From Myxococcota bacterium (GTDB taxonomy: Bacteria; UBA10199; JADFYH01): a stretch of 64,000 nucleotides of DNA. Shown in pieces: positions 1 through 64,000 of this stretch (position 1 is the first letter of the stretch; each line of letters opens with the position of its first letter). A program made the position numbers and the translations under genes. The stretch is taken from NCBI GenBank assembly GCA_052034865.1, contig JBPOIC010000039.1, positions 5,195-69,194 on the forward strand, given 5' to 3'. Below the pieces are notes generated by a model. That model saw only the letters and a program-made list of their open reading frames with translations. It did not search any database and was not told the origin of the DNA.

Positions 1-866
1 AAAAAAAGATAGGTCGCTCCTCCTGTCCAGATCACACCGCAGAGCAAGGGCAGGCCGACCCATAAAACGCCTTTCGCATTTCTAAAATAAGCGAGCAAAA
101 TAATCAAAAGAGTGAAGACGACGAGAGCCGATACCCAGGTCATTTGATTTCCGAGATGCTCGACCTCCGCCATTGAGCGCAAGTGGTCGCCGGTATAGCC
201 GATCTGAAATTCCTGATCTGGATAGGTTTGATGGATGTCCGTTTCGAGGGATTTGATTTTTTCAACCAGGCTCTGCGAGCTATCCAGGTTTTGCTGATGT
301 CCTGACGTTTTGATTTTCAACACAACAAAGCGGCCGTCTTCCCCCGAAGGATTTTTTAAATTTCCAAAACTCTCGGTACGGGCTTCATATTTTTTTTGAA
401 TATCTATAAAGGTTAAATCGGGTCGGTCTTCTTCATCCGCAAAATCCATTAAACGGTTAAAGGTGGGTTTCACACCCTGAGCTTCCAGCTCCAGCGATCG
501 ATCCAGACGCTTCTCCATCTCCTTTAAATCAGAAAGATCCAGATAGAGCCATTTGCGGGCATCAAAAAATTCTATGGGACGCTCATAATCGACGTACTGA
601 ACGCCAGGTAATTTTTCGATCTTTAGGGTAAGATCGGTTGCAATCTGATGAGAAAAATCCGGATCTTTTGTCTCAAGGGTTACGACCAAAAATCCAAGTC
701 CTCCAAATGACTTTTGAAGTTGATGCAGCGCTTGAACGCTTTCAAAGCTCTGCGGCAATAGAGCAGCCAGATCGTTTTCGATTTTCAGTTTTTTGGCCTG
801 AAAAAACGAAAATAGAGTCACGAAGAGGCAAAGGATGAGGACTGTTTTAGGAAAGCGAATGGCCAT
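1..866 (-). CDS. MMPL/RND-superfamily membrane exporter, N-terminal part (gene runs off window start)
   Basis: Minus-strand ATG at 864-866 opens a frame reading MAIRFPKTVLILCLFVTLFSFF... that stays open to position 1. N-terminal TM helix, roughly 200-aa soluble loop, then TM helix LVVFTLLIILLAYF, typical of MMPL/HpnN-like transporters. Absent from the ORF track because no stop lies in the window. Confidence 0.5.
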   Translation of the reverse strand, partial: MAIRFPKTVLILCLFVTLFSFFQAKKLKIENDLAALLPQSFESVQALHQLQKSFGGLGFLVVTLETKDPDFSHQIATDLTLKIEKLPGVQYVDYERPIEFFDARKWLYLDLSDLKEMEKRLDRSLELEAQGVKPTFNRLMDFADEEDRPDLTFIDIQKKYEARTESFGNLKNPSGEDGRFVVLKIKTSGHQQNLDSSQSLVEKIKSLETDIHQTYPDQEFQIGYTGDHLRSMAEVEHLGNQMTWVSALVVFTLLIILLAYFRNAKGVLWVGLPLLCGVIWTGGATYLF

Positions 867-1057
867 TTCATAAAGTCGCGGACGCGTAAAATATTTCATC
901 ATTTTTTGGAGGTATCATGGGGCCCCCTGTTGATCAAGGGAGTGGAACAGGCTAAGGATGGGGTAGGCAGGATAGTCCTGCAAGATAAGATTGTCTTCAT
1001 ACGGTGGACGTCTGATGCTGGATTTTTCAAATTGATTTTCTTCAGACACAGCCTAAG

Positions 1058-1088
1058 GGCGGGGCATGCCTCGCCCCTACAAACAACC
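1058..1088. repeat. Palindrome-containing 21-nt motif ggcatgcctcgcccctacaaa (copy 1), about 85 nt upstream of GT4 start, in divergent intergenic region
   Basis: Exact 21-mer shared with 8371-8391; contains the self-complementary core GCATGC inside G/C-rich arms. Confidence 0.5.
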
Positions 1089-1170
1089 TGATCGTTCGCA
1101 ATGATTTCTCGGGCGTTTTTACAACTCGCTCTAACAATTGGCAGAAATGTTGTTTTAAAAAATTATTCTC

Positions 1171-2475
1171 ATGCAAACTCTTCTCACGCACCCCTCATCG
1201 CCTCCAGAAAAAAAGCTGAAAATCGCCCTGATCTGCGATTGGTATCTTCCTCAAATTGGAGGGATTGAGCTTCACATTCAGGATTTGGCGCGGGGTCTTC
1301 AAAAAAGAGGACATCAGGTCGAAGTGATCACCGCTTATCCTGGACCTCAATCTATTGATGGGATTTCCGTGCGTCGCCTTTTCTCCCGTCTGCTTCCAAA
1401 ATTTCATATTGCCATAAGCGCACGTCCTTTTCGCGAGCTGCGAAAGCTGTTTCAGAAAGAGCGCTATGATCTGGTGCATGCGCACGTGAGCGTGGTTTCT
1501 CCTTTGGCTTACGCAGGTGCCTACCTCGCTCAAAAGGCAAAAATTCCAACCGTGATTACGGCACATTCCCTTTTGGAGCGGGGAAGTTTTTTGAGTTTTA
1601 AATTTTTAAATCCTTTTTTGAAATGGAGTCGATGGAACGCTCTGTTCAGCGGGGTGAGCCGAGTGGTGGCGGAGGGTTTCAGCCGATCGCTTGGGCATCC
1701 GGTCGAAATCCTTCCAAACGGAACCGATCTTTCGCGCTGGAAAGCCAACCCCGAGCGATTTTCTTTGGCGTCTTTTTTATCCAGCGATTTGAATTCTTTT
1801 TTTTCACCTCAGGGCAATCGGCCGATTCGAATTACGTCCGTCATGCGCCTGACTCGAAAAAAGCGCGCCGATTTTTTGATTCGTGCGATTCCTCTCATCA
1901 ATGCGCGTCTTTCCCATTATCCAAAACCGGTGTTTACAATCATTGGCGAGGGGCCAGATCGTCGCGGGCTTGAGAAAAAAACTCGGGAATTAAAGATTCA
2001 GGATCAGGTTCAGTTTTTGGGATATTGTTCGCGCGAAAAAATTCAGGAAGTGTTCGATCAAACCGATGTCTTCTCTTCACCTACCTTAAAAGAAGCCTTT
2101 GGAATCGCTGTTCTGGAGGCACGGTGTGCCGGGCTTCCAGTGGTGGGTATGGAAGGGGGTGGGGTGAGCGATTTGATCGAATCCGGAAAAAATGGATTTT
2201 TGGTTAGAAATCTTGAAGAGTTTGTGCGGGCCCATGTCACTCTCATTCAGGATGCGGATTTAAGAGAGCAGATGTCTCAAAACACTCGGCAAGGGCTTGA
2301 GCGGTTTGGTTGGGATGAGATTTTAAATGACCATTTAAAGATTTATGAAAAAGCGAGGTTAAAATTTAATGAGCCTGAGCTTTTAAAGGAGGCGGGATTT
2401 GGAAAAGAAGATGTGTATCACCGTCGATATGGAACAGGATTGTCCACCTTACCTGACGACTTATCGGGGGGTTGA
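1171..2475 (+). CDS. Glycosyltransferase family 4 (GT-B, group 1)
   Basis: 434 aa. N-terminus KIALICDWYLPQIGGIELHIQDLARGL and C-terminal E-x7-E-like region (EAFGIAVLEARCAGLPVV) typical of GT4 retaining glycosyltransferases. Confidence 0.8.
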   Translation: MQTLLTHPSSPPEKKLKIALICDWYLPQIGGIELHIQDLARGLQKRGHQVEVITAYPGPQSIDGISVRRLFSRLLPKFHIAISARPFRELRKLFQKERYDLVHAHVSVVSPLAYAGAYLAQKAKIPTVITAHSLLERGSFLSFKFLNPFLKWSRWNALFSGVSRVVAEGFSRSLGHPVEILPNGTDLSRWKANPERFSLASFLSSDLNSFFSPQGNRPIRITSVMRLTRKKRADFLIRAIPLINARLSHYPKPVFTIIGEGPDRRGLEKKTRELKIQDQVQFLGYCSREKIQEVFDQTDVFSSPTLKEAFGIAVLEARCAGLPVVGMEGGGVSDLIESGKNGFLVRNLEEFVRAHVTLIQDADLREQMSQNTRQGLERFGWDEILNDHLKIYEKARLKFNEPELLKEAGFGKEDVYHRRYGTGLSTLPDDLSGG

Positions 2476-3127
2476 AGAAGGCACATTCAGGCTTTTAGAA
2501 CTTTTCGCCCGCGAAAAAATTCCCGCTACTTTTTTTACCACCGGCGATGTCGCCGAGCGCTATCCTTCTATCATTAAACAAATTGTCGATTTGGGCCACG
2601 AGTTGGGCTGTCATGGCTATTCTCACCGGCGCTTTGATCAGATGGATTTTTCTTTAGCGGCCGAAGAAATCAAGAGATCAACGGCTCTTCTTAGAAAATT
2701 TGCGACTGTCATTTCTTTTCGTGCGCCGAATCTGGAATTTCCACCGGCCTGTCTTTCACTGCTTGAAAAAGAAGGCTACCAACTCGATTCTTCCGAAGCA
2801 AAATACAAGTGGACTCATCGCCTTCGCTCAAAGCCTTTGACCTCTCTCACGCGCATTCCCGCCTCGGTGACTTCGTCGGTTTTACGTCTTCCCAAAACCG
2901 TGCGCACCTTTTGGATGGGTCGTCTCAAAAGTCCTGTCGTCCTGTTTGTGCATCCCTGGGAGTTTGTAGATTTCAGAAACGATCGGCGTTTGAGGCTGGA
3001 TTGTCGGTTTAAGACGGGAAAAATCGCTCTCGAGTGTCTTTCAGAAAATATACATTGGTTTAAGAAAAGAGATTTTGAGTTTTTAAAGATGAGGGACCTG
3101 CTTTCACTCCATCAGGGTTCTCGGTGA
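2411..3127 (+). CDS. Polysaccharide deacetylase (NodB-homology, CE4) family protein
   Basis: FFTTGDVAERYP...GHELGCHGYSHRRF matches CE4 His-His metal motif region. Overlaps end of GT4 gene. Start chosen at ATG 2411 (alternative 2399/2429). Confidence 0.7.
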   Translation: MCITVDMEQDCPPYLTTYRGVEEGTFRLLELFAREKIPATFFTTGDVAERYPSIIKQIVDLGHELGCHGYSHRRFDQMDFSLAAEEIKRSTALLRKFATVISFRAPNLEFPPACLSLLEKEGYQLDSSEAKYKWTHRLRSKPLTSLTRIPASVTSSVLRLPKTVRTFWMGRLKSPVVLFVHPWEFVDFRNDRRLRLDCRFKTGKIALECLSENIHWFKKRDFEFLKMRDLLSLHQGSR

Positions 3128-4090
3128 TCTTTTGCCGAAGAAAAGACCTTGATGTCTCAATCCCATCTTTAAAAACAGAAAGGATCCGACCAAAACAAAC
3201 GGCAGGGTGTGTGCCAGATGCATGGCCAGACCAATCGCCGAGGCCCCGCTCGTATCGATTCCCAAGTGCTGATAGGTCAAAAAAACTGCGCCTTCGAAAA
3301 TCCCAAAACGCCCGGGCGAAACGGGCAGGCTCATCGCCACCCCAAGCGCGAGATGAACCAGCAGGGCGCTAATCCACGGAAGCTGCAGATGAAAGCTTTT
3401 CTGAACCATCAAGATCGTTCCCACCTCCAGGCTTTTCATGGCAAAGGCAATAGCAATCGCCAGAAACATTTTTTTAAGATCCCTTAAATCCTGCAGGTGA
3501 TGGGCCCATTTCGAGAAAAAATGTCCGAGCCTTTTCCAGTGAGAATGCTCGATGACTTCAAGGGCGTGAGAGGAATTCCGGTAGCGATAAGCCAGTGCAA
3601 ACAAAATGACATAGGCCAAAAAGATAAGCCCGATACCGCCGCGGACAGGGATCTGAATCCAGTCGGGTAAAGGATAGAATAAGGCGATCATTCCAAACAT
3701 CACGATTTTTCCAAATCCGTCGGCCATCTGCTCAAGGGTGATGATGGACAGGGCCACCGATTTTCCAAGCTTTTCTTTTTCTCCCAACAGATAAATTCCG
3801 AATAAATGTCCTCCCCAAAACGGAACCGTGTTCACGAGCATGGCAAACACACTCACGACACTAAACATGTTTTGAAAACGAAGCTTGCGATTTTCTGGAA
3901 CAAAGAGGTTCCACTGGAAAGCGGTGAGAATCAGAATGAGGATGGGAAAAGAGCACCCGATCAGAAAATAAGCCAGATCCATTTGCTTGAGACTTGTCCA
4001 GAACTGATGAAAGTCGATCGCTCGGAATAAGAAAAAAATCAGAACGGCAGGGACTAAGAGGGAAAGAAGGATAAGAAGATATTTTTTCAT
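3104..4090 (-). CDS. Flippase-like / lysylphosphatidylglycerol-synthase TM-domain (UPF0104) membrane protein
   Basis: ORF 3104-4201. Real start probably MKKYLLILLSLLVPAVLIFF at 4088-4090. About 8 predicted TM helices. This family is commonly paired with GT4 enzymes for glycolipid synthesis. Confidence 0.55.
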   Translation of the reverse strand: MKKYLLILLSLLVPAVLIFFLFRAIDFHQFWTSLKQMDLAYFLIGCSFPILILILTAFQWNLFVPENRKLRFQNMFSVVSVFAMLVNTVPFWGGHLFGIYLLGEKEKLGKSVALSIITLEQMADGFGKIVMFGMIALFYPLPDWIQIPVRGGIGLIFLAYVILFALAYRYRNSSHALEVIEHSHWKRLGHFFSKWAHHLQDLRDLKKMFLAIAIAFAMKSLEVGTILMVQKSFHLQLPWISALLVHLALGVAMSLPVSPGRFGIFEGAVFLTYQHLGIDTSGASAIGLAMHLAHTLPFVLVGSFLFLKMGLRHQGLFFGKRSPRTLME

Positions 4091-4351
4091 AATTCCTGAA
4101 CACGAAGACAGAAGAAAAACCTCTACAATCAATCTTCCTGTAGGTCCGCAGGACCACGCCGCCCCGACGGGCACCCCTCCAAAGGAGGGGAATAAAAACA
4201 ATCAGAATTCAGAAGATAGAAGGTAGAATACAGAATCAATACCACTGGATTACTTCGTCGCTACAATCCTTGAAAAGACGCCCTTACCCTTACATCGTCA
4301 TTGCGGGCGACCGAAGGGAACGTGGCAATCCATCCACCCTTCATAAACGCT

Positions 4352-5392
4352 TCATCCCTGCTGTTTTCTCTTAGATACCTCTAAATTGCGCTTTTTCAAG
4401 ATCACTGGGACGTCATCGGTAAAATGCCGGAGGATGAACGGATAAATTTTTCCAAGTTTTTGAACTCTCCACTTCTCAACGATAAAAAAGGCGAGGGCTG
4501 CGTAGAACATCCCCAAAAAAAGATCGATCACATAATGATGCTGAAGGTAAACGGCCGCAAAACACATGAGCGAAAGATACACGCTTTGCGCGTATTTCCA
4601 TTTTCCAGGGTTTTGAAGGGCGTACAGCCAGCCCAAGCTTGCAAAGCCTGCGTGCATGGAAGGAATGGCCCCAAAAACGACGGGCGACATTCCATAAAAT
4701 CCGCTGGTGAGTTTAAATCCCAAAAGGGCATCGAAACGAATGAGTCCTCCCGGATCTCCAGCAATAGGATGGAGGGGCTGCATAAAACCGTAATGCGTCA
4801 CATACCACGGAGGAGCGGCTGGATAGAGAAAGTAGGTTGCAAAGGCCAGAAAATTCATCAGCAAAAAAGCAAGCGTGTAGCGACCCGCTTCTTCGGGTGA
4901 GCGCAAACGCCAGATCAGAAGAATCAAGAGAATCGCAATCGGCTCGTGGAGAATATAAATGATGCCACACAGCAGATCTAAAGCGGGATGCGTCCAGGCC
5001 AAAAAGAAATCATTGAGCAGGATTTTTTTTCCAGCGTGCATCCATCCAAACCAGGATAAATCGATCTGATAGGGTTCGCTAATGTGGATGGGTAAGATGA
5101 AATCGAAGGGAATGTAGCGTAAAAAATCGAAGACGATGTCTTTAATGACGACGGGAAGGGCGAGCAGGATAAAGATCCGGGTTTTGGGATGAACGAAATA
5201 AAGCGCAAGGACGAGTAGCGAGAACAAGACGTGATCGATTCGAAACTGACCCAGCAGAACGTGGGTTAGGCAGTAGGCGAGTGTAAATGCGGGCCAAAGG
5301 AATGCTTTCAGATAAACAAGTGAAGCTCCTTCCAGCCGGTCGGCCAAGAGTCTGTCATAAAGTAGTGAAACTGCGCGAAAAACACGGTCCAT
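4352..5392 (-). CDS. PAP2_3-type membrane phosphotransferase (Aur1/Ipt1 inositolphosphoceramide-synthase-like)
   Basis: 346 aa, polytopic membrane protein. Motifs YPAAPPWY, FGAIPSMHAGF and HHYVIDLFLG correspond to the PAP2 C2/C3 catalytic motifs of the PAP2_3 subfamily. Confidence 0.55.
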   Translation of the reverse strand: MDRVFRAVSLLYDRLLADRLEGASLVYLKAFLWPAFTLAYCLTHVLLGQFRIDHVLFSLLVLALYFVHPKTRIFILLALPVVIKDIVFDFLRYIPFDFILPIHISEPYQIDLSWFGWMHAGKKILLNDFFLAWTHPALDLLCGIIYILHEPIAILLILLIWRLRSPEEAGRYTLAFLLMNFLAFATYFLYPAAPPWYVTHYGFMQPLHPIAGDPGGLIRFDALLGFKLTSGFYGMSPVVFGAIPSMHAGFASLGWLYALQNPGKWKYAQSVYLSLMCFAAVYLQHHYVIDLFLGMFYAALAFFIVEKWRVQKLGKIYPFILRHFTDDVPVILKKRNLEVSKRKQQG

Positions 5393-5650
5393 AAAGAAAA
5401 GAGGGCGAGGGAGACCTTGCCCTTATAATTAGAAAGATTGTGAATCAGGCAGATAGCGGGTTCATCACACAAACTCAACCAAGAGTTTTATTGACAGTTT
5501 TTCAGGATCCAGTACTTATTCCCCCTAAAATCAATAAATCGTTCCGGTAGGAGTTGTGACAGTTCGTTTCGTCCCTCCCATGGTTTCCTCTTTAATTTCG
5601 GTGATACTGTACAATTGTTGTCATTCAGGATGTAGTTCCCGTTCATTGCT

Positions 5651-6919
5651 ATGACTCAACACGTGGATGATCTTGTAAAAAACCGCCACCTTCTTTCCCG
5701 TGAGGAAAGCTCCGATGTTTTTGCAAAGGCCTATGCCTTTCAAAAGGTGATCGGCTCGTTGCGTGAGACGGGAAGTTATCCTTATTTTCAACCTCTCTCC
5801 TTAAACCTCGGTCCCCAGGCCATTCTGAAAGGTAAAAAAGTCATCATGATGGGCTCTAATAATTATTTGGGGCTCACCACTCATCCCAAAGTTCGTGAAG
5901 CGGCCATTGAAGCCATTCAACGTTTTGGTACGAGCGCGACCGGTTCTCGTCTGCTCAACGGATCTTTGGAAATCCATGAGGCCTTCGAACACGAGATTGC
6001 CCAGTTTCTCAACAAAGAAGCGGCTCTGATTTTTACTACCGGCTATCAAGCCAATCTGGGCGCCATTACAGCCCTGGCAACCCACGGAGTTCAGGTTTAT
6101 CTCGATAAACAAAATCATGCGAGTTTGTATGATGCAGTCAAAATGAGTGAAGGACGTTGTGTGTTTTTCAAACACAACGATGCGGATCATTTAGATCGTC
6201 TGATGGCCCAGGCCCCTGCGGGAAGTCCGAAGCTGGTCGCGGTGGATGGGGTGTTCAGCATGGAAGGTGATCTCACTCCTCTTCCTAACATAGTCGAGGT
6301 TTGCAGGCGTCATCACGCGCGACTTTTGGTCGACGATGCCCATGCCCTGGGAGTTTTGGGAAAAAAAGGAGAAGGGACGGCAGGTCATTTTGGTTTGAGC
6401 TCAGAAGTCGATCTGATCATGGCGACCTTCTCAAAATCGCTGGCCTCAACTGGTGGTTATGTAGCCGGAGATTTTGCGATTGTGGATTATATCAAGCACC
6501 ATGGTCGCTCGATGATTTTTTCGGCTTCGATTACTCCTGCGAATCTAGCGGCGGCCCGCGAATCTCTTCAAATTCTCATTCAGGAGCCAGAACGCGTGAC
6601 GCAGGTGATGGAGAATGCTCGCGTTCTGAAAGAAGGATTGATCGCAATGGGATGGAGTGTTGGGGCTTCGCAAACACCGATCATCCCCGTACATATCGGA
6701 AATGATCTGACCGCCCTGACGCTTTGGAAAGATCTTCTGGAAGCCGGAGTCTATGTGAATCCGGTTGTCTATCCTGCGGTCGATCAGGACAAGGCGATTT
6801 TACGCGTGAGTACAATGACGACGCATACGCCCCAACATCTGGAACAGGCTCTTGAGGCGTTTCGTCTAGTTGGAGAGCGCTATCATCTTCTTGAAAAACA
6901 GGCGAGTCATGGGGCTTGA
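5651..6919 (+). CDS. spt: Alpha-oxoamine synthase family PLP enzyme, serine palmitoyltransferase-like
   Basis: 422 aa. GSNNYLGL, DDAHALGVLG and FSKSLASTGGYVAG (PLP-binding Lys) typical of Spt/BioF/Kbl family. Assignment to Spt rests on gene neighbourhood. Confidence 0.6.
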   Translation: MTQHVDDLVKNRHLLSREESSDVFAKAYAFQKVIGSLRETGSYPYFQPLSLNLGPQAILKGKKVIMMGSNNYLGLTTHPKVREAAIEAIQRFGTSATGSRLLNGSLEIHEAFEHEIAQFLNKEAALIFTTGYQANLGAITALATHGVQVYLDKQNHASLYDAVKMSEGRCVFFKHNDADHLDRLMAQAPAGSPKLVAVDGVFSMEGDLTPLPNIVEVCRRHHARLLVDDAHALGVLGKKGEGTAGHFGLSSEVDLIMATFSKSLASTGGYVAGDFAIVDYIKHHGRSMIFSASITPANLAAARESLQILIQEPERVTQVMENARVLKEGLIAMGWSVGASQTPIIPVHIGNDLTALTLWKDLLEAGVYVNPVVYPAVDQDKAILRVSTMTTHTPQHLEQALEAFRLVGERYHLLEKQASHGA

Positions 6920-8042
6920 GTCTCTTTCTGTCCAGCCTGTGCGCACCCGCCTGGAGCTCAAACGTTTTATTCAACTTCCCTACCGTCTCTATCAAAACGA
7001 TCCCCATTGGATTGCCCCACTTTATTCCGAGCGCAAAGAAATCCTTCATCCTCAAAAAAATCCTTTTTATCAGCATGCGATCGTGGAGCTTTTCCTCGCG
7101 GTTCGCGAGGGAAAAGAAGTGGGGAGAATCTCTGCTCAGATCGATTTTGAGTATGAGAAATGTCATGGGGAACGGGTGGGGCATTTTGGATTTTTTGAGT
7201 GCGAACAGGATCCTGAAATTGCCGCTGCCCTTTTTCAGGCGGCTGAAAATTTTTTAAAACAAAACCAGGCGACACGCATCGTGGGGCCTTTCAGTTTTTC
7301 GATCAATGAAGAATCGGGTCTTTTAATCGATGGTTTTGATCAACCTCTCATGACGATGATGCCTTACAATCCTCCCTACTATGCCGATCTCATCGAAGGC
7401 GTAGGGTATCGCAAGATCAAGGATTTATATGCGTGGCATTACCCGGTGGGCGAAATTCCCGAACAGCCGCGACTGATTGCGGAAGAGGTGAGGAAATTGC
7501 CGGATCTGATCCTGCGCACCTTTGATAAAAAGAATTTCAAACGCGATATGAACATTATCATCGATATTTTCAATTCCGCCTGGTCAGAAAACTGGGGCTT
7601 TGTGCCCTTGACTTCGGCCGAAGTTGACAAGATGGCAAAGGATCTTAAACTCTTTATCGATTACGAAGGGGCATTTATTGCCGAATATAAAGGGATTCCC
7701 ATCGCGATGGCGCTTGCGATGCCCAATCTGTATGAATTGATTGCAGGCATGAAGGGCCGTCTGTTTCCCTTCGGTATCTTTAAACTCCTGTGGCGCCTGT
7801 TTCGAAAGCAATATCGCTCTGCACGCCTGATGCTTCTGGGAATCAAAAAGGAATACCGAAGTTCCATGCTTGGATTTTTAAGCACCCTGCTCTACGTTGA
7901 AATTCATCGGCGTGGGCTTGAGCGGGGCTATGAGTGGGGAGAGCTTTCCTGGACCCTCGAAGACAATCGCAAAGTGAATACCGGCATCGAGTTTATGGGA
8001 GGAAAGAAATACAAGACGTTTCGAATTTATGAGAAGGGGTAG
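6909..8042 (+). CDS. GNAT-like acyltransferase (FemAB/BioF2-like fold), candidate bacterial ceramide synthase
   Basis: About 378 aa. Start overlaps spt stop, suggesting translational coupling. C-terminal region KKEYRSSMLGFLSTLLYVEIHRRGLERGYEWGELSWTLEDNRKVN resembles GNAT motif A/B region. Functional call is by context only. Confidence 0.4.
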   Translation: MGLESLSVQPVRTRLELKRFIQLPYRLYQNDPHWIAPLYSERKEILHPQKNPFYQHAIVELFLAVREGKEVGRISAQIDFEYEKCHGERVGHFGFFECEQDPEIAAALFQAAENFLKQNQATRIVGPFSFSINEESGLLIDGFDQPLMTMMPYNPPYYADLIEGVGYRKIKDLYAWHYPVGEIPEQPRLIAEEVRKLPDLILRTFDKKNFKRDMNIIIDIFNSAWSENWGFVPLTSAEVDKMAKDLKLFIDYEGAFIAEYKGIPIAMALAMPNLYELIAGMKGRLFPFGIFKLLWRLFRKQYRSARLMLLGIKKEYRSSMLGFLSTLLYVEIHRRGLERGYEWGELSWTLEDNRKVNTGIEFMGGKKYKTFRIYEKG

Positions 8043-8294
8043 GAAGGGAAAGGTGGGGATTTTCATCGTCTCACCCTCTCTTTTAAGAATGCGACGAAGT
8101 ATCTGTCCTTTGACTCTTCGACGAGTTCAAAGCTCAAGGCGAACGACTTAGGATGTCCCATGTGTTTTCTGACTTTTGATTCCTGGATGGTTTCTCTCCC
8201 TTCGGTCGATCGCAAAGACGCAATGATCGTCCTTCTAAATTCTGTCTCCTGATTTTTCCACTCTCCCGTTGCTGGGACGAAGTACCCGAAGGGT

Positions 8295-8394
8295 GGAGGG
8301 TGAGGGGAAATTAAATTCTCACCCTCCCTCCAAATCCCGCCCATCCAGGGCGGGAGGGCGTTGCGGACGAGGCATGCCTCGCCCCTACAAATAA
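8295..8394. promoter_or_regulatory. Cluster of three consecutive stem-loops ending in second copy of the 21-nt motif, upstream of the CerR-like gene
   Basis: ggagggtgag(8295-8304)/ctcaccctcc(8318-8327) is a 10-bp perfect stem. cccgccc/gggcggg lies at 8336-8355. gaggcatgcctc palindrome plus ggcatgcctcgcccctacaaa lies at 8369-8391. Confidence 0.45.
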
Positions 8395-8457
8395 TTTAGG
8401 TTTAACCATGAGAGCAATCACACAGGATTGCCAATCACTGCATTTCGCTCGCAAACT

Positions 8458-9441
8458 ATGAACATCTTCCTCACAGGTGCTTCTGGGTTTTTAGGCTTTC
8501 ATGTCGCCAGGCTTTTGGTGGAGCGGGGCCATCGCGTGATTGCCCTTGTTCGTCCGACCAGCCAGCGAAAGGAACTTAAGAAACTTCCCATTCAATGGAT
8601 CAAGGGAAGCCTGTCTGACCTTCGAGCCCTAAGACAAAGCCCAGAGCCTTTGGAGGCCGTGATTCATATCGCAGGGATTGTGAAGGCCTTGTCTAAAGAA
8701 GCCTTCTTTAAAACCAATGCACAGGGGACAGAGAATCTCGTTCAGGAAATTCTCTCTCGTCCCACTCTTCCTAAAGTTTTCATACAGATTTCAACCCTTG
8801 CGGTTCATAGTCCTACCCGCGATGGTCCTGATTTTTGTCTTCCTGCAGATCAATGCCACCCCGTCAGTCATTATGGCGAAAGCAAATTGGCTGGAGAGAA
8901 GAGCCTGGGTTTACTTAAAGAAAAAGTTCGTAGTGTTATTTTGAGACCTCCTGTGATTTATGGCCCCCAGGATAGGGAAGTCCTGCTCCTTTTTAAGGCA
9001 GCGCAAAAAGGTTTTCTGCCGCTTTACCGACGCGGGCAAAGCCAGTTTTCCATGTGTTACGTCACCGATGTTGCCCAGGCGATTATAACCCTTTTGGAAA
9101 ATCCTCCTCAGAAAGATGAAATATTTTGTCTGGATGATGGTGTCGTGCACACCTGGAAGAGTGTTGCTCAGGTCATTGCAAAGGCGATGAAGCGAAATCC
9201 GTTGCTACTTTCCATTCCACATTCCCTTTACTCCCTCGCGGCCCTGTGCTCGCAGGGCTATGCTCAGCTAAGACGTCAGCCGGTGGTTTTTACCGTCAAC
9301 AAGATGGAAGAAATTTCACAGCCCAGCTGGGTGTGTGGATATCAAAAATTGAATGAAAAAACAGGCTGGCGGCCTCAAGTGGATTTAAAACGGGGAATTG
9401 ATTCGACCTTGAGGTTTTATCGGGAGATGAAGTGGCTTTAA
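8458..9441 (+). CDS. NAD-dependent epimerase/dehydratase (extended SDR) family protein, candidate ceramide reductase CerR-like
   Basis: MNIFLTGASGFLGFHVARLLVERGHRVIALVRP is a Rossmann GxxGxxG. YGESK matches the SDR YxxxK region. Start set at ATG 8458 (ORF opens 8428). Confidence 0.65.
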   Translation: MNIFLTGASGFLGFHVARLLVERGHRVIALVRPTSQRKELKKLPIQWIKGSLSDLRALRQSPEPLEAVIHIAGIVKALSKEAFFKTNAQGTENLVQEILSRPTLPKVFIQISTLAVHSPTRDGPDFCLPADQCHPVSHYGESKLAGEKSLGLLKEKVRSVILRPPVIYGPQDREVLLLFKAAQKGFLPLYRRGQSQFSMCYVTDVAQAIITLLENPPQKDEIFCLDDGVVHTWKSVAQVIAKAMKRNPLLLSIPHSLYSLAALCSQGYAQLRRQPVVFTVNKMEEISQPSWVCGYQKLNEKTGWRPQVDLKRGIDSTLRFYREMKWL

Positions 9442-9639
9442 TGGGACTTTCTCACTGGGCGATCTGCTTCGTTAAAATTTCTTCAGAAAATCCTCACGTA
9501 CATCCCTGTACTCTCTGGTTTTCTTCAGGAATTTCGCCTTGCATTTCATCCCATTGAGAAAATCCTATTTAAATTTATTCCAGGATTTTCCTCATTTTAG
9601 AAAGAGGATGATTTCACCCTTCTTGACCGTCCTTTTTGA

Positions 9640-10917
9640 TTGAACTACTCGTCTCTTATGCAAACCCATCAATCCATTATCCTGGAAATCGCCCAAAAGG
9701 CCCGTGCCAGTGCGCGCTTTGGGGCCAATCTCAGCACTTCACAGAAAAATAAAATCCTGCATCAAATGGCCGAGGCCTTGATGGCCCAGTCCGAAAGGGT
9801 CCGGCTGGAGAATCAGAAAGATCTTCAGAATGCGCAGGAAAAAAATCTTTCTTCCGCCATGATCGACCGTCTGACACTTACTCCCAAACGGATTGCCGAG
9901 ATGGCCAAGGGGTTGACTGAAGTTGCCGCACTTCCCGATCCAGTCGGTGAAATCACCAAAGGATGGGTTCGGCCCAATGGGCTTCGTATCGAAAAGGTGC
10001 GCATTCCTTTGGGAGTGATCGGCATCATCTATGAATCCCGACCGAATGTGACGGTCGATGCTGCCGGTTTGTGTTTGAAGTCCGGAAATGCCGTGGTGCT
10101 TCGGGGAGGCTCGGAGGCGATTCATTCCAATCGGATTTTGGGTGAGATTCTGCGCGAGGTGCTTAAGGAAAATGGAATCCATGAAGATCTCATTCAGGTG
10201 GTTCCGGTGACCGATCGTGACGCCGTTCAATTCCTGCTTTCCCAGGATCGATACATCGACTTGATCATTCCGCGTGGAGGAGAAGGTCTCATGAAGATGG
10301 TGCGTGAGTTTTCGAAGATTCCCGTCGTGCGCCACGATAAAGGGGTGTGTCACATCTTTGTCGATTACAATGCCGATCTTGAGAAGGCCGAAAAAATTTG
10401 TATCAACTCCAAGGTCCAGCGACCTGGAGTTTGCAATGCTCTCGAAACCTTACTCGTCGATGAAAAAATTGCTCCTGATTTTTTACCGCGAATGATTGCC
10501 GAATATCAGCGATTGGGAGTTGAAATTCGCGGCTGTGAAAAAACCCGTCAGATCGTATCCAATATCCAGACTGCCATCGAAGAAGACTGGTCGGCAGAAT
10601 ATCTCGATTTAATCCTTGCCGTGCGCGTAGTGAGAAACCTTGATGAAGCGATTGAGCACATCGAAAAATACAGCTCGCTCCATACCGAATCGATCCTGAC
10701 CAATGATGAAGCCCATGCCGAGCGCTTTTTGCGTGAACTGAATTCTTCTGTTGTTCTGGTCAATGCATCCACCCGTTTCAACGATGGGGGGCAGTTAGGC
10801 CTGGGAGCCGAAATCGGAATTTCCACAACCAAGCTTCATGCCTTTGGACCGATGGGGCTTGAAGAACTCACCGCTCAAAAATATGTGGTACGGGGAGAAG
10901 GTCAGGTGAGAGAGTGA
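9640..10917 (+). CDS. proA: Glutamate-5-semialdehyde dehydrogenase (gamma-glutamyl phosphate reductase)
   Basis: 425 aa. Strong ProA-like aldehyde dehydrogenase pattern throughout (ESRPNVTVDAAGLCLKSGNAVVLRGGSEA ... CNALETLLV). Confidence 0.9.
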   Translation: MNYSSLMQTHQSIILEIAQKARASARFGANLSTSQKNKILHQMAEALMAQSERVRLENQKDLQNAQEKNLSSAMIDRLTLTPKRIAEMAKGLTEVAALPDPVGEITKGWVRPNGLRIEKVRIPLGVIGIIYESRPNVTVDAAGLCLKSGNAVVLRGGSEAIHSNRILGEILREVLKENGIHEDLIQVVPVTDRDAVQFLLSQDRYIDLIIPRGGEGLMKMVREFSKIPVVRHDKGVCHIFVDYNADLEKAEKICINSKVQRPGVCNALETLLVDEKIAPDFLPRMIAEYQRLGVEIRGCEKTRQIVSNIQTAIEEDWSAEYLDLILAVRVVRNLDEAIEHIEKYSSLHTESILTNDEAHAERFLRELNSSVVLVNASTRFNDGGQLGLGAEIGISTTKLHAFGPMGLEELTAQKYVVRGEGQVRE

Positions 10918-11032
10918 ACGGGAGTACAAAACTGAAGATTGATTGAAGAAAAAGTAACCTCGAAAAAAAAATCATTTTTAAAATTCAAACTCATGAATTG
11001 ACGGGCTGACCCTGTCTCGATACGGAAAACAA

Positions 11033-11461
11033 ATGACTTCCAAAGACCTCGCTAAAAAAATCGCCACGATCGCCAGCGAAATGAAGGCCGATCAAATCAA
11101 AATTCTCGATCTTCAAAAACTCTCCAGCTTTACAGACTTTTTCGTGATCTGTTCGGGTACTTCCGATCGCCAGCTCCAGGCCATTGCCGACAAAGTTGTT
11201 TTGGAGCTTAAAAAAGAAGAGATTCGTCCTTACTCCACCGAGGGGTATGAACAGGGACAATGGGTACTTGTGGATTATCCAGGTGTTGTTCTTCATATTT
11301 TTACCGAAGAGGCCCGAGCACATTATGATCTGGAAGGATTTTGGGAAAAAGCTCCGCGACCGCGGGTGAGCCTTTCCCGTCCCAAAAAACTTAAAAATCT
11401 GAAACCTCTAAAAAAAACTACGAAAACTCCGGCTCGAAAACGAACAACGACGGCCAAATAA
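11033..11461 (+). CDS. rsfS: Ribosome silencing factor RsfS (Iojap family) with Lys-rich C-terminal tail
   Basis: LSSFTDFFVICSGTSDRQLQAIADKV...VLVDYPGVVLHIF is the RsfS signature. Extra C-terminal RPKKLKNLKPLKKTTKTPARKRTT basic tail. Confidence 0.85.
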   Translation: MTSKDLAKKIATIASEMKADQIKILDLQKLSSFTDFFVICSGTSDRQLQAIADKVVLELKKEEIRPYSTEGYEQGQWVLVDYPGVVLHIFTEEARAHYDLEGFWEKAPRPRVSLSRPKKLKNLKPLKKTTKTPARKRTTTAK

Positions 11462-11526
11462 GCGAAATCCGACATAATCCCATCTTTGATTTGTCTCTTC
11501 TTTAAGTTCCCTCAGGCAACCCTTCC

Positions 11527-12009
11527 ATGAAACTCAAACTCATATCGGTTGGACATTTGAAAGATCCTTTGCTGCGTGAGGGGGTAGAGAATTATCTCAA
11601 ACGGATCAAACCCTTTGTGCCGATCAAGGTCGAAGAAGTTCGTGAGTTTCCTTTTCGAAAAGGGATGAGTCTGAAGGTGGTGCTCGATCAGGAAGCAGAA
11701 GCGATTGATGAACGGATCGGCGCAGGCGCCTATTACGTCGTTCTTGATGAGCGTGGAAAACAGAAATCGACCGAAGAATTCAAGGAGCTTTTTGTTCGCT
11801 GGGAAAATGAAGGACGCAAGGAAGTAAATTTCATCATCGGGGGAGCGTATGGCCTTTCGGAATCCCTCATTCGTGGAGCTTACGAGCGCCTTGCCCTTTC
11901 CAAAATGACCTTTACCCACGAAATGGCCCGCCTCATTTTTCTGGAGCAGGTTTACCGTGCCTATACGATTCTGCGCGGAATTCCCTATCATCATGGAAAT
12001 CAGAGTTGA
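11527..12009 (+). CDS. rlmH: 23S rRNA (pseudouridine1915-N3)-methyltransferase RlmH (SPOUT)
   Basis: 160 aa, MKLKLISVGHLKDP... and FIIGGAYGLSE C-terminal SPOUT knot motif. Confidence 0.9.
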   Translation: MKLKLISVGHLKDPLLREGVENYLKRIKPFVPIKVEEVREFPFRKGMSLKVVLDQEAEAIDERIGAGAYYVVLDERGKQKSTEEFKELFVRWENEGRKEVNFIIGGAYGLSESLIRGAYERLALSKMTFTHEMARLIFLEQVYRAYTILRGIPYHHGNQS

Positions 12010-12069
12010 GATGGTTTTTTCCAGAACTTTAATCTTTTCAACTTTCCTGTGAGTCGATAAAGGAATTGC

Positions 12070-13611
12070 ATGCCCCCAACACTCCTAATCGTTCTCGATG
12101 GATGGGGTGAGCGTTCTCAGCAAGAAGATAATGCAATCGCCCTTGCCAAACTTCCTCACTACCATTCCTTTCTTCAACAATATCCTCATACCCTCATCGA
12201 TGCTTCAGGTGCTGCAGTCGGACTCCCCCCGGGTTTGATGGGAAACTCCGAAGTTGGCCATCTCACGCTCGGCGCGGGTCGCGTCGTCCTGTTGGGTTTA
12301 ACCCGCATTTACCAGGCGATTGAAGACGGCAGCTTTTTTAACAATTCAGTGTTGTCAGAAGCGATGGATCAGACGCCGAAGAATGCCTCAGCGCTTCATT
12401 TGATGGGTTTGGTCTCGGACGGAGCCGTTCACAGTCACCAGGATCATATATATGCGCTTTTAGAAATGGCCCGCCGTAAAAATCTCAAACAGGTCTTCCT
12501 CCACGTTTTTACCGATGGACGTGATACGCCTCCACAATCCGCTCTCGGATACATCGACGCCCTCGAGAAAAAAATCAGAGAGATTGGTGTTGGAGAAATT
12601 GCCACTGTGAGCGGTCGCTACTACGCGATGGATCGAGATCAGCGCTGGGAGCGCACGCAGCTTGCCTACCAGGCGTTGGTAAACGGAATAGGTGAAAAAG
12701 CCTCAAGTGCGATGGACGCAATTGAGAAGGCGTATCGGCGCCAGGAAAACGATGAATTTATTCGCCCAACAGTTCTGACTCATCCTTCCGGTCAACCGAT
12801 AGCAACGATAAGAAATCACGATGCCGTGATCTTCTTTAACTTTCGTGCCGATCGGGCCCGACAGATCAGTCGTGCCCTGACGCAACCTAATTTTACAGGT
12901 TTTGAAAGGTCTTCTTTTCCAAAACTTTCCTGCTTTGCCTGTTTTTCAGAATACGAAAAGAGTCTCAACCTTCCGGTTGCTTTTCCAAAAATCGATATCC
13001 ACGAAACCTTTCCCGAGATCTTGAGTGCACAGGGTCTGCGTCAGCTCCGCATTGCCGAGACTGAAAAATATGCGCATGTGACTTATTTTTTTAGTGGGGG
13101 TCGTGAAGAGGTTTTTGAAGGGGAAGATCGCGTGCTCATTCCATCTCCCAAAGAAGTTGCGACTTACGATCAGAAACCGGAGATGAGTGCTTACAAAACC
13201 ACCGAAGAATTGATGGTTCGTTTAAAATCCGGAGAATACGATTTTGTGATCTGTAACTTTGCCAATCCGGATATGGTTGGGCATACGGGCATGCTTCATC
13301 CCGCCATTCATGCAGTGGAAGCGGTGGATGCCTGTCTTGGAAAAATCGTTGAGAGTGTCCTTCATCTTCAGGGAGAAGTTGTGATTACCGCCGATCATGG
13401 AAACTGTGAAACCATGAAAGATTCTTTTGGAGTGCCTCATACGGCACATACGACAAATTGGGTTCCGTTTTTACTGATTGGACAAAGATGGAAAAAGGCT
13501 TCTTTGAGGTCGGATGGCAAGCTGACCGATGTCGCTCCCACTCTGCTTCAAATGATGGGTCTTACTTCTTCCTCACAGATGAGCGGAAAAAGTCTCATTC
13601 ATGCAGGATAA
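12070..13611 (+). CDS. gpmI: 2,3-bisphosphoglycerate-independent phosphoglycerate mutase
   Basis: 513 aa. LLIVLDGWGE, GNSEVGHLTLGAGRVV and ADHGNCE are iPGM hallmarks. Confidence 0.9.
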   Translation: MPPTLLIVLDGWGERSQQEDNAIALAKLPHYHSFLQQYPHTLIDASGAAVGLPPGLMGNSEVGHLTLGAGRVVLLGLTRIYQAIEDGSFFNNSVLSEAMDQTPKNASALHLMGLVSDGAVHSHQDHIYALLEMARRKNLKQVFLHVFTDGRDTPPQSALGYIDALEKKIREIGVGEIATVSGRYYAMDRDQRWERTQLAYQALVNGIGEKASSAMDAIEKAYRRQENDEFIRPTVLTHPSGQPIATIRNHDAVIFFNFRADRARQISRALTQPNFTGFERSSFPKLSCFACFSEYEKSLNLPVAFPKIDIHETFPEILSAQGLRQLRIAETEKYAHVTYFFSGGREEVFEGEDRVLIPSPKEVATYDQKPEMSAYKTTEELMVRLKSGEYDFVICNFANPDMVGHTGMLHPAIHAVEAVDACLGKIVESVLHLQGEVVITADHGNCETMKDSFGVPHTAHTTNWVPFLLIGQRWKKASLRSDGKLTDVAPTLLQMMGLTSSSQMSGKSLIHAG

Positions 13612-13726
13612 TCTTTTACAGGGATGCTTTTTTGTTTTACTCCCAATATCGACTGAATATAATCGCCTTCGTCTTTAAGATATTCATTCCTTTCAACCCT
13701 ATCACTTTCCTATAAGGAGATCTCCT

Positions 13727-13930
13727 ATGGCAGCTAAGAAAAAGGCACCCAAAACCCGCGAAGTATTAGTGGTGGCAAGCAAGGTGAAGGACTTCATCAA
13801 ATCCAAAGGTTGCATGACCTCGGGAGATACAATTCCTGCTCTTTCTGAGAAAGTTTATGCCCTGATTGAGGAAGCCATTACTCGCACCAAAGAGAACAGG
13901 CGCTCAACCGTCAAGCCGCAGGATCTTTAA
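13727..13930 (+). CDS. Small basic histone-fold protein (DUF1931/HBb-like bacterial histone candidate)
   Basis: 67 aa, MAAKKKAPKTRE tail, then LVVASKVKDFIKSKG (alpha1), CMTSGD (L1), TIPALSEKVYALIEEAITRTKEN (alpha2), RRSTVKPQDL (histone L2/alpha3 motif, cf. GRKTIKAEDI). Strong RBS aaggaga at 13714-13720. Confidence 0.55.
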   Translation: MAAKKKAPKTREVLVVASKVKDFIKSKGCMTSGDTIPALSEKVYALIEEAITRTKENRRSTVKPQDL

Positions 13931-13938
13931 ATCGATCA

Positions 13939-14018
13939 CAACCCCCATCTCATCCGTCCACGTCATCTCTAATCAAAATCAGAGGTTGACGGGTTGGGTG
14001 GATGGGGGTTTTTCTTTT
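13939..14018 (+). terminator. Putative Rho-independent terminator after histone-fold gene
   Basis: Imperfect long hairpin acccccatctcatccgtccacg ... cgggttgggtggatgggggt followed by tttttctttt. Confidence 0.4.
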
Positions 14019-14076
14019 CCGTTCGAGACTGGATTCAATAAGATAATCAGGATATCGATAAATAAGGAGCAGGATC

Positions 14077-15366
14077 ATGACTAAAGAAGCACTTACTATT
14101 ACCGATCATCGTACTGGTAAAAATTATGAAATTCCCATTCAGGATGGGACCATCAAGGCTATGGATTTGCGCCAGATCAAAACCTCAGACGATGATTTTG
14201 GGTTAATGACTTATGACCCTGCCTTTACCAATACCGCATCCTGCAGAAGTCGAATCACCTACATCGATGGGGATAAAGGAATTTTGGAATATCGTGGAAT
14301 TCCCATTGAGCAACTGGCTGAGAAAAGCACTTACCTGGAAACAGCCTATCTTCTCATCCACGGCTCTCTTCCAACCCAGACCCAGCTTCCCGAATGGATC
14401 AACCGGATCACCCATCACACTTACGTTCACGAAAATATCAAAAAGTTTATAGATGGATTTCATTACGATGCCCATCCAATGGGTATGTTGGTCAGTGCCG
14501 TCGCAGCCCTTTCCACCTTTTATCCCGATGCCAAAAAGATTCAGGACGCAGAAGTTCAAAAGATGTCCGTTTATCGTCTGATAGGTAAAATCTCCACCCT
14601 GGCTGCCTTTGCCTATCGTCATAGTTTGGGAATGCCCTATGTGTATCCTGATAATGATCTTTCCTATTCGGGCAATTTTTTGAACATGCTTTTCAGAATG
14701 GCCGAGCCCAAGTATCAGCCCAATCCCGTTCTTGAGCGCGCACTCGATATCCTTTTCATTCTCCATGCCGATCATGAACAGAATTGTAGCACCAATGCGA
14801 TGCGCAGTATCGGCTCTTCTTATGCCGATCCTTACTCTTCCATGGCAGGTGCCATTGCAGCTCTGTATGGTCCTCTGCATGGGGGAGCGAATGAGGCGGT
14901 GCTTCATATGCTTCAGCAAATCGGAAACAAAAGCCGAATTCCGGAGTTTATCTCGAAGGTCAAGGCAGGTGAGGCAAAGCTGATGGGTTTTGGACACAGG
15001 GTCTATAAAAATTACGATCCAAGGGCGAAGATTATCAAACAGACGGCTTATCAGGTGTTTGAGGTTACGGGTCAAAATCCTCTTCTGGAGATCGCGCTAG
15101 AGCTCGAGAAGATTGCTTTGAACGATGAGTATTTTATCAAACGTAAATTGTATCCAAATGTCGATTTCTATTCCGGTCTGATTTATCAGGCGATGGGTTT
15201 CCCGGTTTCTATGTTCCCTGTGCTCTTTGCGATTCCCAGAACTTCGGGATGGATGGCCCAATGGCTGGAGCTTATTCACGACGCCGATCAGAAAATCGCC
15301 CGTCCACGGCAGATTTATCTCGGTGATCGGAACGCAAATTATGTTCCTATAAAAGAAAGAAAATAG
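14077..15366 (+). CDS. gltA: Citrate synthase (type II)
   Basis: 429 aa. MGFGHRVYKNYDPRA and HADHEQNCSTNA catalytic His/Asp regions. Confidence 0.9.
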   Translation: MTKEALTITDHRTGKNYEIPIQDGTIKAMDLRQIKTSDDDFGLMTYDPAFTNTASCRSRITYIDGDKGILEYRGIPIEQLAEKSTYLETAYLLIHGSLPTQTQLPEWINRITHHTYVHENIKKFIDGFHYDAHPMGMLVSAVAALSTFYPDAKKIQDAEVQKMSVYRLIGKISTLAAFAYRHSLGMPYVYPDNDLSYSGNFLNMLFRMAEPKYQPNPVLERALDILFILHADHEQNCSTNAMRSIGSSYADPYSSMAGAIAALYGPLHGGANEAVLHMLQQIGNKSRIPEFISKVKAGEAKLMGFGHRVYKNYDPRAKIIKQTAYQVFEVTGQNPLLEIALELEKIALNDEYFIKRKLYPNVDFYSGLIYQAMGFPVSMFPVLFAIPRTSGWMAQWLELIHDADQKIARPRQIYLGDRNANYVPIKERK

Positions 15367-15529
15367 GGTCCTCAATTAGGCTTTTTTGATCCGGTATTTG
15401 ATCGCAACTTCCTCCCACCTGTCTGATTTTTAATTCTCAGGCTTTGAGATTTGATATTATCTTTTACGATTCAGGATGGATTCCTTCTTTTCAGCAAGGC
15501 CCCAGGCCTTTTCCTTTGGAGAAAAATTT

Positions 15530-16174
15530 ATGAAAATATTTATTGATACAGCTGATGTAGATGAGATTCGCGAGGCCGCTGCGATGGGTCTGCTGGATGG
15601 GGTGACCACCAATCCCAGCCTGGTGGCCAAGACAGGTCGAAAATTTTATGACGTCCTTGAAGAAATCGTCACGATTGTCGATGGACCGATCAGTGCAGAA
15701 ACCATCAGCCGTGATTGGGAAGGCATGCTGAAAGAAGCAGAAGTCCTATCGAAAATTCACAAAAACATCGTCATCAAACTCCCCATGACTGTGGATGGGC
15801 TCAAGGCTCTCAAGTGCTGCGCAGAGAGAAATATTAAAACCAACCTCACACTTGTCTTTAATGCCAATCAAGCGTTGCTGGTGGGAAAGGTCGGAGCGAC
15901 CTATGTCAGCCCGTTTGTCGGTCGTCTGGATGACATCTCCCAGATTGGCATGGATCTCATTGGGCAAATCCGTACGATTTATGACAATTACCAAATGAAA
16001 ACGGAGATCCTGGTTGCATCCATTCGCAATCCCATCCATTTCTTAGAAGCGGCCTTAATTGGTGCGGATGTGGCAACCGTCCCTTTGAGTGTCATTCGCC
16101 AGCTTGCACAGCATCCTTTAACTGATATTGGAATTGAGCGATTTTTAAAAGATTGGGAAAAAGTACCCAAGTAA
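15530..16174 (+). CDS. tal: Transaldolase (short Tal/fructose-6-phosphate aldolase subfamily)
   Basis: [34 protein letters not shown] is canonical. ORF opens at 15476 but conserved start is ATG 15530. Confidence 0.85.
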
Positions 16175-16354
16175 GTTTCAATAACTTCTTTTCCAGTACG
16201 TTCTATTAATTTCAATTCATGCAACTCTTCATCTTAATCTGATTCGATACAGCACGGATTCTTCTCGTCTTTTGTTATAGTTGCTCCACCCGTTTGATTT
16301 TAAAGACATCCTTTTTGCTTTCTCAGGTCCATTTCGATTTTTCCCTAAATATTC

Positions 16355-18064
16355 ATGAATACACTTCCTCGACATTCCAATCGTTATTTCAACGACTACC
16401 AGGCCACTCTTCAGGCAATTCATGTGGAGCGCTGGATGCAACAGGTGCTCGATCAGATTCATCTTGCTCAAAGTTTGTCCGATTGGGAGCAGGCGATCTA
16501 TCTCTGGAATGAGATCAAATGCCACATCGAGACGCATGCAGCCTCTGTCTCTTTGGCTTTTTATCGAAATACTCAGGATGAAAAGACTCAGGCAGAAGAG
16601 AAAAGATTCAATGAAGAAATTGAGCCCCCTTACAAAACCTTCAATGCCAAAATCCGCGAAAAAATTCTGAGTTCTCCTGTAAGAGCTGCCCTCGAAGAAA
16701 ATTTAGGTCAGCAATATTTTGTCTGGCTTCAGATTCAGCAGGATGCCTTTCATCCTCAAAATGTCGAGACTGAAACGGAAATTCACCTTCTTTTGTCTGA
16801 GTATACCAAGCTCACAGGAAATGCCGAGTTTGAGATCGCTGGCAAAACCTATCCCCTGGCTCATTATAAAAAATTCTCTTCTTCTCCCGATCCGGCCTTA
16901 CGCCGTGAAAGTCTTCAAAAATACAGTCAGTGGTTTTTAAATCACCGTGAAAAGCTCGAAGATATTTTTGAGCAATGTGTTCAGAAAAGATCGCAGATGG
17001 CTCAGGCAATAGGACATTCTTCCTACACTCCGCTGGGCTACCAAAAGATGGGCCGCGTCGATTATGGTCCTGACGAAGTGGCCGAGTTTCGAAAACAGAT
17101 TAAAGAAGCCGTGGTTCCCATTGCCACTCAAATTCGAGCTCAACAGGCAAAAAAAATAGGAACTTCAACTTTGGCGGTTTGGGACGGCGATTTCTTTCCT
17201 CAATGGAAGGTAGATCGCCTGAAAGTTGAGATTTCAGGTCAGGTCGGGGCTGGGCTTCGGGTCTATCAATCTTTATCCTCTGTTTTAGCCGGGCATTTTC
17301 AGAAAATGATCGATTATGATCTGATGGATGTTCCCGCCCGGCATGGAAAAGCACCCGGAGCTTTTTGTACGGAATTTTCGGATGCGCGCATGCCGTTTAT
17401 TTTTCTCAATAGTGTCAATGAAGTTTCAGACATTACCACCCTGCTGCATGAATGCGGTCATGCCTTCCAGGGTTGGGAAAGCCGCACGATTGATCTGCTG
17501 GAATTACGTGGTCCTACCTTAGAGGCTTGCGAGGTCCACTCGATGGGGATGGAGTTTCTGGCCCATCCTTATTACGAGGAGTTTTTGAGCCCTGAGAATG
17601 CGGCCAAATTCCGAAAATACCATCTGGCCGAAAGTTTGTTGCTGCTTCCCTACATTGCTGTGGTCGATGAATTTCAACACCGCATTTATACGGGAGAAGC
17701 AAAAGGACCAGAAGGAAGGGCGAGGGTTTGGGAGGAATTGGAAAAGCAGTATCTTCCAGCTCTCGATTATCAGGATCTTGCCATATGGCGAAAGTACCGC
17801 TGGTTACGCCAGCTGCATATCTTTCATAATCCTTTTTATTATATCGATTACGGTATCGCACTGGTGGGAGCTCTGCAGCTTTGGGTGCGCAGTATTCAGG
17901 ATAAGCAGGCGGCCCTGAGAGATTATCTCCATTTGTGCCAATTGGGAGGGACCTTGCCTCTAAGAGAATTTTTTAAGGCAGGAAATCTGAAACTGCCATT
18001 TGAGAAGGGAGTTTTGGATGAGCTTTTAAAAGCGGTGCTTCAATCCGAACCCATCCTCGATTAA
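16355..18064 (+). CDS. M3-family oligoendopeptidase (PepF-like)
   Basis: 569 aa. HExxH zinc motif LLHECGHAFQG with downstream E ligand region. Size and layout typical of M3B. Confidence 0.75.
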   Translation: MNTLPRHSNRYFNDYQATLQAIHVERWMQQVLDQIHLAQSLSDWEQAIYLWNEIKCHIETHAASVSLAFYRNTQDEKTQAEEKRFNEEIEPPYKTFNAKIREKILSSPVRAALEENLGQQYFVWLQIQQDAFHPQNVETETEIHLLLSEYTKLTGNAEFEIAGKTYPLAHYKKFSSSPDPALRRESLQKYSQWFLNHREKLEDIFEQCVQKRSQMAQAIGHSSYTPLGYQKMGRVDYGPDEVAEFRKQIKEAVVPIATQIRAQQAKKIGTSTLAVWDGDFFPQWKVDRLKVEISGQVGAGLRVYQSLSSVLAGHFQKMIDYDLMDVPARHGKAPGAFCTEFSDARMPFIFLNSVNEVSDITTLLHECGHAFQGWESRTIDLLELRGPTLEACEVHSMGMEFLAHPYYEEFLSPENAAKFRKYHLAESLLLLPYIAVVDEFQHRIYTGEAKGPEGRARVWEELEKQYLPALDYQDLAIWRKYRWLRQLHIFHNPFYYIDYGIALVGALQLWVRSIQDKQAALRDYLHLCQLGGTLPLREFFKAGNLKLPFEKGVLDELLKAVLQSEPILD

Positions 18065-18285
18065 TAATCAATCAGACTAAAGGATTCTACTCTTTCAATT
18101 TCTAAAATCGCAAAATCTTCTCCGTCGACAATTTTTAATGTTCCCCGATCTTCGTTAATTTCTTCCAGTATTCCTCGGTAAGAAATGTCAAAGGCGATGA
18201 TTTCGACCTTTTTTCCCTTGTAATCTATTAATCGAGTAATGGAGGCACCTTCATTGATCGGTTTCATGATCTGGATGGCATACAT
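18061..18285 (-). CDS. Hypothetical small protein (possible Sm-like fold)
   Basis: 74 aa, convergent with M3 peptidase (4-nt overlap). KKVEIIAFDISYRGILEEINEDRGTLKIVDGEDFAILEIERV loosely resembles an Sm barrel. No firm assignment. Confidence 0.25.
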   Translation of the reverse strand: MYAIQIMKPINEGASITRLIDYKGKKVEIIAFDISYRGILEEINEDRGTLKIVDGEDFAILEIERVESFSLIDY

Positions 18286-18573
18286 AAAGTGTGTGTGAAA
18301 AGTAAGAGATTGGAATTAATAATTATAACGAACTTCCGTTTATTTTATTGAATTATCCTTTTCAATCTCAAGTGAGTCAAGAAACTCGCGAGATGTTCAA
18401 TCAGAATGGTTTTGCTTCATTTTGAAATGAATTACCTTTAAATAACACCGAGATAGCTGACGCGTGGCGTTACAATGATTCGTTGACAATAAGGACCTTT
18501 GACCATACAAAATTGAACAACCTTACAACTGGGGAGGGGCTCAATGGGGTTGGAGAAGGAATTACTATTTCTA

Positions 18574-18900
18574 ATGAACCAAAGTGAGAAGCGTCTCTTC
18601 AAAAGGCTAGAAGTAGATCTTGAAGTTGAGATCTTAATTGATGGCTCCCCGGTTAAAGTGACCACCGCAAACATCAGTTGCGGCGGATTATTTCTCAAAC
18701 TTGATCCAGATCACTTAAAGGATCAAGACGATTTCTCAGTCATAATCTACCTTCCAAATCGTAAAAATCCTGTTGAAGTTGCAGCTCGAGTTTTAAGAAA
18801 AGAAAGCGACTCACGTGCTGGAGTTGCCCTCGAGTTTGATAGCCTCTACACAGACAATATACTCGCCATTGAGCAGTTCATTAAATCAAATCTCCATTAA
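18574..18900 (+). CDS. PilZ-domain protein (putative c-di-GMP receptor)
   Basis: RLFKR (RxxxR) at N-terminus and NISCGGLF (D/NxSxGG) motif. Lies about 85 nt upstream of nuoA. Confidence 0.65.
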   Translation: MNQSEKRLFKRLEVDLEVEILIDGSPVKVTTANISCGGLFLKLDPDHLKDQDDFSVIIYLPNRKNPVEVAARVLRKESDSRAGVALEFDSLYTDNILAIEQFIKSNLH

Positions 18901-18984
18901 ACATAATCCCCTCTTCTTGCTTTTCCCTCTTTGCCGACAATTCCCTTGACACCCAGGAATGCGTCCAATAACTCACGCAATTAA

Positions 18985-19359
18985 ATGAACAATCCCTACC
19001 TTCCCATCCTCATCCTGTTTGGAATTGCCTTTGTTTTTTCTGGTGCTTTTATTCTTCTTTCTTCTCTTCTGGGTCCCAAAAAACCAACTGCCTCAAAGCT
19101 TGATACTTATGAATGCGGAATGCCTCTCATTGGTGAACCTCGAAATCGCTTCTCCGTTAAATTTTTCCTCGTTGCGATCATCTTTATCCTGTTCGATGTG
19201 GAGGCCGTCTTTCTTTATCCCTGGGCCGTTTTATTCAAAGATTTTAAAGAAAAAGGAATGGGACCTTTTCTATTCTGGGAGATGAATGTCTTCCTGTTGA
19301 TTCTGGCTTTGGGGCTGTATTACGTGTGGAAACGCAAAGCCTTGGATTGGGAGAAATAA
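18985..19359 (+). CDS. nuoA: NADH-quinone oxidoreductase subunit A
   Basis: 124 aa, three TM helices, YECGMPLIGEP and FDVEAVFLYPWA motifs. Confidence 0.85.
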   Translation: MNNPYLPILILFGIAFVFSGAFILLSSLLGPKKPTASKLDTYECGMPLIGEPRNRFSVKFFLVAIIFILFDVEAVFLYPWAVLFKDFKEKGMGPFLFWEMNVFLLILALGLYYVWKRKALDWEK

Positions 19360-19444
19360 TTTCAGGCGATCGAGCACCCTGTGTCACTGTCCTTGTGTTC
19401 AGAAAAGGACAGTTCATCGATTGGTGACCGATTGCGTTTAAAGT

Positions 19445-19948
19445 ATGCATTCCGTTGCCGAAAACAATTTTTTAACGACAAAGCTCAGTGAGGTGATTGC
19501 CTGGGGGCGCAAGTTTTCCCTTTGGCCAATGCCCTTCGGAACTGCATGCTGTGCCATTGAGTTCATGGGGGCTGTGGATGCAGTTTACGATATCTCCCGC
19601 TTTGGCGCAGAGCTCGTCCGCTTTTCCCCTCGTCAATCCGATCTTCTACTGGTGCTTGGAACCATCAATTACAAGCAGGCACCTGTTCTCAAAAAAGTTT
19701 ATGAACAGATGTGCGATCCCAAGTGGGTGGTGGCAGTAGGAGCTTGTGCGACCTGTGGCGGATTTTACGACAATTATAGTGTGCTACAGGGAATCGATGA
19801 GATTATTCCCGTTGATGTTTATGTTCCTGGTTGTCCACCGAGGCCAGAATCCATTCTCAGAGGGATTGTTACCCTGCAGGAAAAAATTACGGCAGAGGCT
19901 AAAGGGGAGAAGATACAAAAACCATTTCCAATCAGTCAGCCTGCTTGA
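19445..19948 (+). CDS. nuoB: NADH-quinone oxidoreductase subunit B
   Basis: [21 protein letters not shown] (N2 cluster cysteines). Confidence 0.9.
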
Positions 19949-19997
19949 TGTGAGTGAATTTTTTGCGTTCCATAAAATAAGTGAAGGCTCTCTTTAA

Positions 19998-20489
19998 GTG
20001 AATGATATGAGCAAAGTGATCGATCGTTTTCAGCAGAAATTTTCAGAAAAGATTATTGGCTCTCATGCAAATCTTGGGGATGAGACCCTCGTCGTCTCCT
20101 CCGATGCTCTCATTGATATTCTTCAATTTGCAAAGCAAGACCCTGAGCTTCAGTTTGATATGTTGATGGATATTTGCGGGGTTGATTATCTGGGGCAAAC
20201 CCCGCGGTTTGAAGTAGTTTATCATCTCTATTCAGTTCCTAAAAACCATCGCCTTCGAATCAAAGTAAAAGTTCCGGAAGATAGCTGTCGGCTTCCTTCC
20301 TGCATTTCTCTCTGGAAATCAGCTGACTGGTTTGAGCGTGAAACCTGGGACATGATGGGAATTGAGTTTGAAAGTCATCCTTACTTAAGGCGACTGCTTT
20401 TATTTGAAGGATTCGAAGGGCATCCCTTGCGAAAAGATTATCAGATCGACAGACGTCAGAAAATTCCGGAGCCTTTAAAGAATCTCTAA
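19998..20489 (+). CDS. nuoC: NADH-quinone oxidoreductase subunit C
   Basis: 163 aa, 30-kDa subunit pattern (FDMLMDICGVDY ... ADWFERETWDMMGIEF). Confidence 0.85.
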   Translation: MNDMSKVIDRFQQKFSEKIIGSHANLGDETLVVSSDALIDILQFAKQDPELQFDMLMDICGVDYLGQTPRFEVVYHLYSVPKNHRLRIKVKVPEDSCRLPSCISLWKSADWFERETWDMMGIEFESHPYLRRLLLFEGFEGHPLRKDYQIDRRQKIPEPLKNL

Positions 20490-20542
20490 TTTGACAGGGC
20501 GATTTACGAACGGACCTTTTCTTGCGACCAAAATGAATCATT

Positions 20543-21745
20543 ATGATGCAACCTGTACTAGCCGAAGAAGGCGATCTTAAAACGAAAAAGATGTATTTAA
20601 ACATCGGACCCAACCATCCGGCGATGCACGGCACCTTGCGTCTGCTGGTTGAGCTCGATGGCGAGAATATTGTCAGCTCAATCGCCGAGATGGGCTATCT
20701 GCATCGTGGTTTCGAAAAACATTCTGAGACTGGCACTTATACTCAAGTCATTCCCTACACCGATCGACTCAACTACATCAGCCCTCTCATGAACAATGTC
20801 GGTTATTGCATGGCCGTCGAAAAACTTATCGGTTGTGAAATTCCCGAGCGTGCACAAGTCATCCGTCTCATTATTTGCGAGCTTTCACGTATTACCGATC
20901 ATCTTGTTTGTATTGGAACCAACCTGGTCGATATCGGTGCACTAACCAATTTTTGGTACTATTTTAATGTTCGTGAAAAGATTTACGACTTTATCGAGAA
21001 AATTTGCGGAGCGCGGCTTACGACCAACTACACCCGGATTGGTGGTCTTGCCCGTGATTTTCATCCCGAAGCTGCCGACGAATTAAAGATTATTTTAAAA
21101 GAAGTTCAGCGTGCGACCCAGGAAGTTCGAAATCTGATTTTAAAAAACAAAATTTTCTACGATCGAACTGCAGGGGTTGCACCTATTACTGCTGAAGAAG
21201 CGAAAAATTATGGATTCACTGGTCCCTGTTTGCGGGCGGCCGGGGTCGATTATGATGTTCGCAAGGCCCAACCCTATCTCAATTATCAGGATTATGATTT
21301 CGACATTCCCGTAGGTGAATCCGGCGATACTTATGATCGCTTTTTGGTACGCTTCGAAGAGATCCAACAGTCCAGTCGCATTATTGAGCAAGCCATTCCC
21401 AAGTTAAAGCCGGGTCCTGTCATGACCTCCGATCGCCGTGTGGCCCTGCCACCCAAGAGCGAAGTGTATACCAACATCGAAGCCCTCATGAATCACTTCA
21501 AGCTCATTTTCGAAGGTGTGCGTCCTCCTGCAGGAGAGGTTTATTCAGCAACTGAAGCAGCGAACGGAGAGCTGGGATTTTATATTGTAAGCGATGGGAG
21601 TACGCGTCCTTACCGTGTGAAATGCCGTCCCCCGTGTTTTCCCCTGTATGCGGCTTATCCAAAGATGATTCAGGGATCCATGATCGCCGATGCGATTGCG
21701 GTTCTGGGAAGTATCAATATTATTGCGGGAGAGTTAGACCGGTAA
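20543..21745 (+). CDS. nuoD: NADH-quinone oxidoreductase subunit D
   Basis: 400 aa, GPNHPAMHGTLRL... typical 49-kDa subunit. Confidence 0.9.
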   Translation: MMQPVLAEEGDLKTKKMYLNIGPNHPAMHGTLRLLVELDGENIVSSIAEMGYLHRGFEKHSETGTYTQVIPYTDRLNYISPLMNNVGYCMAVEKLIGCEIPERAQVIRLIICELSRITDHLVCIGTNLVDIGALTNFWYYFNVREKIYDFIEKICGARLTTNYTRIGGLARDFHPEAADELKIILKEVQRATQEVRNLILKNKIFYDRTAGVAPITAEEAKNYGFTGPCLRAAGVDYDVRKAQPYLNYQDYDFDIPVGESGDTYDRFLVRFEEIQQSSRIIEQAIPKLKPGPVMTSDRRVALPPKSEVYTNIEALMNHFKLIFEGVRPPAGEVYSATEAANGELGFYIVSDGSTRPYRVKCRPPCFPLYAAYPKMIQGSMIADAIAVLGSINIIAGELDR

Positions 21746-21793
21746 GTGATTCAAAATCTCTTTATTTAAGTTTCAAAATTTCCAAAGCTCTTT

Positions 21794-22267
21794 ATGTCTA
21801 TCGAGTTTTCACCCGAAAATAAAAAGAAGTTCGAAGAAACCCTGACCCATTATCCGACCAGGCGGGCTGCGCTGTTACCGACGCTCTGGATCGCCCAACG
21901 GCAGTTTGGTTGGATTTCGCCCGAGGTCATGGAATACATCGCGTCTTTACTCGAGATTCCACCCGTGAAGGTTTACGAAGTCGCAACCTTCTACACCATG
22001 TACAATACAAAGCCGGTCGGAAAATATCACCTGCAGGTGTGCCGGACTTTATCTTGTGAGCTGTGCGGAAAAGAAAAAATTGTTAACCACCTTCAAAGCA
22101 AATTGGGGATCAAGGCGGGCGAAACGACGGCGGATGGTCGATTTACTTTAACCGAAGTTGAATGCCTAGGCTCGTGCGGAACCGCACCCATGATGCAGGT
22201 CAATGATGATTATTTTGAAAATCTCACGCCTGAAAAGATCGACACGATTTTAAAAGGGCTTGAGTAA
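21794..22267 (+). CDS. nuoE: NADH-quinone oxidoreductase subunit E (2Fe-2S)
   Basis: CRTLSCELCG ... CLGSCGTAPMMQVND cysteine pattern. Confidence 0.9.
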   Translation: MSIEFSPENKKKFEETLTHYPTRRAALLPTLWIAQRQFGWISPEVMEYIASLLEIPPVKVYEVATFYTMYNTKPVGKYHLQVCRTLSCELCGKEKIVNHLQSKLGIKAGETTADGRFTLTEVECLGSCGTAPMMQVNDDYFENLTPEKIDTILKGLE

Positions 22268-23534
22268 AGTTATGGAACGTATCCTAACCGAACATTGGGG
22301 CAAAAAAGATTCGCACACACTGGCCTTTTATCTGGAGCATGGCGGTTATCAAACCCTGTCCAAGGTTTTTAAGATGAAGCCGGATGAAGTGATCGAAGAA
22401 GTTAAAAAATCCGGCCTGCGGGGGCGTGGAGGTGCTGGATTTGCGACGGGTATGAAATGGAGTTTTGTTCCCAAAGACAATTCCAAACCGCATTATCTTT
22501 GCATCAATGCAGATGAAAGCGAGCCCGGTACTTTTAAAGATCGCTACATCCTCGAAAATACCCCACATCAACTTATTGAAGGGGCCATCATTTGTTCATA
22601 TGCCATCGGGGCCAAAGCTGCTTACTGCTACATTCGGGGAGAATTTGTTTTTCCAGCCGATCGTATGGAAGCTGCGGTTCAGGAAGCCTACCAGGCAGGG
22701 TATCTGGGAAAAAACATTCAAGGCAGTGGAGTCGATCTTGATCTTTACGTTCACCGTGGAGCGGGCGCTTACATTTGCGGTGAAGAAACAGCCCTGCTCG
22801 AATCACTCGAAGGAAAACGTGGCTATCCACGCTTAAAACCCCCATTTCCGGCCCTTGTCGGTTTGTTCGGCTGCCCTACTGTCATCAATAACGTCGAAAC
22901 CCTGGCCGTTACTCCTTATATTCTCAACAACGGCGGTGAGGCTTACCGAAAATACGGCACGGAAAAAAGCCCAGGCACCAAGCTTTTCTGTGTTTCAGGT
23001 CATGTCAATAAACCTGGTAATTACGAAGTGCCTCTGGGTTATCCACTCAAAAAACTCATCTACGAAGATTGCGGTGGGATCAAAGACGGCAAGACCTTGA
23101 AGGCTGTGATTCCAGGCGGATCTTCTGTCCCTGTCCTGACAAAAAAAGAGGCCGAAGAGGTAAATCTCGATTACGAAGCCCTTCAGTCTGCAGGTTCGAT
23201 GCTCGGATCGGGAGGTGTGATTGTTATCGATGAAACCACATGCATGGTCAAAAGCCTGCTCAACCTCGCCCATTTTTATTCTCATGAATCCTGCGGTCAA
23301 TGTGCTCCCTGTCGTGAAGGAACCGGCTGGTCCTATAAAATTCTCAAGCGGATTGAAAATGGGGAAGGGACCGAGGCCGATCTGGAACGTCTGCTGCAAA
23401 ACGCCGATCACATGTCCGGAAAAACAGTGTGTGTGCTTTCCGATGCGCTCGCCATGCCGATCCAAAGTTTTTTAAAGCGCTTTCGTCATGAGTTTGAAGA
23501 ACATGTAAAGTTGAAGAAGTGCCCTATGAAATAA
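22260..23534 (+). CDS. nuoF: NADH-quinone oxidoreductase subunit F (FMN, 4Fe-4S)
   Basis: GLRGRGGAGF (NADH/FMN site), ESCGQCAPCREG (N3 cluster). Confidence 0.9.
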   Translation: MSKVMERILTEHWGKKDSHTLAFYLEHGGYQTLSKVFKMKPDEVIEEVKKSGLRGRGGAGFATGMKWSFVPKDNSKPHYLCINADESEPGTFKDRYILENTPHQLIEGAIICSYAIGAKAAYCYIRGEFVFPADRMEAAVQEAYQAGYLGKNIQGSGVDLDLYVHRGAGAYICGEETALLESLEGKRGYPRLKPPFPALVGLFGCPTVINNVETLAVTPYILNNGGEAYRKYGTEKSPGTKLFCVSGHVNKPGNYEVPLGYPLKKLIYEDCGGIKDGKTLKAVIPGGSSVPVLTKKEAEEVNLDYEALQSAGSMLGSGGVIVIDETTCMVKSLLNLAHFYSHESCGQCAPCREGTGWSYKILKRIENGEGTEADLERLLQNADHMSGKTVCVLSDALAMPIQSFLKRFRHEFEEHVKLKKCPMK

Positions 23535-23538
23535 TACT

Positions 23539-23862
23539 GTGAATCTTAATTTTGAATGGGATCATCCCAAGGTAGCTGAAAATATAAAAAAGCATGGCGT
23601 TTCTTTTTAGGAAGCTTCCAGCGCTTTATTAGATCCTCTTTCCTTAGCTTTCCCAGATAGTGGCCATTCTGCGTCAGAGTATCGGTTTCTGACTGTAGAG
23701 GAATCTACACAATTGAGATTACTGGTCGTCGCACACACTGACAGAAATGGAAAAATCCGGATCATCAGTGCCAGAAAAGCAACTCGTAAAGAACGTAGAT
23801 TTTTTTATGAAGAAAAAAGAATTAAAAAAACGAATTGCGGAGTGAGTACGATTTTTCCCTGA
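23539..23862 (+). pseudogene. brnT: brnT-like (DUF497) toxin gene with in-frame TAG
   Basis: GTG 23539: VNLNFEWDHPKVAENIKKHGVSF, then TAG at 23608-23610, then same frame continues EASSALLDPLS...LLVVAHTDRNGKIRIISARKATRKERRFFYEE to TGA 23860-62. FEWD...KHGVSF and IRIISARKAT are BrnT signatures. Confidence 0.6.
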
Positions 23863-24029
23863 TGAAGGGCGGCGTACAAGGGAAATACATGAAGGCTTAC
23901 AAGAAGGAAAGTAACGTTGTCTTGCTTGAACCCGATGTTACGAAGGCTTTTCCCAATGCAGATTCTGTTAATCAAGTTTTAAGAGACCTCATGAAGCTTG
24001 CTCGGCTTCGTCTGAGTCACAGCCGTTGA
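23835..24029 (+). CDS. brnA: BrnA-like antitoxin (RHH/CopG-like)
   Basis: 64 aa from TTG, SEYDFSLMKGGVQGKY...LEPDVTKAFPNADSVNQVLRDL matches BrnA EYDFS...GKY...LDxDV...VNxALR pattern. Overlaps brnT 3-prime end out of frame; stop overlaps nuoG start region. Confidence 0.6.
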   Translation: MRSEYDFSLMKGGVQGKYMKAYKKESNVVLLEPDVTKAFPNADSVNQVLRDLMKLARLRLSHSR

Positions 24030-24037
24030 GTAGTTTT

Positions 24038-25543
24038 ATGCCAACCCTAAAAATAGACAACCAAGATATCACCGTAGAACCAGGGACCACCGTCATCGAA
24101 GCGGCTAAAAAGCTCGGCGTGGAGATCCCTCATTTTTGCTACCATCCCAAACTTAGCATTTCGGGAAACTGCCGTATGTGTTTGGTAGAGGTGGAAAAAT
24201 TTCCAAAACCGCAAATTTCCTGCTCGCTCGTAGCCACCGACGGTATGGTCGTCCATACCCAATCCGAAAATGCAAAAAAGTGGCGCAAAAATGTCCTCCA
24301 GTTTATCCTCATCAATCATCCTCTCGATTGTCCGGTCTGCGATCAGGCGGGCGAGTGCAAGTTGCAAAATTACTATCTGAGCGAGTCGGTCAAGCTGAGT
24401 GAATTTCAGGAAGAAAAAGTTCACAAGCCAAAAAAAATCAGACTTGGTCCTCAGGTCATGCTCGATGACGAGCGCTGTATCATGTGTTCGCGCTGTATCC
24501 GCTTTTGCGATGAGATCACAAAGACCTCCGAGTTGGGATTCACTCAACGGGGAGATCACATCGAGCTGCGTCCTTTTCCTGGCAAAGAACTCAACAATCC
24601 CTATTCGATAAATACTGTTGATATTTGCCCAGTCGGTGCACTTACCAGCTCAGATTTTCGCTTTAAAAAACGGGTGTGGTTTTTAAAAACAGCCGATTCA
24701 ATTTGCTCGGGATGTTCGCGCGGATGCAATCTTCGTCTGCAATATGAAAATGAGACGGTTTATCGCTACCTGCCTCGTCAAAACGAAGCCGTGAATTCTG
24801 TTTGGCTCTGTGATGCCGGTCGTTTGAGTTATAAGCAGATCAATGAAAATCGTGTGATCACCTCTGAAAAACGAATCGAAGGTCAGCTTACGCGCATTCA
24901 TCCTGAACAGGCGATCAGTGAAGTAACAGCTCTTATGAAAAAAGCGGCTGGAAAACCAATCCTGGTCTTGGGAAGTGCGCAAGGTTCAAACGAAAATAAT
25001 CTGGCCTTAAAGAAATTAGCCGCACTTGTGGGCAGTGATCAAGTGGCACCAATGCTTGCCTACTCTGGACGTGAAGTTGCAAATCCTTACGAAGATGATT
25101 TTCTGATCAAGGCCGATAAGAACCCTAACACGCGCGGAGTAGAACATTTGGGTTTCCAGAAATTGAATCATGTTTCTTCCTCAGAAATTTGCCTCATTCT
25201 TGGAGAAGTTTCCGAACCGGATCTTAAGAAAATTGCAGAAACAAAACCTTCCTGCGTAATCTATTTTGCTACCCACCGAGACGCCACGACCGGGATTGCC
25301 GATTACCTTTTCCCCATCACGATATTTGCCGAAGAGTCGGGGACTTTCATGAATTTTGAAGGACGTGTGCAGAAATTCAATCCTGGGCCTAAATCTCGTG
25401 GTCAAATGAAGCCCGCCTGGCAATGGATAAAAGAGTTGGCTCAGGGGTTGGGAGTGGTCTGGAATCTTCATCCTGCTGCTTTGCTTCAGGAAGGGTTTGG
25501 TTTAAGTGATGCCGATCTTGGAGCCGAAGGCAAGAGGCTATGA
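24038..25543 (+). CDS. nuoG: NADH-quinone oxidoreductase subunit G (short form)
   Basis: 2Fe-2S (CYHP...GNCRMC), HPLDCPVCDQAGEC, CIMCSRCIRFC and CPVGALT clusters. About 500 aa, so the C-terminal molybdopterin-like domain is abbreviated. Confidence 0.8.
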   Translation: MPTLKIDNQDITVEPGTTVIEAAKKLGVEIPHFCYHPKLSISGNCRMCLVEVEKFPKPQISCSLVATDGMVVHTQSENAKKWRKNVLQFILINHPLDCPVCDQAGECKLQNYYLSESVKLSEFQEEKVHKPKKIRLGPQVMLDDERCIMCSRCIRFCDEITKTSELGFTQRGDHIELRPFPGKELNNPYSINTVDICPVGALTSSDFRFKKRVWFLKTADSICSGCSRGCNLRLQYENETVYRYLPRQNEAVNSVWLCDAGRLSYKQINENRVITSEKRIEGQLTRIHPEQAISEVTALMKKAAGKPILVLGSAQGSNENNLALKKLAALVGSDQVAPMLAYSGREVANPYEDDFLIKADKNPNTRGVEHLGFQKLNHVSSSEICLILGEVSEPDLKKIAETKPSCVIYFATHRDATTGIADYLFPITIFAEESGTFMNFEGRVQKFNPGPKSRGQMKPAWQWIKELAQGLGVVWNLHPAALLQEGFGLSDADLGAEGKRL

Positions 25544-26109
25544 GTTCTGCGAGGGTGCGGCATTTTTTTCTGGGGGTGATGCTCGTGACGGTTGTTCTGG
25601 TTTCTCCTTCTGCATTTTCGCAACTCTCCCGACTGCTATCCTCCAAAGAAATTACGGCCGTGATCTTGTCTCCGATGTTCGGCATTCCAGGAGATAAAGA
25701 CGGCCAATGGCTTTTAAACGATGAAGAAGCCTTGCAGGCCGAGAAAATTCTTCAAGGCTGCATCCTTGAAAAAACAAAGCAAACCCAGAATCCCAACGAA
25801 AATCGGTGGGAAACCATTCGGCGGGAAATTCAGGTGAGGGGTTGGTCCGAGATTCAAAAAAATCTTTCGGATTATTTGCGGCAATACGCCGGAGTCACAC
25901 GTGAGAAGAAAAAACTTGTTTGGATAAACGCTTTTCACAAAAACACCTTGTCTATTTTTGGGAAGACGAACGAAGCTTTTGGATTGAGTCTTCCTCGCTG
26001 GCAGAGAGAAGTGATTTACGCCAATGATGGTGGCACCTATTTTTTTAATGCCTTCGTCGATTTGAAAGTCGGCAGTTGCGAGTCGCTTCAGTTTAATGGA
26101 GGCGCTTGA
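25540..26109 (+). CDS. Hypothetical secreted/membrane-anchored protein inserted between nuoG and nuoH
   Basis: 189 aa, N-terminal hydrophobic helix FFLGVMLVTVVLVSPSAF, no recognisable domain. 4-nt overlap with nuoG stop. Confidence 0.35.
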   Translation: MSSARVRHFFLGVMLVTVVLVSPSAFSQLSRLLSSKEITAVILSPMFGIPGDKDGQWLLNDEEALQAEKILQGCILEKTKQTQNPNENRWETIRREIQVRGWSEIQKNLSDYLRQYAGVTREKKKLVWINAFHKNTLSIFGKTNEAFGLSLPRWQREVIYANDGGTYFFNAFVDLKVGSCESLQFNGGA

Positions 26110-26302
26110 AGGAGATGCGGTTCAAAATGCCTAAGCTCTTGGCAGGATTAATGGTTTTGATAGTGCTTTATCTGTTTTGTTTTAAGCTTGCCCTCTGGCG
26201 ATGTCATTCAGGTTGGGCTGGATCCCACTGCCATACGCTGCTTGGATCCGGGGGGCACAACGTCCTGCAGGCTTTTGGTCATCTACATTAGGAGAAACGA
26301 CT

Positions 26303-27562
26303 TTGCTACTCCTCCTCTTAAAAATTGTGGTTCCTTTTTTTGTGATTCTCAACATCATCCCTTTGCTGATTTGGCTGGAGCGTAAAGGTTCGGCCTATAT
26401 TCAGGATCGTCGCGGACCCAATCGCGCAGGCATTTTAGGTATTCGCCTTGGAGGAATGATTCACTCGCTCACCGACGTGGTGAAACTGCTTTTTAAAGAG
26501 GATATTATTCCCGCACGCGTGAATCGGTTTTTCTATATTCTTGCTCCTTTTATTTCGATGAGTGTGGCGTGTGTAACCTTTGCTGTTCTTCCTTTTGGCG
26601 ATGTGGTGCACTGGAACGGGGAGGCCATCACCCTACAGGCCGCTGATTTGAATGCCGGAATTTTATATATCTTTGCCATTGCTTCACTCGGTGTTTATGG
26701 CGTGATGCTGGCCGGTTGGAGTTCCGACAACAAATATTCTCTTTTGGGCGGACTTCGCTCCTCGGCCCAAATGATCAGCTATGAGATTGTTCTTTCGCTT
26801 GCCGTGATCAGTGTTTTGATGATGGCAGGCTCACTGGAACTTTCGGCGGTTGTGACCGATCAATCCGAAAAAGTTTGGGGATGGAATTTTTTGCGTCAGC
26901 CGATTGCGTGTGTGCTTTTCATGATTGCGATGTTTGCCGAAACCAATCGTTTGCCCTTTGATCTTCCAGAAGGTGAATCCGAGCTGGTGGCAGGATATCA
27001 TCTCGAATACAGCTCGATGAAATTTGCCCTCTTTTTCATGGCCGAATATGCCAACATGATCATTGCTTCGGCCGTCTTAACCTCCCTGTTTTTTGGTGGC
27101 TGGCAGGTTCCTTTTTTAAGCACCGAAACGCTTCGGGGAAATGCAGACTTGATTTTGAAAATCCTTCTGGGTGGCGGAATTCTTGTGCATCTACTGGGAG
27201 GCGGCGCCTTGTTCAAACATGGGCTAAACAATGTTCGAGTAAAAAAATGGGGTGATATTCGCGATTATGAGCCCGTGATTTTGGGAGTGGGAATCGGAGG
27301 TTTAGGAATTATCCTGATCGGAGCTCTTGCCTATTTCTGGACTACGTCGTTGGGTGAAAACGGAGCCTCAGTCGTTACAGGGGTGTTACAGGCCGTTACC
27401 TATATTTTAAAAATCCTGTTTTTCTGCTGGGTGTTTATATGGGTACGCTGGACGCTTCCGCGTTTTCGTTATGATCAGCTCATGAAGCTGGGCTGGAAGT
27501 ATATGCTTCCTTTAGCGCTCATCAATATTTTAGTGACGGGATGGGTGATGTTAGCGATTTAA
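26303..27562 (+). CDS. nuoH: NADH-quinone oxidoreductase subunit H with internal/C-proximal insertion
   Basis: LIWLERKGSAYIQDRRGPNRAG ... VRWTLPRFRYDQLMKLGWK are canonical NuoH. Start proposed at TTG 26303 after ggaga RBS (ORF opens 26201). About 80 extra residues before the last helix. Confidence 0.8.
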   Translation: MLLLLLKIVVPFFVILNIIPLLIWLERKGSAYIQDRRGPNRAGILGIRLGGMIHSLTDVVKLLFKEDIIPARVNRFFYILAPFISMSVACVTFAVLPFGDVVHWNGEAITLQAADLNAGILYIFAIASLGVYGVMLAGWSSDNKYSLLGGLRSSAQMISYEIVLSLAVISVLMMAGSLELSAVVTDQSEKVWGWNFLRQPIACVLFMIAMFAETNRLPFDLPEGESELVAGYHLEYSSMKFALFFMAEYANMIIASAVLTSLFFGGWQVPFLSTETLRGNADLILKILLGGGILVHLLGGGALFKHGLNNVRVKKWGDIRDYEPVILGVGIGGLGIILIGALAYFWTTSLGENGASVVTGVLQAVTYILKILFFCWVFIWVRWTLPRFRYDQLMKLGWKYMLPLALINILVTGWVMLAI

Positions 27563-28866
27563 ATCGATGCCATTATCTTTCTTAGGGTAGTGCCATCTTT
27601 TGCTTCTTCAGGAACAAAAGAAGAGAAGAGTTCAATTTCTGATAGAATAATTTCCTTACGAAAGTTCTCTCCTAAATCCTTTTTATTCCACTGCTCCCTT
27701 AAACTATTCCAGATGAGTTCTTTTTGAGTATCGGGCCTTTCCTGTTCCATTCGCAATGCTTCCATCAGAGTCGAGATGGCGCTTAAATCTTCAGACTTCC
27801 CTAAAATTTCAATAGCAAATTTTCTGATTTCAACATTTTCACTTAAGCAAAGCCCTAAGAGAATTTGATGGGTATACGATGGATTTTGCTGGGTGAGTTT
27901 TAAAAAGAGCTCCTGCAGTTGAGGTGAATAAGTTTTTAGAAATCTTTCTCCCCGAGACTGTTTCAACGAAGCTTCCCATTTTTGTGAAAGAAGGCGGGCA
28001 AACCTGAAAGGATCTTCTTCTTTTTCGAAGAGTGATTTGAAAACGGTTTGATCGAGTTTTTGAATGACCGTTTCCTGCCAGGTAATATCCCAGGAGAAAT
28101 CTTTCGTGGAGATGAGACTTGCTAATGATTCTTCGGCACACTGAAGATCGCGTGCATCGCCGATTTCAATGAGGAGTGAAATCAGCACAGGAAGGCTGAG
28201 AGTAGGACTATAATGAAAATCGTAATGTTCATACTCAAAGCGACTTAAATTCGACTGCCACTCATCAAACAGAGTAGAATCGGTCAGTGCGCATGAATGC
28301 TGAAATAAAAGATGAACCCCAAGCTCCAGGGCTTTTTCAATCTCTGAAGTCATGGGCCGTCCCAAAAATCGAATCAACTCTACCGCTCGGTTTCGTTCAC
28401 TAAACCGTGCATTGCTTAAGTTAATTAAAAGATCATGGGCTAGCTTATGAGTTTCAGGACTTTGCTCCCCGATCTGTCCCCATTTTTTAAGCAGATGAAA
28501 AATCTCTATTCTTTTTTTCAGTGATGGATAGGAAGACAGCAAAGGAGATGAAATGTCCTGCGCCATATTCTTTTTGAAAAGATAGACTCGCCTTTCAAAG
28601 GCCAGGTTGCTTCGATTGGGATCTCCCAAAAGGCGATCGGCCAATTTTTCAAACCCCAGTTCATTAAGTTTTTGGCGGATTTCCGGATTGCGCAGGTCGG
28701 CATCCGGTTGAGTGGCCGAAATCAGGTAGGTCTTGAGTGGAGCGGTGTCGGGAAATAAATCAGTGGGAAGAATATTTTCTGCTTCTTCAGGTGTCAGCCC
28801 GTCTTTATCTGACAAGGCAGCCAGAAGCTTCTCAACACGGTCTCCTCCAATTCGCAACTCTGCCAT
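27559..28866 (-). CDS. HEAT-repeat protein, antisense to the nuo genes, in the position normally held by nuoI
   Basis: 435 aa. Repeated helical pairs such as NVEIRKFAIEILGKSEDLSAISTLMEAL resemble PBS-lyase/HEAT repeats. No catalytic motif recognised. Confidence 0.45.
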   Translation of the reverse strand: MAELRIGGDRVEKLLAALSDKDGLTPEEAENILPTDLFPDTAPLKTYLISATQPDADLRNPEIRQKLNELGFEKLADRLLGDPNRSNLAFERRVYLFKKNMAQDISSPLLSSYPSLKKRIEIFHLLKKWGQIGEQSPETHKLAHDLLINLSNARFSERNRAVELIRFLGRPMTSEIEKALELGVHLLFQHSCALTDSTLFDEWQSNLSRFEYEHYDFHYSPTLSLPVLISLLIEIGDARDLQCAEESLASLISTKDFSWDITWQETVIQKLDQTVFKSLFEKEEDPFRFARLLSQKWEASLKQSRGERFLKTYSPQLQELFLKLTQQNPSYTHQILLGLCLSENVEIRKFAIEILGKSEDLSAISTLMEALRMEQERPDTQKELIWNSLREQWNKKDLGENFRKEIILSEIELFSSFVPEEAKDGTTLRKIMASI

Positions 28867-29102
28867 CTGAAAAACCCTCCCCCGGATTTACAGCAAGCAC
28901 GCTGTTACAGTGTTTTATAAGGTAGTAATGAAGGCTCAATTGCTTCTAACCACAATGGGTATTATATTTTTTCCTTAAGGTCTCATTGTGGAGAAGCACT
29001 TGAAGCTTTATTTCTGATGAATTGCCTTGAATAAAATTGTGGTATTCGTTAGTGAATGGCCATTCAAAAAGCGTTCGAATTGTAGCCCTATCCCAAAAAA
29101 AT

Positions 29103-29603
29103 ATGCAACCGATTCTCTTCTATCTTTTTGGCGGCTTGGCCCTTGCAACGGCGCTGGGCGTCATAGTCTTTAAAAATCCCATTTCCTCTGCTTTCTCTCT
29201 CATCGTTTCTTTTTTTGCCATGGCGGGTTTATATGCCATGCTCGATGCCCACTTTTTGGCGATCATTCAAATCCTGGTTTATGCAGGTGCCATTATGGTG
29301 CTCTTTATTTTTGTCATCATGCTCTTGAATCTTCAGGGGGATGAATTGAAAGAGCGTCCTTTTCATCCTTATTTTAAAGGTCTTGCGGCTTTATTGCTCC
29401 TGGGGTTTGGAGGTGTGCTGTATCTTGTCCTGGGACCGATGAATACTTCAATGAGAGAAGTGGGCGATGGTTTCGGTAGCATTAAAGAGGTAGGGACTGA
29501 GCTATTTACACGTTACTGGTTTGCTTTCGAATATACCTCGATTTTGTTACTGGTTGCCCTGATTGGTGGAGTTGTATTGGCAAAAAGGGAGTTAAAACCA
29601 TGA
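29103..29603 (+). CDS. nuoJ: NADH-quinone oxidoreductase subunit J
   Basis: MQPILFYLFGGLALATALGVI... typical NuoJ; ATG 29103 (ORF opens 29037). Confidence 0.85.
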   Translation: MQPILFYLFGGLALATALGVIVFKNPISSAFSLIVSFFAMAGLYAMLDAHFLAIIQILVYAGAIMVLFIFVIMLLNLQGDELKERPFHPYFKGLAALLLLGFGGVLYLVLGPMNTSMREVGDGFGSIKEVGTELFTRYWFAFEYTSILLLVALIGGVVLAKRELKP

Positions 29604-29905
29604 CCCTCGAGATCTCACACTATCTCATTTTGAGTGCCGCACTTTTTACCTTGGGCCTTGCGGGCCTGGTGATCCGAAGAAATATTCTGGTTATCTTCAT
29701 GTCCATTGAGCTTTTGCTCAATGCAACCAATCTGGCTTTTGTTACCTTTTCCCGCTTTCGCGGAAGCATTGATGGCCAGATCGCCTCTTTTTTTGTGATT
29801 GCCGTCGCCGCCGCTGAAGCCGCTGTTGGTTTGGCGATCGTGATTGCCATCTTCAGAAACCGGGGAACAGTGAAGGTGGATGAGTTGAACATGATGAAGA
29901 GATAG
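29600..29905 (+). CDS. nuoK: NADH-quinone oxidoreductase subunit K
   Basis: 101 aa, three TM helices, 4-nt overlap with nuoJ. Confidence 0.9.
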   Translation: MTLEISHYLILSAALFTLGLAGLVIRRNILVIFMSIELLLNATNLAFVTFSRFRGSIDGQIASFFVIAVAAAEAAVGLAIVIAIFRNRGTVKVDELNMMKR

Positions 29906-29919
29906 AGATTGTAAAAATA

Positions 29920-30096
29920 GGTGCCGATAAGGTTCTGACAGCCATTTTAAGAGGAGTCTCCGACTCCAGTCTTCACTTTCTGGATATTTGTCGTTTTCTT
30001 AAATAACTGGGTTTTGAGGAAAAGATTCGTGGAAGACATCATATCTTTTCCAAAGAGGGAATTGAGGAAATCATCAATCTTCAGCCTGCCGGATAA
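29920..30096 (+). pseudogene. hicA-like toxin remnant (single in-frame TAA, truncated)
   Basis: ...KVLTAILRG...FLK, then TAA(30004-06), then LGFEEKIRGRHHIFSKEGIEEI. GF..R.kGSHHxF..(E/P)G resembles the HicA/YcfA core. No start codon, C-terminus missing. Confidence 0.3.
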
Positions 30097-30161
30097 AAAA
30101 CGAAGCCATCAGGTTAAGCAGGTGTGAGCTATTGTGTTGAAATTACAAGTCGGAGATCTGA

Positions 30162-30421
30162 ATACATAAATCCGAAATCATTATTTACTGGAGCAAAGAA
30201 GATCATAGTTTAGTCGCAGATGCTCCTGAGTTGCCAGGTTGTATGGCGAATCCATCTATAAGAAAGCCCTCCAGAACGCAGATTATTCGGGAATGGATTT
30301 AAACTGCAAAAGAGTTGGGATGCGAAATTCCCGAGCCAAAAGGAAGGTTAATGTTTGCTTAAAAAGAACTTCCGAAATTTTATATTTTAACTCACTCCTT
30401 CATCCTCTCATTAGAAACTGA
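30162..30421 (+). pseudogene. hicB-family (UPF0150) antitoxin gene, frameshifted
   Basis: IIIYWSKEDHSLVADAPELPGC (30162-30242) carries the UPF0150 signature V.(E/D)LPGC. The usual continuation G(D/E)T/S..EAL.NA appears in the +2 frame as GESIYKKALQNAD (ORF 30239-30421). Confidence 0.5.
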
Positions 30422-30443
30422 GGAAGGGAGCCACGAATAAATT

Positions 30444-32405
30444 ATGACGCCTCCCCTCTATCTCATTCCTCTCCTGCCCTTGTTGGGTGCCCTGATCAAC
30501 GGTGCAACGGCATTGCACGTTGCTTACTGGAAGAAAAAACCCTCAGAAACTTTCGTGAGTGTAGTGGGAGTATTTTTCCCCTTACTTTCTTTTGCTTTTG
30601 CCCTGATGGCAGCCTGGCCTTTTATTTTGGGTGGAGTGTCCGAAGCGCGGGTGGACCCCGTTTTTGAATGGTTGGCAGCAGGAAACTTTAAGGTCGGATT
30701 CGATTTGCAGCTGGATCGACTCTCCTCCCTTATGGTTCTTATCGTGACAGGGATTGGAACTCTCATCCATCTTTACTCAACGGGATATATGAAGGGGGAT
30801 GGCGCCTTTGCCCGCTATTTTACTTATTTAAATTTATTCCTTTTCTCGATGCTCCTGCTCATCTTGGGCAATAACCTTTTAATTCTTTTCATTGGTTGGG
30901 AAGGCGTCGGATTGTGCAGTTATCTCCTCATCGGTTTTTGGTTCGATGATCCAGCCAAGGCTTCAGCCGGAAAAAAGGCCTTTGTGGTAAACCGAATAGG
31001 TGATTTTGGCTTTTTGCTCGCGGTTTTCATCATCGTTGCCCTTCTGCTTCCCAATGCCCAAGCTGCCTCTGAGGGAATCTTAAGCTTTTCCACCCTTGAA
31101 AAATACAAAGAGATTTTGGCCCCGATGGCCACAGCAATTACGCTTCTGCTCTTCGTTGGAGCGACCGGTAAATCTGCTCAAATTCCTTTATATGTCTGGC
31201 TGCCAGATGCCATGGCGGGTCCAACACCAGTTTCTGCACTCATCCACGCCGCGACTATGGTGACCGCGGGTGTATACATGGTGGCACGACTTTCATTTCT
31301 TTTTGATCTGGCTCCTTTTTCCAGGGAGGTGGTTGTCACCATTGGAGCTGCCACGGCCCTTTTTGCGGCCACGATCGGTATCGTTCAGCGCGACATCAAA
31401 AAAGTTCTCGCCTACTCAACTGTTTCCCAGCTGGGCTACATGTTCATCGGAGTAGGGCTGGGCGCCAATACCGCCGGGGTTTTTCACTTAATGACCCACG
31501 CATTTTTTAAAGCCTGTCTCTTTTTGGGATCGGGCTCCGTCATTCACGCCATGCATGGCGAACAGGATATTTTCAAAATGGGCGGACTTAAGAAATGGAT
31601 GCCTATAACGTTCTGGACCTTTTTTATCTCTACTATCGCGATCGCGGGCATTCCTCCTTTTTCCGGATTTTTCAGCAAGGATGAAATCCTCTTCCAGGCC
31701 TTTGACCGTGGCTATCCTGTTCAGGGAATGTTGGGACTGATTGCTGCTGGAATGACGGCCTTTTATATGTTTCGCCTGACGACTCTGACGTTCATGGGCA
31801 AGTGCCGGGCCGATCATCACACTCAGGAGCATCTTCACGAATCTCCCTGGACGATGACCCTCCCTCTTATTCTTCTTGCCATTCTCGCGATTGGGGGAGG
31901 TTGGGTAGGAATTCCCGAGGCCTTTGGTGGACATAATCATTTGCACCATTGGTTAGGACTCGAAGGACACATCGGATCTTTTGCGGAAGAGTCTCATCAA
32001 ACCGCCGAACATGGGCCAGCCGAGATTCGCCTCGCTGTTTTCAGTGCGGTGTGGGCCTTGTTCTGGTCTGTCTTTGCTGTTGTACTTTATCTCAAAAAGA
32101 CCCAATGGATGGACGCTCTTGAGAAAAAACTCAAAGGCTTAAATACCCTGGTTTATAACAAATATTATGTCGATGAAATTTATGAGACTCTGATCGTAAA
32201 ACCCTTGGCCTGGATTTCTGAAAAGGTCTTGTGGCGTGGGGTCGATGCAGGTGTGATCGACGGAATCTTAGTCAATGGAGGTGCTCGTTTTACCCAATTT
32301 TTAGGTCAGATCGCAGGGACTCTTCAAACAGGAATAGTGAATGCCTATGCCCTCTGGTTTTTGGCGGGGGTAGTGGGAATTCTGGTCTGGGTCCTGTCGA
32401 TGTAA
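30444..32405 (+). CDS. nuoL: NADH-quinone oxidoreductase subunit L
   Basis: 653 aa antiporter-like subunit. Confidence 0.9.
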   Translation: MTPPLYLIPLLPLLGALINGATALHVAYWKKKPSETFVSVVGVFFPLLSFAFALMAAWPFILGGVSEARVDPVFEWLAAGNFKVGFDLQLDRLSSLMVLIVTGIGTLIHLYSTGYMKGDGAFARYFTYLNLFLFSMLLLILGNNLLILFIGWEGVGLCSYLLIGFWFDDPAKASAGKKAFVVNRIGDFGFLLAVFIIVALLLPNAQAASEGILSFSTLEKYKEILAPMATAITLLLFVGATGKSAQIPLYVWLPDAMAGPTPVSALIHAATMVTAGVYMVARLSFLFDLAPFSREVVVTIGAATALFAATIGIVQRDIKKVLAYSTVSQLGYMFIGVGLGANTAGVFHLMTHAFFKACLFLGSGSVIHAMHGEQDIFKMGGLKKWMPITFWTFFISTIAIAGIPPFSGFFSKDEILFQAFDRGYPVQGMLGLIAAGMTAFYMFRLTTLTFMGKCRADHHTQEHLHESPWTMTLPLILLAILAIGGGWVGIPEAFGGHNHLHHWLGLEGHIGSFAEESHQTAEHGPAEIRLAVFSAVWALFWSVFAVVLYLKKTQWMDALEKKLKGLNTLVYNKYYVDEIYETLIVKPLAWISEKVLWRGVDAGVIDGILVNGGARFTQFLGQIAGTLQTGIVNAYALWFLAGVVGILVWVLSM

Positions 32406-32498
32406 GTGATTTGTTCAAGACTCCATCGGTTTTTATCTCCGGCTTGAAGACAGCGGAATGACGATCGAGTCTTAAAAATCAAACTGCAGGAGAGTTGA

Positions 32499-32894
32499 AT
32501 GGAGAATTTGCCAGTCGTAGGAGAGCAGAATAATCCATCAGGGAGCATCAATCCTTTTCAGATGCTCAACTGGTTGGTGGGAATCGTCTTAATCGGGATA
32601 GGTTGTGCTTTAAGTTACTGGTTGTTTCGAGCGATCGGCGATTTTTTATATGCCCCTGAAAAAATCGCTCTGCTCGGAAAAATTTTACAAACTCCCTCGG
32701 GAGATCAATCTATTCGCATTATATTAAATGGATCTCCGAATGGTACCGGTCAGGGAGTGACCGTTCAGTACAATGATTTTGTGAAATACTTTGTCTTTTT
32801 GGTGGTGGGTTTTATTTTGTTTGGATCGATTGGACGGATTATCTCGGCTTTTTTTAGTGCTGGAATTAAAGCCCTGACAGGAAGATTGCAGTAA
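32499..32894 (+). CDS. Hypothetical two-TM membrane protein inserted between nuoL and nuoM
   Basis: 131 aa, two hydrophobic helices (LNWLVGIVLIGIGCALSYWLF; YFVFLVVGFILFGSIG), no known motif. Confidence 0.35.
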   Translation: MENLPVVGEQNNPSGSINPFQMLNWLVGIVLIGIGCALSYWLFRAIGDFLYAPEKIALLGKILQTPSGDQSIRIILNGSPNGTGQGVTVQYNDFVKYFVFLVVGFILFGSIGRIISAFFSAGIKALTGRLQ

Positions 32895-33049
32895 TCTTTA
32901 GTACTTCATTAGTACTGCAGAATGGACGGAGCAAGTCCGTCTGACAACGGTGAGTTTTTAGATTTATTACTTTTCTGGTTTTTTCCCTTCTTCTGATTGG
33001 GATAAAACCCTTAAGGAAAACAACAGCTGTGGAATGGTGAAATAAAACA

Positions 33050-34543
33050 ATGGACCATTTTCTTTCCCTTATTATTTTTCTCCCCTTCATCGGCGCGATC
33101 CTGCTTCTTTTGATTCCAAAAGAAAAAAAATCCGCAATTCAAACCTTAAGTTTTCTGGTTTCCCTGATCACGTTTGTGATCTCGATCAAACTCTATTTTG
33201 GCTACGATCCAAAATCCTCAGAGCTGTTTCAGTTTAAAGAATCCTTCCCCTGGATAGAGGCCTTCAATATCCACTACACCGTCGGCCTCGATGGTATCAG
33301 CCTGCTGCTCTTTTTGCTCACGACGTTTATTGTACCCCTGGCCATCCTTTTTTCAACTGGATCTATCGATCGACGCGAAAAAGAATATTACGTTTTCCTT
33401 TTGATTCTGGAAACCGCCATGCTCGGTGCCTTTGCCGCCCTCGATCTGTTTTTGTTTTACGTATTTTGGGAGGCCATGCTCATCCCCATGTATTTTCTGG
33501 TGGGTATCTGGGGTGGGGCCCGAAGAGTTTACGCCGCGCTTAAATTCTTTATCTACACAATGCTTGGCTCCGTCCTCATGCTCGCGGCGATTCTTTATGT
33601 ATATTTTCAGGTCGGTGGCAGTTTTGCCTACACCGATTGGTTGCAGAATTTACACCTCACTCCGAATATCCAACTTGTTCTTTTCTCAGCCTTTGCGTTG
33701 TCCTTTGCGATCAAAGTTCCGATGTTTCCTTTGCATACCTGGTTACCGGATGCTCACGTGGAGGCGCCTACCGCGGGTTCAGTCATTCTGGCGGCGATCC
33801 TTTTGAAGATGGGCACTTACGGCTTTATTCGATTTGCCATGCCTTTGTTTCCGGATGCCGTCGCTCAGGCGCGGCCTGTGCTCGCAACTCTTGCAGTCGT
33901 AGGGATTGTTTACGGAGCCTTGGTTAGCATGGTGCAAACCGATATTAAAAAATTGGTCGCCTACTCTTCGGTTTCACACTTGGGTTTTGTAATGTTGGGT
34001 CTCATGGCCCTGACCCCGCAGTCGGTGGGAGGGGCGGTTTACCAAATGCTCAATCATGGTGTGTCTACCGGAGCTCTCTTCCTTTTGGTGGGGATGATTT
34101 ACGATCGCCGGCACACCCGACAAATTGCCGATTTTGGAGGGATCGCAAAGGTAATGCCTTTGTATACCACCCTCTTTTTGATCGTCACTTTTTCCTCGAT
34201 TGGCCTTCCTGGTACGAACGGATTTGTCGGTGAATTTTTGATCTTGATGGGATCGTTTCAAACCTTCCCGGTTGCAAGTGTGGTCGCAACTACAGGTGTG
34301 ATTCTCGCAGCGGTTTACATGCTTTGGATGGTTCAACGGGTTTTCTTTGGGGCCTTAAATAATCCTAAAAATGAAAAACTCAAAGATTTGAATCTGAAAG
34401 AAGCCGTCATCCTTTTTCCGCTGATTCTTCTTGTTTTCTGGATGGGATTTTATTCGAAACCGTTTTTTGAAAAGATGGATCCTTCGGTTGGAACGGTCAT
34501 TCAGAAAATGCAGGAGCAGTCTGCGGCTCTGGCAAAGAAATAA
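33050..34543 (+). CDS. nuoM: NADH-quinone oxidoreductase subunit M
   Basis: 497 aa antiporter-like subunit. Confidence 0.9.
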   Translation: MDHFLSLIIFLPFIGAILLLLIPKEKKSAIQTLSFLVSLITFVISIKLYFGYDPKSSELFQFKESFPWIEAFNIHYTVGLDGISLLLFLLTTFIVPLAILFSTGSIDRREKEYYVFLLILETAMLGAFAALDLFLFYVFWEAMLIPMYFLVGIWGGARRVYAALKFFIYTMLGSVLMLAAILYVYFQVGGSFAYTDWLQNLHLTPNIQLVLFSAFALSFAIKVPMFPLHTWLPDAHVEAPTAGSVILAAILLKMGTYGFIRFAMPLFPDAVAQARPVLATLAVVGIVYGALVSMVQTDIKKLVAYSSVSHLGFVMLGLMALTPQSVGGAVYQMLNHGVSTGALFLLVGMIYDRRHTRQIADFGGIAKVMPLYTTLFLIVTFSSIGLPGTNGFVGEFLILMGSFQTFPVASVVATTGVILAAVYMLWMVQRVFFGALNNPKNEKLKDLNLKEAVILFPLILLVFWMGFYSKPFFEKMDPSVGTVIQKMQEQSAALAKK

Positions 34544-34570
34544 GGATTCTTTATCTCTTATAAGAGAAAC

Positions 34571-36076
34571 GTGGAGCTTATGGATATTCAATGGCAAAGT
34601 TACGTGAACAGTCACCTTCCCCTTCTGATTATTATTGTGACGGGTCTTGTGACCATGATTGCAGGGCTCATCCTGGAGAAGGGAAGTCATAAAATCCTTC
34701 TGGCACTATCACTGATTGGGATTTGTTTTGCCTGGCTTTCCAGCTATCAAATTTGGGCTCTAGGTCTTTATAAAACAGGAAGTGATTTTTTAATCGTCGA
34801 CCGATTTTCCTCTTTTCTTTATCTCGTGATTTTGTTGAGTGGTTTTTTTTCCTGTTTGAGTCACTACGACTATTTCGAAAAACAAAACGGATATCATCCT
34901 GAAATCTATTCCCTCACTTTGTTTGCGCTTTCCGGCATGATGGTCATGGTTTCCACCACCCATCTCCTCCTCTTCTTTTTGGCCCTCGAGGTGATGAGTC
35001 TGGCGATCTATGTTCTGGTAGGTTTCAAACGCAAAGACCCACGCTCTAATGAAGGAGCTATAAAATATTTTATTTTAGGAGCGATGATCGCAGGATTTTT
35101 CCTTTACGGGACGGCTTTAATCTATGGAGGGACTGCTCAGCTGGATTTACAACATCTTCCCACGGGAGCTCTTCCGGAAAACTATCAGTTTCTGCTTACA
35201 ATCGGTGTTGTACTTGTCATTGTGAGCCTTGGTTTTAAGGTAGCCGCCGTTCCTTTTCATTTCTGGACCCCCGATGTGTACGAAGGGGCTCCGTTATCCG
35301 TGACCGGATTTATGGCCACAGCCGTGAAGGCAGCGGCGTTTGGAGCGCTTCTTCGTTTTCTCTTTGTGCTGACCCCCATCAAAGGGCTTCCCACATTTCA
35401 GATTCTTCAGTTTTTAGCGATCGCCACCTTGGTGGTCGGAAATCTGGTGGCCTTGTATCAAACCAATATCAAGCGCATGCTGGCTTATTCTTCCATTGCT
35501 CACGCGGGTTATATTCTTGTCGGTGTGTGTGCAACTTACGCAGCAGGTTTTTTCCATCCTCAGGTTTTAGGGGCCCCTGTTTTTTATCTGTTTGCCTATA
35601 GTCTGATGACCTTAGGTGCTTTTGCCGTGACAGCCGCGGTGGCTCATCCCTTAAACGATAATGTCGAGATTTCTCACTATAATGGCCTCGCAGAACGTTC
35701 ACCAAAGTTGGCAGCTGCGATGGCGGTCTTTATGTTTGCCCTTACAGGTATTCCGCCAAGTATTGGGTTCGCGGGAAAATTCTTTATATTCCGTGAGGCC
35801 GTTCATCAGGGACTTTATCCGCTAGTCATTGTGGGTGTGTTGATGAGTGCGGTATCCGCTTATTATTACCTACGGGTGATTGTGGCGATGTATTTCGGAT
35901 CTGCCCCTGATTCAGTGAATGCTCCTGAACGTCCAGTGGTCAAACCGGCGCTGGCTTTTGTCATTCTTTTCTGTCTGGTGAGTACCCTCTATATGGGCTT
36001 GGCTCCTTCCCGTTATTTAAAGATCTCCAGTGACTCGGATTTTATTTCTAAATCCCAAATCAGCCAGCTTCCTTAA
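34571..36076 (+). CDS. nuoN: NADH-quinone oxidoreductase subunit N
   Basis: 501 aa antiporter-like subunit. Confidence 0.9.
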   Translation: MELMDIQWQSYVNSHLPLLIIIVTGLVTMIAGLILEKGSHKILLALSLIGICFAWLSSYQIWALGLYKTGSDFLIVDRFSSFLYLVILLSGFFSCLSHYDYFEKQNGYHPEIYSLTLFALSGMMVMVSTTHLLLFFLALEVMSLAIYVLVGFKRKDPRSNEGAIKYFILGAMIAGFFLYGTALIYGGTAQLDLQHLPTGALPENYQFLLTIGVVLVIVSLGFKVAAVPFHFWTPDVYEGAPLSVTGFMATAVKAAAFGALLRFLFVLTPIKGLPTFQILQFLAIATLVVGNLVALYQTNIKRMLAYSSIAHAGYILVGVCATYAAGFFHPQVLGAPVFYLFAYSLMTLGAFAVTAAVAHPLNDNVEISHYNGLAERSPKLAAAMAVFMFALTGIPPSIGFAGKFFIFREAVHQGLYPLVIVGVLMSAVSAYYYLRVIVAMYFGSAPDSVNAPERPVVKPALAFVILFCLVSTLYMGLAPSRYLKISSDSDFISKSQISQLP

Positions 36077-36123
36077 CACTGAGCTTTAGCCGTCAATCTC
36101 CCTTCAAATTTCTTGACTCATAT

Positions 36124-36756
36124 ATGCTCAAAAACCTTGATGACTATTTGATGGAAAGCCTTGAGCTCAAGCAGGTGATCGGGTCCTGGGGCTTTAACTC
36201 CAATATCAATTTTACGGCCATGACACCCGAAGAAGGGAATGTCTGGTTTTTCGAGCAGGTCTTTAATTTCTTGCGTTCTTTTTTTGGTCTTGTTGTTCCC
36301 GATAATCTTGAGGTGATCACCTACAACGCCACACAACACATCCAGAAACAGCGGATGGAGCAACAGACGTTTCTCGATGAGCTCATGCTGATCATGAAAA
36401 ACCTCAAAGAACCCATCTGGTGCCTGCGCTTAAATCTCAACATCATGGGATTTTTAAGAACAAAGAACAGCCCGGATAAACCTGTTCGTCTGCAAATCCA
36501 GGAGCCTTGCAGTTTTATTCTCTGGGGTGGACCGGATGAGACAGGTTTTCAGACCTTCTCTGTCAGCTACACACTTTTCTCCAATACCTGCCTCGAAGGT
36601 GATGACCAGCTTCTTTGGTCGATTAATCAGCCGATTCTCGAAAAAGCCCTCCGCAAATGGGAAGAGCAAACCGGCCATGTGATTGATGTGGTAGAATCGA
36701 ATGGCGATCTTCCGGTTTATCGTCATGGTTTTGAAAAACCTGCGGAGATCCAGTAG
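36124..36756 (+). CDS. Hypothetical protein downstream of nuoN
   Basis: 210 aa, soluble, no recognised motif; 47 nt after nuoN stop, same strand. Confidence 0.35.
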   Translation: MLKNLDDYLMESLELKQVIGSWGFNSNINFTAMTPEEGNVWFFEQVFNFLRSFFGLVVPDNLEVITYNATQHIQKQRMEQQTFLDELMLIMKNLKEPIWCLRLNLNIMGFLRTKNSPDKPVRLQIQEPCSFILWGGPDETGFQTFSVSYTLFSNTCLEGDDQLLWSINQPILEKALRKWEEQTGHVIDVVESNGDLPVYRHGFEKPAEIQ

Positions 36757-36904
36757 CCCCCCATTCATAATTTCAAAATAAATTCAGGATATAGACAAAA
36801 CTCCAATCGATGTTGTCTCTCTGAGAAAGGGGGCGCTAAAGCAATGCGTTCAATCCTCCAATTTCTCAGCCTCCTTTAATTTAATCTGCTTAAAGGGGGT
36901 ACCT

Positions 36905-38170
36905 ATGTCTTTCTCCAGGCGTGCTCTGGTTTTTTGTTTTTTCATTCTCTTCTTCATTTTATCCACCCCAGCTGTTTTTGCTTTGAATGGAGGACATTTT
37001 ATTGGAGTCGGAGTGCCAAAGGGTATGGGTGGTGCAGGAATCGCCGCTCCTTCTCAGGATGCGGCCGGAGGCATCCACCTCAATCCCGCCGGAATCTATT
37101 CTTTTATCGGCCCACACTTTGATTTTGGAGGAGCGATGATTTTTCCCTCGGTGCGAGCCCAAGCGAATTTTGGAGCAGGCCCGACTGAGAGCAAAAGCCA
37201 GGACCGCCTGCTCATCACTCCGGAAATTGGCTTTGCGACGCCCCTTTTTGATCGTTTATCTTTTGGACTTTCCTTTTCCACGGTTGCGGGAGCGGACCTT
37301 GACTACCGTAATCGCGATGTCGGACAGGTTTCGGCACTCGGCGGTGCCCTGCCCCTCGGCTTTGCCGATGAAAAAGTCCATCACATGATTTTTGAGCTGG
37401 CCCCGACCGTTGCGTTTCAGCTGATAAGGGATCACCTCACCATTGGAGCTTCCCCCTTGGTCAATTACGGACTTTTGGATTTAGGTTCAGGAATGCACAG
37501 TACGGTGGGCATCGCGGGTCGGGTGGGTGCACGTTACAAAATCAACGATCAATTTGCTGTTGGTGCCACCTATCAAACGCCTTCGCGAATGAAATACAAT
37601 CGTCTCATCGATTTGGATCGCGATGGGAGTTTCGATCAGGTTCGCTTAAACCAGCCCCAGTCCATCGGGGTTGGCGTTGCCTGGACTCCTTTCGAAAAAC
37701 TCCTCGTGGCGGCAGATGGAAAATGGATCAATTGGGGAGGAGCTGGCGGGTTTGAAGATCTGGATTGGAAAAACCAGTGGGTGATCTCAACAGGGGCCCA
37801 GATGGGTTTGACGGAAAATCTCACGGTAAGAGCTGGATACAATTACGGTACGAATCCTTTAAGAAATCATTCGGGCTTTCATGGTGAAGACCCTTATGTA
37901 TTTCAGGGAAAAAGTTTGGCAGGAGGTGCGGGAGGACGACTCAACTATGAAACCCTGCGAGTGATCGGACTTCCAGGAATTTCAAAACACCATGTCACAG
38001 CAGGCGTAAGCTATAAACTGCACCGCAACATCCAGCTCACCGGAAGCTATGAGCACGCCTTCAAACATACCGTCAGCGAAACGGGAACCTTAAACGCTGT
38101 GCCGATCAGCGTGGGTAGCTCCCTTTCGGCAAATGTGGTGACCCTGGGATTGAATTTTGATTTTGAGTAA
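36905..38170 (+). CDS. Outer-membrane transport protein, OMPP1/FadL/TodX family
   Basis: Signal peptide, then GVPKGMGGAGIAAPSQDAAGGIHLNPAGI (family-typical N-terminal hatch motif). Alternating beta-strand pattern to C-terminus. Confidence 0.6.
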   Translation: MSFSRRALVFCFFILFFILSTPAVFALNGGHFIGVGVPKGMGGAGIAAPSQDAAGGIHLNPAGIYSFIGPHFDFGGAMIFPSVRAQANFGAGPTESKSQDRLLITPEIGFATPLFDRLSFGLSFSTVAGADLDYRNRDVGQVSALGGALPLGFADEKVHHMIFELAPTVAFQLIRDHLTIGASPLVNYGLLDLGSGMHSTVGIAGRVGARYKINDQFAVGATYQTPSRMKYNRLIDLDRDGSFDQVRLNQPQSIGVGVAWTPFEKLLVAADGKWINWGGAGGFEDLDWKNQWVISTGAQMGLTENLTVRAGYNYGTNPLRNHSGFHGEDPYVFQGKSLAGGAGGRLNYETLRVIGLPGISKHHVTAGVSYKLHRNIQLTGSYEHAFKHTVSETGTLNAVPISVGSSLSANVVTLGLNFDFE

Positions 38171-38188
38171 GAAGATATTTTTGGGTTT

Positions 38189-38539
38189 CTACAAAATCTC
38201 CAACACCTTCTCTGGCGGCCGACCTAAGGCCGCTTTTTTATGGTGCACAACAATCGGTCTTTCCAAAAGGATGGGATTTTGGATGAAGATTTGAATCCAT
38301 TCCTTGTGCGAAAGATTTTTTCCTTTCAGTCCCAACTCCGTAAAGACTGCTTCTTTGGTACGCACGAGTTCTTCCGGCTTAAGCTTGAGCATATTCAACA
38401 CTTCTTCCAGCTCAGAGGCAGACGGAGGATGCTTCAGATAGTCAATTACTTCTGGTTGAAGTCCTCGATTTAAAAGGAGCTCTAAAGTTTGTCTGGATTT
38501 TGAACAGCGGGGGTTGTGATAAATTTTGAGAGTGCTCAT
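38189..38539 (-). CDS. ArsC/Spx-family protein (glutaredoxin-type arsenate reductase-like, YffB-like)
   Basis: MSTLKIYHNPRCSKSRQTLELL... with the CxxS redox motif. Start at ATG 38537-38539. Confidence 0.65.
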   Translation of the reverse strand: MSTLKIYHNPRCSKSRQTLELLLNRGLQPEVIDYLKHPPSASELEEVLNMLKLKPEELVRTKEAVFTELGLKGKNLSHKEWIQIFIQNPILLERPIVVHHKKAALGRPPEKVLEIL

Positions 38540-38607
38540 AGAAGATTTCTGAAATAGGTTGAGCTGATTTTTCGAATTCACTCAACGGTTGGTTTTTTGA
38601 TCTTACT

Positions 38608-39180
38608 CTACCTTTTTACCTCTCCATGCCGAAAACAACTCACTAAATGATCATTCACCATTCCCACCGCCTGCATGTGGGCATAAAGGATTGTAGACCC
38701 TACGAAATTAAATCCTCTCTTTTTTAAATCCTTGCTAAAGGCATCGGAGATGGACGTTTTGGCGGGAACTTCTTTCAAGCTTTTATACCCATTTTGAATT
38801 GGCTGACCCTCCACAAATTGCCATTGGTAATCACTAAAACTTTTGAACTCCTCCAGGAGCTTTATAAATGCCCTGGCATTTTGAACGGTTGATTCTATTT
38901 TCAGTCGATTGCGCACAATACCGGGATTTTGAAGCAGGGAGTTGATTTTCTTCGCATCGTAGCGTGCAATTTTTTCGACCTCGAAATGATCGAAGGCCTG
39001 ACGGTAATTTTCGCGCTTCTTTAAAATCGTTAACCAGCTCAGCCCTGCCTGCGCACCTTCGAGAATTAAAAATTCAAAAAGCAATCGATCATCATAAATC
39101 GGCACACCCCATTCTTCATCGTGATAGCGGATATAGAGGGGATCCTTGTCTGCCCAGGGACAGCGGGAGGAGGATGTCAT
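38608..39180 (-). CDS. tag: DNA-3-methyladenine glycosylase I
   Basis: RCPWADKDPLYIRYHDEEWGVP and EGAQAGLSWLTIL are Tag hallmarks. Confidence 0.85.
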   Translation of the reverse strand: MTSSSRCPWADKDPLYIRYHDEEWGVPIYDDRLLFEFLILEGAQAGLSWLTILKKRENYRQAFDHFEVEKIARYDAKKINSLLQNPGIVRNRLKIESTVQNARAFIKLLEEFKSFSDYQWQFVEGQPIQNGYKSLKEVPAKTSISDAFSKDLKKRGFNFVGSTILYAHMQAVGMVNDHLVSCFRHGEVKR

Positions 39181-39303
39181 ATTAGTCCTTTAGGGATTTT
39201 TTTGTGCTTGTTGTTAAATAGGGGGGTTATGTTTCCAAAGCTCAATGTTGAAAAGACATGTCACTTGACCCTAACTGAAAAAATTCCTACATGTCAAAAA
39301 TCT

Positions 39304-41286
39304 ATGAACACAAATCCTTCCAAACCCACACGGGACGATGTTTGGCTGATGCGCACCTATTCAGGACACACCACCGCAAAGGCCTCCAATCAACTCTATC
39401 GCCAGAATCTGGCCAAAGGTCAGACAGGACTTTCTGTCGCTTTCGATCTGCCGACGCAGACGGGTTACGATTCAGACCATCCGCTGGCTCAGGCCGAGGT
39501 TGGAAAGGTTGGTGTGCCGATCTGTCATATTGAAGATATGGCGACGCTTTTTGATCAAATCCCTTTAAACCAGATGAACACCTCGATGACGATCAACGCG
39601 ACGGCGCCCTGGCTTTTGGCCTTGTATGTCGCGGTCGCCGAACGTCAGGGTGTGAAATCCCAAGCCCTCCAGGGCACGACTCAAAATGACATTCTTAAAG
39701 AATACCTCTCGCGCGGAACCTATGTCTTTCCCCCCGCGCCTTCTCTACGTCTGATCACCGACATCATTGCGTACACCGTCAAACACATTCCAAAATGGAA
39801 TCCGATCAACGTCTGCCCCTATCATCTTCAGGAAGCAGGAGCGACGCCCGTGCAGGAGCTGGCTTATGGGCTGGCGAATGCGATTTGCGTGCTCGATGCC
39901 GTGAAGGCCGCAGGTCAGGTTTCAGCCGATGATTTCGACAAGGCCGTCGGGCGCATTTCGTTTTTCATGGATTCAAGCATTCGCTTTATCGAAGAAATTT
40001 GCAAGGCACGGGCGTTTAATCAGCTTTGGGAAAAGATTACCCAGGAGCGCTACGGTGTGAAAGACCCGAAACACCGCCGTTTCCGCTATGGAGTTCAGGT
40101 CAATTCGTTAGGACTCACCGAGCGCCAGCCGGAAAATAACGTCCAGCGCATTGTTCTTGAAATGCTTGGTGTGACACTTTCCCGCGATGCCCGCGCGCGT
40201 GCGATCCAGCTTCCCTGCTGGAATGAGGCGTTGGGGCTTCCTCGCCCATGGGATCAGCAATGGTCTTTGCGCATGCAACAGGTGATCGCTTACGAAACCG
40301 ATTTGTTGGAATACGGCGATATTTTTGAAGGCTCCAAAGTCATCGAGACAAAAACAAAAGAATTGGCCGAAGCGGCGGAGGCCGAGCTGAATAAAGTGCT
40401 TGAGATCGGAGGTTCGGTCGAGGCGCTGGCATACATGAAACAGCAGATGGTTGCCTCCAATGCCCAGCGGGTGAAAGCCATTGAGGAAAAATCGATCAGG
40501 GTTGTGGGAGTGAACTGTTTTACCGAAAGCGCAGAATCTCCTCTGACGGCGGATGCCGAAGGAGGCATTTTAAAGATTGATCCCAAAGCGGTGGAAGAAA
40601 AAATCCAGTCGCTCCAGGAATTTCGTCGAAATCGAAATGAGAAAGAAGTCACGGCGGCACTCAAAGCCTTGAAAGAAGCTGCGATGGGATCCTCCAACAT
40701 CATGCCCGCCTCCATTCAGGCCGCCAAGGCCGGTGTGACCACCGGGGAATGGTCGAATGTGTTGCGTGAAGTTTTTGGCGAATACCGTGCTCCCACAGGG
40801 GTGAGCGGCGTAAGTGCGGCTTCTGATACCGAAGCACTGAACCTTGCCTGTGAAAAGGTAAATGCCTTTGAGAAAAAGACAGGAGAGAAATTACGTATTC
40901 TGGTTGGCAAACCCGGACTCGATGGTCATAGCAACGGGGCCGAGCAGATCGCCGTGCGCGCCCGCGATGTCGGGATGGAAGTGATCTATCAAGGGATTCG
41001 TCTCACGCCCCAGCAGATTGTCGAATCCGCCTTACAGGAAGGTGTGCACCTCATCGGACTTTCCATCCTCTCTGGTTCGCATCTTTCCTTGATTTCCGAA
41101 ATCCTGCGTTTAATGAAAGAAAAAGGCATCGGAAAAATCCCGCTGGTCGTGGGAGGCATCATCCCCGAATCCGACCAGAAAACCCTTCTCCAACAAGGTG
41201 TTGCCAGAGTTTATACTCCCAAGGATTTCGAGCTCAATCAGATCATGAGTGAGATGGCCGAGGTCGCCTTGAAAGCAAAATCCTGA
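39304..41286 (+). CDS. Fused acyl-CoA mutase (catalytic + B12-binding domain in one chain; Ecm/MeaA/IcmF-catalytic-like; subtype unresolved)
   Basis: WLMRTYSGHTTAKASNQLYRQNLAKGQTGLSVAFDLPTQTGYDSDHP is a mutase substrate-barrel motif with TYSGH rather than MCM QYAGF. C-terminal DGHSNG is the DxHxxG B12-binding His-loop. Start at ATG 39304. Confidence 0.75.
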   Translation: MNTNPSKPTRDDVWLMRTYSGHTTAKASNQLYRQNLAKGQTGLSVAFDLPTQTGYDSDHPLAQAEVGKVGVPICHIEDMATLFDQIPLNQMNTSMTINATAPWLLALYVAVAERQGVKSQALQGTTQNDILKEYLSRGTYVFPPAPSLRLITDIIAYTVKHIPKWNPINVCPYHLQEAGATPVQELAYGLANAICVLDAVKAAGQVSADDFDKAVGRISFFMDSSIRFIEEICKARAFNQLWEKITQERYGVKDPKHRRFRYGVQVNSLGLTERQPENNVQRIVLEMLGVTLSRDARARAIQLPCWNEALGLPRPWDQQWSLRMQQVIAYETDLLEYGDIFEGSKVIETKTKELAEAAEAELNKVLEIGGSVEALAYMKQQMVASNAQRVKAIEEKSIRVVGVNCFTESAESPLTADAEGGILKIDPKAVEEKIQSLQEFRRNRNEKEVTAALKALKEAAMGSSNIMPASIQAAKAGVTTGEWSNVLREVFGEYRAPTGVSGVSAASDTEALNLACEKVNAFEKKTGEKLRILVGKPGLDGHSNGAEQIAVRARDVGMEVIYQGIRLTPQQIVESALQEGVHLIGLSILSGSHLSLISEILRLMKEKGIGKIPLVVGGIIPESDQKTLLQQGVARVYTPKDFELNQIMSEMAEVALKAKS

Positions 41287-41290
41287 ACCC

Positions 41291-44200
41291 TCATTTTTTC
41301 TCTTCCATTTGCTGCACCAGTTGATCTGCAAGCTCTGAAATCGTTGGTCCTTTTAAAAGAAGGGCAATCGGAAGTTTGGTCTGAAGCCCTTGCTCGATTT
41401 CATTTTTGAGCTCAATGGCCATAAGAGAATCGAGTCCCAAATGATTGAGCGATTGCCCCGGCTTTAAACTTTCGGATGTCGATCCCAAAACACGCGCGAG
41501 TTTTTCAGAAATCACCGAAAGAAGCCATTCCCGGCGCTTTTCAGGCGGTTTCTTCAAATAAATTTCATATAAATCCTGTGGAGCTAAACTCGAAGGCACT
41601 CGATTTTGGGTCGTCTCAGGAGATTCCAGTTTTTTTAGCCAAAGCCTTCGTGATTCGGGCAAATTCTCCTGAAGTTTTTTTTGATCCCACGAAACAACAA
41701 TCGGATTGCGTGTCGAGAATCCCGGTGGATCCAACAAAAGTTTCTCCAAAACTCCAAATCCCTGATCCAATGAAAGAGGGTGAATGCCCCAGGCTTGCAT
41801 CCGTTCCACCGTTTTTTCATGGGTTGCCATTCCGACTTTGGCCCACGGTCCCCACACAATGCTTTGTGAGACAAGACCTTCCCGATTTCGCGCATGCGCC
41901 AGTCCATTCAAAAACGCATTGGCAGCGCTGTAGTTTGACTGTGCGTAAGATCCCATCGTGCCTGAAAGTGATGAAAAAAGAATAAAGTAATCCAGTGGGA
42001 TGGAGCGCGTGGCCTCATGCAGGTAAAAGGCTCCCATCGCCTTGGAAGTAAACACGCTTTGAAAATTTTCTTTAGTTTGATGCAGCAAAACTCCATCTTT
42101 CAGAACTCCTGCGAGATGAAAAATTCCTCGCAAGGGCGGAAGATTTTTTTGAAGGACATCGAGTAACGAATCTACCTCCGATCTTTTTGAAAGATCGGCC
42201 GAATGGACAAGCACGTGCGCACCTTCATTTTTCCAGCGGACCATTTCCTGAAGCTGATGTTCGGTGGGAGATTTTCGACTCACCAGAAAGAGATGACGGG
42301 CGCCTTTTGAAATCATCCATCGGGCAAGCTCAAAGCCCAAACCTCCCAGACCTCCGGTGATCAGATAACTGGCATCCCTTGAAAATGAGAACTCATGGGG
42401 TTTTGCCGCGAATGTTTTCGGGCGTTCGTTGAAAGTGAGAACAATTTTTCCCGTATTTTTACGCTGGGCCATGAAGCGAAAAGCATAAGGCGCGTCGCTG
42501 ATGGGAAAGGTTGTATGAGGGATTGGTTTTAAATGTTGATGTTCAAATTGAGAGATGAGTTCCGTGAAGAGTCGATGGGTAAGATCCTGGCGCTCGCGGA
42601 AAATGCGGTCCAAATCGATTGCAAAATAGGAAAGACTTTTCTGAAACGGTAAAAGCCCCAAGGCATGATTTTGATAGATATCGCTTTTTCCGATTTCCAG
42701 AAATCGTCCAAAAGGAGCAAGGGTTTGCAGGCTTTTGGAAATAAACTCCCCGGGAAGCGAGTTGAGCACAAGATCGACTCCGCGATCTTGAGTGAGAGTG
42801 AGAATCTCTTCGGCAAACTTTGTCGTGCGTGAATCAAAAACATGTTCCACACCCAGCGATTTTAAATACGCGCGTTTTTCATCGCTGCCTGCAGTGGCGA
42901 AGATTTCCAATCCTGTTTGTTGAGCGAGTTGAACGGCGGCCAATCCAACGCCACCGGCACCCGCATGAATGAGAATTTTTTCTTTTTTTCGCATGCGTCC
43001 CAGATCATGCAGGGCATGGGTGGCGGTCAGAAATGCCACTGGAACACTGGCCGCTTCTTCAAAGTTTAAATGTGCAGGTTTTAGCACAACGAGTGGAGCC
43101 GCGGTCGTGACGAAGTTTCCAAAGCTGTAGGGTGCAATTGCGATGACTTCATCGCCGACTTTAAAACCTTTCACGCGTTCGCCCAGACGCACAATTTTTC
43201 CCGAACACTCAGCGCCCAAAGGAACGGTCGTCTCACGCGCGCCGGGGTAAAGGCCTAGCGCTTTCAGGACGTCGCTGAAATTAAGACCCGCCGCTCTGAC
43301 GACAATTTCCACTTCATGATCCCCTGGCGCACGACGCACAACCGGTCGAAATCCCATCCCGTCCAGACTTCCGGACTGAACTATTTCCAGGCGATAGGCA
43401 TCGAAATCCTGAATGGATTTGTTTTGCTGTGGAGTCTTCGCAGGTGTTTCCGATGCAATTTTCAGACGGCACACCCATCGTCTGTTTTCGCGAATTAGAA
43501 ATTCATCTTCGTGCGTCGGCCGCATCAGCGTTTGAGTGAGGAGGGTGATTTCTGAAGAGGTCGGATGAGAAGGCAGATCAATGAGACAGAGAGAGAGTTC
43601 GGGGTGCTCCAGCTGTACGCTTCGAAGCATTCCCCAAAGGGCGGTCGCACTGACACCAGGATTTTCTGGGTCGAACGGATGCGCCTGGGCGCCCTGAGTG
43701 ACCACAGTCAGCTTTGGGTAAGAGGGGAGATCGGCTTGCAGGAGCGTTTTCAAAAAGGCGAGAAAATCGCCACAGATTTTTTCAGCCTCCGATATCCCTT
43801 CGAAAGATAAAGGATCGCAGAGAGAATCCATTTCGATCAAAAGATGCTGGCATTCAGACTGTCCCACATGAAACAGGTTTTTTGCATCAGACTCAGACGA
43901 CTCATTTTGGATCTCATCCTGAAAACTTTTCCAACTCTTCGTTAAGACACTCTGTCCCTTTTCTCGAAGTTCTTTTGCAAGAGGACTCGCTTCGTTGGCT
44001 GTCAGCACCAGCCAGGATTCAATTACCTTTACCTCCATCGGAAGAGGTGTTTCATCGATTTCCCATTCCTGCTCAAAAATCAGATTCTCGTTTGACGATT
44101 GGCTTGCCTTTGAAATCTTTCCCAGCCCCGTCAGATGAAGACCCGAAATTATTCCCAAAGTCTTTCCTTCGACATCAAAAAGAAAAATATCTGCCACGAT

Positions 44201-47200
44201 CTTCTCATCCAAAAAAGTGTCCGACTTTATTTTTGCATAGCTCCAGACCGTACTTCCCAAGTCTTTCTTTAAAAAAATCTCATCGATGCGGACTGGAAGA
44301 TAGAGATTTTCAATCGATGAAGATTCTGGAAGAGCGGCTGCCACCACTTGCAGGCAGGCATCCAGAAGGGCGGGATGAAAAGGAGCACTTTGCTCGGGGC
44401 TCTCTGCTTTTAAATTTTTCGGACTTTCAATAAATCCTAGCGCTTCTCTGTTATTTTTAAATAACTTTTGAATTCCCTGAAAAGACGGTCCGTACTCCAA
44501 TCCTGCCCACTTTAGCTTTTGATAAAAATCCTGCACGCCAACAGACTCACACACCCTTTCGCGAATGAAATGGAGGGATAGAGTTTCATCTTTCGATTCC
44601 GGTTTATTCCTTTCATAAGCGATTTCGGCACACGCCTGAAGGGTTTGGTCTGAATCCTCTTGAGAATAAATTTCAAATTCTGATTTGTAAGAAAGAGAGG
44701 AAGTGGAGCGGAGGATGAGAGTCTTTTGTTTTCCTTCATCCAAAAAGAGCGGTTTTTGAAATGAGATCTTTTTCAAAACGATAGAATCCTGCGCGTTTTG
44801 TTTTTTTCCTGCTTCGTAGAGATACGCGAGAGAAGCGGTTGCTGGAAAAAGGATTTCTTTTTGTACACGGTGATCGAGCAGGTAGGGAAAGGTTTTAAGG
44901 TCGATCCGGTGTTCAAATACCGATTCTGATTTTTTTCGTTGGATCGGCAAAAGTGCACTGGATGGTGCTTTGCCCCATTCTCCAAACCAGTAGGATTCCC
45001 TTGCAAAAGGATAAGTGGGGGCCAGCGGCAAGGGTGGAATCGTTTGTCCAAACACAGCTTTCCAATTGACCCACAGGCCGTGCTGATAAAGCGCCGATAA
45101 GGATTTCAGCATTTGATCGCGATCTTCTCCCTCATTTTTAAGACTTGAAAGCCAAAGCCTGGTGGTTCCTGTTTTCGCGAGCCCTCGTTTGGCCAGCAAG
45201 GTGAGGATGGGTTGCGGTCCGATTTCAATCAAGGCGTCGGCGCCTTCACGGATGAGCGTTTCAATGCCGGTAAAATAGCGGACAGGCTCACGCAAATGTT
45301 TGCGCCAATAAGTTGCGGTGGGTGCTGTTTCGAGAAGGTTTCCGGTCCGATTTGAAATCAGTGGAATCTGAGGTTTATAAAAAGAGATCTCTTTCGCTTT
45401 TTCTTCGAACGCATCAAGGATGGGATCCATCAAGGGAGAGTGAAAGGCATGTGATACATTCAAAGTCTGGGTGGCAATCTCAAGCGTAGTGAATTCATCT
45501 TGAAGTGCTTCAATCGCTTCCCGTTTTCCAGATAAAACAAGGGCTCTGGGTCCGTTGAATGCGGCAATCGAAACCTCGTGGGCGTAAGGTTTCAGCGAGG
45601 ATTCAATTTGCTCTTCAGTTGCAATAACGGCGAGCATGGTCCCATTTTTAGGAAGGCCATGCATGAGTTTTGCACGATGCGCGATGAGCGTAAGACCCTC
45701 TTCCCATTCCATCACCTTTGCGACACACGCGGCAACATACTCGCCCACGCTATGACCCAGGACAAAATCAGGTTCAATTCCCCAGGATTTCCATAGCTCG
45801 TACAAGGCATACTCGAGCGCAAAAAGTGCCGGCTGGGTATAGAGGGTTTCGTGGATGAGAGCGGGATTCATTTTAGAATCAAAAAGAATCGAAAGTAATG
45901 AAGTCTCAAGCACGGGTTTCAAAATTCCGTCGCAACGATCCAGCACTTTTCTAAAACAGGGCTCGGATTCATACAGCGAGCAGCCCATTCCCACATATTG
46001 CGATCCCTGGCCGGTAAATAAAAAAGCAATTCTGGGTTTCTTCTTTTGAGAGACAGAAAAATGAATTGAAGATTCTTTCGAGAAACCCTCTTTGTTTTCT
46101 AAAAACGATAAAACAAAATCGGACAGATTTTTTTTAAGCTCGTCCAGGGAGCATGGCAGAAAAAGCGAACGATGCTCAAAATCCGCTCGTCCTGCACATG
46201 CGGTGAAACAGACCTCCTTCAGGGAAAGATAAGAATTATTTTGAAGATAGGAAATCCAGCGTTCTGCGAGTGTTTTTAATCCCTCCACACTTTTAGCCGA
46301 GAGCTTGAAAGGATAAAGGTCTGCATCCTTAAGTTCGGTTGGAAGGGAATCTTTTTGCCTGGCTTCATTTTCTTTATTTATCCAGATTTCTTCAGGACCT
46401 CCAACAACCACATGGGCATTGGTCCCGCCAAATCCAAAAGAGCTGATCCCTGCAAACCTTTGCCTGTTCTGAAAATTCCATGACATCATTTGAGTGGGAA
46501 TCGAAAGTTTCAAGGCAGTCAGATCAATGTGCGGATTGATTTTTTTAAAGTGGAGGTGCGAAGGAATTTGACGATGTTTCAAAGAAAGTAAAACCTTGAT
46601 GAGCCCGGCAATTCCGGCGGCAGCTTCCAGATGTCCAAAGTTGGTTTTGACCGATCCGACTTTGCAAGGTGAGTCTGAAGGGCGATTTTTTTGAAGCACT
46701 TTTCCCAAGGCGGCCATTTCGATCGGATCACCCAGTGGAGTGCCCGTGCCATGGGCCTCCACGTAATCGATTTTTTCGGATGAAATTTTAGCTCTTTGCA
46801 AGGCCTGTAGAATCACATCCTGCTGGGCCTGCCCGTTCGGTGCGGTGAGTCCGTTGCTGCGCCCATCCTGATTGACAGCCGATCCACGAATGATTCCCAA
46901 AATTTCATCTTTATCTCGCACGGCCTCTGCAAGACGCTTGAGAATCACCACTCCACAGCCTTCGCCACGCACATAACCATCCGCTTTCTCATCAAAAGTT
47001 TTGCAGCGCCCTTCAGGGGACATCATCCGTGCCTGTGAAAAGGCGATGTTAAGCTCCGGTCTTAAGATCAGATTGACGCCTCCCGCGAGGGCCAGGTTGG
47101 ATTCCATTCTTCTCAAACTCTCACAGGCCATATGCACGGCGACAAGGGATGAGGAACAGGCCGTGTCGACGGCAAGACTGGGTCCCTGAAAATCAAAAAA

Positions 47201-49942
47201 GTAAGAAAGCCTATTGGCAGCGATGCTGTGGGCATTGCCAACTCCCGCATAGGCATCGATTTTTGAAGGATCTTCCCATTGCAGGTGGGCATAGTCGCTG
47301 CTGCTAATTCCCACAAAAACACCCGTCTTGCTTTTTTGAAGGGTGGAAGGATTAAGAGCCGCGGATTCAAAGGCCTCCCAACTCACTTCCAAAAGCAGGC
47401 GCTGTTGAGGATCCATGCGTGTGGCCTCACGCGGTGAGATTTTAAAAAAGCTGGCATCAAAAAAATCAGGACGGGTAATAAATCCGCCCCAGCGGGTGTT
47501 CATCTTTCCGGCCTCGCCAGGTCTTGGATCGTAATAATCCTCTTCTTTCCAGCGATCGGCAGGAACGGGAGTGATCGCATCTTTTCCAGATTCCAGTAAT
47601 TTCCAGAAGGCCTCCAGATTTTCGGCACCCGGAAAACGACAGGCCATGCCTATCACGGCGATGGGTTCATCCAAATCCCTCTGTTGATTCTCCTTCTTAT
47701 CAATCCGAGGGGTTTCCTCAGAATTCAAAGAGGCATGAGAGCCCATTATAGCCAAATCCGAAAATTCAGGATTTCCCAAATATTCAGCGAGGGCTTTCAT
47801 ATTCGGATATTCCCAAAGCAGGGTAGGGGAGAGTTTGCGTCCGAGCCAGATTTCGAGATCGCCTGAAAGGCCAACGAGTTCTTTTGAATCGAGGCCGTAA
47901 TGCGCAAAACTTTCCTGAGGATCAAGATCATTTGCGCTGACTCCTGCACGAGAAGAAACGGCATTGATAAGCCAGTTCAGGATTTGCTGAGGAAGAGGTT
48001 TTGAAAAATAAGTTTGTCCAGAATTTGCGGTATGGTCAGAATCCGTTTTTTTTACTTCCAGGATAGCATCCTGATTTTTGAATGGGAAAATTTTTGAAGG
48101 GAGATCTTTTTTCCATTGGGCCACAATCTCCATTTTTTTATTTAAGAAATCCTCGCGACAAAAACGGCGGGAAACTTTTCCGCTGGAGGTTTTGGGAAGA
48201 GTTCCCGGACGAATCAGGACAATCGCATGAATGTCGACCTCATGGATTTTTGCAACCTGCTCGCGAATGGCGGAAAAAATACGTTCATAGGATAGTGCTG
48301 AAGAAAGCTCCAGTTTTGAAAGCTCTTGAACAAGGATCAAAAACTCCTCTCCATCTTCATCCACCGAAAACGCAGCACCCGCTCCGGGTCTTAGGGCAGG
48401 ATGGGCCTTCTCAAGGGTTTCCTCCAGATCATGAGGGTAGTGGTTTTGACCATTGAGGATGATGAGATCTTTCAGGCGATCGGTAATAAAAAGTTCACCC
48501 TGGTCGAGAAATCCCAAATCGCCGGTTCGAAGATAGGTGCGATCATTTTTATAATTTGAGGACGGATTGATCACAGCACGAAAGACTTCGCGGGTGAGCT
48601 GCTTTTTTCCCCAATATCCTTGCGCGATACTGGGTCCACTTACCCAGATTTCACCGATCTCTCCGGGTTCACAAGGCAGGCAGGTTTCGGGATGAACGAT
48701 TAATACTTCCTGATCCTGAAATGAATTTCCACACCCGACGAGAATTTTTTCTCCTGAAGGGAGATCACTCAAATCAGAAGAATGAGAAACATCCGTCCTC
48801 TGTACCTCTATAGATCGCCCTTTCTCTGATTCTTTTCTTTCCTTGTTGGCAGGGCTGACACGTCCTTCTTTCAAGAGATCTCGCAGCACTCGTTTGAAAA
48901 CAGGTGGTTGCGTAGCATTTCCACCCGAGACCATCAGGGTTGCTTCTGCCAGTCCATAACAGGGATAGAAGGCCTCAGGTTTAAATCCACAAGGAGCAAA
49001 AACTTTTTGAAATTGTCGCAAGGTTTCCGCGCGCACAGGCTCAGCTCCACAAAAGGCCAGATTCCATGAAGAAAGATTTAGCTGACCAATCTGCTCTGGT
49101 GTAATTTTTCTTAAACATAATTCATAAGCGAAATTGGGCCCACCACTCGTGGTCGCCCTGAAATCACTGATGGCCTTGAGCCATAAAAATGGCTTTTGCA
49201 AAAAGGTGAGGGGCGACATCAAAACACTAAAGCCCCCGCCAAAAAGCGGCTCTAAAATCCCTCCGATCAGTCCCATGTCATGATAGGGTGGCAGCCATGA
49301 AACCCCGCGACTTTTTGGATGAAGATCAAATGCGCGATAAATCAGTCCTAAATTGTGCAAAAGATTTGCGTGTGAAAGCATGACCCCTTTGGGCTGACCC
49401 GTGGAGCCGGAAGTGTATTGAAGAAAAGCGAGATGAGCGGATGAAATTGGCGGGCATTGCCATTCCTTCTTTTCATCTTTTAAATGATCCGTTGTTTCCC
49501 AATTCAGATTTTTTAATGAAGGAGTTCCGGAAAAAATAAGCCGAGCCGTTTGATGAATCGATTCGGTCGTGAGAACCCATTTTGCCCCACTATCCTGAAG
49601 AATCGATTGCAGGCGCGGTAAAGTGCGTGAAAGTCGGTAAGGATCGGGAGGATAGGCCGGTACTGCAATCACACCGGCATAAAGACATCCAAAAAAAGCG
49701 GCGATGTAATCAAGCCCGGGAGGATAGAGCAGCAAGGCCCTTTCTCCCGGAGATACTTTTATTTTCAAATCGCTCGCAATCTGTCTGGCCCGATGGTCGA
49801 GCTCGCGATAGGTGAGGCTTGGGGAGGGCAGATCGTCGGATTCCAGAAAGGTGTAAAGCGTATGATCCGGCATTTCATCGGCATGATATTTCAAGAGATC
49901 AACGAGCGAAGAAATAGATGGAGACACGGAAGGACGAGTCAT
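41291..49942 (-). CDS. FAAL-ACP-KS-AT-DH-(pseudoKR)-ER-KR-ACP megasynthase (fatty acyl-AMP ligase fused to a fully reducing type I PKS module; no TE/R/ST release domain)
   Basis: 2883 aa. FAAL/AMP-binding TSGSTGQPKG (aa 177-186). ACP1 GLDS Ser686 (nt 47885-47887). KS DTACSSS Cys929 (47156-47158) plus EAHGTGT, NFGHLEAAAG. AT GQGSQ and GHSVGE Ser1398 (45749-45751) and HAFH 1498-1501 (malonyl-type). DH LDHRVQKEILFP His1691. ER GAGGVGLAAVQLA. KR TGGLGGLG. ACP2 LGLDS Ser2839 (41426-41428). Protein ends 44 aa after ACP2. Confidence 0.9.
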   Translation of the reverse strand: MTRPSVSPSISSLVDLLKYHADEMPDHTLYTFLESDDLPSPSLTYRELDHRARQIASDLKIKVSPGERALLLYPPGLDYIAAFFGCLYAGVIAVPAYPPDPYRLSRTLPRLQSILQDSGAKWVLTTESIHQTARLIFSGTPSLKNLNWETTDHLKDEKKEWQCPPISSAHLAFLQYTSGSTGQPKGVMLSHANLLHNLGLIYRAFDLHPKSRGVSWLPPYHDMGLIGGILEPLFGGGFSVLMSPLTFLQKPFLWLKAISDFRATTSGGPNFAYELCLRKITPEQIGQLNLSSWNLAFCGAEPVRAETLRQFQKVFAPCGFKPEAFYPCYGLAEATLMVSGGNATQPPVFKRVLRDLLKEGRVSPANKERKESEKGRSIEVQRTDVSHSSDLSDLPSGEKILVGCGNSFQDQEVLIVHPETCLPCEPGEIGEIWVSGPSIAQGYWGKKQLTREVFRAVINPSSNYKNDRTYLRTGDLGFLDQGELFITDRLKDLIILNGQNHYPHDLEETLEKAHPALRPGAGAAFSVDEDGEEFLILVQELSKLELSSALSYERIFSAIREQVAKIHEVDIHAIVLIRPGTLPKTSSGKVSRRFCREDFLNKKMEIVAQWKKDLPSKIFPFKNQDAILEVKKTDSDHTANSGQTYFSKPLPQQILNWLINAVSSRAGVSANDLDPQESFAHYGLDSKELVGLSGDLEIWLGRKLSPTLLWEYPNMKALAEYLGNPEFSDLAIMGSHASLNSEETPRIDKKENQQRDLDEPIAVIGMACRFPGAENLEAFWKLLESGKDAITPVPADRWKEEDYYDPRPGEAGKMNTRWGGFITRPDFFDASFFKISPREATRMDPQQRLLLEVSWEAFESAALNPSTLQKSKTGVFVGISSSDYAHLQWEDPSKIDAYAGVGNAHSIAANRLSYFFDFQGPSLAVDTACSSSLVAVHMACESLRRMESNLALAGGVNLILRPELNIAFSQARMMSPEGRCKTFDEKADGYVRGEGCGVVILKRLAEAVRDKDEILGIIRGSAVNQDGRSNGLTAPNGQAQQDVILQALQRAKISSEKIDYVEAHGTGTPLGDPIEMAALGKVLQKNRPSDSPCKVGSVKTNFGHLEAAAGIAGLIKVLLSLKHRQIPSHLHFKKINPHIDLTALKLSIPTQMMSWNFQNRQRFAGISSFGFGGTNAHVVVGGPEEIWINKENEARQKDSLPTELKDADLYPFKLSAKSVEGLKTLAERWISYLQNNSYLSLKEVCFTACAGRADFEHRSLFLPCSLDELKKNLSDFVLSFLENKEGFSKESSIHFSVSQKKKPRIAFLFTGQGSQYVGMGCSLYESEPCFRKVLDRCDGILKPVLETSLLSILFDSKMNPALIHETLYTQPALFALEYALYELWKSWGIEPDFVLGHSVGEYVAACVAKVMEWEEGLTLIAHRAKLMHGLPKNGTMLAVIATEEQIESSLKPYAHEVSIAAFNGPRALVLSGKREAIEALQDEFTTLEIATQTLNVSHAFHSPLMDPILDAFEEKAKEISFYKPQIPLISNRTGNLLETAPTATYWRKHLREPVRYFTGIETLIREGADALIEIGPQPILTLLAKRGLAKTGTTRLWLSSLKNEGEDRDQMLKSLSALYQHGLWVNWKAVFGQTIPPLPLAPTYPFARESYWFGEWGKAPSSALLPIQRKKSESVFEHRIDLKTFPYLLDHRVQKEILFPATASLAYLYEAGKKQNAQDSIVLKKISFQKPLFLDEGKQKTLILRSTSSLSYKSEFEIYSQEDSDQTLQACAEIAYERNKPESKDETLSLHFIRERVCESVGVQDFYQKLKWAGLEYGPSFQGIQKLFKNNREALGFIESPKNLKAESPEQSAPFHPALLDACLQVVAAALPESSSIENLYLPVRIDEIFLKKDLGSTVWSYAKIKSDTFLDEKIVADIFLFDVEGKTLGIISGLHLTGLGKISKASQSSNENLIFEQEWEIDETPLPMEVKVIESWLVLTANEASPLAKELREKGQSVLTKSWKSFQDEIQNESSESDAKNLFHVGQSECQHLLIEMDSLCDPLSFEGISEAEKICGDFLAFLKTLLQADLPSYPKLTVVTQGAQAHPFDPENPGVSATALWGMLRSVQLEHPELSLCLIDLPSHPTSSEITLLTQTLMRPTHEDEFLIRENRRWVCRLKIASETPAKTPQQNKSIQDFDAYRLEIVQSGSLDGMGFRPVVRRAPGDHEVEIVVRAAGLNFSDVLKALGLYPGARETTVPLGAECSGKIVRLGERVKGFKVGDEVIAIAPYSFGNFVTTAAPLVVLKPAHLNFEEAASVPVAFLTATHALHDLGRMRKKEKILIHAGAGGVGLAAVQLAQQTGLEIFATAGSDEKRAYLKSLGVEHVFDSRTTKFAEEILTLTQDRGVDLVLNSLPGEFISKSLQTLAPFGRFLEIGKSDIYQNHALGLLPFQKSLSYFAIDLDRIFRERQDLTHRLFTELISQFEHQHLKPIPHTTFPISDAPYAFRFMAQRKNTGKIVLTFNERPKTFAAKPHEFSFSRDASYLITGGLGGLGFELARWMISKGARHLFLVSRKSPTEHQLQEMVRWKNEGAHVLVHSADLSKRSEVDSLLDVLQKNLPPLRGIFHLAGVLKDGVLLHQTKENFQSVFTSKAMGAFYLHEATRSIPLDYFILFSSLSGTMGSYAQSNYSAANAFLNGLAHARNREGLVSQSIVWGPWAKVGMATHEKTVERMQAWGIHPLSLDQGFGVLEKLLLDPPGFSTRNPIVVSWDQKKLQENLPESRRLWLKKLESPETTQNRVPSSLAPQDLYEIYLKKPPEKRREWLLSVISEKLARVLGSTSESLKPGQSLNHLGLDSLMAIELKNEIEQGLQTKLPIALLLKGPTISELADQLVQQMEEKK

Positions 49943-49994
49943 AGAGGATCTCCAATAAGATGGGGAAAAACAAAATGAGAGAGGAGGTCTTACT

Positions 49995-51254
49995 TCAGGA
50001 GGCGGGTTTGGGCTCTTTTTCTCTCATTTTGCGAACGTATTCGAGAAAGAAAGCAAAAAAGATACTCATGAATAGTCCACCTACGAATGAAACCGCAACT
50101 ATCAGGAGCACCTGGGGTTTGGAAGGATGGGCGGGAGGAATCGCAGAATCAATAATCTGAAACGAAAGATCTTCTTTGGCCTCTTCGATCTTGGCCATTT
50201 GATATTGCTGGGTCAGTAGGCCGTTTACCTTGCCAAGCAGTTCACGTTGAAGAGTAAGATATTGGAGGTAAACCTGAGAAGGGACGGCGTGTACCACCCC
50301 TTCTTTTTTTGCTTCAGAAATTTTAGATTTTAAAGATTCACTTTGTTGTTGAACCTGTTGGGTTGCTGATCTCAATTCCTCGAATGTGGGTGGGGCTTCT
50401 TCCAGTTTTCCGACATGAACATCGATTTGGGGAAGGGTGCTGGAGATTTGATTGGAACTGTAGAATTGGTTGAGCTGTTTTCCGGCCTCCAGAAGATCCA
50501 TTTTATTTTTCTGCAACTGGTCTTCTATAAATATGCGGTTTCTTTTGGCGACTGTGAGCTGGTTGTTATTGATGAAATCCTGAAGGTAAACCAGAAAACG
50601 ATTGGTGATGGTCGCTGCAAGTTCTGGGTTTTTAAGCTCAACCTGAATTTTGATAAGATTGGTTTTTTTATCTTCTTCGACGCTTAAGACCTTTTTCTGA
50701 ATGGCCCGAACAGAGTCTTCAAGAATTTCCCGTTCAATCTTTGCCGGATCGTTTTCCTTGGAACCCAAAAAACTCATATCCGGAAGCCATTTTTTTTCTT
50801 TATCATCCCATCTTTTCTCAAAAAAATACGGCATCAGGTTAAAGTCTCTCACAATATTTTCAATCAAGGTCCTACTTTTTAAAATACCAATGATTTGACC
50901 GCTTTTTTGAGAGCCCAGTCCGAGCTGGCCTCCGACAAGGGGAATCGAGGCCGCTTGAGCTGCCAACGCAGCCAAAGCCCCACCCCCTCCACCCGATTGA
51001 GAAAGGGGCGTGATGGTTGCTTCTGCCTTATATTTTTTCTTTATCGTCAAGGCGGTTCCTGCTCCCAGCCCGGTACAAATAAAGGTCAGAAGAATAATTT
51101 TTCCCAGATGCTTTTTAAGGACACGAAAATAATCTAACAAATTGATTTCTTCTTCAGCAGGGTAAGGGGGATACCATCCATAAGGAGGGGAATAGCCCTG
51201 AGGATGAGGATGGAGAGATTGATCCGCCGATGGTTCGGAAGGGGATTGAGACAT
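49995..51254 (-). CDS. Polysaccharide co-polymerase (Wzz/GumC-like chain-length determinant; no kinase domain)
   Basis: N-terminal LLDYFRVLKKHLGKIILLTFICTGLGAG TM helix (Wzz motif), long coiled-coil periplasmic region, C-terminal TM LLIVAVSFVGGLFMSIFFAFFLEYV. Confidence 0.6.
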   Translation of the reverse strand: MSQSPSEPSADQSLHPHPQGYSPPYGWYPPYPAEEEINLLDYFRVLKKHLGKIILLTFICTGLGAGTALTIKKKYKAEATITPLSQSGGGGGALAALAAQAASIPLVGGQLGLGSQKSGQIIGILKSRTLIENIVRDFNLMPYFFEKRWDDKEKKWLPDMSFLGSKENDPAKIEREILEDSVRAIQKKVLSVEEDKKTNLIKIQVELKNPELAATITNRFLVYLQDFINNNQLTVAKRNRIFIEDQLQKNKMDLLEAGKQLNQFYSSNQISSTLPQIDVHVGKLEEAPPTFEELRSATQQVQQQSESLKSKISEAKKEGVVHAVPSQVYLQYLTLQRELLGKVNGLLTQQYQMAKIEEAKEDLSFQIIDSAIPPAHPSKPQVLLIVAVSFVGGLFMSIFFAFFLEYVRKMREKEPKPAS

Positions 51255-51279
51255 AAGTAACTTAAATGTAGAAAATCAG

Positions 51280-52458
51280 TTAGTTATTATTCGTAAGAGT
51301 TACAATTGTAGTTGTGGTAGCCAGTCCAAAGGAAATCAAACTCGTCACAAGCGATACCCAGGAGTCACGACTAAAGATTCTTTCAGGAATATAAATGGTA
51401 TCTCCAGGATTGATGAGAATATCTGAATCGGGTTTTAATTTTTTTACCTCGCCCCCAATACCCATGACTTTCACGTAGCCCTTAGCCATACGGGTCGCTC
51501 CTCCTGCCACCGCCAGATAATGCGAGAGATGATAGTTGTGATTGAAGTTATAGGCGCCTGGGGCAGCCACAGCACCAATCACAAAGACCCGGTCTTCAAA
51601 CGAAGGATAAAAAATATTGTCGTTGGGGAGCTGATTGAGATTGTAATCAAATTTGTTCTGGGTGGTGAACATGTGCGGGACGATGATCACATCCCCATTC
51701 AGAATGAGGGTTTGACTTAAGGTCTCGGGATTGTTGGTAATCTCAACGATGTCTTTTTTCTCATTCTCATCGAATCGAATGATACGTATCGGATCTTTAT
51801 GCGACACCCCCTGGGTCATGCCTCCGGCCAGTTTGAATATATCCAATATGCTCCGTTCGTTATTCAGCTCGTAAATTCCTGGGCGATTGACTGAACCTTC
51901 CACCTGAACAACTCTTTTTCGTAAAGGGATAAAGATGACGTCATTGTCCATCAGGTAGGGGTTATCCTCTAAATGTCCAAATACCTTATAAGAAATCAAA
52001 TCGACTTTTTTGGTTGTGGAAGCCCGCCTCAACTCCACATTCCGATCGGATCCATTTTTTTTGATGCCACCCGCAATCTGCAAGGCCTCGGATAAGCGTG
52101 TGGAGGCTCCAATGCGATAAGTGCCGGGTCGAATCACTTCTCCCAAAATATGAATTTGATACATGAGTCCGGAAGCCCCGAGAGATTCCCGAATGCTACT
52201 TCCTTCCATTCCTTCGAGCTGACGGCGAGTCATTGCACTTCCCACGCCGGCCGCCTTATCGCTAAGACCGCCACTTCCTAAAGAAGGGATGCCTTCCTCT
52301 TCGGTACGTGATCGCAGGCTCCCATCGCGCGTGCCCTCGCCCCCGACAAAAATTCCCTGTTGGGCGAAAAGGTTTAGCGGAAGGAAGGTTTGGAGAAGAA
52401 AGGAAATGAGAAGAAAGAAAGTAAAAAAACGAAATTTTGATAAGTTGGAAAGTTTCAT
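51280..52458 (-). CDS. Polysaccharide export protein (Wza/GumB-like, SLBB domains)
   Basis: Signal peptide; PGDVIIVP/GDTIYIP beta-grasp SLBB repeats; C-terminal hydrophobic helix. Confidence 0.65.
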   Translation of the reverse strand: MKLSNLSKFRFFTFFLLISFLLQTFLPLNLFAQQGIFVGGEGTRDGSLRSRTEEEGIPSLGSGGLSDKAAGVGSAMTRRQLEGMEGSSIRESLGASGLMYQIHILGEVIRPGTYRIGASTRLSEALQIAGGIKKNGSDRNVELRRASTTKKVDLISYKVFGHLEDNPYLMDNDVIFIPLRKRVVQVEGSVNRPGIYELNNERSILDIFKLAGGMTQGVSHKDPIRIIRFDENEKKDIVEITNNPETLSQTLILNGDVIIVPHMFTTQNKFDYNLNQLPNDNIFYPSFEDRVFVIGAVAAPGAYNFNHNYHLSHYLAVAGGATRMAKGYVKVMGIGGEVKKLKPDSDILINPGDTIYIPERIFSRDSWVSLVTSLISFGLATTTTIVTLTNNN

Positions 52459-52724
52459 GGAAGCGCGGCTTGTAACCGATCGATTTGTTAGGTGTCAATT
52501 GGTGTCCGAGATTCGGAAAGTCTCTGTGAAGCTGAGTTCGAAAGCCGGACACTTCTCGCTTGCTTACTTAAATACTTCTCGTTTCTTAACCAATTGATCT
52601 CTCTCTTTTTTTTGCTCTCATTGCTACATTTTTTCCGCTGCTGGCACATCCCCTGCATTTCCCATCTTTCGAGTCTTTGAAGTACGAACCTCTTCATTAT
52701 TTCTTTTAAAAACTAGGATTTTTT

Positions 52725-53324
52725 ATGAGACGTTTTCTTCTTTTTATTGTTTGTGGATTATTTCTTTCAAGCTTTTCAGGCTTTGCCAACGAGCCTACCC
52801 TCCACCAGCTCGAAAAGGCTGCTCTTCGTTACGGCAATGTCGATCCTGAAGAAATTGCTCACTGGAAAACCCGAGCCAAATGGTCTCCCTTATTTCCAAA
52901 AGTCTATGTGAGCTACGATCAGAAAGCGGCCAACCAGATCAATAATTCCATTCAGGATTCGGTTTCGGTCACGAGCACTGGCGTTACTCTCGGGCCTCCC
53001 GAATCCTCACTCAATCAAGACAACAATCTAAATCGTGGCTTTGAAGTCCGGGCGACCTGGGATCTCGACACCTTGATCTTTAATAAAGAGCTCCTCTCAC
53101 TTTCATCGGAAGCCAGGTATCGCAATTCGATGCGTGCACAAATTTTATCCGAATTACAGCAAACCTATTTCGAAAGAAAAAAACTTCTGCAACGCGAAGA
53201 GGGAAATTCCCGCGACACCTTATCTTCTTCCACCCAAATTCAGCTCGAAGAGCTTGAGGCAAAACTGGACTCTCTTACGGGAGGTTTTTTTACGAAAACT
53301 TCAGGAGATTCTTATGAAAAATAA
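52725..53324 (+). CDS. Hypothetical secreted protein
   Basis: 199 aa with signal peptide MRRFLLFIVCGLFLSSFSGFA, no recognised domain; overlaps start of next gene. Confidence 0.3.
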   Translation: MRRFLLFIVCGLFLSSFSGFANEPTLHQLEKAALRYGNVDPEEIAHWKTRAKWSPLFPKVYVSYDQKAANQINNSIQDSVSVTSTGVTLGPPESSLNQDNNLNRGFEVRATWDLDTLIFNKELLSLSSEARYRNSMRAQILSELQQTYFERKKLLQREEGNSRDTLSSSTQIQLEELEAKLDSLTGGFFTKTSGDSYEK

Positions 53325-55134
53325 ATTCAGCATTTTTCTTGATCCATTCGAGAATGGTCTTTTCATCAGGAAAATCTTTTTCCTGCTCATGTTTCTTGCC
53401 TGGATTCTTCCTTTTTCCTCCTGTTCCAATTTAGATTCGATCAGCTTTAAAAGCCTGCTCAACTCTCAAATTCACGTCACTCAAGTAACTCCCAGTACAC
53501 AGCGAGGACTTTCAGAGCTTTCCAAAATTGAAATTATTTTTTCAGATGCCATTCACGAATCCAGTTTGAGCCCGAATGCCATTTTTCTGGCTGAAGGAGA
53601 GATCGATTCTCAAAACTATGCCGAGCCTGAAAAAATTGAATCGGCCGTGATCAGTGGCGCGATTAAAAGAGTGGGGTCCTCCATAACCCTTCGGTCCGAG
53701 TCCAACATGGTGGATTTGAACCTTGATAACACAATATATGAAGGGATCTATACCCTCGTCGTAACGCCTCAACTCGAAGGTGAAAATCACATTCCTTTTA
53801 ATCAAAATCCTGGGATGTCTCCTTCGGCTTACTTCTGCTCGTTTTATGTTGGTTCTTCTACAAGCGCTGATCCATCCTCAAACTCATCGACTGAAACTTT
53901 AAATCCAGAATCATCGCCTTCTTCCCGACCAGAAGCTCTCGTGCTCAACGAAATTCTTTATGATGGAAAAGAAAGCGACACAGATGGATATGAATTCATC
54001 GAACTTTATGGGACCCCAAACGCAGAGCTGAGCGGCTATCAGGTGATTTTGGTGAATGGGTCCGATGGGGTGATTCAGAAAATCATTACGCTTCCTTCAA
54101 ATAGCAAAACAAACGATGAGGGCATTTTCCTGATTGCTGATCTCCAAACTGGTTCAACGACTAAAAGCCGTATTTCAGGCGCTCAATTACTGGAAAATTT
54201 CGATCCTCAAAATGGACCGGATGCCATTCAGCTTTTAGATGAAAAAGGAAATCTGATTGATGCCCTCACCTATGGAACAGGAGCTGTGGAGATGGCTAAA
54301 AATGGGCTTTCAATGGTGGAAGGAAATCCGTCCAAGGTTGTTAGTGCCGGTCACAGTCTTTCTCGCGTGGGTGGAAAAGATACAGATGAGAATTCGGTGG
54401 ATTTTACCGAACTTGAAATTCCCAGCCCAGGTGTGATCGAACTTCCAGAACAGGCAGTTCCGGAGTCGGCCCCGCAAGTAGGCGATTCCGGCTCAGATTC
54501 TCTGCAACCCATCTCTCAGCCCAAATCCAATCCATCCCCCTCTGATCCAAATCAGCAAACTCCTGAATCAAATCCGGGATCCACTCCTCCAGACCCTCAG
54601 GATCCGAACGAAAATCCTCCCTCTCATTTTCTGGTTCTTAATGAAGTTCTCTACGATGCGGTGGGCACTGATACGGATGGAAATGAATTTATCGAGATTT
54701 ACGGAACCCCAGACACGGATGTGGGTGGCTATCAAATCCTGATTCTCAATGGTGATGATGGAAAAATTTTGGACACGATATTTTTACCTGCCGGAGCGAA
54801 AGTCAGGGCGGACGGTTTATTTTTAATTGCGGACTCCAAGACAAGCCAGCCGACAGCTTCCAATATTTTAAATCCTGATTTCATCGACAACTTTGATCCT
54901 CAAAATGGGCCGGATGGGTTTCAGCTCTTAGATCCTCAGGGAAATCTTGTGGATGCTCTTTCTTACGGAACCGGCGCCTTCACCCAGGCTGAGAATGGTT
55001 TAATTTTTCTCGAAGGTTCGGCTGCGATCGACGTTTCAGCGGGCCATAGCCTTTCTCGAATGAATGGGGCCGATACCCAGCAAAACGCCCTAGATTTTCT
55101 TGATTTGACCAACCCAACGCCTGGGATATTATGA
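53314..55134 (+). CDS. Lipoprotein with N-terminal Ig-like region and two tandem lamin-tail domains (LTD)
   Basis: ATG 53314 after aggaga RBS; lipobox LPFSSC. LTD1 aa267-432 of ORF numbering (nt 53932-54429) LVLNEILYDGKESDTDGYEFIELYGTP. LTD2 (nt 54622-55125) LVLNEVLYDAVGTDTDGNEFIEIYGTP. Pro/Ser/Asp-rich linker between (54430-54621). Confidence 0.7.
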   Translation: MKNKFSIFLDPFENGLFIRKIFFLLMFLAWILPFSSCSNLDSISFKSLLNSQIHVTQVTPSTQRGLSELSKIEIIFSDAIHESSLSPNAIFLAEGEIDSQNYAEPEKIESAVISGAIKRVGSSITLRSESNMVDLNLDNTIYEGIYTLVVTPQLEGENHIPFNQNPGMSPSAYFCSFYVGSSTSADPSSNSSTETLNPESSPSSRPEALVLNEILYDGKESDTDGYEFIELYGTPNAELSGYQVILVNGSDGVIQKIITLPSNSKTNDEGIFLIADLQTGSTTKSRISGAQLLENFDPQNGPDAIQLLDEKGNLIDALTYGTGAVEMAKNGLSMVEGNPSKVVSAGHSLSRVGGKDTDENSVDFTELEIPSPGVIELPEQAVPESAPQVGDSGSDSLQPISQPKSNPSPSDPNQQTPESNPGSTPPDPQDPNENPPSHFLVLNEVLYDAVGTDTDGNEFIEIYGTPDTDVGGYQILILNGDDGKILDTIFLPAGAKVRADGLFLIADSKTSQPTASNILNPDFIDNFDPQNGPDGFQLLDPQGNLVDALSYGTGAFTQAENGLIFLEGSAAIDVSAGHSLSRMNGADTQQNALDFLDLTNPTPGIL

Positions 55135-56258
55135 AAAATCAAAGACTGAGATTTTTTCAGAAATCACAAGATCGTTTCAATAGATTGAAGAGCTTCACGA
55201 TCAGAATTTTCTATTCTCTTCTATTGATGGGATTGTTTTTAGAGTCGGCCTGTATCCGATATCCCAATTCCGGCATTCAGAACTCCTGGACTCAACAACT
55301 CCCTTCATCTCAACAAACGACTTCGGATGAAACGGATGATGAAACCTCTTCGAACTTCCTTAAAATCACTGCCTTGAATGTTGGTCAGGGAGACGCCACT
55401 TTGATCACAACCCCAAATGGAAAAAATCTTCTAATCGATGGTGGGCGGGATGGAAAGGGGCGGGATGTCATCCTTCCATACCTTAAATCTCGAGGAATTT
55501 CCTCGTTGGAGGCAGTCGTTGTGACTCATTACGATGGAGATCATTTGGGTGGAATCGATGAGGTGATCGCAGGCGAAGATGAAAAGTTAGGATCTGACGA
55601 TGATTGGATTCCAAAACTCGGTGTTTACGATCGTGGAGGTTATCCTTTTGATAACGCCCCTTTTTATTCGTCCTATCTTCAGGCGTCAGGAGAACATCGA
55701 AAGACCTTGGCAATTGGCGAGACGGTGAATCTAGATATAAATGTAGAGATCCGCTGTGTGGCCGTAAATGGGAAGGTTCAAAATGGAGAAAATATTGATT
55801 TATCTCAACCCGGTTTTTCAGAAATCGAAAATAGTGCCTCGATTGCCCTATTGATCACCTATGGAAATTTTACTTACCTGACTTCCGGCGATCTGACCGG
55901 TGGAGGAAGCCCCGGAGGTTACAAAACCCTGGATGTTGAAACTCCGCTGGCAAAGGTAGTAGGCCCAGTGACGGCGGTGCATGCAAATCACCACGGAAGC
56001 TTGTCGAGTTCCAATGAGATCTGGATTGAAACCCTCCAGCCTGAACTCGTATTTTTTAGTGTTGGGAATGAGAATGATTACCACCACCCTGCTCAAGAAG
56101 TGCTTGAGCGCTGGCAGGCGACAGACGCCGAAATTTGGCTCACCGAAAAAGGCTCTGGGGGATTTGTTCAGGGGGAGCATGTCGTCAACGGCTCTATCGA
56201 GCTTAGAACCGATGGCGAGAATTTCGAGATGGGTGAAGATCTGATTCCTTTAAATTAG
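55131..56258 (+). CDS. MBL-fold metallo-hydrolase lipoprotein (ComEC/Rec2 C-terminal-like)
   Basis: LKITALNVGQGDATLITTPNGKNLLIDGG ... VVTHYDGDHLGG is the ComEC-type beta-lactamase-fold motif. Lipobox LFLESAC. 4-nt overlap with LTD gene. Confidence 0.7.
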   Translation: MKNQRLRFFQKSQDRFNRLKSFTIRIFYSLLLMGLFLESACIRYPNSGIQNSWTQQLPSSQQTTSDETDDETSSNFLKITALNVGQGDATLITTPNGKNLLIDGGRDGKGRDVILPYLKSRGISSLEAVVVTHYDGDHLGGIDEVIAGEDEKLGSDDDWIPKLGVYDRGGYPFDNAPFYSSYLQASGEHRKTLAIGETVNLDINVEIRCVAVNGKVQNGENIDLSQPGFSEIENSASIALLITYGNFTYLTSGDLTGGGSPGGYKTLDVETPLAKVVGPVTAVHANHHGSLSSSNEIWIETLQPELVFFSVGNENDYHHPAQEVLERWQATDAEIWLTEKGSGGFVQGEHVVNGSIELRTDGENFEMGEDLIPLN

Positions 56259-56445
56259 CCAGTTTCAACATCAAGTGTTTATACATCCACTTTGGAAACA
56301 TCCTTCCCAGCTGTTTTGCCCTCCACTTATTGCCCATACACTTCCTGATTGATTTCCTTCGATTTTTTTCCTAGATCAGTATCTGTATTTCCAACAACTA
56401 CCGAAGAGCTGGATCTTAAAGGACTTTTTGAGTTCTTGTATTCTT

Positions 56446-57126
56446 ATGGAACTGATCGAAGAAATAAAACCATCTTTTAACGTCGATCCCCAATCCGAGG
56501 TTGAAAAAACCGAGAGAAAATGGGGCTATGAGGTGAGTAAACGCCTCTTCGATATCGTTTTTGCCCTCATCCAGATTCCCTTCCTTTTCCCTCTCATGGC
56601 TCTCATTGCCATCCTTATTAAAATCGATTCCAAAGGCCCTATCTTCTTTTCTCACCAAAGGGTTGGTAAAGGGGGAAAGTTATTTCATTGTTATAAGTTC
56701 AGGACGATGGTTGTAGGGGCGCACGAGCTGAAAGCAGATTTAGAACATCTTAATGAAATGGAAGGTCATGCCTTCAAAATGAAAAATGATCCGCGTGTGA
56801 CTCGCTTAGGAAGTTTTCTTAGAAAATATAGTTTGGATGAGCTACCGCAAATTTTTAATGTCATTAAAGGAGAAATGTCTTTTGTCGGGCCTCGTCCTCC
56901 TCTTCCTGAAGAAGTACAGAATTACCAGCCCTGGCATCGAAAAAGACTTTCGGTAACTCCTGGGATTACGTGTTTGTGGCAAATTAATGGTAGAAATGAG
57001 ATTCAAAGTTTTGATGATTGGGTGAGAATGGATCTTTTATACATTCAAAACTCATCTTTTTTACACGATCTGAAGATTATTCTTAAGACCGTTCCAGTGG
57101 TTCTTTCAAGACGTGGGGCGTATTAG
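56446..57126 (+). CDS. Undecaprenyl-phosphate sugar-1-phosphate transferase (small bacterial sugar transferase, WbaP/WecA-like C-terminal domain type)
   Basis: KRLFDIVFALIQIPFLFPLMALIAILIKIDSKGPIFFSHQRVGKGGKLFHCYKFRTM ... SFVGPRP are the canonical priming sugar-transferase motifs. Confidence 0.8.
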   Translation: MELIEEIKPSFNVDPQSEVEKTERKWGYEVSKRLFDIVFALIQIPFLFPLMALIAILIKIDSKGPIFFSHQRVGKGGKLFHCYKFRTMVVGAHELKADLEHLNEMEGHAFKMKNDPRVTRLGSFLRKYSLDELPQIFNVIKGEMSFVGPRPPLPEEVQNYQPWHRKRLSVTPGITCLWQINGRNEIQSFDDWVRMDLLYIQNSSFLHDLKIILKTVPVVLSRRGAY

Positions 57127-57873
57127 ATTTTGGTTCATGACTAGCAAATTGGTTTTGCTTTGAGGAGTTTCAGGATCAATGGGTAGAGGTTTTCATGCTT
57201 GTGATTGAAACTGAACTCACATTCTTTTAAGTGTAAATAGAAAGTCGATTTTCTCATCCCGCGAAACTTCGCAAGCCTCACCTTCGCCAGTCCCCAAAAG
57301 TTCTAAATTCCATTAATGTGGGTCTTATCTGTGGCAAAGACGTTCGCCCCATGGTTGACCCGGTAATGCCTTCGGTATCCTAAATCCACCAGTCCATCAT
57401 AGGCCCGCCATTTGTTCGAATGAATCGTGTTCTTAAAATCGACCTTTCCCCGGATGACCGCATGCAACGTAGATCTGGAGCAATCGGGCACGATCTCTGT
57501 ATAGACCTTGCCGTTGCGCTTATAGACACCAAACACAATCGTTTTTCCTAAAGCTCCACGCCATCTTTTCCCTCGAACGCGTCTGGCTCCAAAGAACGAC
57601 TCGTCTACTTCCACTTCTCCTTGAAAAGGCGATTCTCTCTCGCAACTTTGAGCAATGAGTTGACGGATGAGGGTTAGATAACGATTGAATCGTATTCCGA
57701 TTAAGTCCTGACAATTGAGCAATCTGAGTTGCCTGCAAATCCACCGAAAAATATCGGACAATTTCCCGGATTTTAGCCCTCGAAATCTTTGAACCATGAA
57801 AACACCCGCGAACCCTTATCATCTCTAGCTTTTTAGACATTATTCATGCCATTTGCTAGTCATGAACCAAAAT
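57127..57873. mobile_element. IS1595-family-derived miniature element with near-perfect 25-bp terminal inverted repeats and decayed transposase
   Basis: IRL attttggttcatgactagcaaattgg (57127-57152). IRR ccatttgctagtcatgaaccaaaat (57849-57873) has one indel versus the reverse complement. Begins immediately after the sugar-transferase stop codon. Confidence 0.6.
57303..57840 (-). pseudogene. IS1595-family (ISXO2-like) DDE transposase, frameshifted and C-terminally truncated
   Basis: N-terminal frame (57520-57840) has HTH region FSVDLQATQIAQLSGLNRNTI. C-terminal frame (57303-57797) has ESPFQGEVEVDESFFGARRVRGKRWRGALGKTIVFGV...PDCSRSTL...HSNKWRAYDGLVDLGYRRHYRVNHG...THINGI, then stop. The usual ESFWS... 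tail is absent. Confidence 0.6.
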
Positions 57874-57886
57874 TATTTTGTCACTC

Positions 57887-59153
57887 ACAACTAAAGATGT
57901 CCTGTGATTGATTTTATTCATGCGGCCTTTTTTTTGGCTTTCAGGCTGTAAGGTTTGCCGTTTTGTTCGTACTGTCCCAACAGCTTGTCCTGATAACTCA
58001 CTCCCAACGTTCCATTGGGAAACTGGTGGACGATGACCGGACAGCGAACAAAGTGAACTCTCTCAGGCCTTTCAGGAATCTGCAGAATCACATTCTGGTA
58101 AGTCACGGTGTTGTCTTGGCGCACAATCCTCTCCTCCTGAACCGAAAGCAGAAGCTTTAAGTCAATGCCTGCCAAAGGAGTAAAGGCCGTCTCTGTCTAA
58201 GCCGGGGGCACCGTAAAGAGTTTATTGAACTTCGCTAGAAACGTTTTGTTCAGATACTCATTGGCCTGATCATAGCTTTGAATCCCCTCCAAACGAAGCT
58301 CTTGAGGCAGTCTACCTTGGAACGTCCCAAACGCCCGCTCACTCCTCCCCCGTGCCTGAGGAGAACGAGCGGAGATCTGACGGATTCCTAAGGCCTTTAA
58401 CACCCGACTGACTTGGCCGTTCTGCACCTCATCCGGTCCTTGCACCGCCTGGCTAGTCCGTCCGAAGTGAGATCTTCGATCATGATAGAGCTCACAGAAA
58501 CGACCATAACGGGTCAAGACATGCTCCAAAGCAGCCAGGGTCGACAGCGTCCCTTCCTGAGGTACGAATCGGGCATACAACGCCTTGCCATCCGCATCGT
58601 CTAACACCAAGATTAAATCCCAGGGCGGAATGCTTGCAATCCATTCATGAGTTGATCCATCGATGTGGATCAACATCCCCCGCATCCCACGCCTCTCCCG
58701 TTTACGCCGATGCTTTCCCCGAGACGGCCCTTTCTGGACAATCCCCGCCTCCTCCAACACGATGCGGGTCCAGTTGTAGGAAAGAGACAGCTGATGCTTT
58801 TGGGTCGCATATTCGTGAAAATGCTTCACGGAAAAATCAGGATAAATCTCTCGCTTCAAGCGACACACTTCCTCAATCGTCTGGAGAGCAATCCGCTTGC
58901 GGCGGGGCGTGCCTGATCGCTTATCTCTTAAACCCCCATACCCATGCTCTTCCCACCGCTTTTTCAACCGACGCATCTGGCGGGCGCTGATCCCTAAAAT
59001 ATCCGCTGCCTGGATCCAGCTGATCTTCTTCTCGATGGCCTTCAAGATCACTTCTTTCCGGGTCATTTGTCTCGCCTCCCGGGTGACGGCTTTGTTATGG
59101 GTATTCATCCCATAATGATCGCCTCACCCTGCAAAGCGGACATCTTTAATTGT
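57887..59153. mobile_element. IS481-like (rve/integrase-core) insertion sequence with split transposase
   Basis: Imperfect terminal inverted repeats acaactaaagatgtcc (57887-57902) and ggacatctttaattgt (59138-59153). Transposase on minus strand in two frames: 58197-59108 (HTH plus DDE core) and 57918-58175 (C-terminal domain). Confidence 0.5.
58197..59108 (-). CDS. rve-type DDE transposase, IS481-family-like (main fragment; C-terminal part continues in another frame at 57918-58175)
   Basis: N-terminal HTH ISWIQAADILGISARQMRRLKKRWEEHGYGGLRDKRSGTPRR. Integrase core LIHIDGSTHEW...LVLDDADG...FCELYHDRRSHF. Confidence 0.6.
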   Translation of the reverse strand: MNTHNKAVTREARQMTRKEVILKAIEKKISWIQAADILGISARQMRRLKKRWEEHGYGGLRDKRSGTPRRKRIALQTIEEVCRLKREIYPDFSVKHFHEYATQKHQLSLSYNWTRIVLEEAGIVQKGPSRGKHRRKRERRGMRGMLIHIDGSTHEWIASIPPWDLILVLDDADGKALYARFVPQEGTLSTLAALEHVLTRYGRFCELYHDRRSHFGRTSQAVQGPDEVQNGQVSRVLKALGIRQISARSPQARGRSERAFGTFQGRLPQELRLEGIQSYDQANEYLNKTFLAKFNKLFTVPPA

Positions 59154-59266
59154 TTATGATGCGGACATATCCAATGTTAGGGACAATGTTTGCAGAGGGG
59201 CTTAAGAGAACCTGGGAGTGGTTTAAGAGAAGAAAATGAAAAATATAGATACAGACTTCATCAGTT

Positions 59267-60655
59267 TTAATTTCTATATTCCAGATAAATCCAAGGAATC
59301 GAATTTGTAAATTTTGCAGTAATATTTGAATTGGTAAACGGAGGAGGGTGATCACCCACAATTAAAAAGTCAGTCGGCGGGAGTGACGGATCCTTCAGAA
59401 CTTCAGATATAGACTGAAACAGCGCATCTAACACGGAGTAAAGTGCACAAATTTGAGGATATCTACTTATATTTTCATTCTGACTACAGACACTTTCTCT
59501 TTCACTCTTTATGTCACTCGATAAAGGTAGATGGGAGTTTAAAGTAAGCCAATAAATAAACTTCTTTTTCTCAGTTTTTTCATTCAAGAGATTGAGCAAG
59601 TGATGAGCGATCTCAAAATCGCAAACACCCTGAAACGCAATCCCACATAATTTATAATTCAGTGGTTTAAAATCTTCCAAGTATATCTCTTTTTCAAACC
59701 CAAGTAACTTATGCCATACATCGCGATCGTAGAATTGGCCGGTAAATCCGTGAAGGGAGTAGGTATCAAATCCTTTCATTTTATAGTACTTTGGCAAGCA
59801 TTCGAAATCGATAGAAGAAATATGAATGCCCGTTAGCTTTTTTGCACAGAGTTCCCTAATTTCGCCATGAATAGTAGATCCACCTGTAAAAGGAATTCTT
59901 CCTTCATAAATTTTAAATCTTTGTTGTATTAGTGGGGCCAGAAAAATATTAAAAAGATTACTGTTTAATGAAGGATCCTGAAACTCTCCTAACGATTCGA
60001 CCAAAACCAGTACAATATTTTCGGACCTTTTTCCCCAAATTTGACTAGAAGCAAATTGGTCTGAAGTTAGCCCCTCAAATTTTGCTTTCTGGGCAACTCC
60101 ACTTACAATAGCTGAAATGATACCAAAAGCCGGAGAACCTCCAAGATTAACCTTATAATGTACATTGTCAGCTCTTGAGAAAATAGTTGTGCCATTCACC
60201 CAGTCTAAAAGAGAGAATAAACACGCGAGAAGTAAGAATGCAAAAGGGATCTTTGAGTGGTTTTGCTCTTTTGTTTTTTTTACCCGGAAAATAAGGAAAT
60301 AAAAAACAAAGATGAAAATTAAAAACAAGACTAAGCTTAAAGTTAAGGTTTTGAAGATATAAAAATACTTGATGAGATATATTATCTCTGCAGGATGTAA
60401 ATGGTAAAAATGCCCTAATGCAGTAAGTACATCAGCAAGGAAACACAAACTAAACAGAAACAAAAACAGGTACCTTCTTAAATAATAGCTTGAAAATGCA
60501 ATCGCAAAATAATCTACGTTAACAAATGCACGATCGTAGAAATAATCTTTGCGAAAAAACCAAAAAAATAAATTCGGGATAAGAATAAGGAGAAAGATAC
60601 GTTTTAGAAAGCCTGATGTTTTTTTTTTGTTCATCATTTTAGATGTATTATCCAC
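59267..60655 (-). CDS. Membrane-anchored sulfatase-like / LTA-synthase-like (alkaline-phosphatase superfamily) protein
   Basis: About 5 N-terminal TM helices then IVLVLVESLG, GGSTIHGEIRELC, IVGDHPPPF. Lies in a visibly AT-rich stretch. Confidence 0.55.
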   Translation of the reverse strand: MDNTSKMMNKKKTSGFLKRIFLLILIPNLFFWFFRKDYFYDRAFVNVDYFAIAFSSYYLRRYLFLFLFSLCFLADVLTALGHFYHLHPAEIIYLIKYFYIFKTLTLSLVLFLIFIFVFYFLIFRVKKTKEQNHSKIPFAFLLLACLFSLLDWVNGTTIFSRADNVHYKVNLGGSPAFGIISAIVSGVAQKAKFEGLTSDQFASSQIWGKRSENIVLVLVESLGEFQDPSLNSNLFNIFLAPLIQQRFKIYEGRIPFTGGSTIHGEIRELCAKKLTGIHISSIDFECLPKYYKMKGFDTYSLHGFTGQFYDRDVWHKLLGFEKEIYLEDFKPLNYKLCGIAFQGVCDFEIAHHLLNLLNEKTEKKKFIYWLTLNSHLPLSSDIKSERESVCSQNENISRYPQICALYSVLDALFQSISEVLKDPSLPPTDFLIVGDHPPPFTNSNITAKFTNSIPWIYLEYRN

Positions 60656-60680
60656 AGCTTGATCTGAACGCTCTCTGATT

Positions 60681-61853
60681 TTAAATTTTTTTTAATGAAG
60701 GACCTTTGCGCATATTAAATTCACCCCAACATTTCTCCACAAAATTTTTAAACTCTTTCCTGAATCTTTCAACCGAAAATCTCTCTGCATTTTTACGACA
60801 TATTTCGGGTAGAAATATGTCCGGTTTCTTCTCGAAGAAATCCACAGCAGAGACTATTGCTTGTGCGCTTTGCTCTTCAAAGAATACACCTGTTGGAGAC
60901 TGATCCCAACCATCAGGTCGATTCGCCCAAACACCCAAAATAGTTTCTAGTGCTCCCCCTTTTCCAAAGGCAATCACAGGGGTTCCACAGGACTGAGCCT
61001 CTACTGGTGTGATTCCAAAATCTTCCTCTGCCGCAAAGATAAAAGCCTTCGCCTTTTGAATATGAGTTTTAAGTACCTCAAAAGGTTGATGTCCTAATAA
61101 TTCCACATTACGACCTGCCTTCTTTTTCACTTTTTTGAAATCAGGCCCATCTCCAATAACTATTAATCGTTTGTCCGGCATTTTTGAGAAAGCTTCAACG
61201 ATCAAATCTATTTTCTTATAAGGGACCATTCTAGAGGCAGTGAGGTAAATATTTTCTTTTGTTTCGTTTAATTTGAAGGAATCAAGATCCACTGGAGGAT
61301 AAATTACTTTAGAATCACGTCTGTAAACCTTTTTAATTCTCCGGGAAATATAATGAGAATTTGCAATAAAGATATCCACCCCATTAGCACTAGAAACGTC
61401 CCATTGGCGTATCTTATGGAGAATCCATTTCGCAAACCAACCTTTAAACCCCTTATTCAAATTGGATTCTTTTAAATATTGATGCTGTAAGTCCCAGGCA
61501 TAACGCATTGGGGAGTGAACATAAGAAATGTGAAGCTGATCAGGCCCTGTGATAACACCTTTGGCAACAGCATGAGAACTTGAGATTACCAAATCATAGC
61601 TACTTAAATCGAATTGCTCTATCGCTAGAGGCATGAGGGGTAGGTATTGGCGATATCTAGTTTTCGAAAAAGGAAGTTTTTGTATAAATGAAGAAGTGGA
61701 TTTTTTATTTTGAAGAAAGTTTCTATGATTTAAAGATATGAAGTCTACAAGGGTAAAAATCTCTGATTCAGGATAACAATCGAGTATTTGTTCTAGCACT
61801 TTTTCTGCACCAGCAGATGTTACCAGCCAATCGTGAATAACAGAAATTTTCAT
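60681..61853 (-). CDS. Glycosyltransferase family 4
   Basis: MKISVIHDWLVTSAGAEKVLEQIL... and C-terminal EDFGITPVEAQSCGTPVIAFGKGGALE (E-x7-E). Confidence 0.8.
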   Translation of the reverse strand: MKISVIHDWLVTSAGAEKVLEQILDCYPESEIFTLVDFISLNHRNFLQNKKSTSSFIQKLPFSKTRYRQYLPLMPLAIEQFDLSSYDLVISSSHAVAKGVITGPDQLHISYVHSPMRYAWDLQHQYLKESNLNKGFKGWFAKWILHKIRQWDVSSANGVDIFIANSHYISRRIKKVYRRDSKVIYPPVDLDSFKLNETKENIYLTASRMVPYKKIDLIVEAFSKMPDKRLIVIGDGPDFKKVKKKAGRNVELLGHQPFEVLKTHIQKAKAFIFAAEEDFGITPVEAQSCGTPVIAFGKGGALETILGVWANRPDGWDQSPTGVFFEEQSAQAIVSAVDFFEKKPDIFLPEICRKNAERFSVERFRKEFKNFVEKCWGEFNMRKGPSLKKI

Positions 61854-62188
61854 ATAAATGTACTCTTGATAAAAATATTGCTCGAATTATTAAAGTTATA
61901 GTAGGCGAGGACCCGTGGCGGATCGGCATGCCCACAAGGTAGTTCTGCATGTCTTAAAATAAGGAAGAATCAAACATAGAATAAAGCTCTAGCGATTAGG
62001 TTTGAAAGAAAAATCTTTAAAGTAAAAAAGCGAATGGACTGTGGAGGCTATTTTACCAGATGCTAAAAATACTTTCGCTTTAGTCAGGTTTCTTATCGAT
62101 GCGGAAAATTGAAACTTACAACTATATTAAAATCCAAAATGAATAAAATTAGGCCATTCAGTAAGTCGGCTATTGGAGATTGTAGAGA

Positions 62189-62956
62189 ATGAAAGTCGTC
62201 ATTCTAGCAGGAGGAATGGGAACACGTATTGCCGAAGAGTCGGTGTTACGTCCGAAACCAATGATTGAGATAGGCGGGAAGCCGATCCTTTGGCATATCA
62301 TGAAAATCTACTCAAGCTTTGGGTTGAACGATTTTTTAATTTGTCTAGGCTATAAAGGCTACCTTATTAAAGAATACTTTGCGAATTACTTTTTACACAT
62401 GTCGGATGTTACCTTTGATATGTCCAAGAACAAAATGGAGGTCCATCAAAATAGTGCCGAACCTTGGAAGGTAACTCTGATTGATACCGGTGAACACACG
62501 ATGACCGGTGGACGCTTGAAACGGGTTAAATCTTACATTGGTACTGATGACTTTTGTTTTACTTACGGCGATGGGGTTGGAGATATCAATGTATCTGAAG
62601 TGCTTTCTTTCCATAAAAAACAAAAAACATTAGCCACTCTAACGGCGACTCAACCTCCAGGAAGATTTGGATCTCTCAAAATTGATAGCCATAAAATTAC
62701 AAGTTTCGAAGAGAAACCTCAGGGAGATGGGGGGTGGATCAATGGTGGTTTTTTTGTTTTATCTCCCAAGGTCATTAATTATATAGGTGACGATCAAACC
62801 ATTTGGGAAAGAGAGCCCATGGAACGTCTTGCCCAAGAAGGACAATTGTCTGCGTATGCCCACCATGGTTTTTGGCAACCCATGGACACCTTAAGAGATC
62901 GTGTTAAGCTTGAAGAATTGTGGGATTCTGGGAAGGCCCCTTGGAAGGTTTGGTGA
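62189..62956 (+). CDS. rfbF: Glucose-1-phosphate cytidylyltransferase
   Basis: [41 protein letters not shown] is near-canonical RfbF/DdhA. Confidence 0.85.
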
Positions 62957-64000
62957 TGAATCAAAGTTTCTGGAAAGATAAAAAGGTTTTCATTACCGGT
63001 CATACGGGTTTTAAGGGAAGTTGGCTTTCTTTATGGCTTGAGGAGCTTGGCGCTAATGTTACAGGTTTTTCCCTCCCCCCTCCCAGTCAACCTAGCTTTT
63101 TCGAGTCCGCCAAACTACACGATGGAATAAAGAGTCAACTTGGAGATGTGCGGATTTATAATGATCTTCATGATGCGATTCTCAAATCACATCCTGAAAT
63201 TATTTTTCATTTAGCAGCCCAGTCCCTTGTTCGCCCCTCTTATCAAAATCCCATCGAAACTTATGCGACAAATGTCATGGGAACCGCTCACCTCTTGGAG
63301 GCCAGCCGCTTTGTGAAAGGGATCAAAGCAATTGTTATCGTTACAAGTGACAAGTGTTATGAAAACCGCGAATGGGTGTGGGGCTACCGAGAAAATGATC
63401 CCATGGGCGGTTTTGATCCTTATAGTAATAGTAAAGGTTGCGCAGAGCTTGTCACTGCTTCTTTCCGAAACTCTTTTTTCCATCCTGATCATTTTAAGCA
63501 GCATGGAGTCGCCATTGCTTCGGTTCGAGCTGGCAATGTGATCGGTGGTGGAGACTGGGCAACCGATCGCCTGATACCCGATTTGATTCGAGCCTTTTCT
63601 CAGAATGAGCCAGTCCATATCCGTAATCCTAACGCCATCAGACCTTGGCAACATGTGTTAGAGCCGTTAAGCGGTTATCTTTTGCTTGGGCAAAAACTTT
63701 ACGAGGAAGGTCCTCTATATGCTGAGGCATGGAATTTTGGTCCGAGTGACGAAGATGCTCAGCCTGTATCTTGGATTGTGAATAAGGTCGCAACGCTTTG
63801 GGGAAACAATTCAAAATGGTCTATTGAGTCGAAAGAGAATCCCCATGAGGCACACTATCTAAAACTCGACTGCTCTAAGGTAAAAATGAAATTAGGGTGG
63901 AAATCTAAATGGCCGTTGAGTCAATGCTTGGAAGAAACTGTAAAGTGGTATCAGGCCTTCTATCAAAAGCAAAACATCCGGGATTTTTCTATTCAACAAA
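62956..64000 (+). CDS. rfbG: CDP-glucose 4,6-dehydratase (partial, runs off window end)
   Basis: ATG 62956 overlaps rfbF TGA (tgATGa). VFITGHTGFKGSWLSLWLEELGANV, YSNSKGCAEL. No stop before 64000. Confidence 0.8.
   Translation, partial: MNQSFWKDKKVFITGHTGFKGSWLSLWLEELGANVTGFSLPPPSQPSFFESAKLHDGIKSQLGDVRIYNDLHDAILKSHPEIIFHLAAQSLVRPSYQNPIETYATNVMGTAHLLEASRFVKGIKAIVIVTSDKCYENREWVWGYRENDPMGGFDPYSNSKGCAELVTASFRNSFFHPDHFKQHGVAIASVRAGNVIGGGDWATDRLIPDLIRAFSQNEPVHIRNPNAIRPWQHVLEPLSGYLLLGQKLYEEGPLYAEAWNFGPSDEDAQPVSWIVNKVATLWGNNSKWSIESKENPHEAHYLKLDCSKVKMKLGWKSKWPLSQCLEETVKWYQAFYQKQNIRDFSIQQ

Follow-up and report, generated by a model that had tools for sequence, protein, structure and literature searches.

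What does a protein resembling the nuclease domain of the competence channel ComEC do when it is encoded next to a lipoprotein with lamin-tail domains (LTDs), within a polysaccharide export locus? This question is raised by two genes, A and B, in the 64,000-nt stretch of DNA from a Myxococcota bacterium that was analysed here (the window). Together with a third gene, U, they form a single translationally coupled envelope module, and the linkage of these genes is conserved.

Organization of the locus

A preliminary description of the window had reported A and B as two genes that overlap by 4 nt. We found both on the forward strand, as open reading frames of 606 and 375 aa with this overlap, but the two-gene operon that they were said to form was wrong: there are three genes, since U overlaps A and co-occurs with A and B (Table 1). 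The U/A overlap is 11 nt long, as it also is in two other loci (L082 and L083), and the 4-nt A/B overlap is an ATGA in which the start codon of B lies over the stop codon of A. These overlaps indicate that the translation of U, A and B is coupled. Gene A is preceded by the ribosome-binding site AGGAG, 8 nt 5' of its ATG. The region between U and the divergently transcribed SLBB/Wza-like gene presumably serves as a promoter region for both; searches of this region returned no promoter or terminator signals above chance and no match in Rfam.

Table 1. Features of the U-A-B locus and its surroundings; positions are counted from the first nucleotide of the window.
Feature	Position	Strand	Remarks
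Export/PKS genes (context)	41291-52458	-	divergently transcribed
FAAL-PKS	41291-49942	-	2883 aa
Wzz-type co-polymerase	49995-51254	-
SLBB/Wza-like export protein	51280-52458	-
Intergenic region	52459-52724	.	266 nt; divergent, SLBB/Wza-like gene (-) and gene U (+)
Gene U	52725-53324	+	199-aa secreted protein; first gene of the operon; from the ORF list
Gene A	53314-55134	+	606-aa lipoprotein; Ig-like N-domain and two LTDs
Signal peptide of A	53314-53424	+	ends in lipobox F-S-S-C37
Ig-like (Big_5-type) N-domain of A	53425-53898	+	aa 38-195; Big_5 profile, mainly via homologues
LTD1 of A	53911-54438	+	aa 200-375; Pfam LTD, family HMM; net charge -16
Linker of A	54439-54597	+	aa 376-428; rich in Pro, Ser, Asp and Gln
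LTD2 of A	54598-55131	+	aa 429-606; Pfam LTD, family HMM; net charge -22
Gene B	55131-56258	+	375 aa; predicted free-standing MBL phosphodiesterase (ComEC C-terminal-domain type); putative lipoprotein
Signal peptide of B	55131-55253	+	ends at Cys41; atypical lipobox L-E-S-A-C, Glu at -3
MBL catalytic domain of B	55356-56255	+	aa 76-375; 34-sequence alignment, alignment with ComEC 30bt and 9ic4
Motif II of B	55527-55544	+	H133-Y-D135-G-D137-H138
Motif III of B	55830-55832	+	N234
Motif IV of B	55890-55892	+	D254
Motif V of B	55989-56000	+	H287-H288-G-S290
Priming phosphoglycosyl transferase, small (Bac_transf)	56446-57126	+	187 nt 3' of B; Pfam E = 2.7e-70, TIGR03025 309 bits

Lamin-tail protein A

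The lipobox previously noted in A is acceptable on inspection of the motif, and Cys37 is invariant across 41 aligned homologues. Its Ig-like N-terminal region is supported through homologues: the Big_5 profile reaches only E = 0.03 in the window's own protein but is detected in 28 of the 41, with a best E-value of 1.1e-8. The two LTDs were borne out by the Pfam search that the preliminary description had proposed, as PF00932 matches two stretches of A with 60.1 bits (gathering cutoff, 34.3), and the same profile matches 39 of the 41 homologues. The limits first given for these domains (53932-54429 and 54622-55125) lie within about 30 nt of those set by the family HMM, and the Pro/Asp/Ser-rich linker between them is likewise present.

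The LTDs had been taken for recent duplicates. They are clearly paralogous, with 53% amino-acid identity (E = 7e-68), but they are not recent: nucleotide identity is 56%, identity at third codon positions is 32%, and only 42% of the residues that the two copies share are encoded by the same codon. Each copy is 60-65% identical to single-LTD orthologues, more than to its sister, and in a neighbour-joining tree LTD2 of the window groups with LTD2 of an orthologue (P0122). The runs ENFDPQNGPD/DNFDPQNGPD and SAGHSLSR, which had been read as a sign of recency, do occur in A but represent family signature motifs; NFDPQNGPD is found verbatim in 69 of the 109 LTD units of the family and is therefore no mark of a recent origin. 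Judged by its sequence divergence, the duplication in A is old.

The net charge of A is -56, and every one of the 109 LTD units of the family has a pI of 4.05-4.5. The MBL domain of B carries a net charge of -26, as opposed to only -6 in the characterized ComEC domain. For this genome such acidity is unusual in both proteins; pI values of 8.5-9.3 are found for the envelope proteins encoded nearby. The extreme acidity of the LTDs disfavours direct binding of DNA, unless it is bridged by cations, and so argues against the nucleic-acid binding that had been suggested for the LTD protein.

The secreted protein U

U has a Sec-type signal peptide and no lipobox. It gave no match in Pfam or NCBIfam and belongs to an uncharacterized family that comprises 28 close homologues and, at E ≤ 1e-3, 2283 representative clusters. 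Its AF2 model (pLDDT 65.8) contains helices at residues 26-52, 114-157 and 168-193, and the conserved centre (57-119) is without a model. An outer-membrane factor of the TolC/OEP type was considered and rejected, as there was no match to Pfam OEP even at E ≤ 10; in hhalign, the U profile aligned to an Escherichia coli TolC sequence with a probability of 0.7%.

B, a free-standing relative of the ComEC nuclease domain

B had also been described as a lipoprotein. Its own lipobox is atypical (Table 1), but the Cys aligned to Cys41 in homologues follows canonical boxes (LFSSC, FFSAC, LLNAC), which makes a lipoprotein plausible. An in-frame TTG at 55185 would, if used as the start, yield a shorter and more typical signal peptide. 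In the AF2 model of B (pLDDT 89.7), a helix (residues 2-41) is followed by a disordered tether (45-71).

The MBL assignment and the HYDGDH motif (aa 133-138) hold on full alignment. PF00753 (Lactamase_B) scores 46.3 bits (cutoff, 22.7), and the metal-ligand motifs I-V are complete: D103, H133/D135/D137/H138, N234, D254 and H287/H288. The motif residues are invariant in 34 sequences except for position 135, which is Asp or His; His is found there in some syntenic orthologues, for example, P0004.

The best family-level match of B is ComEC_Rec2 (E = 1.4e-24). In sequence searches of solved structures, B is closest to 9ic4 (E = 2.2e-24 over 267 aa), with full-length ComEC (30bt) at E = 1.5e-21. 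A Foldseek search of the PDB with the AF2 model matched 228 MBL chains at E ≤ 1e-3, and the top match was again 9ic4 (E = 8.5e-22, TM 0.83). By both sequence and fold, the ComEC nuclease domain (Moorella glycerini 9ic4, M. thermoacetica, Bacillus subtilis) is the nearest known system. Mutation of D600, D602, H603, H725 and S728 impairs the nuclease domain of M. glycerini ComEC, and in the 30bt alignment these residues correspond to D135, D137, H138, H287 and S290 of B. The two proteins share the H-x-D-x-D-H of motif II, the Asn of motif III, the Asp of motif IV and an extracytoplasmic site. In contrast to ComEC, B appears to be a free-standing lipoprotein with neither a competence channel nor an OB fold, has an LTD protein as its partner, has insertions specific to its family (aa ~150-166, aa ~257-270) as well as a β-hairpin extension at the C terminus, and is far more acidic. 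B is not a whole ComEC/Rec2 channel: TIGR00361 scores 86.3 bits against a cutoff of 190.05, and the match is limited to model positions ~441-512 and the C-terminal part. The polytopic Competence domain and the N-terminal OB fold (DUF4131) of the channel are missing as well, as the 375-aa protein has a single N-terminal hydrophobic helix and no Competence or DUF4131 match in Pfam. We know of no free-standing ComEC-type MBL that has been characterized.

The second-closest structure in Foldseek is Pce/CbpE (E ~3e-12, TM 0.65-0.67), a teichoic-acid phosphorylcholine esterase. It is an MBL phosphodiesterase of the cell surface, where its substrate is a glycopolymer of the envelope. The sequence match of B to Pce has E = 0.0038, and Pce contains choline-binding repeats, none of which were detected in B by Pfam. 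ComEC is set apart from Pce by a signature in which motif II has Asp and motif III has Asn, whereas Pce has His in both places (PMC8579336); B, with HYDGDH and the invariant N234, fits the ComEC type. A Pce/CbpE-type esterase was rejected for B on the basis of D135, N234 and the missing choline-binding repeat. Nevertheless, with Pce/CbpE second in rank and His at position 135 in some orthologues, fold and motifs do not fix the substrate.

Conservation of the A-B pair

Besides the window, A and B are adjacent in 17 fetched loci, colinear in six and divergent in ten; in the remaining one (L088), both neighbours match the U and LTD profiles, and the arrangement was resolved only as far as 'opposite strand'. 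All three genes are present in 14 of these loci, and A and B only in two. LTD-MBL fusions are found in other phyla; P0112 and giant ORFs in L030, L036 and L050 join an LTD to a B-type MBL. The two gene arrangements and the fusions make the linkage strong, and the earlier proposal that A and B act as a pair has good support in these comparisons.

It is highly improbable, in our estimate, that A and B are chance neighbours or that B is an unrelated MBL such as a β-lactamase, a small-molecule hydrolase or an anti-phage effector. The adjacency has outlasted a rearrangement, and fusions of the two domains exist elsewhere. Generic matches to AHM-type β-lactamase, Avs1a, LmuA and DRT MBL models, which could suggest such an identity, are confined to the N-terminal part of B (~77-148) and fall far short of the curated cutoffs (55.7 bits as opposed to 590; 43.5 as opposed to 420 for Avs1a). 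B has a signal peptide, whereas defence effectors are cytoplasmic, and it has no defence or protease partner beside it; an anti-phage MBL effector (Avs1a, LmuA-associated or DRT MBL) was rejected on these same grounds.

Genomic context

The polysaccharide-locus setting noted in the preliminary description is conserved in this lineage. The order FAAL(-PKS), Wzz and SLBB, divergent from U, A, B and the priming transferase, recurs in six contigs with B proteins that are only 49-60% identical. FAAL-PKS, Wzz and SLBB follow one another in L082, L084, L091 and L092, and the priming transferase occupies the same position in L082, L083, L084 and L091. In UBA10199 contigs, B occurs alone inside Wzi/Wzz/SLBB/Bac_transf loci, and the locus in the window holds the amino-sugar enzymes DegT and dTDP-sugar isomerase.

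All these features would suit a glycopolymer- or lipid-linked phosphodiesterase that acts on what the surrounding locus makes, with A as a glycan- or matrix-binding Ig/LTD protein, a reading that we consider less likely but a serious rival. B might strip a phosphodiester-linked substituent, as Pce takes phosphorylcholine off teichoic acid, or might free or trim the polymer at a phospho-linked carrier or anchor. Pce/CbpE, the second structural match, is also named in the literature as the nearest relative other than ComEC, and the acidity of A and B would suit a cationic or amino-sugar polymer, or Ca2+, better than DNA. However, in ten loci of other lineages the module lies amid housekeeping genes (SSB, gyrA, purB/purC, nusA/infB, mutL, ubi), and the 7-8 kb to either side contain no polysaccharide genes. 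Both the signature in motifs II and III and the top matches in sequence and fold are those of a nuclease, with E-values about ten orders of magnitude better than for Pce, and no choline- or carbohydrate-binding Pfam domain was found in A or B.

We regard it as unlikely that U-A-B is a dedicated extracytoplasmic step in the Wzz/Wza-type export of a FAAL-PKS-linked polysaccharide or glycolipid. B would then cleave a phosphodiester in the polymer, a substituent or the lipid/carrier linkage, while A, being very acidic, would bind the cationic or amino-sugar polymer, with U as a scaffold; if true, the ComEC-type MBL fold and bacterial LTDs would both gain a new enzymatic role.

Competence is a very unlikely setting for B. 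As a trans-acting nuclease, B would be a separate periplasmic lipoprotein serving a ComEC channel without an MBL domain of its own. Almost half of ComEC proteins are without that domain, which degrades the non-transforming strand and to which B is homologous, and the 30-residue flexible tether in the model of B could reach an inner-membrane channel. However, none of the loci examined has comEA, comEC, comF or pil genes near the module; its links are with an LTD protein and, within this lineage, with EPS genes.

Known LTD systems and the proposed function

In bacteria, LTDs are found together with phosphoesterases of the membrane (Mans et al. 2004, quoted in PMC6085458), in agreement with what the preliminary description took as established. 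The haloarchaeal 'ComA' lipoproteins (Halobacterium NRC-1 ComA and Hlac_1867), which have been proposed to act in DNA metabolism and biofilm, resemble A and B in combining an MBL (COG2333), an LTD and a lipobox. Compared by description only, they differ in being archaeal and in forming a single fused polypeptide; no U-type partner has been described for them, and none are reported from polysaccharide loci. The LTD nucleases Shewanella ExeM, the DNase I-family fusions and Haloferax Hvo_1477, which have been linked to extracellular DNA (eDNA) and biofilm, likewise join an LTD to an extracytoplasmic phosphodiesterase, either membrane-anchored or secreted, but the catalytic domain is of the EEP, DNase I or thermonuclease type and the LTD is fused to it. 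In ExeM, deletion of the LTD lowers activity in vitro, and degradation of extracellular DNA in vivo proceeds without it. The LTD-MBL association has already been described, and the present find is real but fairly ordinary.

We give an even chance to U-A-B being an envelope module in which B is a DNA nuclease with A as its LTD accessory partner. The ComEC domain is a Mn2+-dependent endonuclease and 5'-3' exonuclease. By itself it binds DNA very weakly, and tethering any DNA-binding domain to it stimulates it strongly, which provides a rationale for an accessory partner. By analogy, B would be an envelope-tethered, Mn-dependent phosphodiesterase, with DNA as its most likely substrate; it may cut DNA as an endonuclease and 5'-3' exonuclease, and it could break down DNA at the cell envelope, whether extracellular or periplasmic. 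A would be a co-anchored accessory lipoprotein whose Ig-like and LTD domains hold in place, or tether, the enzyme or its substrate, a role that might correspond to that of the fused LTD in ExeM-type nucleases or of the OB fold for the ComEC nuclease domain. U would be a secreted helical partner, probably a scaffold for A. In this lineage the module forms part of a Wzz/Wza-type polysaccharide export locus, with which it is probably co-regulated; such a setting would fit matrix or eDNA processing. We infer the metal of B, the A-B contact, the physiological role and whether the proteins lie in the periplasm or at the surface, as well as the DNA substrate, for which the nearest characterized homologue of B is the guide.

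Bacterial LTDs have repeatedly been noted beside secreted phosphoesterases. The module described here is a clean genetic system, with the catalytic and LTD parts divided between two proteins and a conserved partner as the third, in which it can be asked whether the LTD binds substrate, tethers to the envelope or binds the matrix. If B is a nuclease, an uncultured lineage would have eDNA processing hard-wired into an EPS export locus; should B act on the polymer instead, the ComEC/Pce branch of the MBL superfamily would have a wider chemistry than is now known. The module also has a marginal bearing on how the non-transforming strand is degraded where ComEC is without the nuclease domain.

Organization of the gene cluster

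The preliminary description presented this region as a two-gene operon encoding a lamin tail domain (LTD) lipoprotein, here called A, and a ComEC-like lipoprotein of the metallo-beta-lactamase (MBL) fold, called B. Three tightly packed plus-strand ORFs are present instead, with A and B preceded by the gene for a small secreted protein, U. The overlap is 11 nt between U and A and 4 nt (ATGA) between A and B, recognisable Shine-Dalgarno sequences stand before U and before A, and the gene boundaries are identical in a separate gene call on the same sequence in a Logan assembly (L001). The proteins are present in identical form in an NCBI record and in Logan run SRR34217545. The start codon of B is uncertain: the annotated ATG overlaps the stop codon of A and gives a 41-residue signal peptide, whereas an in-frame TTG at 55185 would yield a lipoprotein-type signal peptide of 23 residues (LKSFTIRIFYSLLLMGLFLESAC). 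Counts of promoter and terminator signals in our scan were not above shuffled expectation. A regulatory RNA in the leader found no support, as Rfam produced no match at the gathering threshold in the whole window and none at E ≤ 1 over 52400–52800.

Features of the U-A-B cluster and its surroundings
Feature	Position	Strand	Remarks
FAAL-ACP-KS-AT-DH-ER-KR-ACP synthase	41291–49942	−	2883 aa; FAAL-PKS upstream of U, divergent; domain calls
SLBB/Wza-like export protein; Wzz-type co-polymerase	upstream of U	divergent	
U	52725–53324	+	199 aa; ORF
A	53314–55134	+	606 aa; ORF
LTD units of A	aa 200–375 and aa 429–606	+	family HMM
Linker between the LTDs of A		+	53 residues, Pro/Ser/Asp/Gln-rich; between family-HMM units
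B	55131–56258	+	375 aa; ORF
IS remnants	57303–59108	−	DDE_Tnp_IS1595 ORF, 164 aa; HTH_28/29/32 transposase-like ORF, 303 aa
Sulfatase-family gene (PF00884)	59267–60655	−	in sugar locus

B is a ComEC-type MBL protein

The assignment of B to the ComEC-type MBL proteins is borne out by several searches. Lactamase_B scores above the Pfam threshold, and the best curated family is ComEC_Rec2 (E = 1.4e-24), whose 86 bits fall far under the 190-bit cutoff because the match is restricted to the C-terminal domain. Among PDB sequences, the best match is the ComEC beta-lactamase-like domain of Moorella glycerini (9ic4, E = 2.2e-24, residues 77–343), and full-length ComEC (30bt) is matched at E = 1.5e-21. 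An AlphaFold2 model built with 34 homologues as input (mean pLDDT 89.7) consists of an N-terminal helix (2–41), a disordered tether (45–71) and a compact MBL domain. When this model was used in Foldseek, 9ic4 was again at the top (E = 8.5e-22, TM 0.83 on the target), followed by the pneumococcal phosphorylcholine esterase Pce/CbpE (E about 3e-12) and then by PhnP-type diphosphatases and RNase J/CPSF nucleases.

The metal-binding residue set is present in B, and D103, H133, D137, H138, N234, D254, H287, H288, S290 and H319 are invariant in an alignment of 34 sequences. According to Silale et al. (PMC8579336), two residues set the ComEC domain apart from Pce, Asp in motif II and Asn in motif III. 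Both residues, which Pce lacks, are found in B, in motif II (H133-Y-D135-G-D137-H138) and motif III (N234); position 135 is His in some syntenic orthologues. A 2025 NAR study reported that D600, D602, H603, H725 and S728 are needed for the ComEC domain to act as a nuclease, and these residues align with D135, D137, H138, H287 and S290 of B. Because the residues needed for ComEC nuclease activity all have equivalents, B is predicted to be a free-standing, catalytically complete version of that domain, and homology points to a binuclear-metal phosphodiesterase. It is not ComEC itself, as it has neither the channel domain nor the OB fold of that protein. We give little weight to the idea that B is a beta-lactamase or a defence enzyme, and a role in anti-phage defence was rejected because only partial, generic MBL matches were found.

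The lipobox of B is atypical (L-E-S-A-C41); in most homologues, Cys41 aligns with the cysteine of a canonical lipobox. B also carries an acidic, Ca2+-binding-loop-like insertion (AGEDEKLGSDDDWIPKLG, 55578–55628, aa ~150–166; family consensus AGxDGxxGTxDDxxP), which is kept in most homologues and cleanly deleted in the subclade P0019–P0024.

The LTD duplication in A is old

The presence of two LTDs in A was confirmed by Pfam, in which PF00932 matches two stretches and reaches 60.1 bits (cutoff 34.3). The proposed Ig-like N-region holds as well: Big_5 matches the N-terminal 160 residues of the window protein only marginally (E = 0.03), but it was found in 28 of 41 A homologues, 39 of which have an LTD. 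The signal peptide ends in F-S-S-C37, with the Cys invariant across a 41-sequence alignment. A has no match among PDB sequences.

The two LTDs had been regarded as clearly recent duplicates sharing long identical runs. That they are duplicates is sound, as they are 53% identical (E = 7e-68), but their recency is contradicted by the nucleotide sequences, which show 56% identity overall, 32% at third codon positions, and the same codon at only 42% of the residues that are identical, so that synonymous positions are saturated. Either LTD is 60–65% identical to single-LTD units from other organisms and so closer to them than to its sister copy, and LTD2 of the window groups in a neighbour-joining tree with LTD2 of P0122, a 46%-identical orthologue. 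The identical runs are conserved family motifs, since NFDPQNGPD occurs verbatim in 69 of the 109 LTD units of the A family. Among 95 A homologues, a single LTD is present in 80 and a pair in 14. The duplication is thus real but old.

Conservation of the module and its genomic context

Family HMMs were used to search 91 fetched loci. U, A and B occur together in 14 loci beyond the window, A and B without U in two more, and U with B on one short contig. The order U-A-B is colinear in the window and in L002, L082, L083, L084, L091 and L092. B is divergent from U-A in L003, L017, L021, L045, L047, L049, L087 and L088 (the last on the opposite strand), and from A, with no U, in L004 and L007. Because adjacency outlasts rearrangement, the linkage of A and B appears to be under selection; chance adjacency carries little weight, and A and B are most probably functionally linked, with U joining them. 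B-type MBL domains are also fused to an LTD, in the protein P0112 and in giant ORFs from MAGs of the Aminicenantes and Acidobacteriota (L030, L036, L050). In B-type proteins that are more distantly related, the LTD partner is missing and other extracellular modules are present, such as FlgD-Ig, TIG and T9SS sorting domains.

The window is chromosomal and carries the nuo operon, a methylmalonyl-CoA mutase gene and a gene for a FadL-like outer-membrane protein, the presence of which indicates a diderm host. Downstream of B, the gene for a small priming phosphoglycosyl transferase is followed by two IS fragments and by genes for a sulfatase-family protein, a GT4 glycosyltransferase and dTDP-amino sugars. 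The order FAAL(-PKS)–Wzz–SLBB, divergent from U-A-B–priming transferase, is shared with L082, L083, L084, L091 and L092, the B proteins of which are only 49–60% identical to that of the window. On contigs labelled phylum UBA10199, the B protein belongs to a sister clade (46% identity) and its gene stands alone beside Wzi/Wzz/SLBB/Bac_transf genes. There the MBL lipoprotein gene (L085, 8001–9002; L086, 7001–8002) has no LTD or U partner; it is flanked on one side by an SNF2-family helicase gene and on the other by Wzz/SLBB/Bac_transf, and a Wzi gene is close by.

The 2883-aa synthase is a highly reducing type I PKS encoded directly downstream of the Wzz and SLBB/Wza-like genes. The FAAL-PKS arrangement also occurs in L082, L084, L091 and L092; in L091 and L092, FAAL-ACP is encoded by a gene of its own, with a thioesterase gene (L091) or a PKS gene (L092) after it. 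The retention of the arrangement across contigs suggests that the exported polysaccharide is linked to a lipid or polyketide moiety, possibly a glycolipid or lipid anchor. The IS remnants, missing from this position in L082–L084, split the priming transferase from the remaining sugar genes. The sulfatase-family gene is not kept in related loci; its family includes phosphoglycerol and phosphoethanolamine transferases, so its product could decorate the polymer with phosphodiester-linked substituents.

A universal link of the module to polysaccharide loci was rejected, because ten loci have it among housekeeping genes. Neighbours in the divergent arrangement are SSB, gyrA, a SurA-like protein, purB/purC, nusA/infB, mutL and ubi genes, and no polysaccharide genes were found within 7–8 kb. 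The polysaccharide setting is therefore stable in this lineage and not universal for the module. In L049, SSB (4984–5523) lies just downstream of A with gyrA near, and in L047 mutL (9261–11024) is convergent with B; such DNA-metabolism flanks are too few to tell from chance.

Possible function and relation to known systems

The only characterised members of the branch to which B belongs are ComEC domains, which are Mn2+-dependent endonucleases and 5'-3' exonucleases; their binding to DNA is very weak, and any DNA-binding domain tethered to them stimulates them strongly. Fusions with an LTD occur in secreted nucleases of four unrelated kinds, namely EEP/ExeM, DNase I, the thermonuclease Hvo_1477 and the haloarchaeal MBL protein 'ComA'. 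Since ComEC domains are nucleases and LTDs fuse to secreted nucleases, the simplest reading is that B would be an envelope-tethered DNase with A as its LTD accessory, to which we assign about an even chance. U would serve as a scaffold, and all three proteins would be co-expressed with the polysaccharide export machine in this lineage. In ExeM, deletion of the LTD lowered activity in vitro and did not lower DNA clearance in vivo.

Both proteins are strikingly acidic, with net charges of −56 for A, −16 for LTD1, −22 for LTD2 and −26 for the B domain, as against only −6 for the ComEC domain. All 109 LTD units of the A family have a pI of 4.05–4.5, and neighbouring envelope proteins have a pI of 8.5–9.3. 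Direct DNA binding by the LTDs of A is therefore unlikely unless bridged by cations. This acidity tempers the DNase reading. The reading is tempered, too, by the fact that Pce, the next-nearest enzyme to B, acts on a cell-wall glycopolymer and that the embedding of the module in the polysaccharide locus is conserved. That B is a glycopolymer- or lipid-linked phosphodiesterase is the main rival reading, which we consider less likely than the DNase pair. A trans-acting competence nuclease would be attractive, as nearly half of all ComEC proteins are without this domain, but the module has no competence genes in its vicinity and we consider it highly improbable.

The LTD-MBL association itself has been described: Mans et al. 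2004, as quoted in PMC6085458, noted that bacterial LTDs associate with membrane-associated phosphoesterases of the MBL, synaptojanin and calcineurin types. In our search of the literature, no experiments on the U-A-B module or on any LTD-MBL protein came to light. Haloarchaeal lipoproteins have MBL and LTD fused in one protein, whereas separate genes encode them in the window. New here are this operonic, split form of the pairing, U as a third partner that is conserved, the module's fixed place within a FAAL-PKS/Wzz/Wza locus and the extreme acidity of the LTDs of A.

U is a conserved partner

U is a conserved, translationally coupled partner that has a Sec-type signal peptide without a lipobox. 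It has no match in Pfam, NCBIfam, PADLOC or PDB, including a profile search of PDB sequences. Its AlphaFold2 model is weak (pLDDT 65.8), with two helices at the N terminus and a helical hairpin at the C terminus, while the most conserved segment (57–119) is unmodelled; Foldseek with this model returned nothing at E < 1 against PDB. A plausible role for U is that of a scaffold, with a central segment that becomes folded upon binding. Its identity as a half-TolC/OEP protein was rejected as unsupported, given the lack of a Pfam match and an hhalign probability of 0.7% with a TolC sequence. A profile search collected 2283 representative clusters of U-like proteins, which appear to share an undescribed domain family. 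Many are ~520 aa long (P0289, P0297, P0318, P0341; L089, 6001–7692), with an N-terminal beta-propeller (Reg_prop/BNR/Ycf48-like) and the U-like domain as the C-terminal ~170 aa, and are found in unrelated genomic surroundings that have neither A nor B.

Follow-up and report, generated by a model that had tools for sequence, protein, structure and literature searches.

Two decayed insertion sequences of different families behind a priming phosphoglycosyl transferase gene in a polysaccharide locus

Introduction

Insertion sequences (IS) and their remnants are found where the modules of O-antigen and capsule loci join, and the founding IS1202 adjoins the type 19F capsule locus of Streptococcus pneumoniae. 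The locus studied here poses the question whether two degraded IS, located directly behind the stop codon of a priming sugar-transferase gene, took part in bringing a glycan gene cassette into place, and whether they still influence the genes around them. A preliminary description of the 64-kb window (the whole stretch of DNA that we analysed) had read the pair as an insertion hotspot at the boundary of a horizontally acquired glycan cassette and had considered outward promoters or polar effects on the genes downstream. To answer the question, the family, extent and state of each element have to be settled before the history of the site can be weighed.

Results

The IS pair lies between two complete, convergent genes

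The two elements sit where two convergent genes of a Wzz/Wza-type polysaccharide locus meet at their 3' ends, in a spacer made of A and T only. The site comprises the following features.

56446-57126, plus strand: small priming phosphoglycosyl transferase (PGT; Bac_transf, 226 aa), the left flank; intact, ending ...RRGAY-TAG
57127-57131, no strand: A/T spacer ATTTT, 5 nt, from the PGT stop codon to element 1; complementary to 57869-57873 and outside the family-conserved termini
57132-57868, minus strand: element 1, a full-length IS1595-family (IS1016-type) IS of 737 bp, delimited by end-to-end alignment with intact elements
57141-57840, minus strand: element 1 transposase pseudogene, about 232 codons, three lesions
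57869-57878, no strand: inter-element spacer, 10 nt, A/T only, AAAATTATTT, read from the sequence
57879-59185, minus strand: element 2, an ISNCY-class IS with IS1202-family, ISTde1-type traits, 1307 bp, delimited with NF033594 and by comparison with multi-copy relatives
57918-59108, minus strand: element 2 transposase pseudogene, 396 codons in one frame, one in-frame TAG
59186-59266, no strand: spacer, 81 nt, from element 2 to the sulfatase-like stop codon, read from the sequence
59267-60655, minus strand: sulfatase-superfamily membrane protein (Pfam PF00884), 455-462 aa, the right flank
60681-61853, minus strand: GT4 glycosyltransferase, second gene of the low-GC module, GC3 0.30

Both flanking genes are full length, the PGT gene ending on the plus strand at 57126 and the sulfatase-like gene on the minus strand at 59267. 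The PGT matches Pfam PF02397 with 236 bits, covering the profile to position 178 of 179, and reaches a score of 309 against TIGR03025 (cutoff 295.55). Its C-terminus, ...RRGAY-stop, recurs in the 69%-identical orthologue of L183, a syntenic metagenomic relative, and is thus the native end; the normal C-terminus previously reported for this WbaP-like gene is borne out. The sulfatase-like gene has a GC content of 34% and a GC3 of 0.32. Its product aligns end to end with homologues of 455-500 aa (best non-self match 33% identical in an exhaustive representative search), so that a truncation of the gene could be rejected, and a sequence search of the PDB returned no match for it. The 81-nt spacer next to this gene holds a 16-nt direct repeat (59195-59210 / 59216-59231). 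An independent Logan assembly, SRR34217545, is 100% identical over 13,137 bp spanning the IS pair. Given this identical assembly, an assembly quirk is not obvious.

Element 1 is a full-length IS of the IS1595 family

The inverted repeat (IR) by which element 1 was first noticed is real. It had been given as near-perfect over 25 bp, bounding an element of about 747 bp; the repeat is in fact a perfect 23 nt (57127-57149 / 57851-57873), for which shuffles of the window predict zero matches by chance, but the extent of the element has to be revised. Comparison within the family places the conserved termini, GGTTCATGAC...GTCATGAACC, at 57132 and 57868, which leaves perfect terminal IRs of 18 nt (57132-57149 / 57851-57868) and a core of 737 bp. 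The outer 5 nt of the 23-nt repeat belong to the A/T flanks, whose complementarity is accidental.

The transposase belongs to the IS1595/ISXO2 type, as first suggested: a 164-aa fragment alone scores 65.7 bits against PF12762 (cutoff 27) and 106.7 bits against NF033547 of NCBIfam (cutoff 75). Element 1 aligns end to end with an intact element of 736 bp (L020, 78% nucleotide identity), as well as with the intact element on T. lovleyi pIAE1 (L001). Between its 737 bp and the 736 bp of the closest intact relative, the sole indel is one extra T.

This T, near 57689, causes a +1 frameshift and is one of three lesions in the pseudogene. In the second, GAG has become TAG at 57303-57305, in the codon of the invariant catalytic Glu of INGIENFW; in the third, AAC (Asn) occupies 57414-57416, where eight relatives have the second catalytic Asp. 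The 18-nt IRs are perfect despite these three inactivating lesions, which neutral decay alone would not quite lead one to expect.

The transposase had been thought to lack its C-terminal 60 or so residues, which made the element look MITE-like. However, the C-terminal part of about 70 codons is still there and continues the frame of the 164-aa ORF beyond the in-frame TAG. Nothing of the coding region is missing, so that element 1 is a full-length, pseudogenised IS. P0121, an intact protein of 232 aa, shares 87% of its residues with the reconstructed 232-aa protein, and no protein in a set of 5.8 billion sequences exceeds this amino-acid identity. The reconstruction contains the motifs E-DESYFG ... 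D ... HINGIENFW...K ... KECEFRFN in order (DDEK type). As read from this reconstruction, the catalytic pattern is that of the IS1016 subgroup, but the present copy is inactivated, with N for the second D and TAG for the E codon. The length of 737 bp and the short terminal IRs also fit the size criterion of the subgroup, whose members are about 700-745 bp long in ISfinder.

In the IS1016 subgroup, the motif order is DESFFG ... HS(D)..W..Y ... HINGIENFW...K ... LKECEF.FN, direct repeats are 8 bp long and A/T-rich, and Moraxella is described as carrying single copies decayed by frameshifts or premature stops (PMC12561309). Element 1 resembles its members ISApl4 and IS1016 in size (about 0.7 kb; 737 bp versus 712 bp in ISApl4), in having one transposase gene that fills the element with its stop codon inside the right IR, in the catalytic layout (DESFFG ... 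HSD.W..Y ... HINGIENFW...K ... LKECEF.FN), in its short, perfect terminal IRs and in the A/T-rich 8-bp direct repeats made by its relatives. It differs in its termini, GGTTCATGACTAGC, and in that direct repeats are missing and three inactivating lesions present in this copy.

Element 2 has the traits of the IS1202 family

Element 2 had been described as IS481-like. Its transposase fails the IS481 model NF033577 (78.8 bits, cutoff 224) and passes NF033594, the NCBIfam model for ISNCY (276 bits, cutoff 250); HTH_29, HTH_28 and HTH_23 all score above their cutoffs at the N-terminus. We infer that NF033594 equals the IS1202 group of ISfinder. The assignment to the IS1202 family, ISTde1 type, is based on the traits that element 2 appears to share with it, namely the HTH, the DD pair, Q at E+7 and the TGT ends.

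The earlier division of the rve transposase into two pieces, 58197-59108 and 57918-58175, stands as a split, but no change of frame is involved: both ORFs lie in the same frame and are parted by a single TAG at 58197-58199. This TAG replaces a Gln (the column is Q in nine of ten aligned relatives and E in one) and takes off the last 92 residues, leaving a product of 303 aa. The HTH, D150, the D170/D171 pair, D210, E257 and Q264 are kept, and these acidic residues and Q264 are invariant in an alignment of 11 sequences. The truncated product thus retains the whole DDE triad, and its complete loss of activity is assumed. Intact relatives of 380-397 aa are 77-80% identical to the transposase, while annotated ISNCY transposases on plasmids reach only 32-34% amino-acid identity.

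The ends of element 2, TGTCAC (57879) and GGGACA (59185), were set by comparison with multi-copy relatives of the P0001 type and replace the bounds first given, 57887-59153. Over the terminal 24 nt, about 17 of 24 positions match between the two ends, which have TGT...ACA termini. On the 3' side of the transposase gene, the end of the element (57879-57902) has a single TTAAAGATGTCC motif; at the 5' end, a terminal motif (59162-59185) is joined by an inner one (59138-59153). The 16-nt IR noticed earlier pairs the terminal motif of one end with the inner motif copy of the other. A P0001-type element, 77% identical to element 2, has two motifs per end and is flanked by 15-bp target-site duplications (TSDs) at two sites. 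Judged against this type (1335 bp) alone, the sole relative type with a readable 3' end, element 2 has a 26-bp deletion at one end that fuses its two transposase-binding motifs. The P0005-type element has an IRL with the same two-motif structure, but its 3' end is itself divergent or degenerate, which is why the deletion has to be read from the P0001 type. We also rejected the idea that element 1 had inserted into the end of element 2, as the missing 26 bp are not found beyond element 1. With the revised bounds, the elements are separated by 10 nt (5 nt if counted from the IR first described), rather than by 13 nt.

IS1202-family transposases have a DDE triad with a DD pair between D1 and D2 and a Q seven residues past the E (bioRxiv 10.1101/2022.12.17.520857), and the elements end in 5'-TGT...ACA-3', their terminal IRs being imperfect and about 24-26 bp long (PMC10132070). 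Element 2 agrees with the ISTde1 subgroup of this family (formerly the ISNCY IS1202 group; bioRxiv 10.1101/2022.12.17.520857; PMC10132070) in its N-terminal HTH and rve-like DDE domain, its DD pair between D1 and D2 and Q at E+7, its 5'-TGT...ACA-3' termini with imperfect IRs of about 24 bp, the 15-bp direct repeats of its close relatives, and its occurrence in diverse uncultivated lineages. It differs in being of a shorter type (1307-1335 bp and 396 aa, versus about 1.5 kb and 441-457 aa in the ISAjo2 type), in the second, inner copy of the end motif, and in the nonsense codon, 26-bp end deletion and lack of a direct repeat of this copy. The HTH plus rve-type DDE layout and the TG...CA termini are shared with IS481, whereas the catalytic E is followed by Q and not by K/R; the IS1202 group has been reported as a distant relation of IS481, and one phylogeny even places it inside that family (PMC10045372).

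Both transposase genes contain an in-frame TAG, and recoding or read-through of this codon was considered and rejected, because TAG ends the PGT gene and several other ordinary ORFs and because element 1 is also frameshifted and has the catalytic D-to-N change. In the window, TAG is the stop of 7 out of 39 ORFs counted, the two IS pseudo-ORFs included, and it acts as an ordinary stop codon in the source genome.

Neither target-site duplications nor further copies are found

No direct repeats of 6 nt or more flank element 1, element 2 or the pair as a unit. The flanks of element 1, TAGATTTT and AAAATTAT, contain no A/T-rich TSD of 7-9 bp, of the kind seen in its IS1016-type relatives (TTAAATTA in L001, AAAAAATA in L014 and TTTTTAA in L017); the missing TSD reflects the history of this copy, not its family membership. 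Element 2 likewise has no direct repeat, of the 15-17 bp expected in the ISTde1 subgroup, although its P0001-type relative makes TSDs of 15 bp.

Further copies of either element were not found within the 64-kb window, nor was a further IS end in its last 4.8 kb and the 2.8 kb beyond it (L003). In the gene index, each IS pseudo-ORF is recorded on one contig only, and both IS families are absent from 162 loci (1.44 Mb) around PGT homologues. The records for the PGT and the 303-aa ORF (P0241 and P0044) lead only to a single Logan contig, which covers this very locus. Over the range covered, these counts speak against an insertion hotspot. When 185,579 species genomes were scanned for exact matches to the 23-nt IR, none turned up. 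The preliminary description had proposed a search for 8-bp (IS1595) TSDs and for additional IR copies, and would have given up its reading had the elements belonged to other families or had both searches been empty. Neither element has a TSD, no further copy was found in the window, and one of the two elements is of another family, so that this account stands only in part.

The pair lies at a conserved/variable junction inside the locus

In L183, the block PKS-Wzz-SLBB-x-LTD-MBL-PGT is syntenic with the window at 65-70% nucleotide identity. All detectable homology ends at window positions 57124-57132, which is the PGT stop codon. To the right, L183 has a GT2 and rml-type and other sugar genes, while the window has the IS pair, the sulfatase-like gene, the GT4 and a putative CDP-sugar operon. 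As noted in the preliminary description, the DNA right of the pair is AT-rich, with 30-37% GC versus about 47% in the core genes; the GC3 of the first two genes is 0.30-0.32, versus 0.49 +/- 0.04. In L183, where only 8 nt part the convergent stop codons, the junction and the fall in GC recur although no IS is present, so that cassette exchange at this point does not need IS elements.

The homology break and the fall in GC3 uphold the proposed cassette boundary, but not its position at the edge of the locus. Since Wzz, Wza and the PGT are all encoded left of the pair, the comparison points to a conserved/variable junction inside the polysaccharide locus, and not its outer edge, as what the pair marks. 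In a search for an empty site, PGT relatives proved at most 57-60% identical in GTDB genomes and JGI metagenomes, and 68-69% at best in the large protein set. With a PGT only 69% identical in the nearest relative of the locus, neither the time nor the manner of the exchange can be linked to the two IS. A second PGT relative, on the 4-kb L184, is found in another context, with NusG downstream.

Discussion

How did two IS come to lie in this gap? We consider it likely that two unrelated elements inserted independently and then decayed, that at least one flank was replaced afterwards, and that the pair is now most likely inert. Each element would have entered on its own the sole stretch that tolerates insertion, because only 8 nt separate the stop codons in L183 and both IS types favour A/T-rich targets, and both would then have decayed where they stood. 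As the relatives make clean TSDs of 8 bp and 15 bp and none are present here, at least one flank was probably replaced after insertion, through recombination between IS copies or an IS-mediated rearrangement; this step is read solely from the missing duplications. IS1202-family members that have no direct repeats have been reported and ascribed to recombination between copies (bioRxiv 10.1101/2022.12.17.520857; PMC10132070). The replacement would fit an exchange of the low-GC, sugar-specific cassette on the right. As it stands today, the pair parts no gene from its promoter.

A plainer history is possible, if doubtful, in which the elements inserted successively into the A/T-rich spacer with no rearrangement, their TSDs were eroded, and the cassette difference is older and unrelated to the pair. 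The flanks of element 1 do agree at 5 of 8 positions, L183 has this junction and fall in GC in the absence of an IS, and the several mutations in both elements indicate that neither is young. However, chance alone would give a 5/8 match in all-A/T sequence about once in ten cases, three substitutions within an 8-nt TSD fit badly with 36 of 36 unchanged IR bases, and the 15-bp TSD expected for element 2 has left no trace (ATGTTTGCAGAGGGG versus ...AACCAAAATTATTT).

We regard it as rather unlikely that the pair is the scar of an IS-mediated replacement of a serotype cassette. Here, recombination between IS copies, or a composite transposon with its partner beyond the window, would have brought the low-GC module of GT4/sulfatase-like and putative CDP-sugar genes next to the conserved PKS-Wzz-Wza-PGT backbone; if true, this would explain the missing TSDs of both elements. 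That the pair, or one of its elements, is specifically an arm of a composite transposon that delivered the cassette, its partner IS lying past the window end, seems quite unlikely. Such an origin would suit two elements that lack TSDs beside a compositionally foreign cassette, and IS1016-type pseudo-compound transposons with copies that have no direct repeats are known (PMC12561309). Yet there is no other IS end in the remaining 4.8 kb or the 2.8 kb beyond (L003), L183 has an equivalent variable cassette with no IS, and both elements are dead, each pseudo-ORF being recorded on a single contig.

An effect of the pair on expression of the neighbouring glycan genes, via an outward promoter or polarity, is very unlikely, because both neighbours are intact and converge on each other. 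Several IS families are known to have outward promoters, and the transposase genes are co-directional with the sulfatase-like/GT4 unit, so that read-through would run antisense into the PGT gene. Against this earlier proposal, the complete flanking genes converge on the pair and none lies downstream of it, a scan of 56300-59500 for sigma-70-type promoters found two sites (shuffle mean four), both outside the elements, and Rfam matched no family in 56000-60000.

Most improbable of all is a metagenomic assembly chimera of two genomes joined via a shared IS copy, which would account for the missing TSDs and the GC step: assemblies of the P0001-type IS are demonstrably chimeric across copies, the flanks are unlike in composition and the source is apparently uncultivated (among 185,579 species representatives the IR has no match and the best PGT is 60% identical), but the Logan assembly gives the same 13.1-kb sequence across both elements, a chimera needs repeats while the gene index has each pseudo-ORF only once, the glycosyltransferase and sugar-nucleotide genes needed by the Wzz, Wza and PGT side are provided on the right, and L183 has an analogous low-GC cassette at the same position.

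Taken together, the IS pair is a commonplace relic of mobile elements; it marks a swap point of gene cassettes and reveals no new mechanism. As in O-antigen and capsule loci, the relic lies between conserved export/initiation genes and a low-GC, serotype-specific cassette; here, in contrast, two IS families are stacked 10 nt apart, and the organism is apparently uncultivated. The value is mainly for annotation, in that both IS relics now have a corrected family, extent and state. Two divergent IS lineages are added, with at most 87% and 80% amino-acid identity to anything in very large databases, and for the relatives of element 2 the 15-bp duplications and paired end motifs are now clear. The gap after the PGT gene is where the conserved backbone gives way to the variable low-GC cassette, which helps to delimit this cassette in the lineage.

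Setting of the insertion sequence pair

Element 1, an IS1595-family insertion sequence (IS) of IS1016 type (57132-57868), and element 2, an ISNCY-class IS with IS1202-family traits (57879-59185), form a pair inside a polysaccharide locus. The window is chromosomal in nature, with a nuo operon, citrate synthase, methylmalonyl-CoA mutase and a 2883-aa FAAL-PKS. The locus is laid out as follows:

49995-51254, Wzz/GNVR gene, left of the pair
51280-52458, SLBB/Wza-like gene, left of the pair
53314-56258 (+), lamin-tail-domain (LTD) protein gene with two LTD repeats, then metallo-beta-lactamase-fold (MBL) protein gene, between the SLBB/Wza-like and PGT genes
56446-57126 (+), small priming phosphoglycosyl transferase (PGT) gene, left neighbour of the pair
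59267-60655 (-), sulfatase-like gene, right neighbour of the pair
60681-61853, GT4 gene, right of the sulfatase-like gene

Farther right lies an operon for an NTP transferase, a 4,6-dehydratase-like protein, DegT, a sugar isomerase and an epimerase, the last four genes being read in L003, a Logan contig of the same locus. Judged solely by domain content, this operon may be read as a putative CDP-sugar pathway. The FAAL-PKS (41291-49942, -; AMP-binding, ACP, KS, AT, DH, ER, KR, ACP) adjoins the Wzz/Wza genes. Elsewhere, a 435-aa ORF without Pfam match (27559-28866, -) lies antisense inside the nuo operon, flanked by the NuoH-like gene and the genes that follow it; its GC3 of 0.39 is under the core mean.

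Element 1 is full-length and inactivated

Element 1 is bounded by a perfect 23-nt inverted repeat (57127-57149 / 57851-57873) that has no match in 100 window shuffles and no third copy in the window. The inverted repeat of the preliminary description, made without database searches, is thus real, with 23 nt perfectly complementary. Between its arms, the minus strand encodes an IS1595-family transposase (PF12762, 65.7 bits; NF033547, 106.7 bits, cutoff 75). An annotated intact IS1595-family IS on a Trichlorobacter lovleyi plasmid aligns end to end with element 1 at 66% nucleotide identity. Closer intact relatives occur in metagenomes, among them P0121 (232 aa), with 87% identity to the protein reconstructed from the window. 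The core of element 1 measures 737 bp versus 736 bp in the P0121 element; the sole length difference, an extra T near 57689, causes the frame change and hence the two-frame split noticed earlier. The 164-aa ORF stops at TAG 57303-05, in place of the invariant Glu of INGIENFW, and the same frame goes on as NFWGLAK...KPIC, so that the C-terminus once thought to be missing is present beyond the stop. Codon 57414-16 is AAC (Asn) versus Asp in the HSD.W motif of 8/8 aligned relatives. A truncated, MITE-like element is ruled out by the matching length and the complete C-terminus. The motif order of the reconstructed protein agrees with the IS1016-subgroup signature quoted in PMC12561309, and by these comparisons element 1 is a full-length but dead IS1016-type element.

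Five independent relatives share the termini GGTTCATGACTAGC...GCTAGTCATGAACC. Because these lie inside the repeat as first drawn, its outer 5 nt (ATTTT / AAAAT) are flanking bases, whose complementarity would arise by chance in ~3% of cases, given all-A/T flanks. These bases, 57127-57131 and 57869-57873, are mutual reverse complements and extend the apparent repeat from 18 to 23 nt. Relatives are flanked by 8-bp A/T-rich duplications (TTAAATTA, AAAAAATA, TTTTTAA); element 1 has no target-site duplication (flanks TAGATTTT vs AAAATTAT).

Element 2 is an ISNCY-class element

The second transposase, likewise on the minus strand, had been called IS481-like. For its 303-aa ORF, the ISNCY model NF033594 gives 276 bits, above its cutoff of 250, whereas the IS481 model gives 78.8 bits, below its cutoff of 224. 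As IS1202 is reported to be a distant relative of IS481 (PMC10045372), the earlier call was a near miss. The protein retains the HTH, D150, the D170-D171 pair, D210, E257 and Q264 (E+7); an HTH, DDE residues with a DD pair and Q at E+7 are given as IS1202-family features (bioRxiv 10.1101/2022.12.17.520857). Element 2 is therefore, on sequence grounds, an ISNCY-class element with IS1202-family traits.

The transposase is indeed divided into two ORFs (303 and 85 aa), but these share one frame, and the split is a lone TAG (58197-99). Many intact relatives (380-397 aa, 77-80% identity) have no stop at this position, and the aligned residue is Gln in 9/10 and Glu in 1/10. TAG ends 7/39 tallied ORFs, two of them IS pseudo-ORFs; since it also terminates PGT and other ordinary genes, the in-frame TAGs of both elements are plain nonsense mutations.

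The P0001-type intact relative is found at ≥3 sites. Its ends (TGTCAC...GTGACA) span ~50 bp, a TTA.AGATGTCC motif occurs twice in each, and the element generates 15-bp A/T-rich duplications, all of which fits the ISTde1 subgroup. The duplications are alike among copies (GAAAATGATAATAAA, GAAAAGAATTAAAAC; contigs L004-L013, groundwater-type metagenomes), and contigs join the left flank of one copy to the right flank of another, so that the assemblies are chimeric across the IS. Alignment to this type sets element 2 at 57879-59185 (1307 vs 1335 bp), longer than first proposed, with no indels in the coding region. Judged against the P0001 type, the sole relative type with a readable 3' end, a 26-bp deletion 3' of the transposase gene fuses both end motifs; in the 16-nt inverted repeat of the preliminary description, one arm is this fused motif and its partner is the inner motif at the opposite end. 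No flanking direct repeat of 15 bp, or of any length ≥6 nt, was found for element 2 or the whole pair; the search for duplications suggested earlier thus came back empty for both elements and the pair. The 81-nt spacer between element 2 and the sulfatase-like stop codon holds a 16-nt direct repeat (GAGGGGCTTAAGAGAA / GAGTGGTTTAAGAGAA, 21-nt spacing, 59195-59231), a 13-nt complement of which lies inside the transposase gene (58924-58936).

The pair marks a conserved/variable junction

The best available comparator, the 128.5-kb JGI metagenome contig L183, has a collinear block, PKS-Wzz-SLBB-x-LTD-MBL-(one extra gene)-PGT, with matching orientation and 65-70% nucleotide identity to the window. 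This synteny (L183 1-10669) suggests a conserved lipid-plus-glycan locus. The LTD and MBL proteins are kept inside the polysaccharide locus of both. The extra gene (9458-9841) encodes a 127-aa 23S_rRNA_IVP-family protein between MBL and PGT; at this place in the window there is just a gap of ~170-190 nt (56259-56445).

Similarity by blastn and tblastx ends entirely at window 57124-57132. In L183 a convergent GT2 gene follows 8 nt past the PGT stop, then rml-type and other sugar-nucleotide genes; the set right of the IS pair in the window differs. Both contigs show a GC drop at this point. For core genes of the window, GC is 0.471 ± 0.021 and GC3 0.487 ± 0.044; right of the pair, GC3 is 0.315 (sulfatase-like) and 0.304 (GT4). 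Element 2 itself is more GC-rich than the host (GC3 0.605). The pair thus marks a conserved/variable junction inside the polysaccharide locus. The cassette boundary proposed earlier holds in its core, through the homology break and GC drop, but not as the outer edge of the locus. Cassette diversity does not depend on the elements, since L183 has the same junction without an IS.

PGT and the sulfatase-like gene are complete and run toward each other, with the pair between them. PGT ends ...RRGAY-stop like its L183 orthologue, in keeping with the normal C-terminus reported before, and homologues of 455-500 aa match the sulfatase-like protein from end to end. No gene is therefore cut off from its promoter, and a sigma-70-type site scan found none inside either element, which argues against the suggested outward promoter or polar effect. 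An Rfam scan around the pair gave no match. The sulfatase-superfamily membrane protein itself has ~440 full-length-type homologues at E <1e-30 and no relative >33% identical among 1.84 billion representative proteins, an unusually isolated member encoded by a very low-GC gene.

An assembly chimera at the pair is unlikely, given 100% identity of an independent Logan assembly over 13,137 bp spanning it and the functional coherence of both sides. A general insertion hotspot, as first envisaged, is not supported, because the window and the 2.8 kb beyond it contain no additional end of either element, each IS pseudo-ORF is on one contig only of the gene index, and neither family occurs around PGT homologues in 162 loci (1.44 Mb). 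The element 1 repeat has no exact match among 185,579 species genomes. A past IS-associated rearrangement, hinted at by the missing duplications, seems possible at slightly under an even chance. The elements may have survived merely since insertion was harmless only at the PGT/sulfatase-like spacer.

Taken together, the elements of the pair are new members of known IS families, both decayed, that lie in the A/T spacer between convergent genes at a cassette junction. Nothing points to a present function; its value lies in a corrected annotation and in locating the boundary of a variable cassette.
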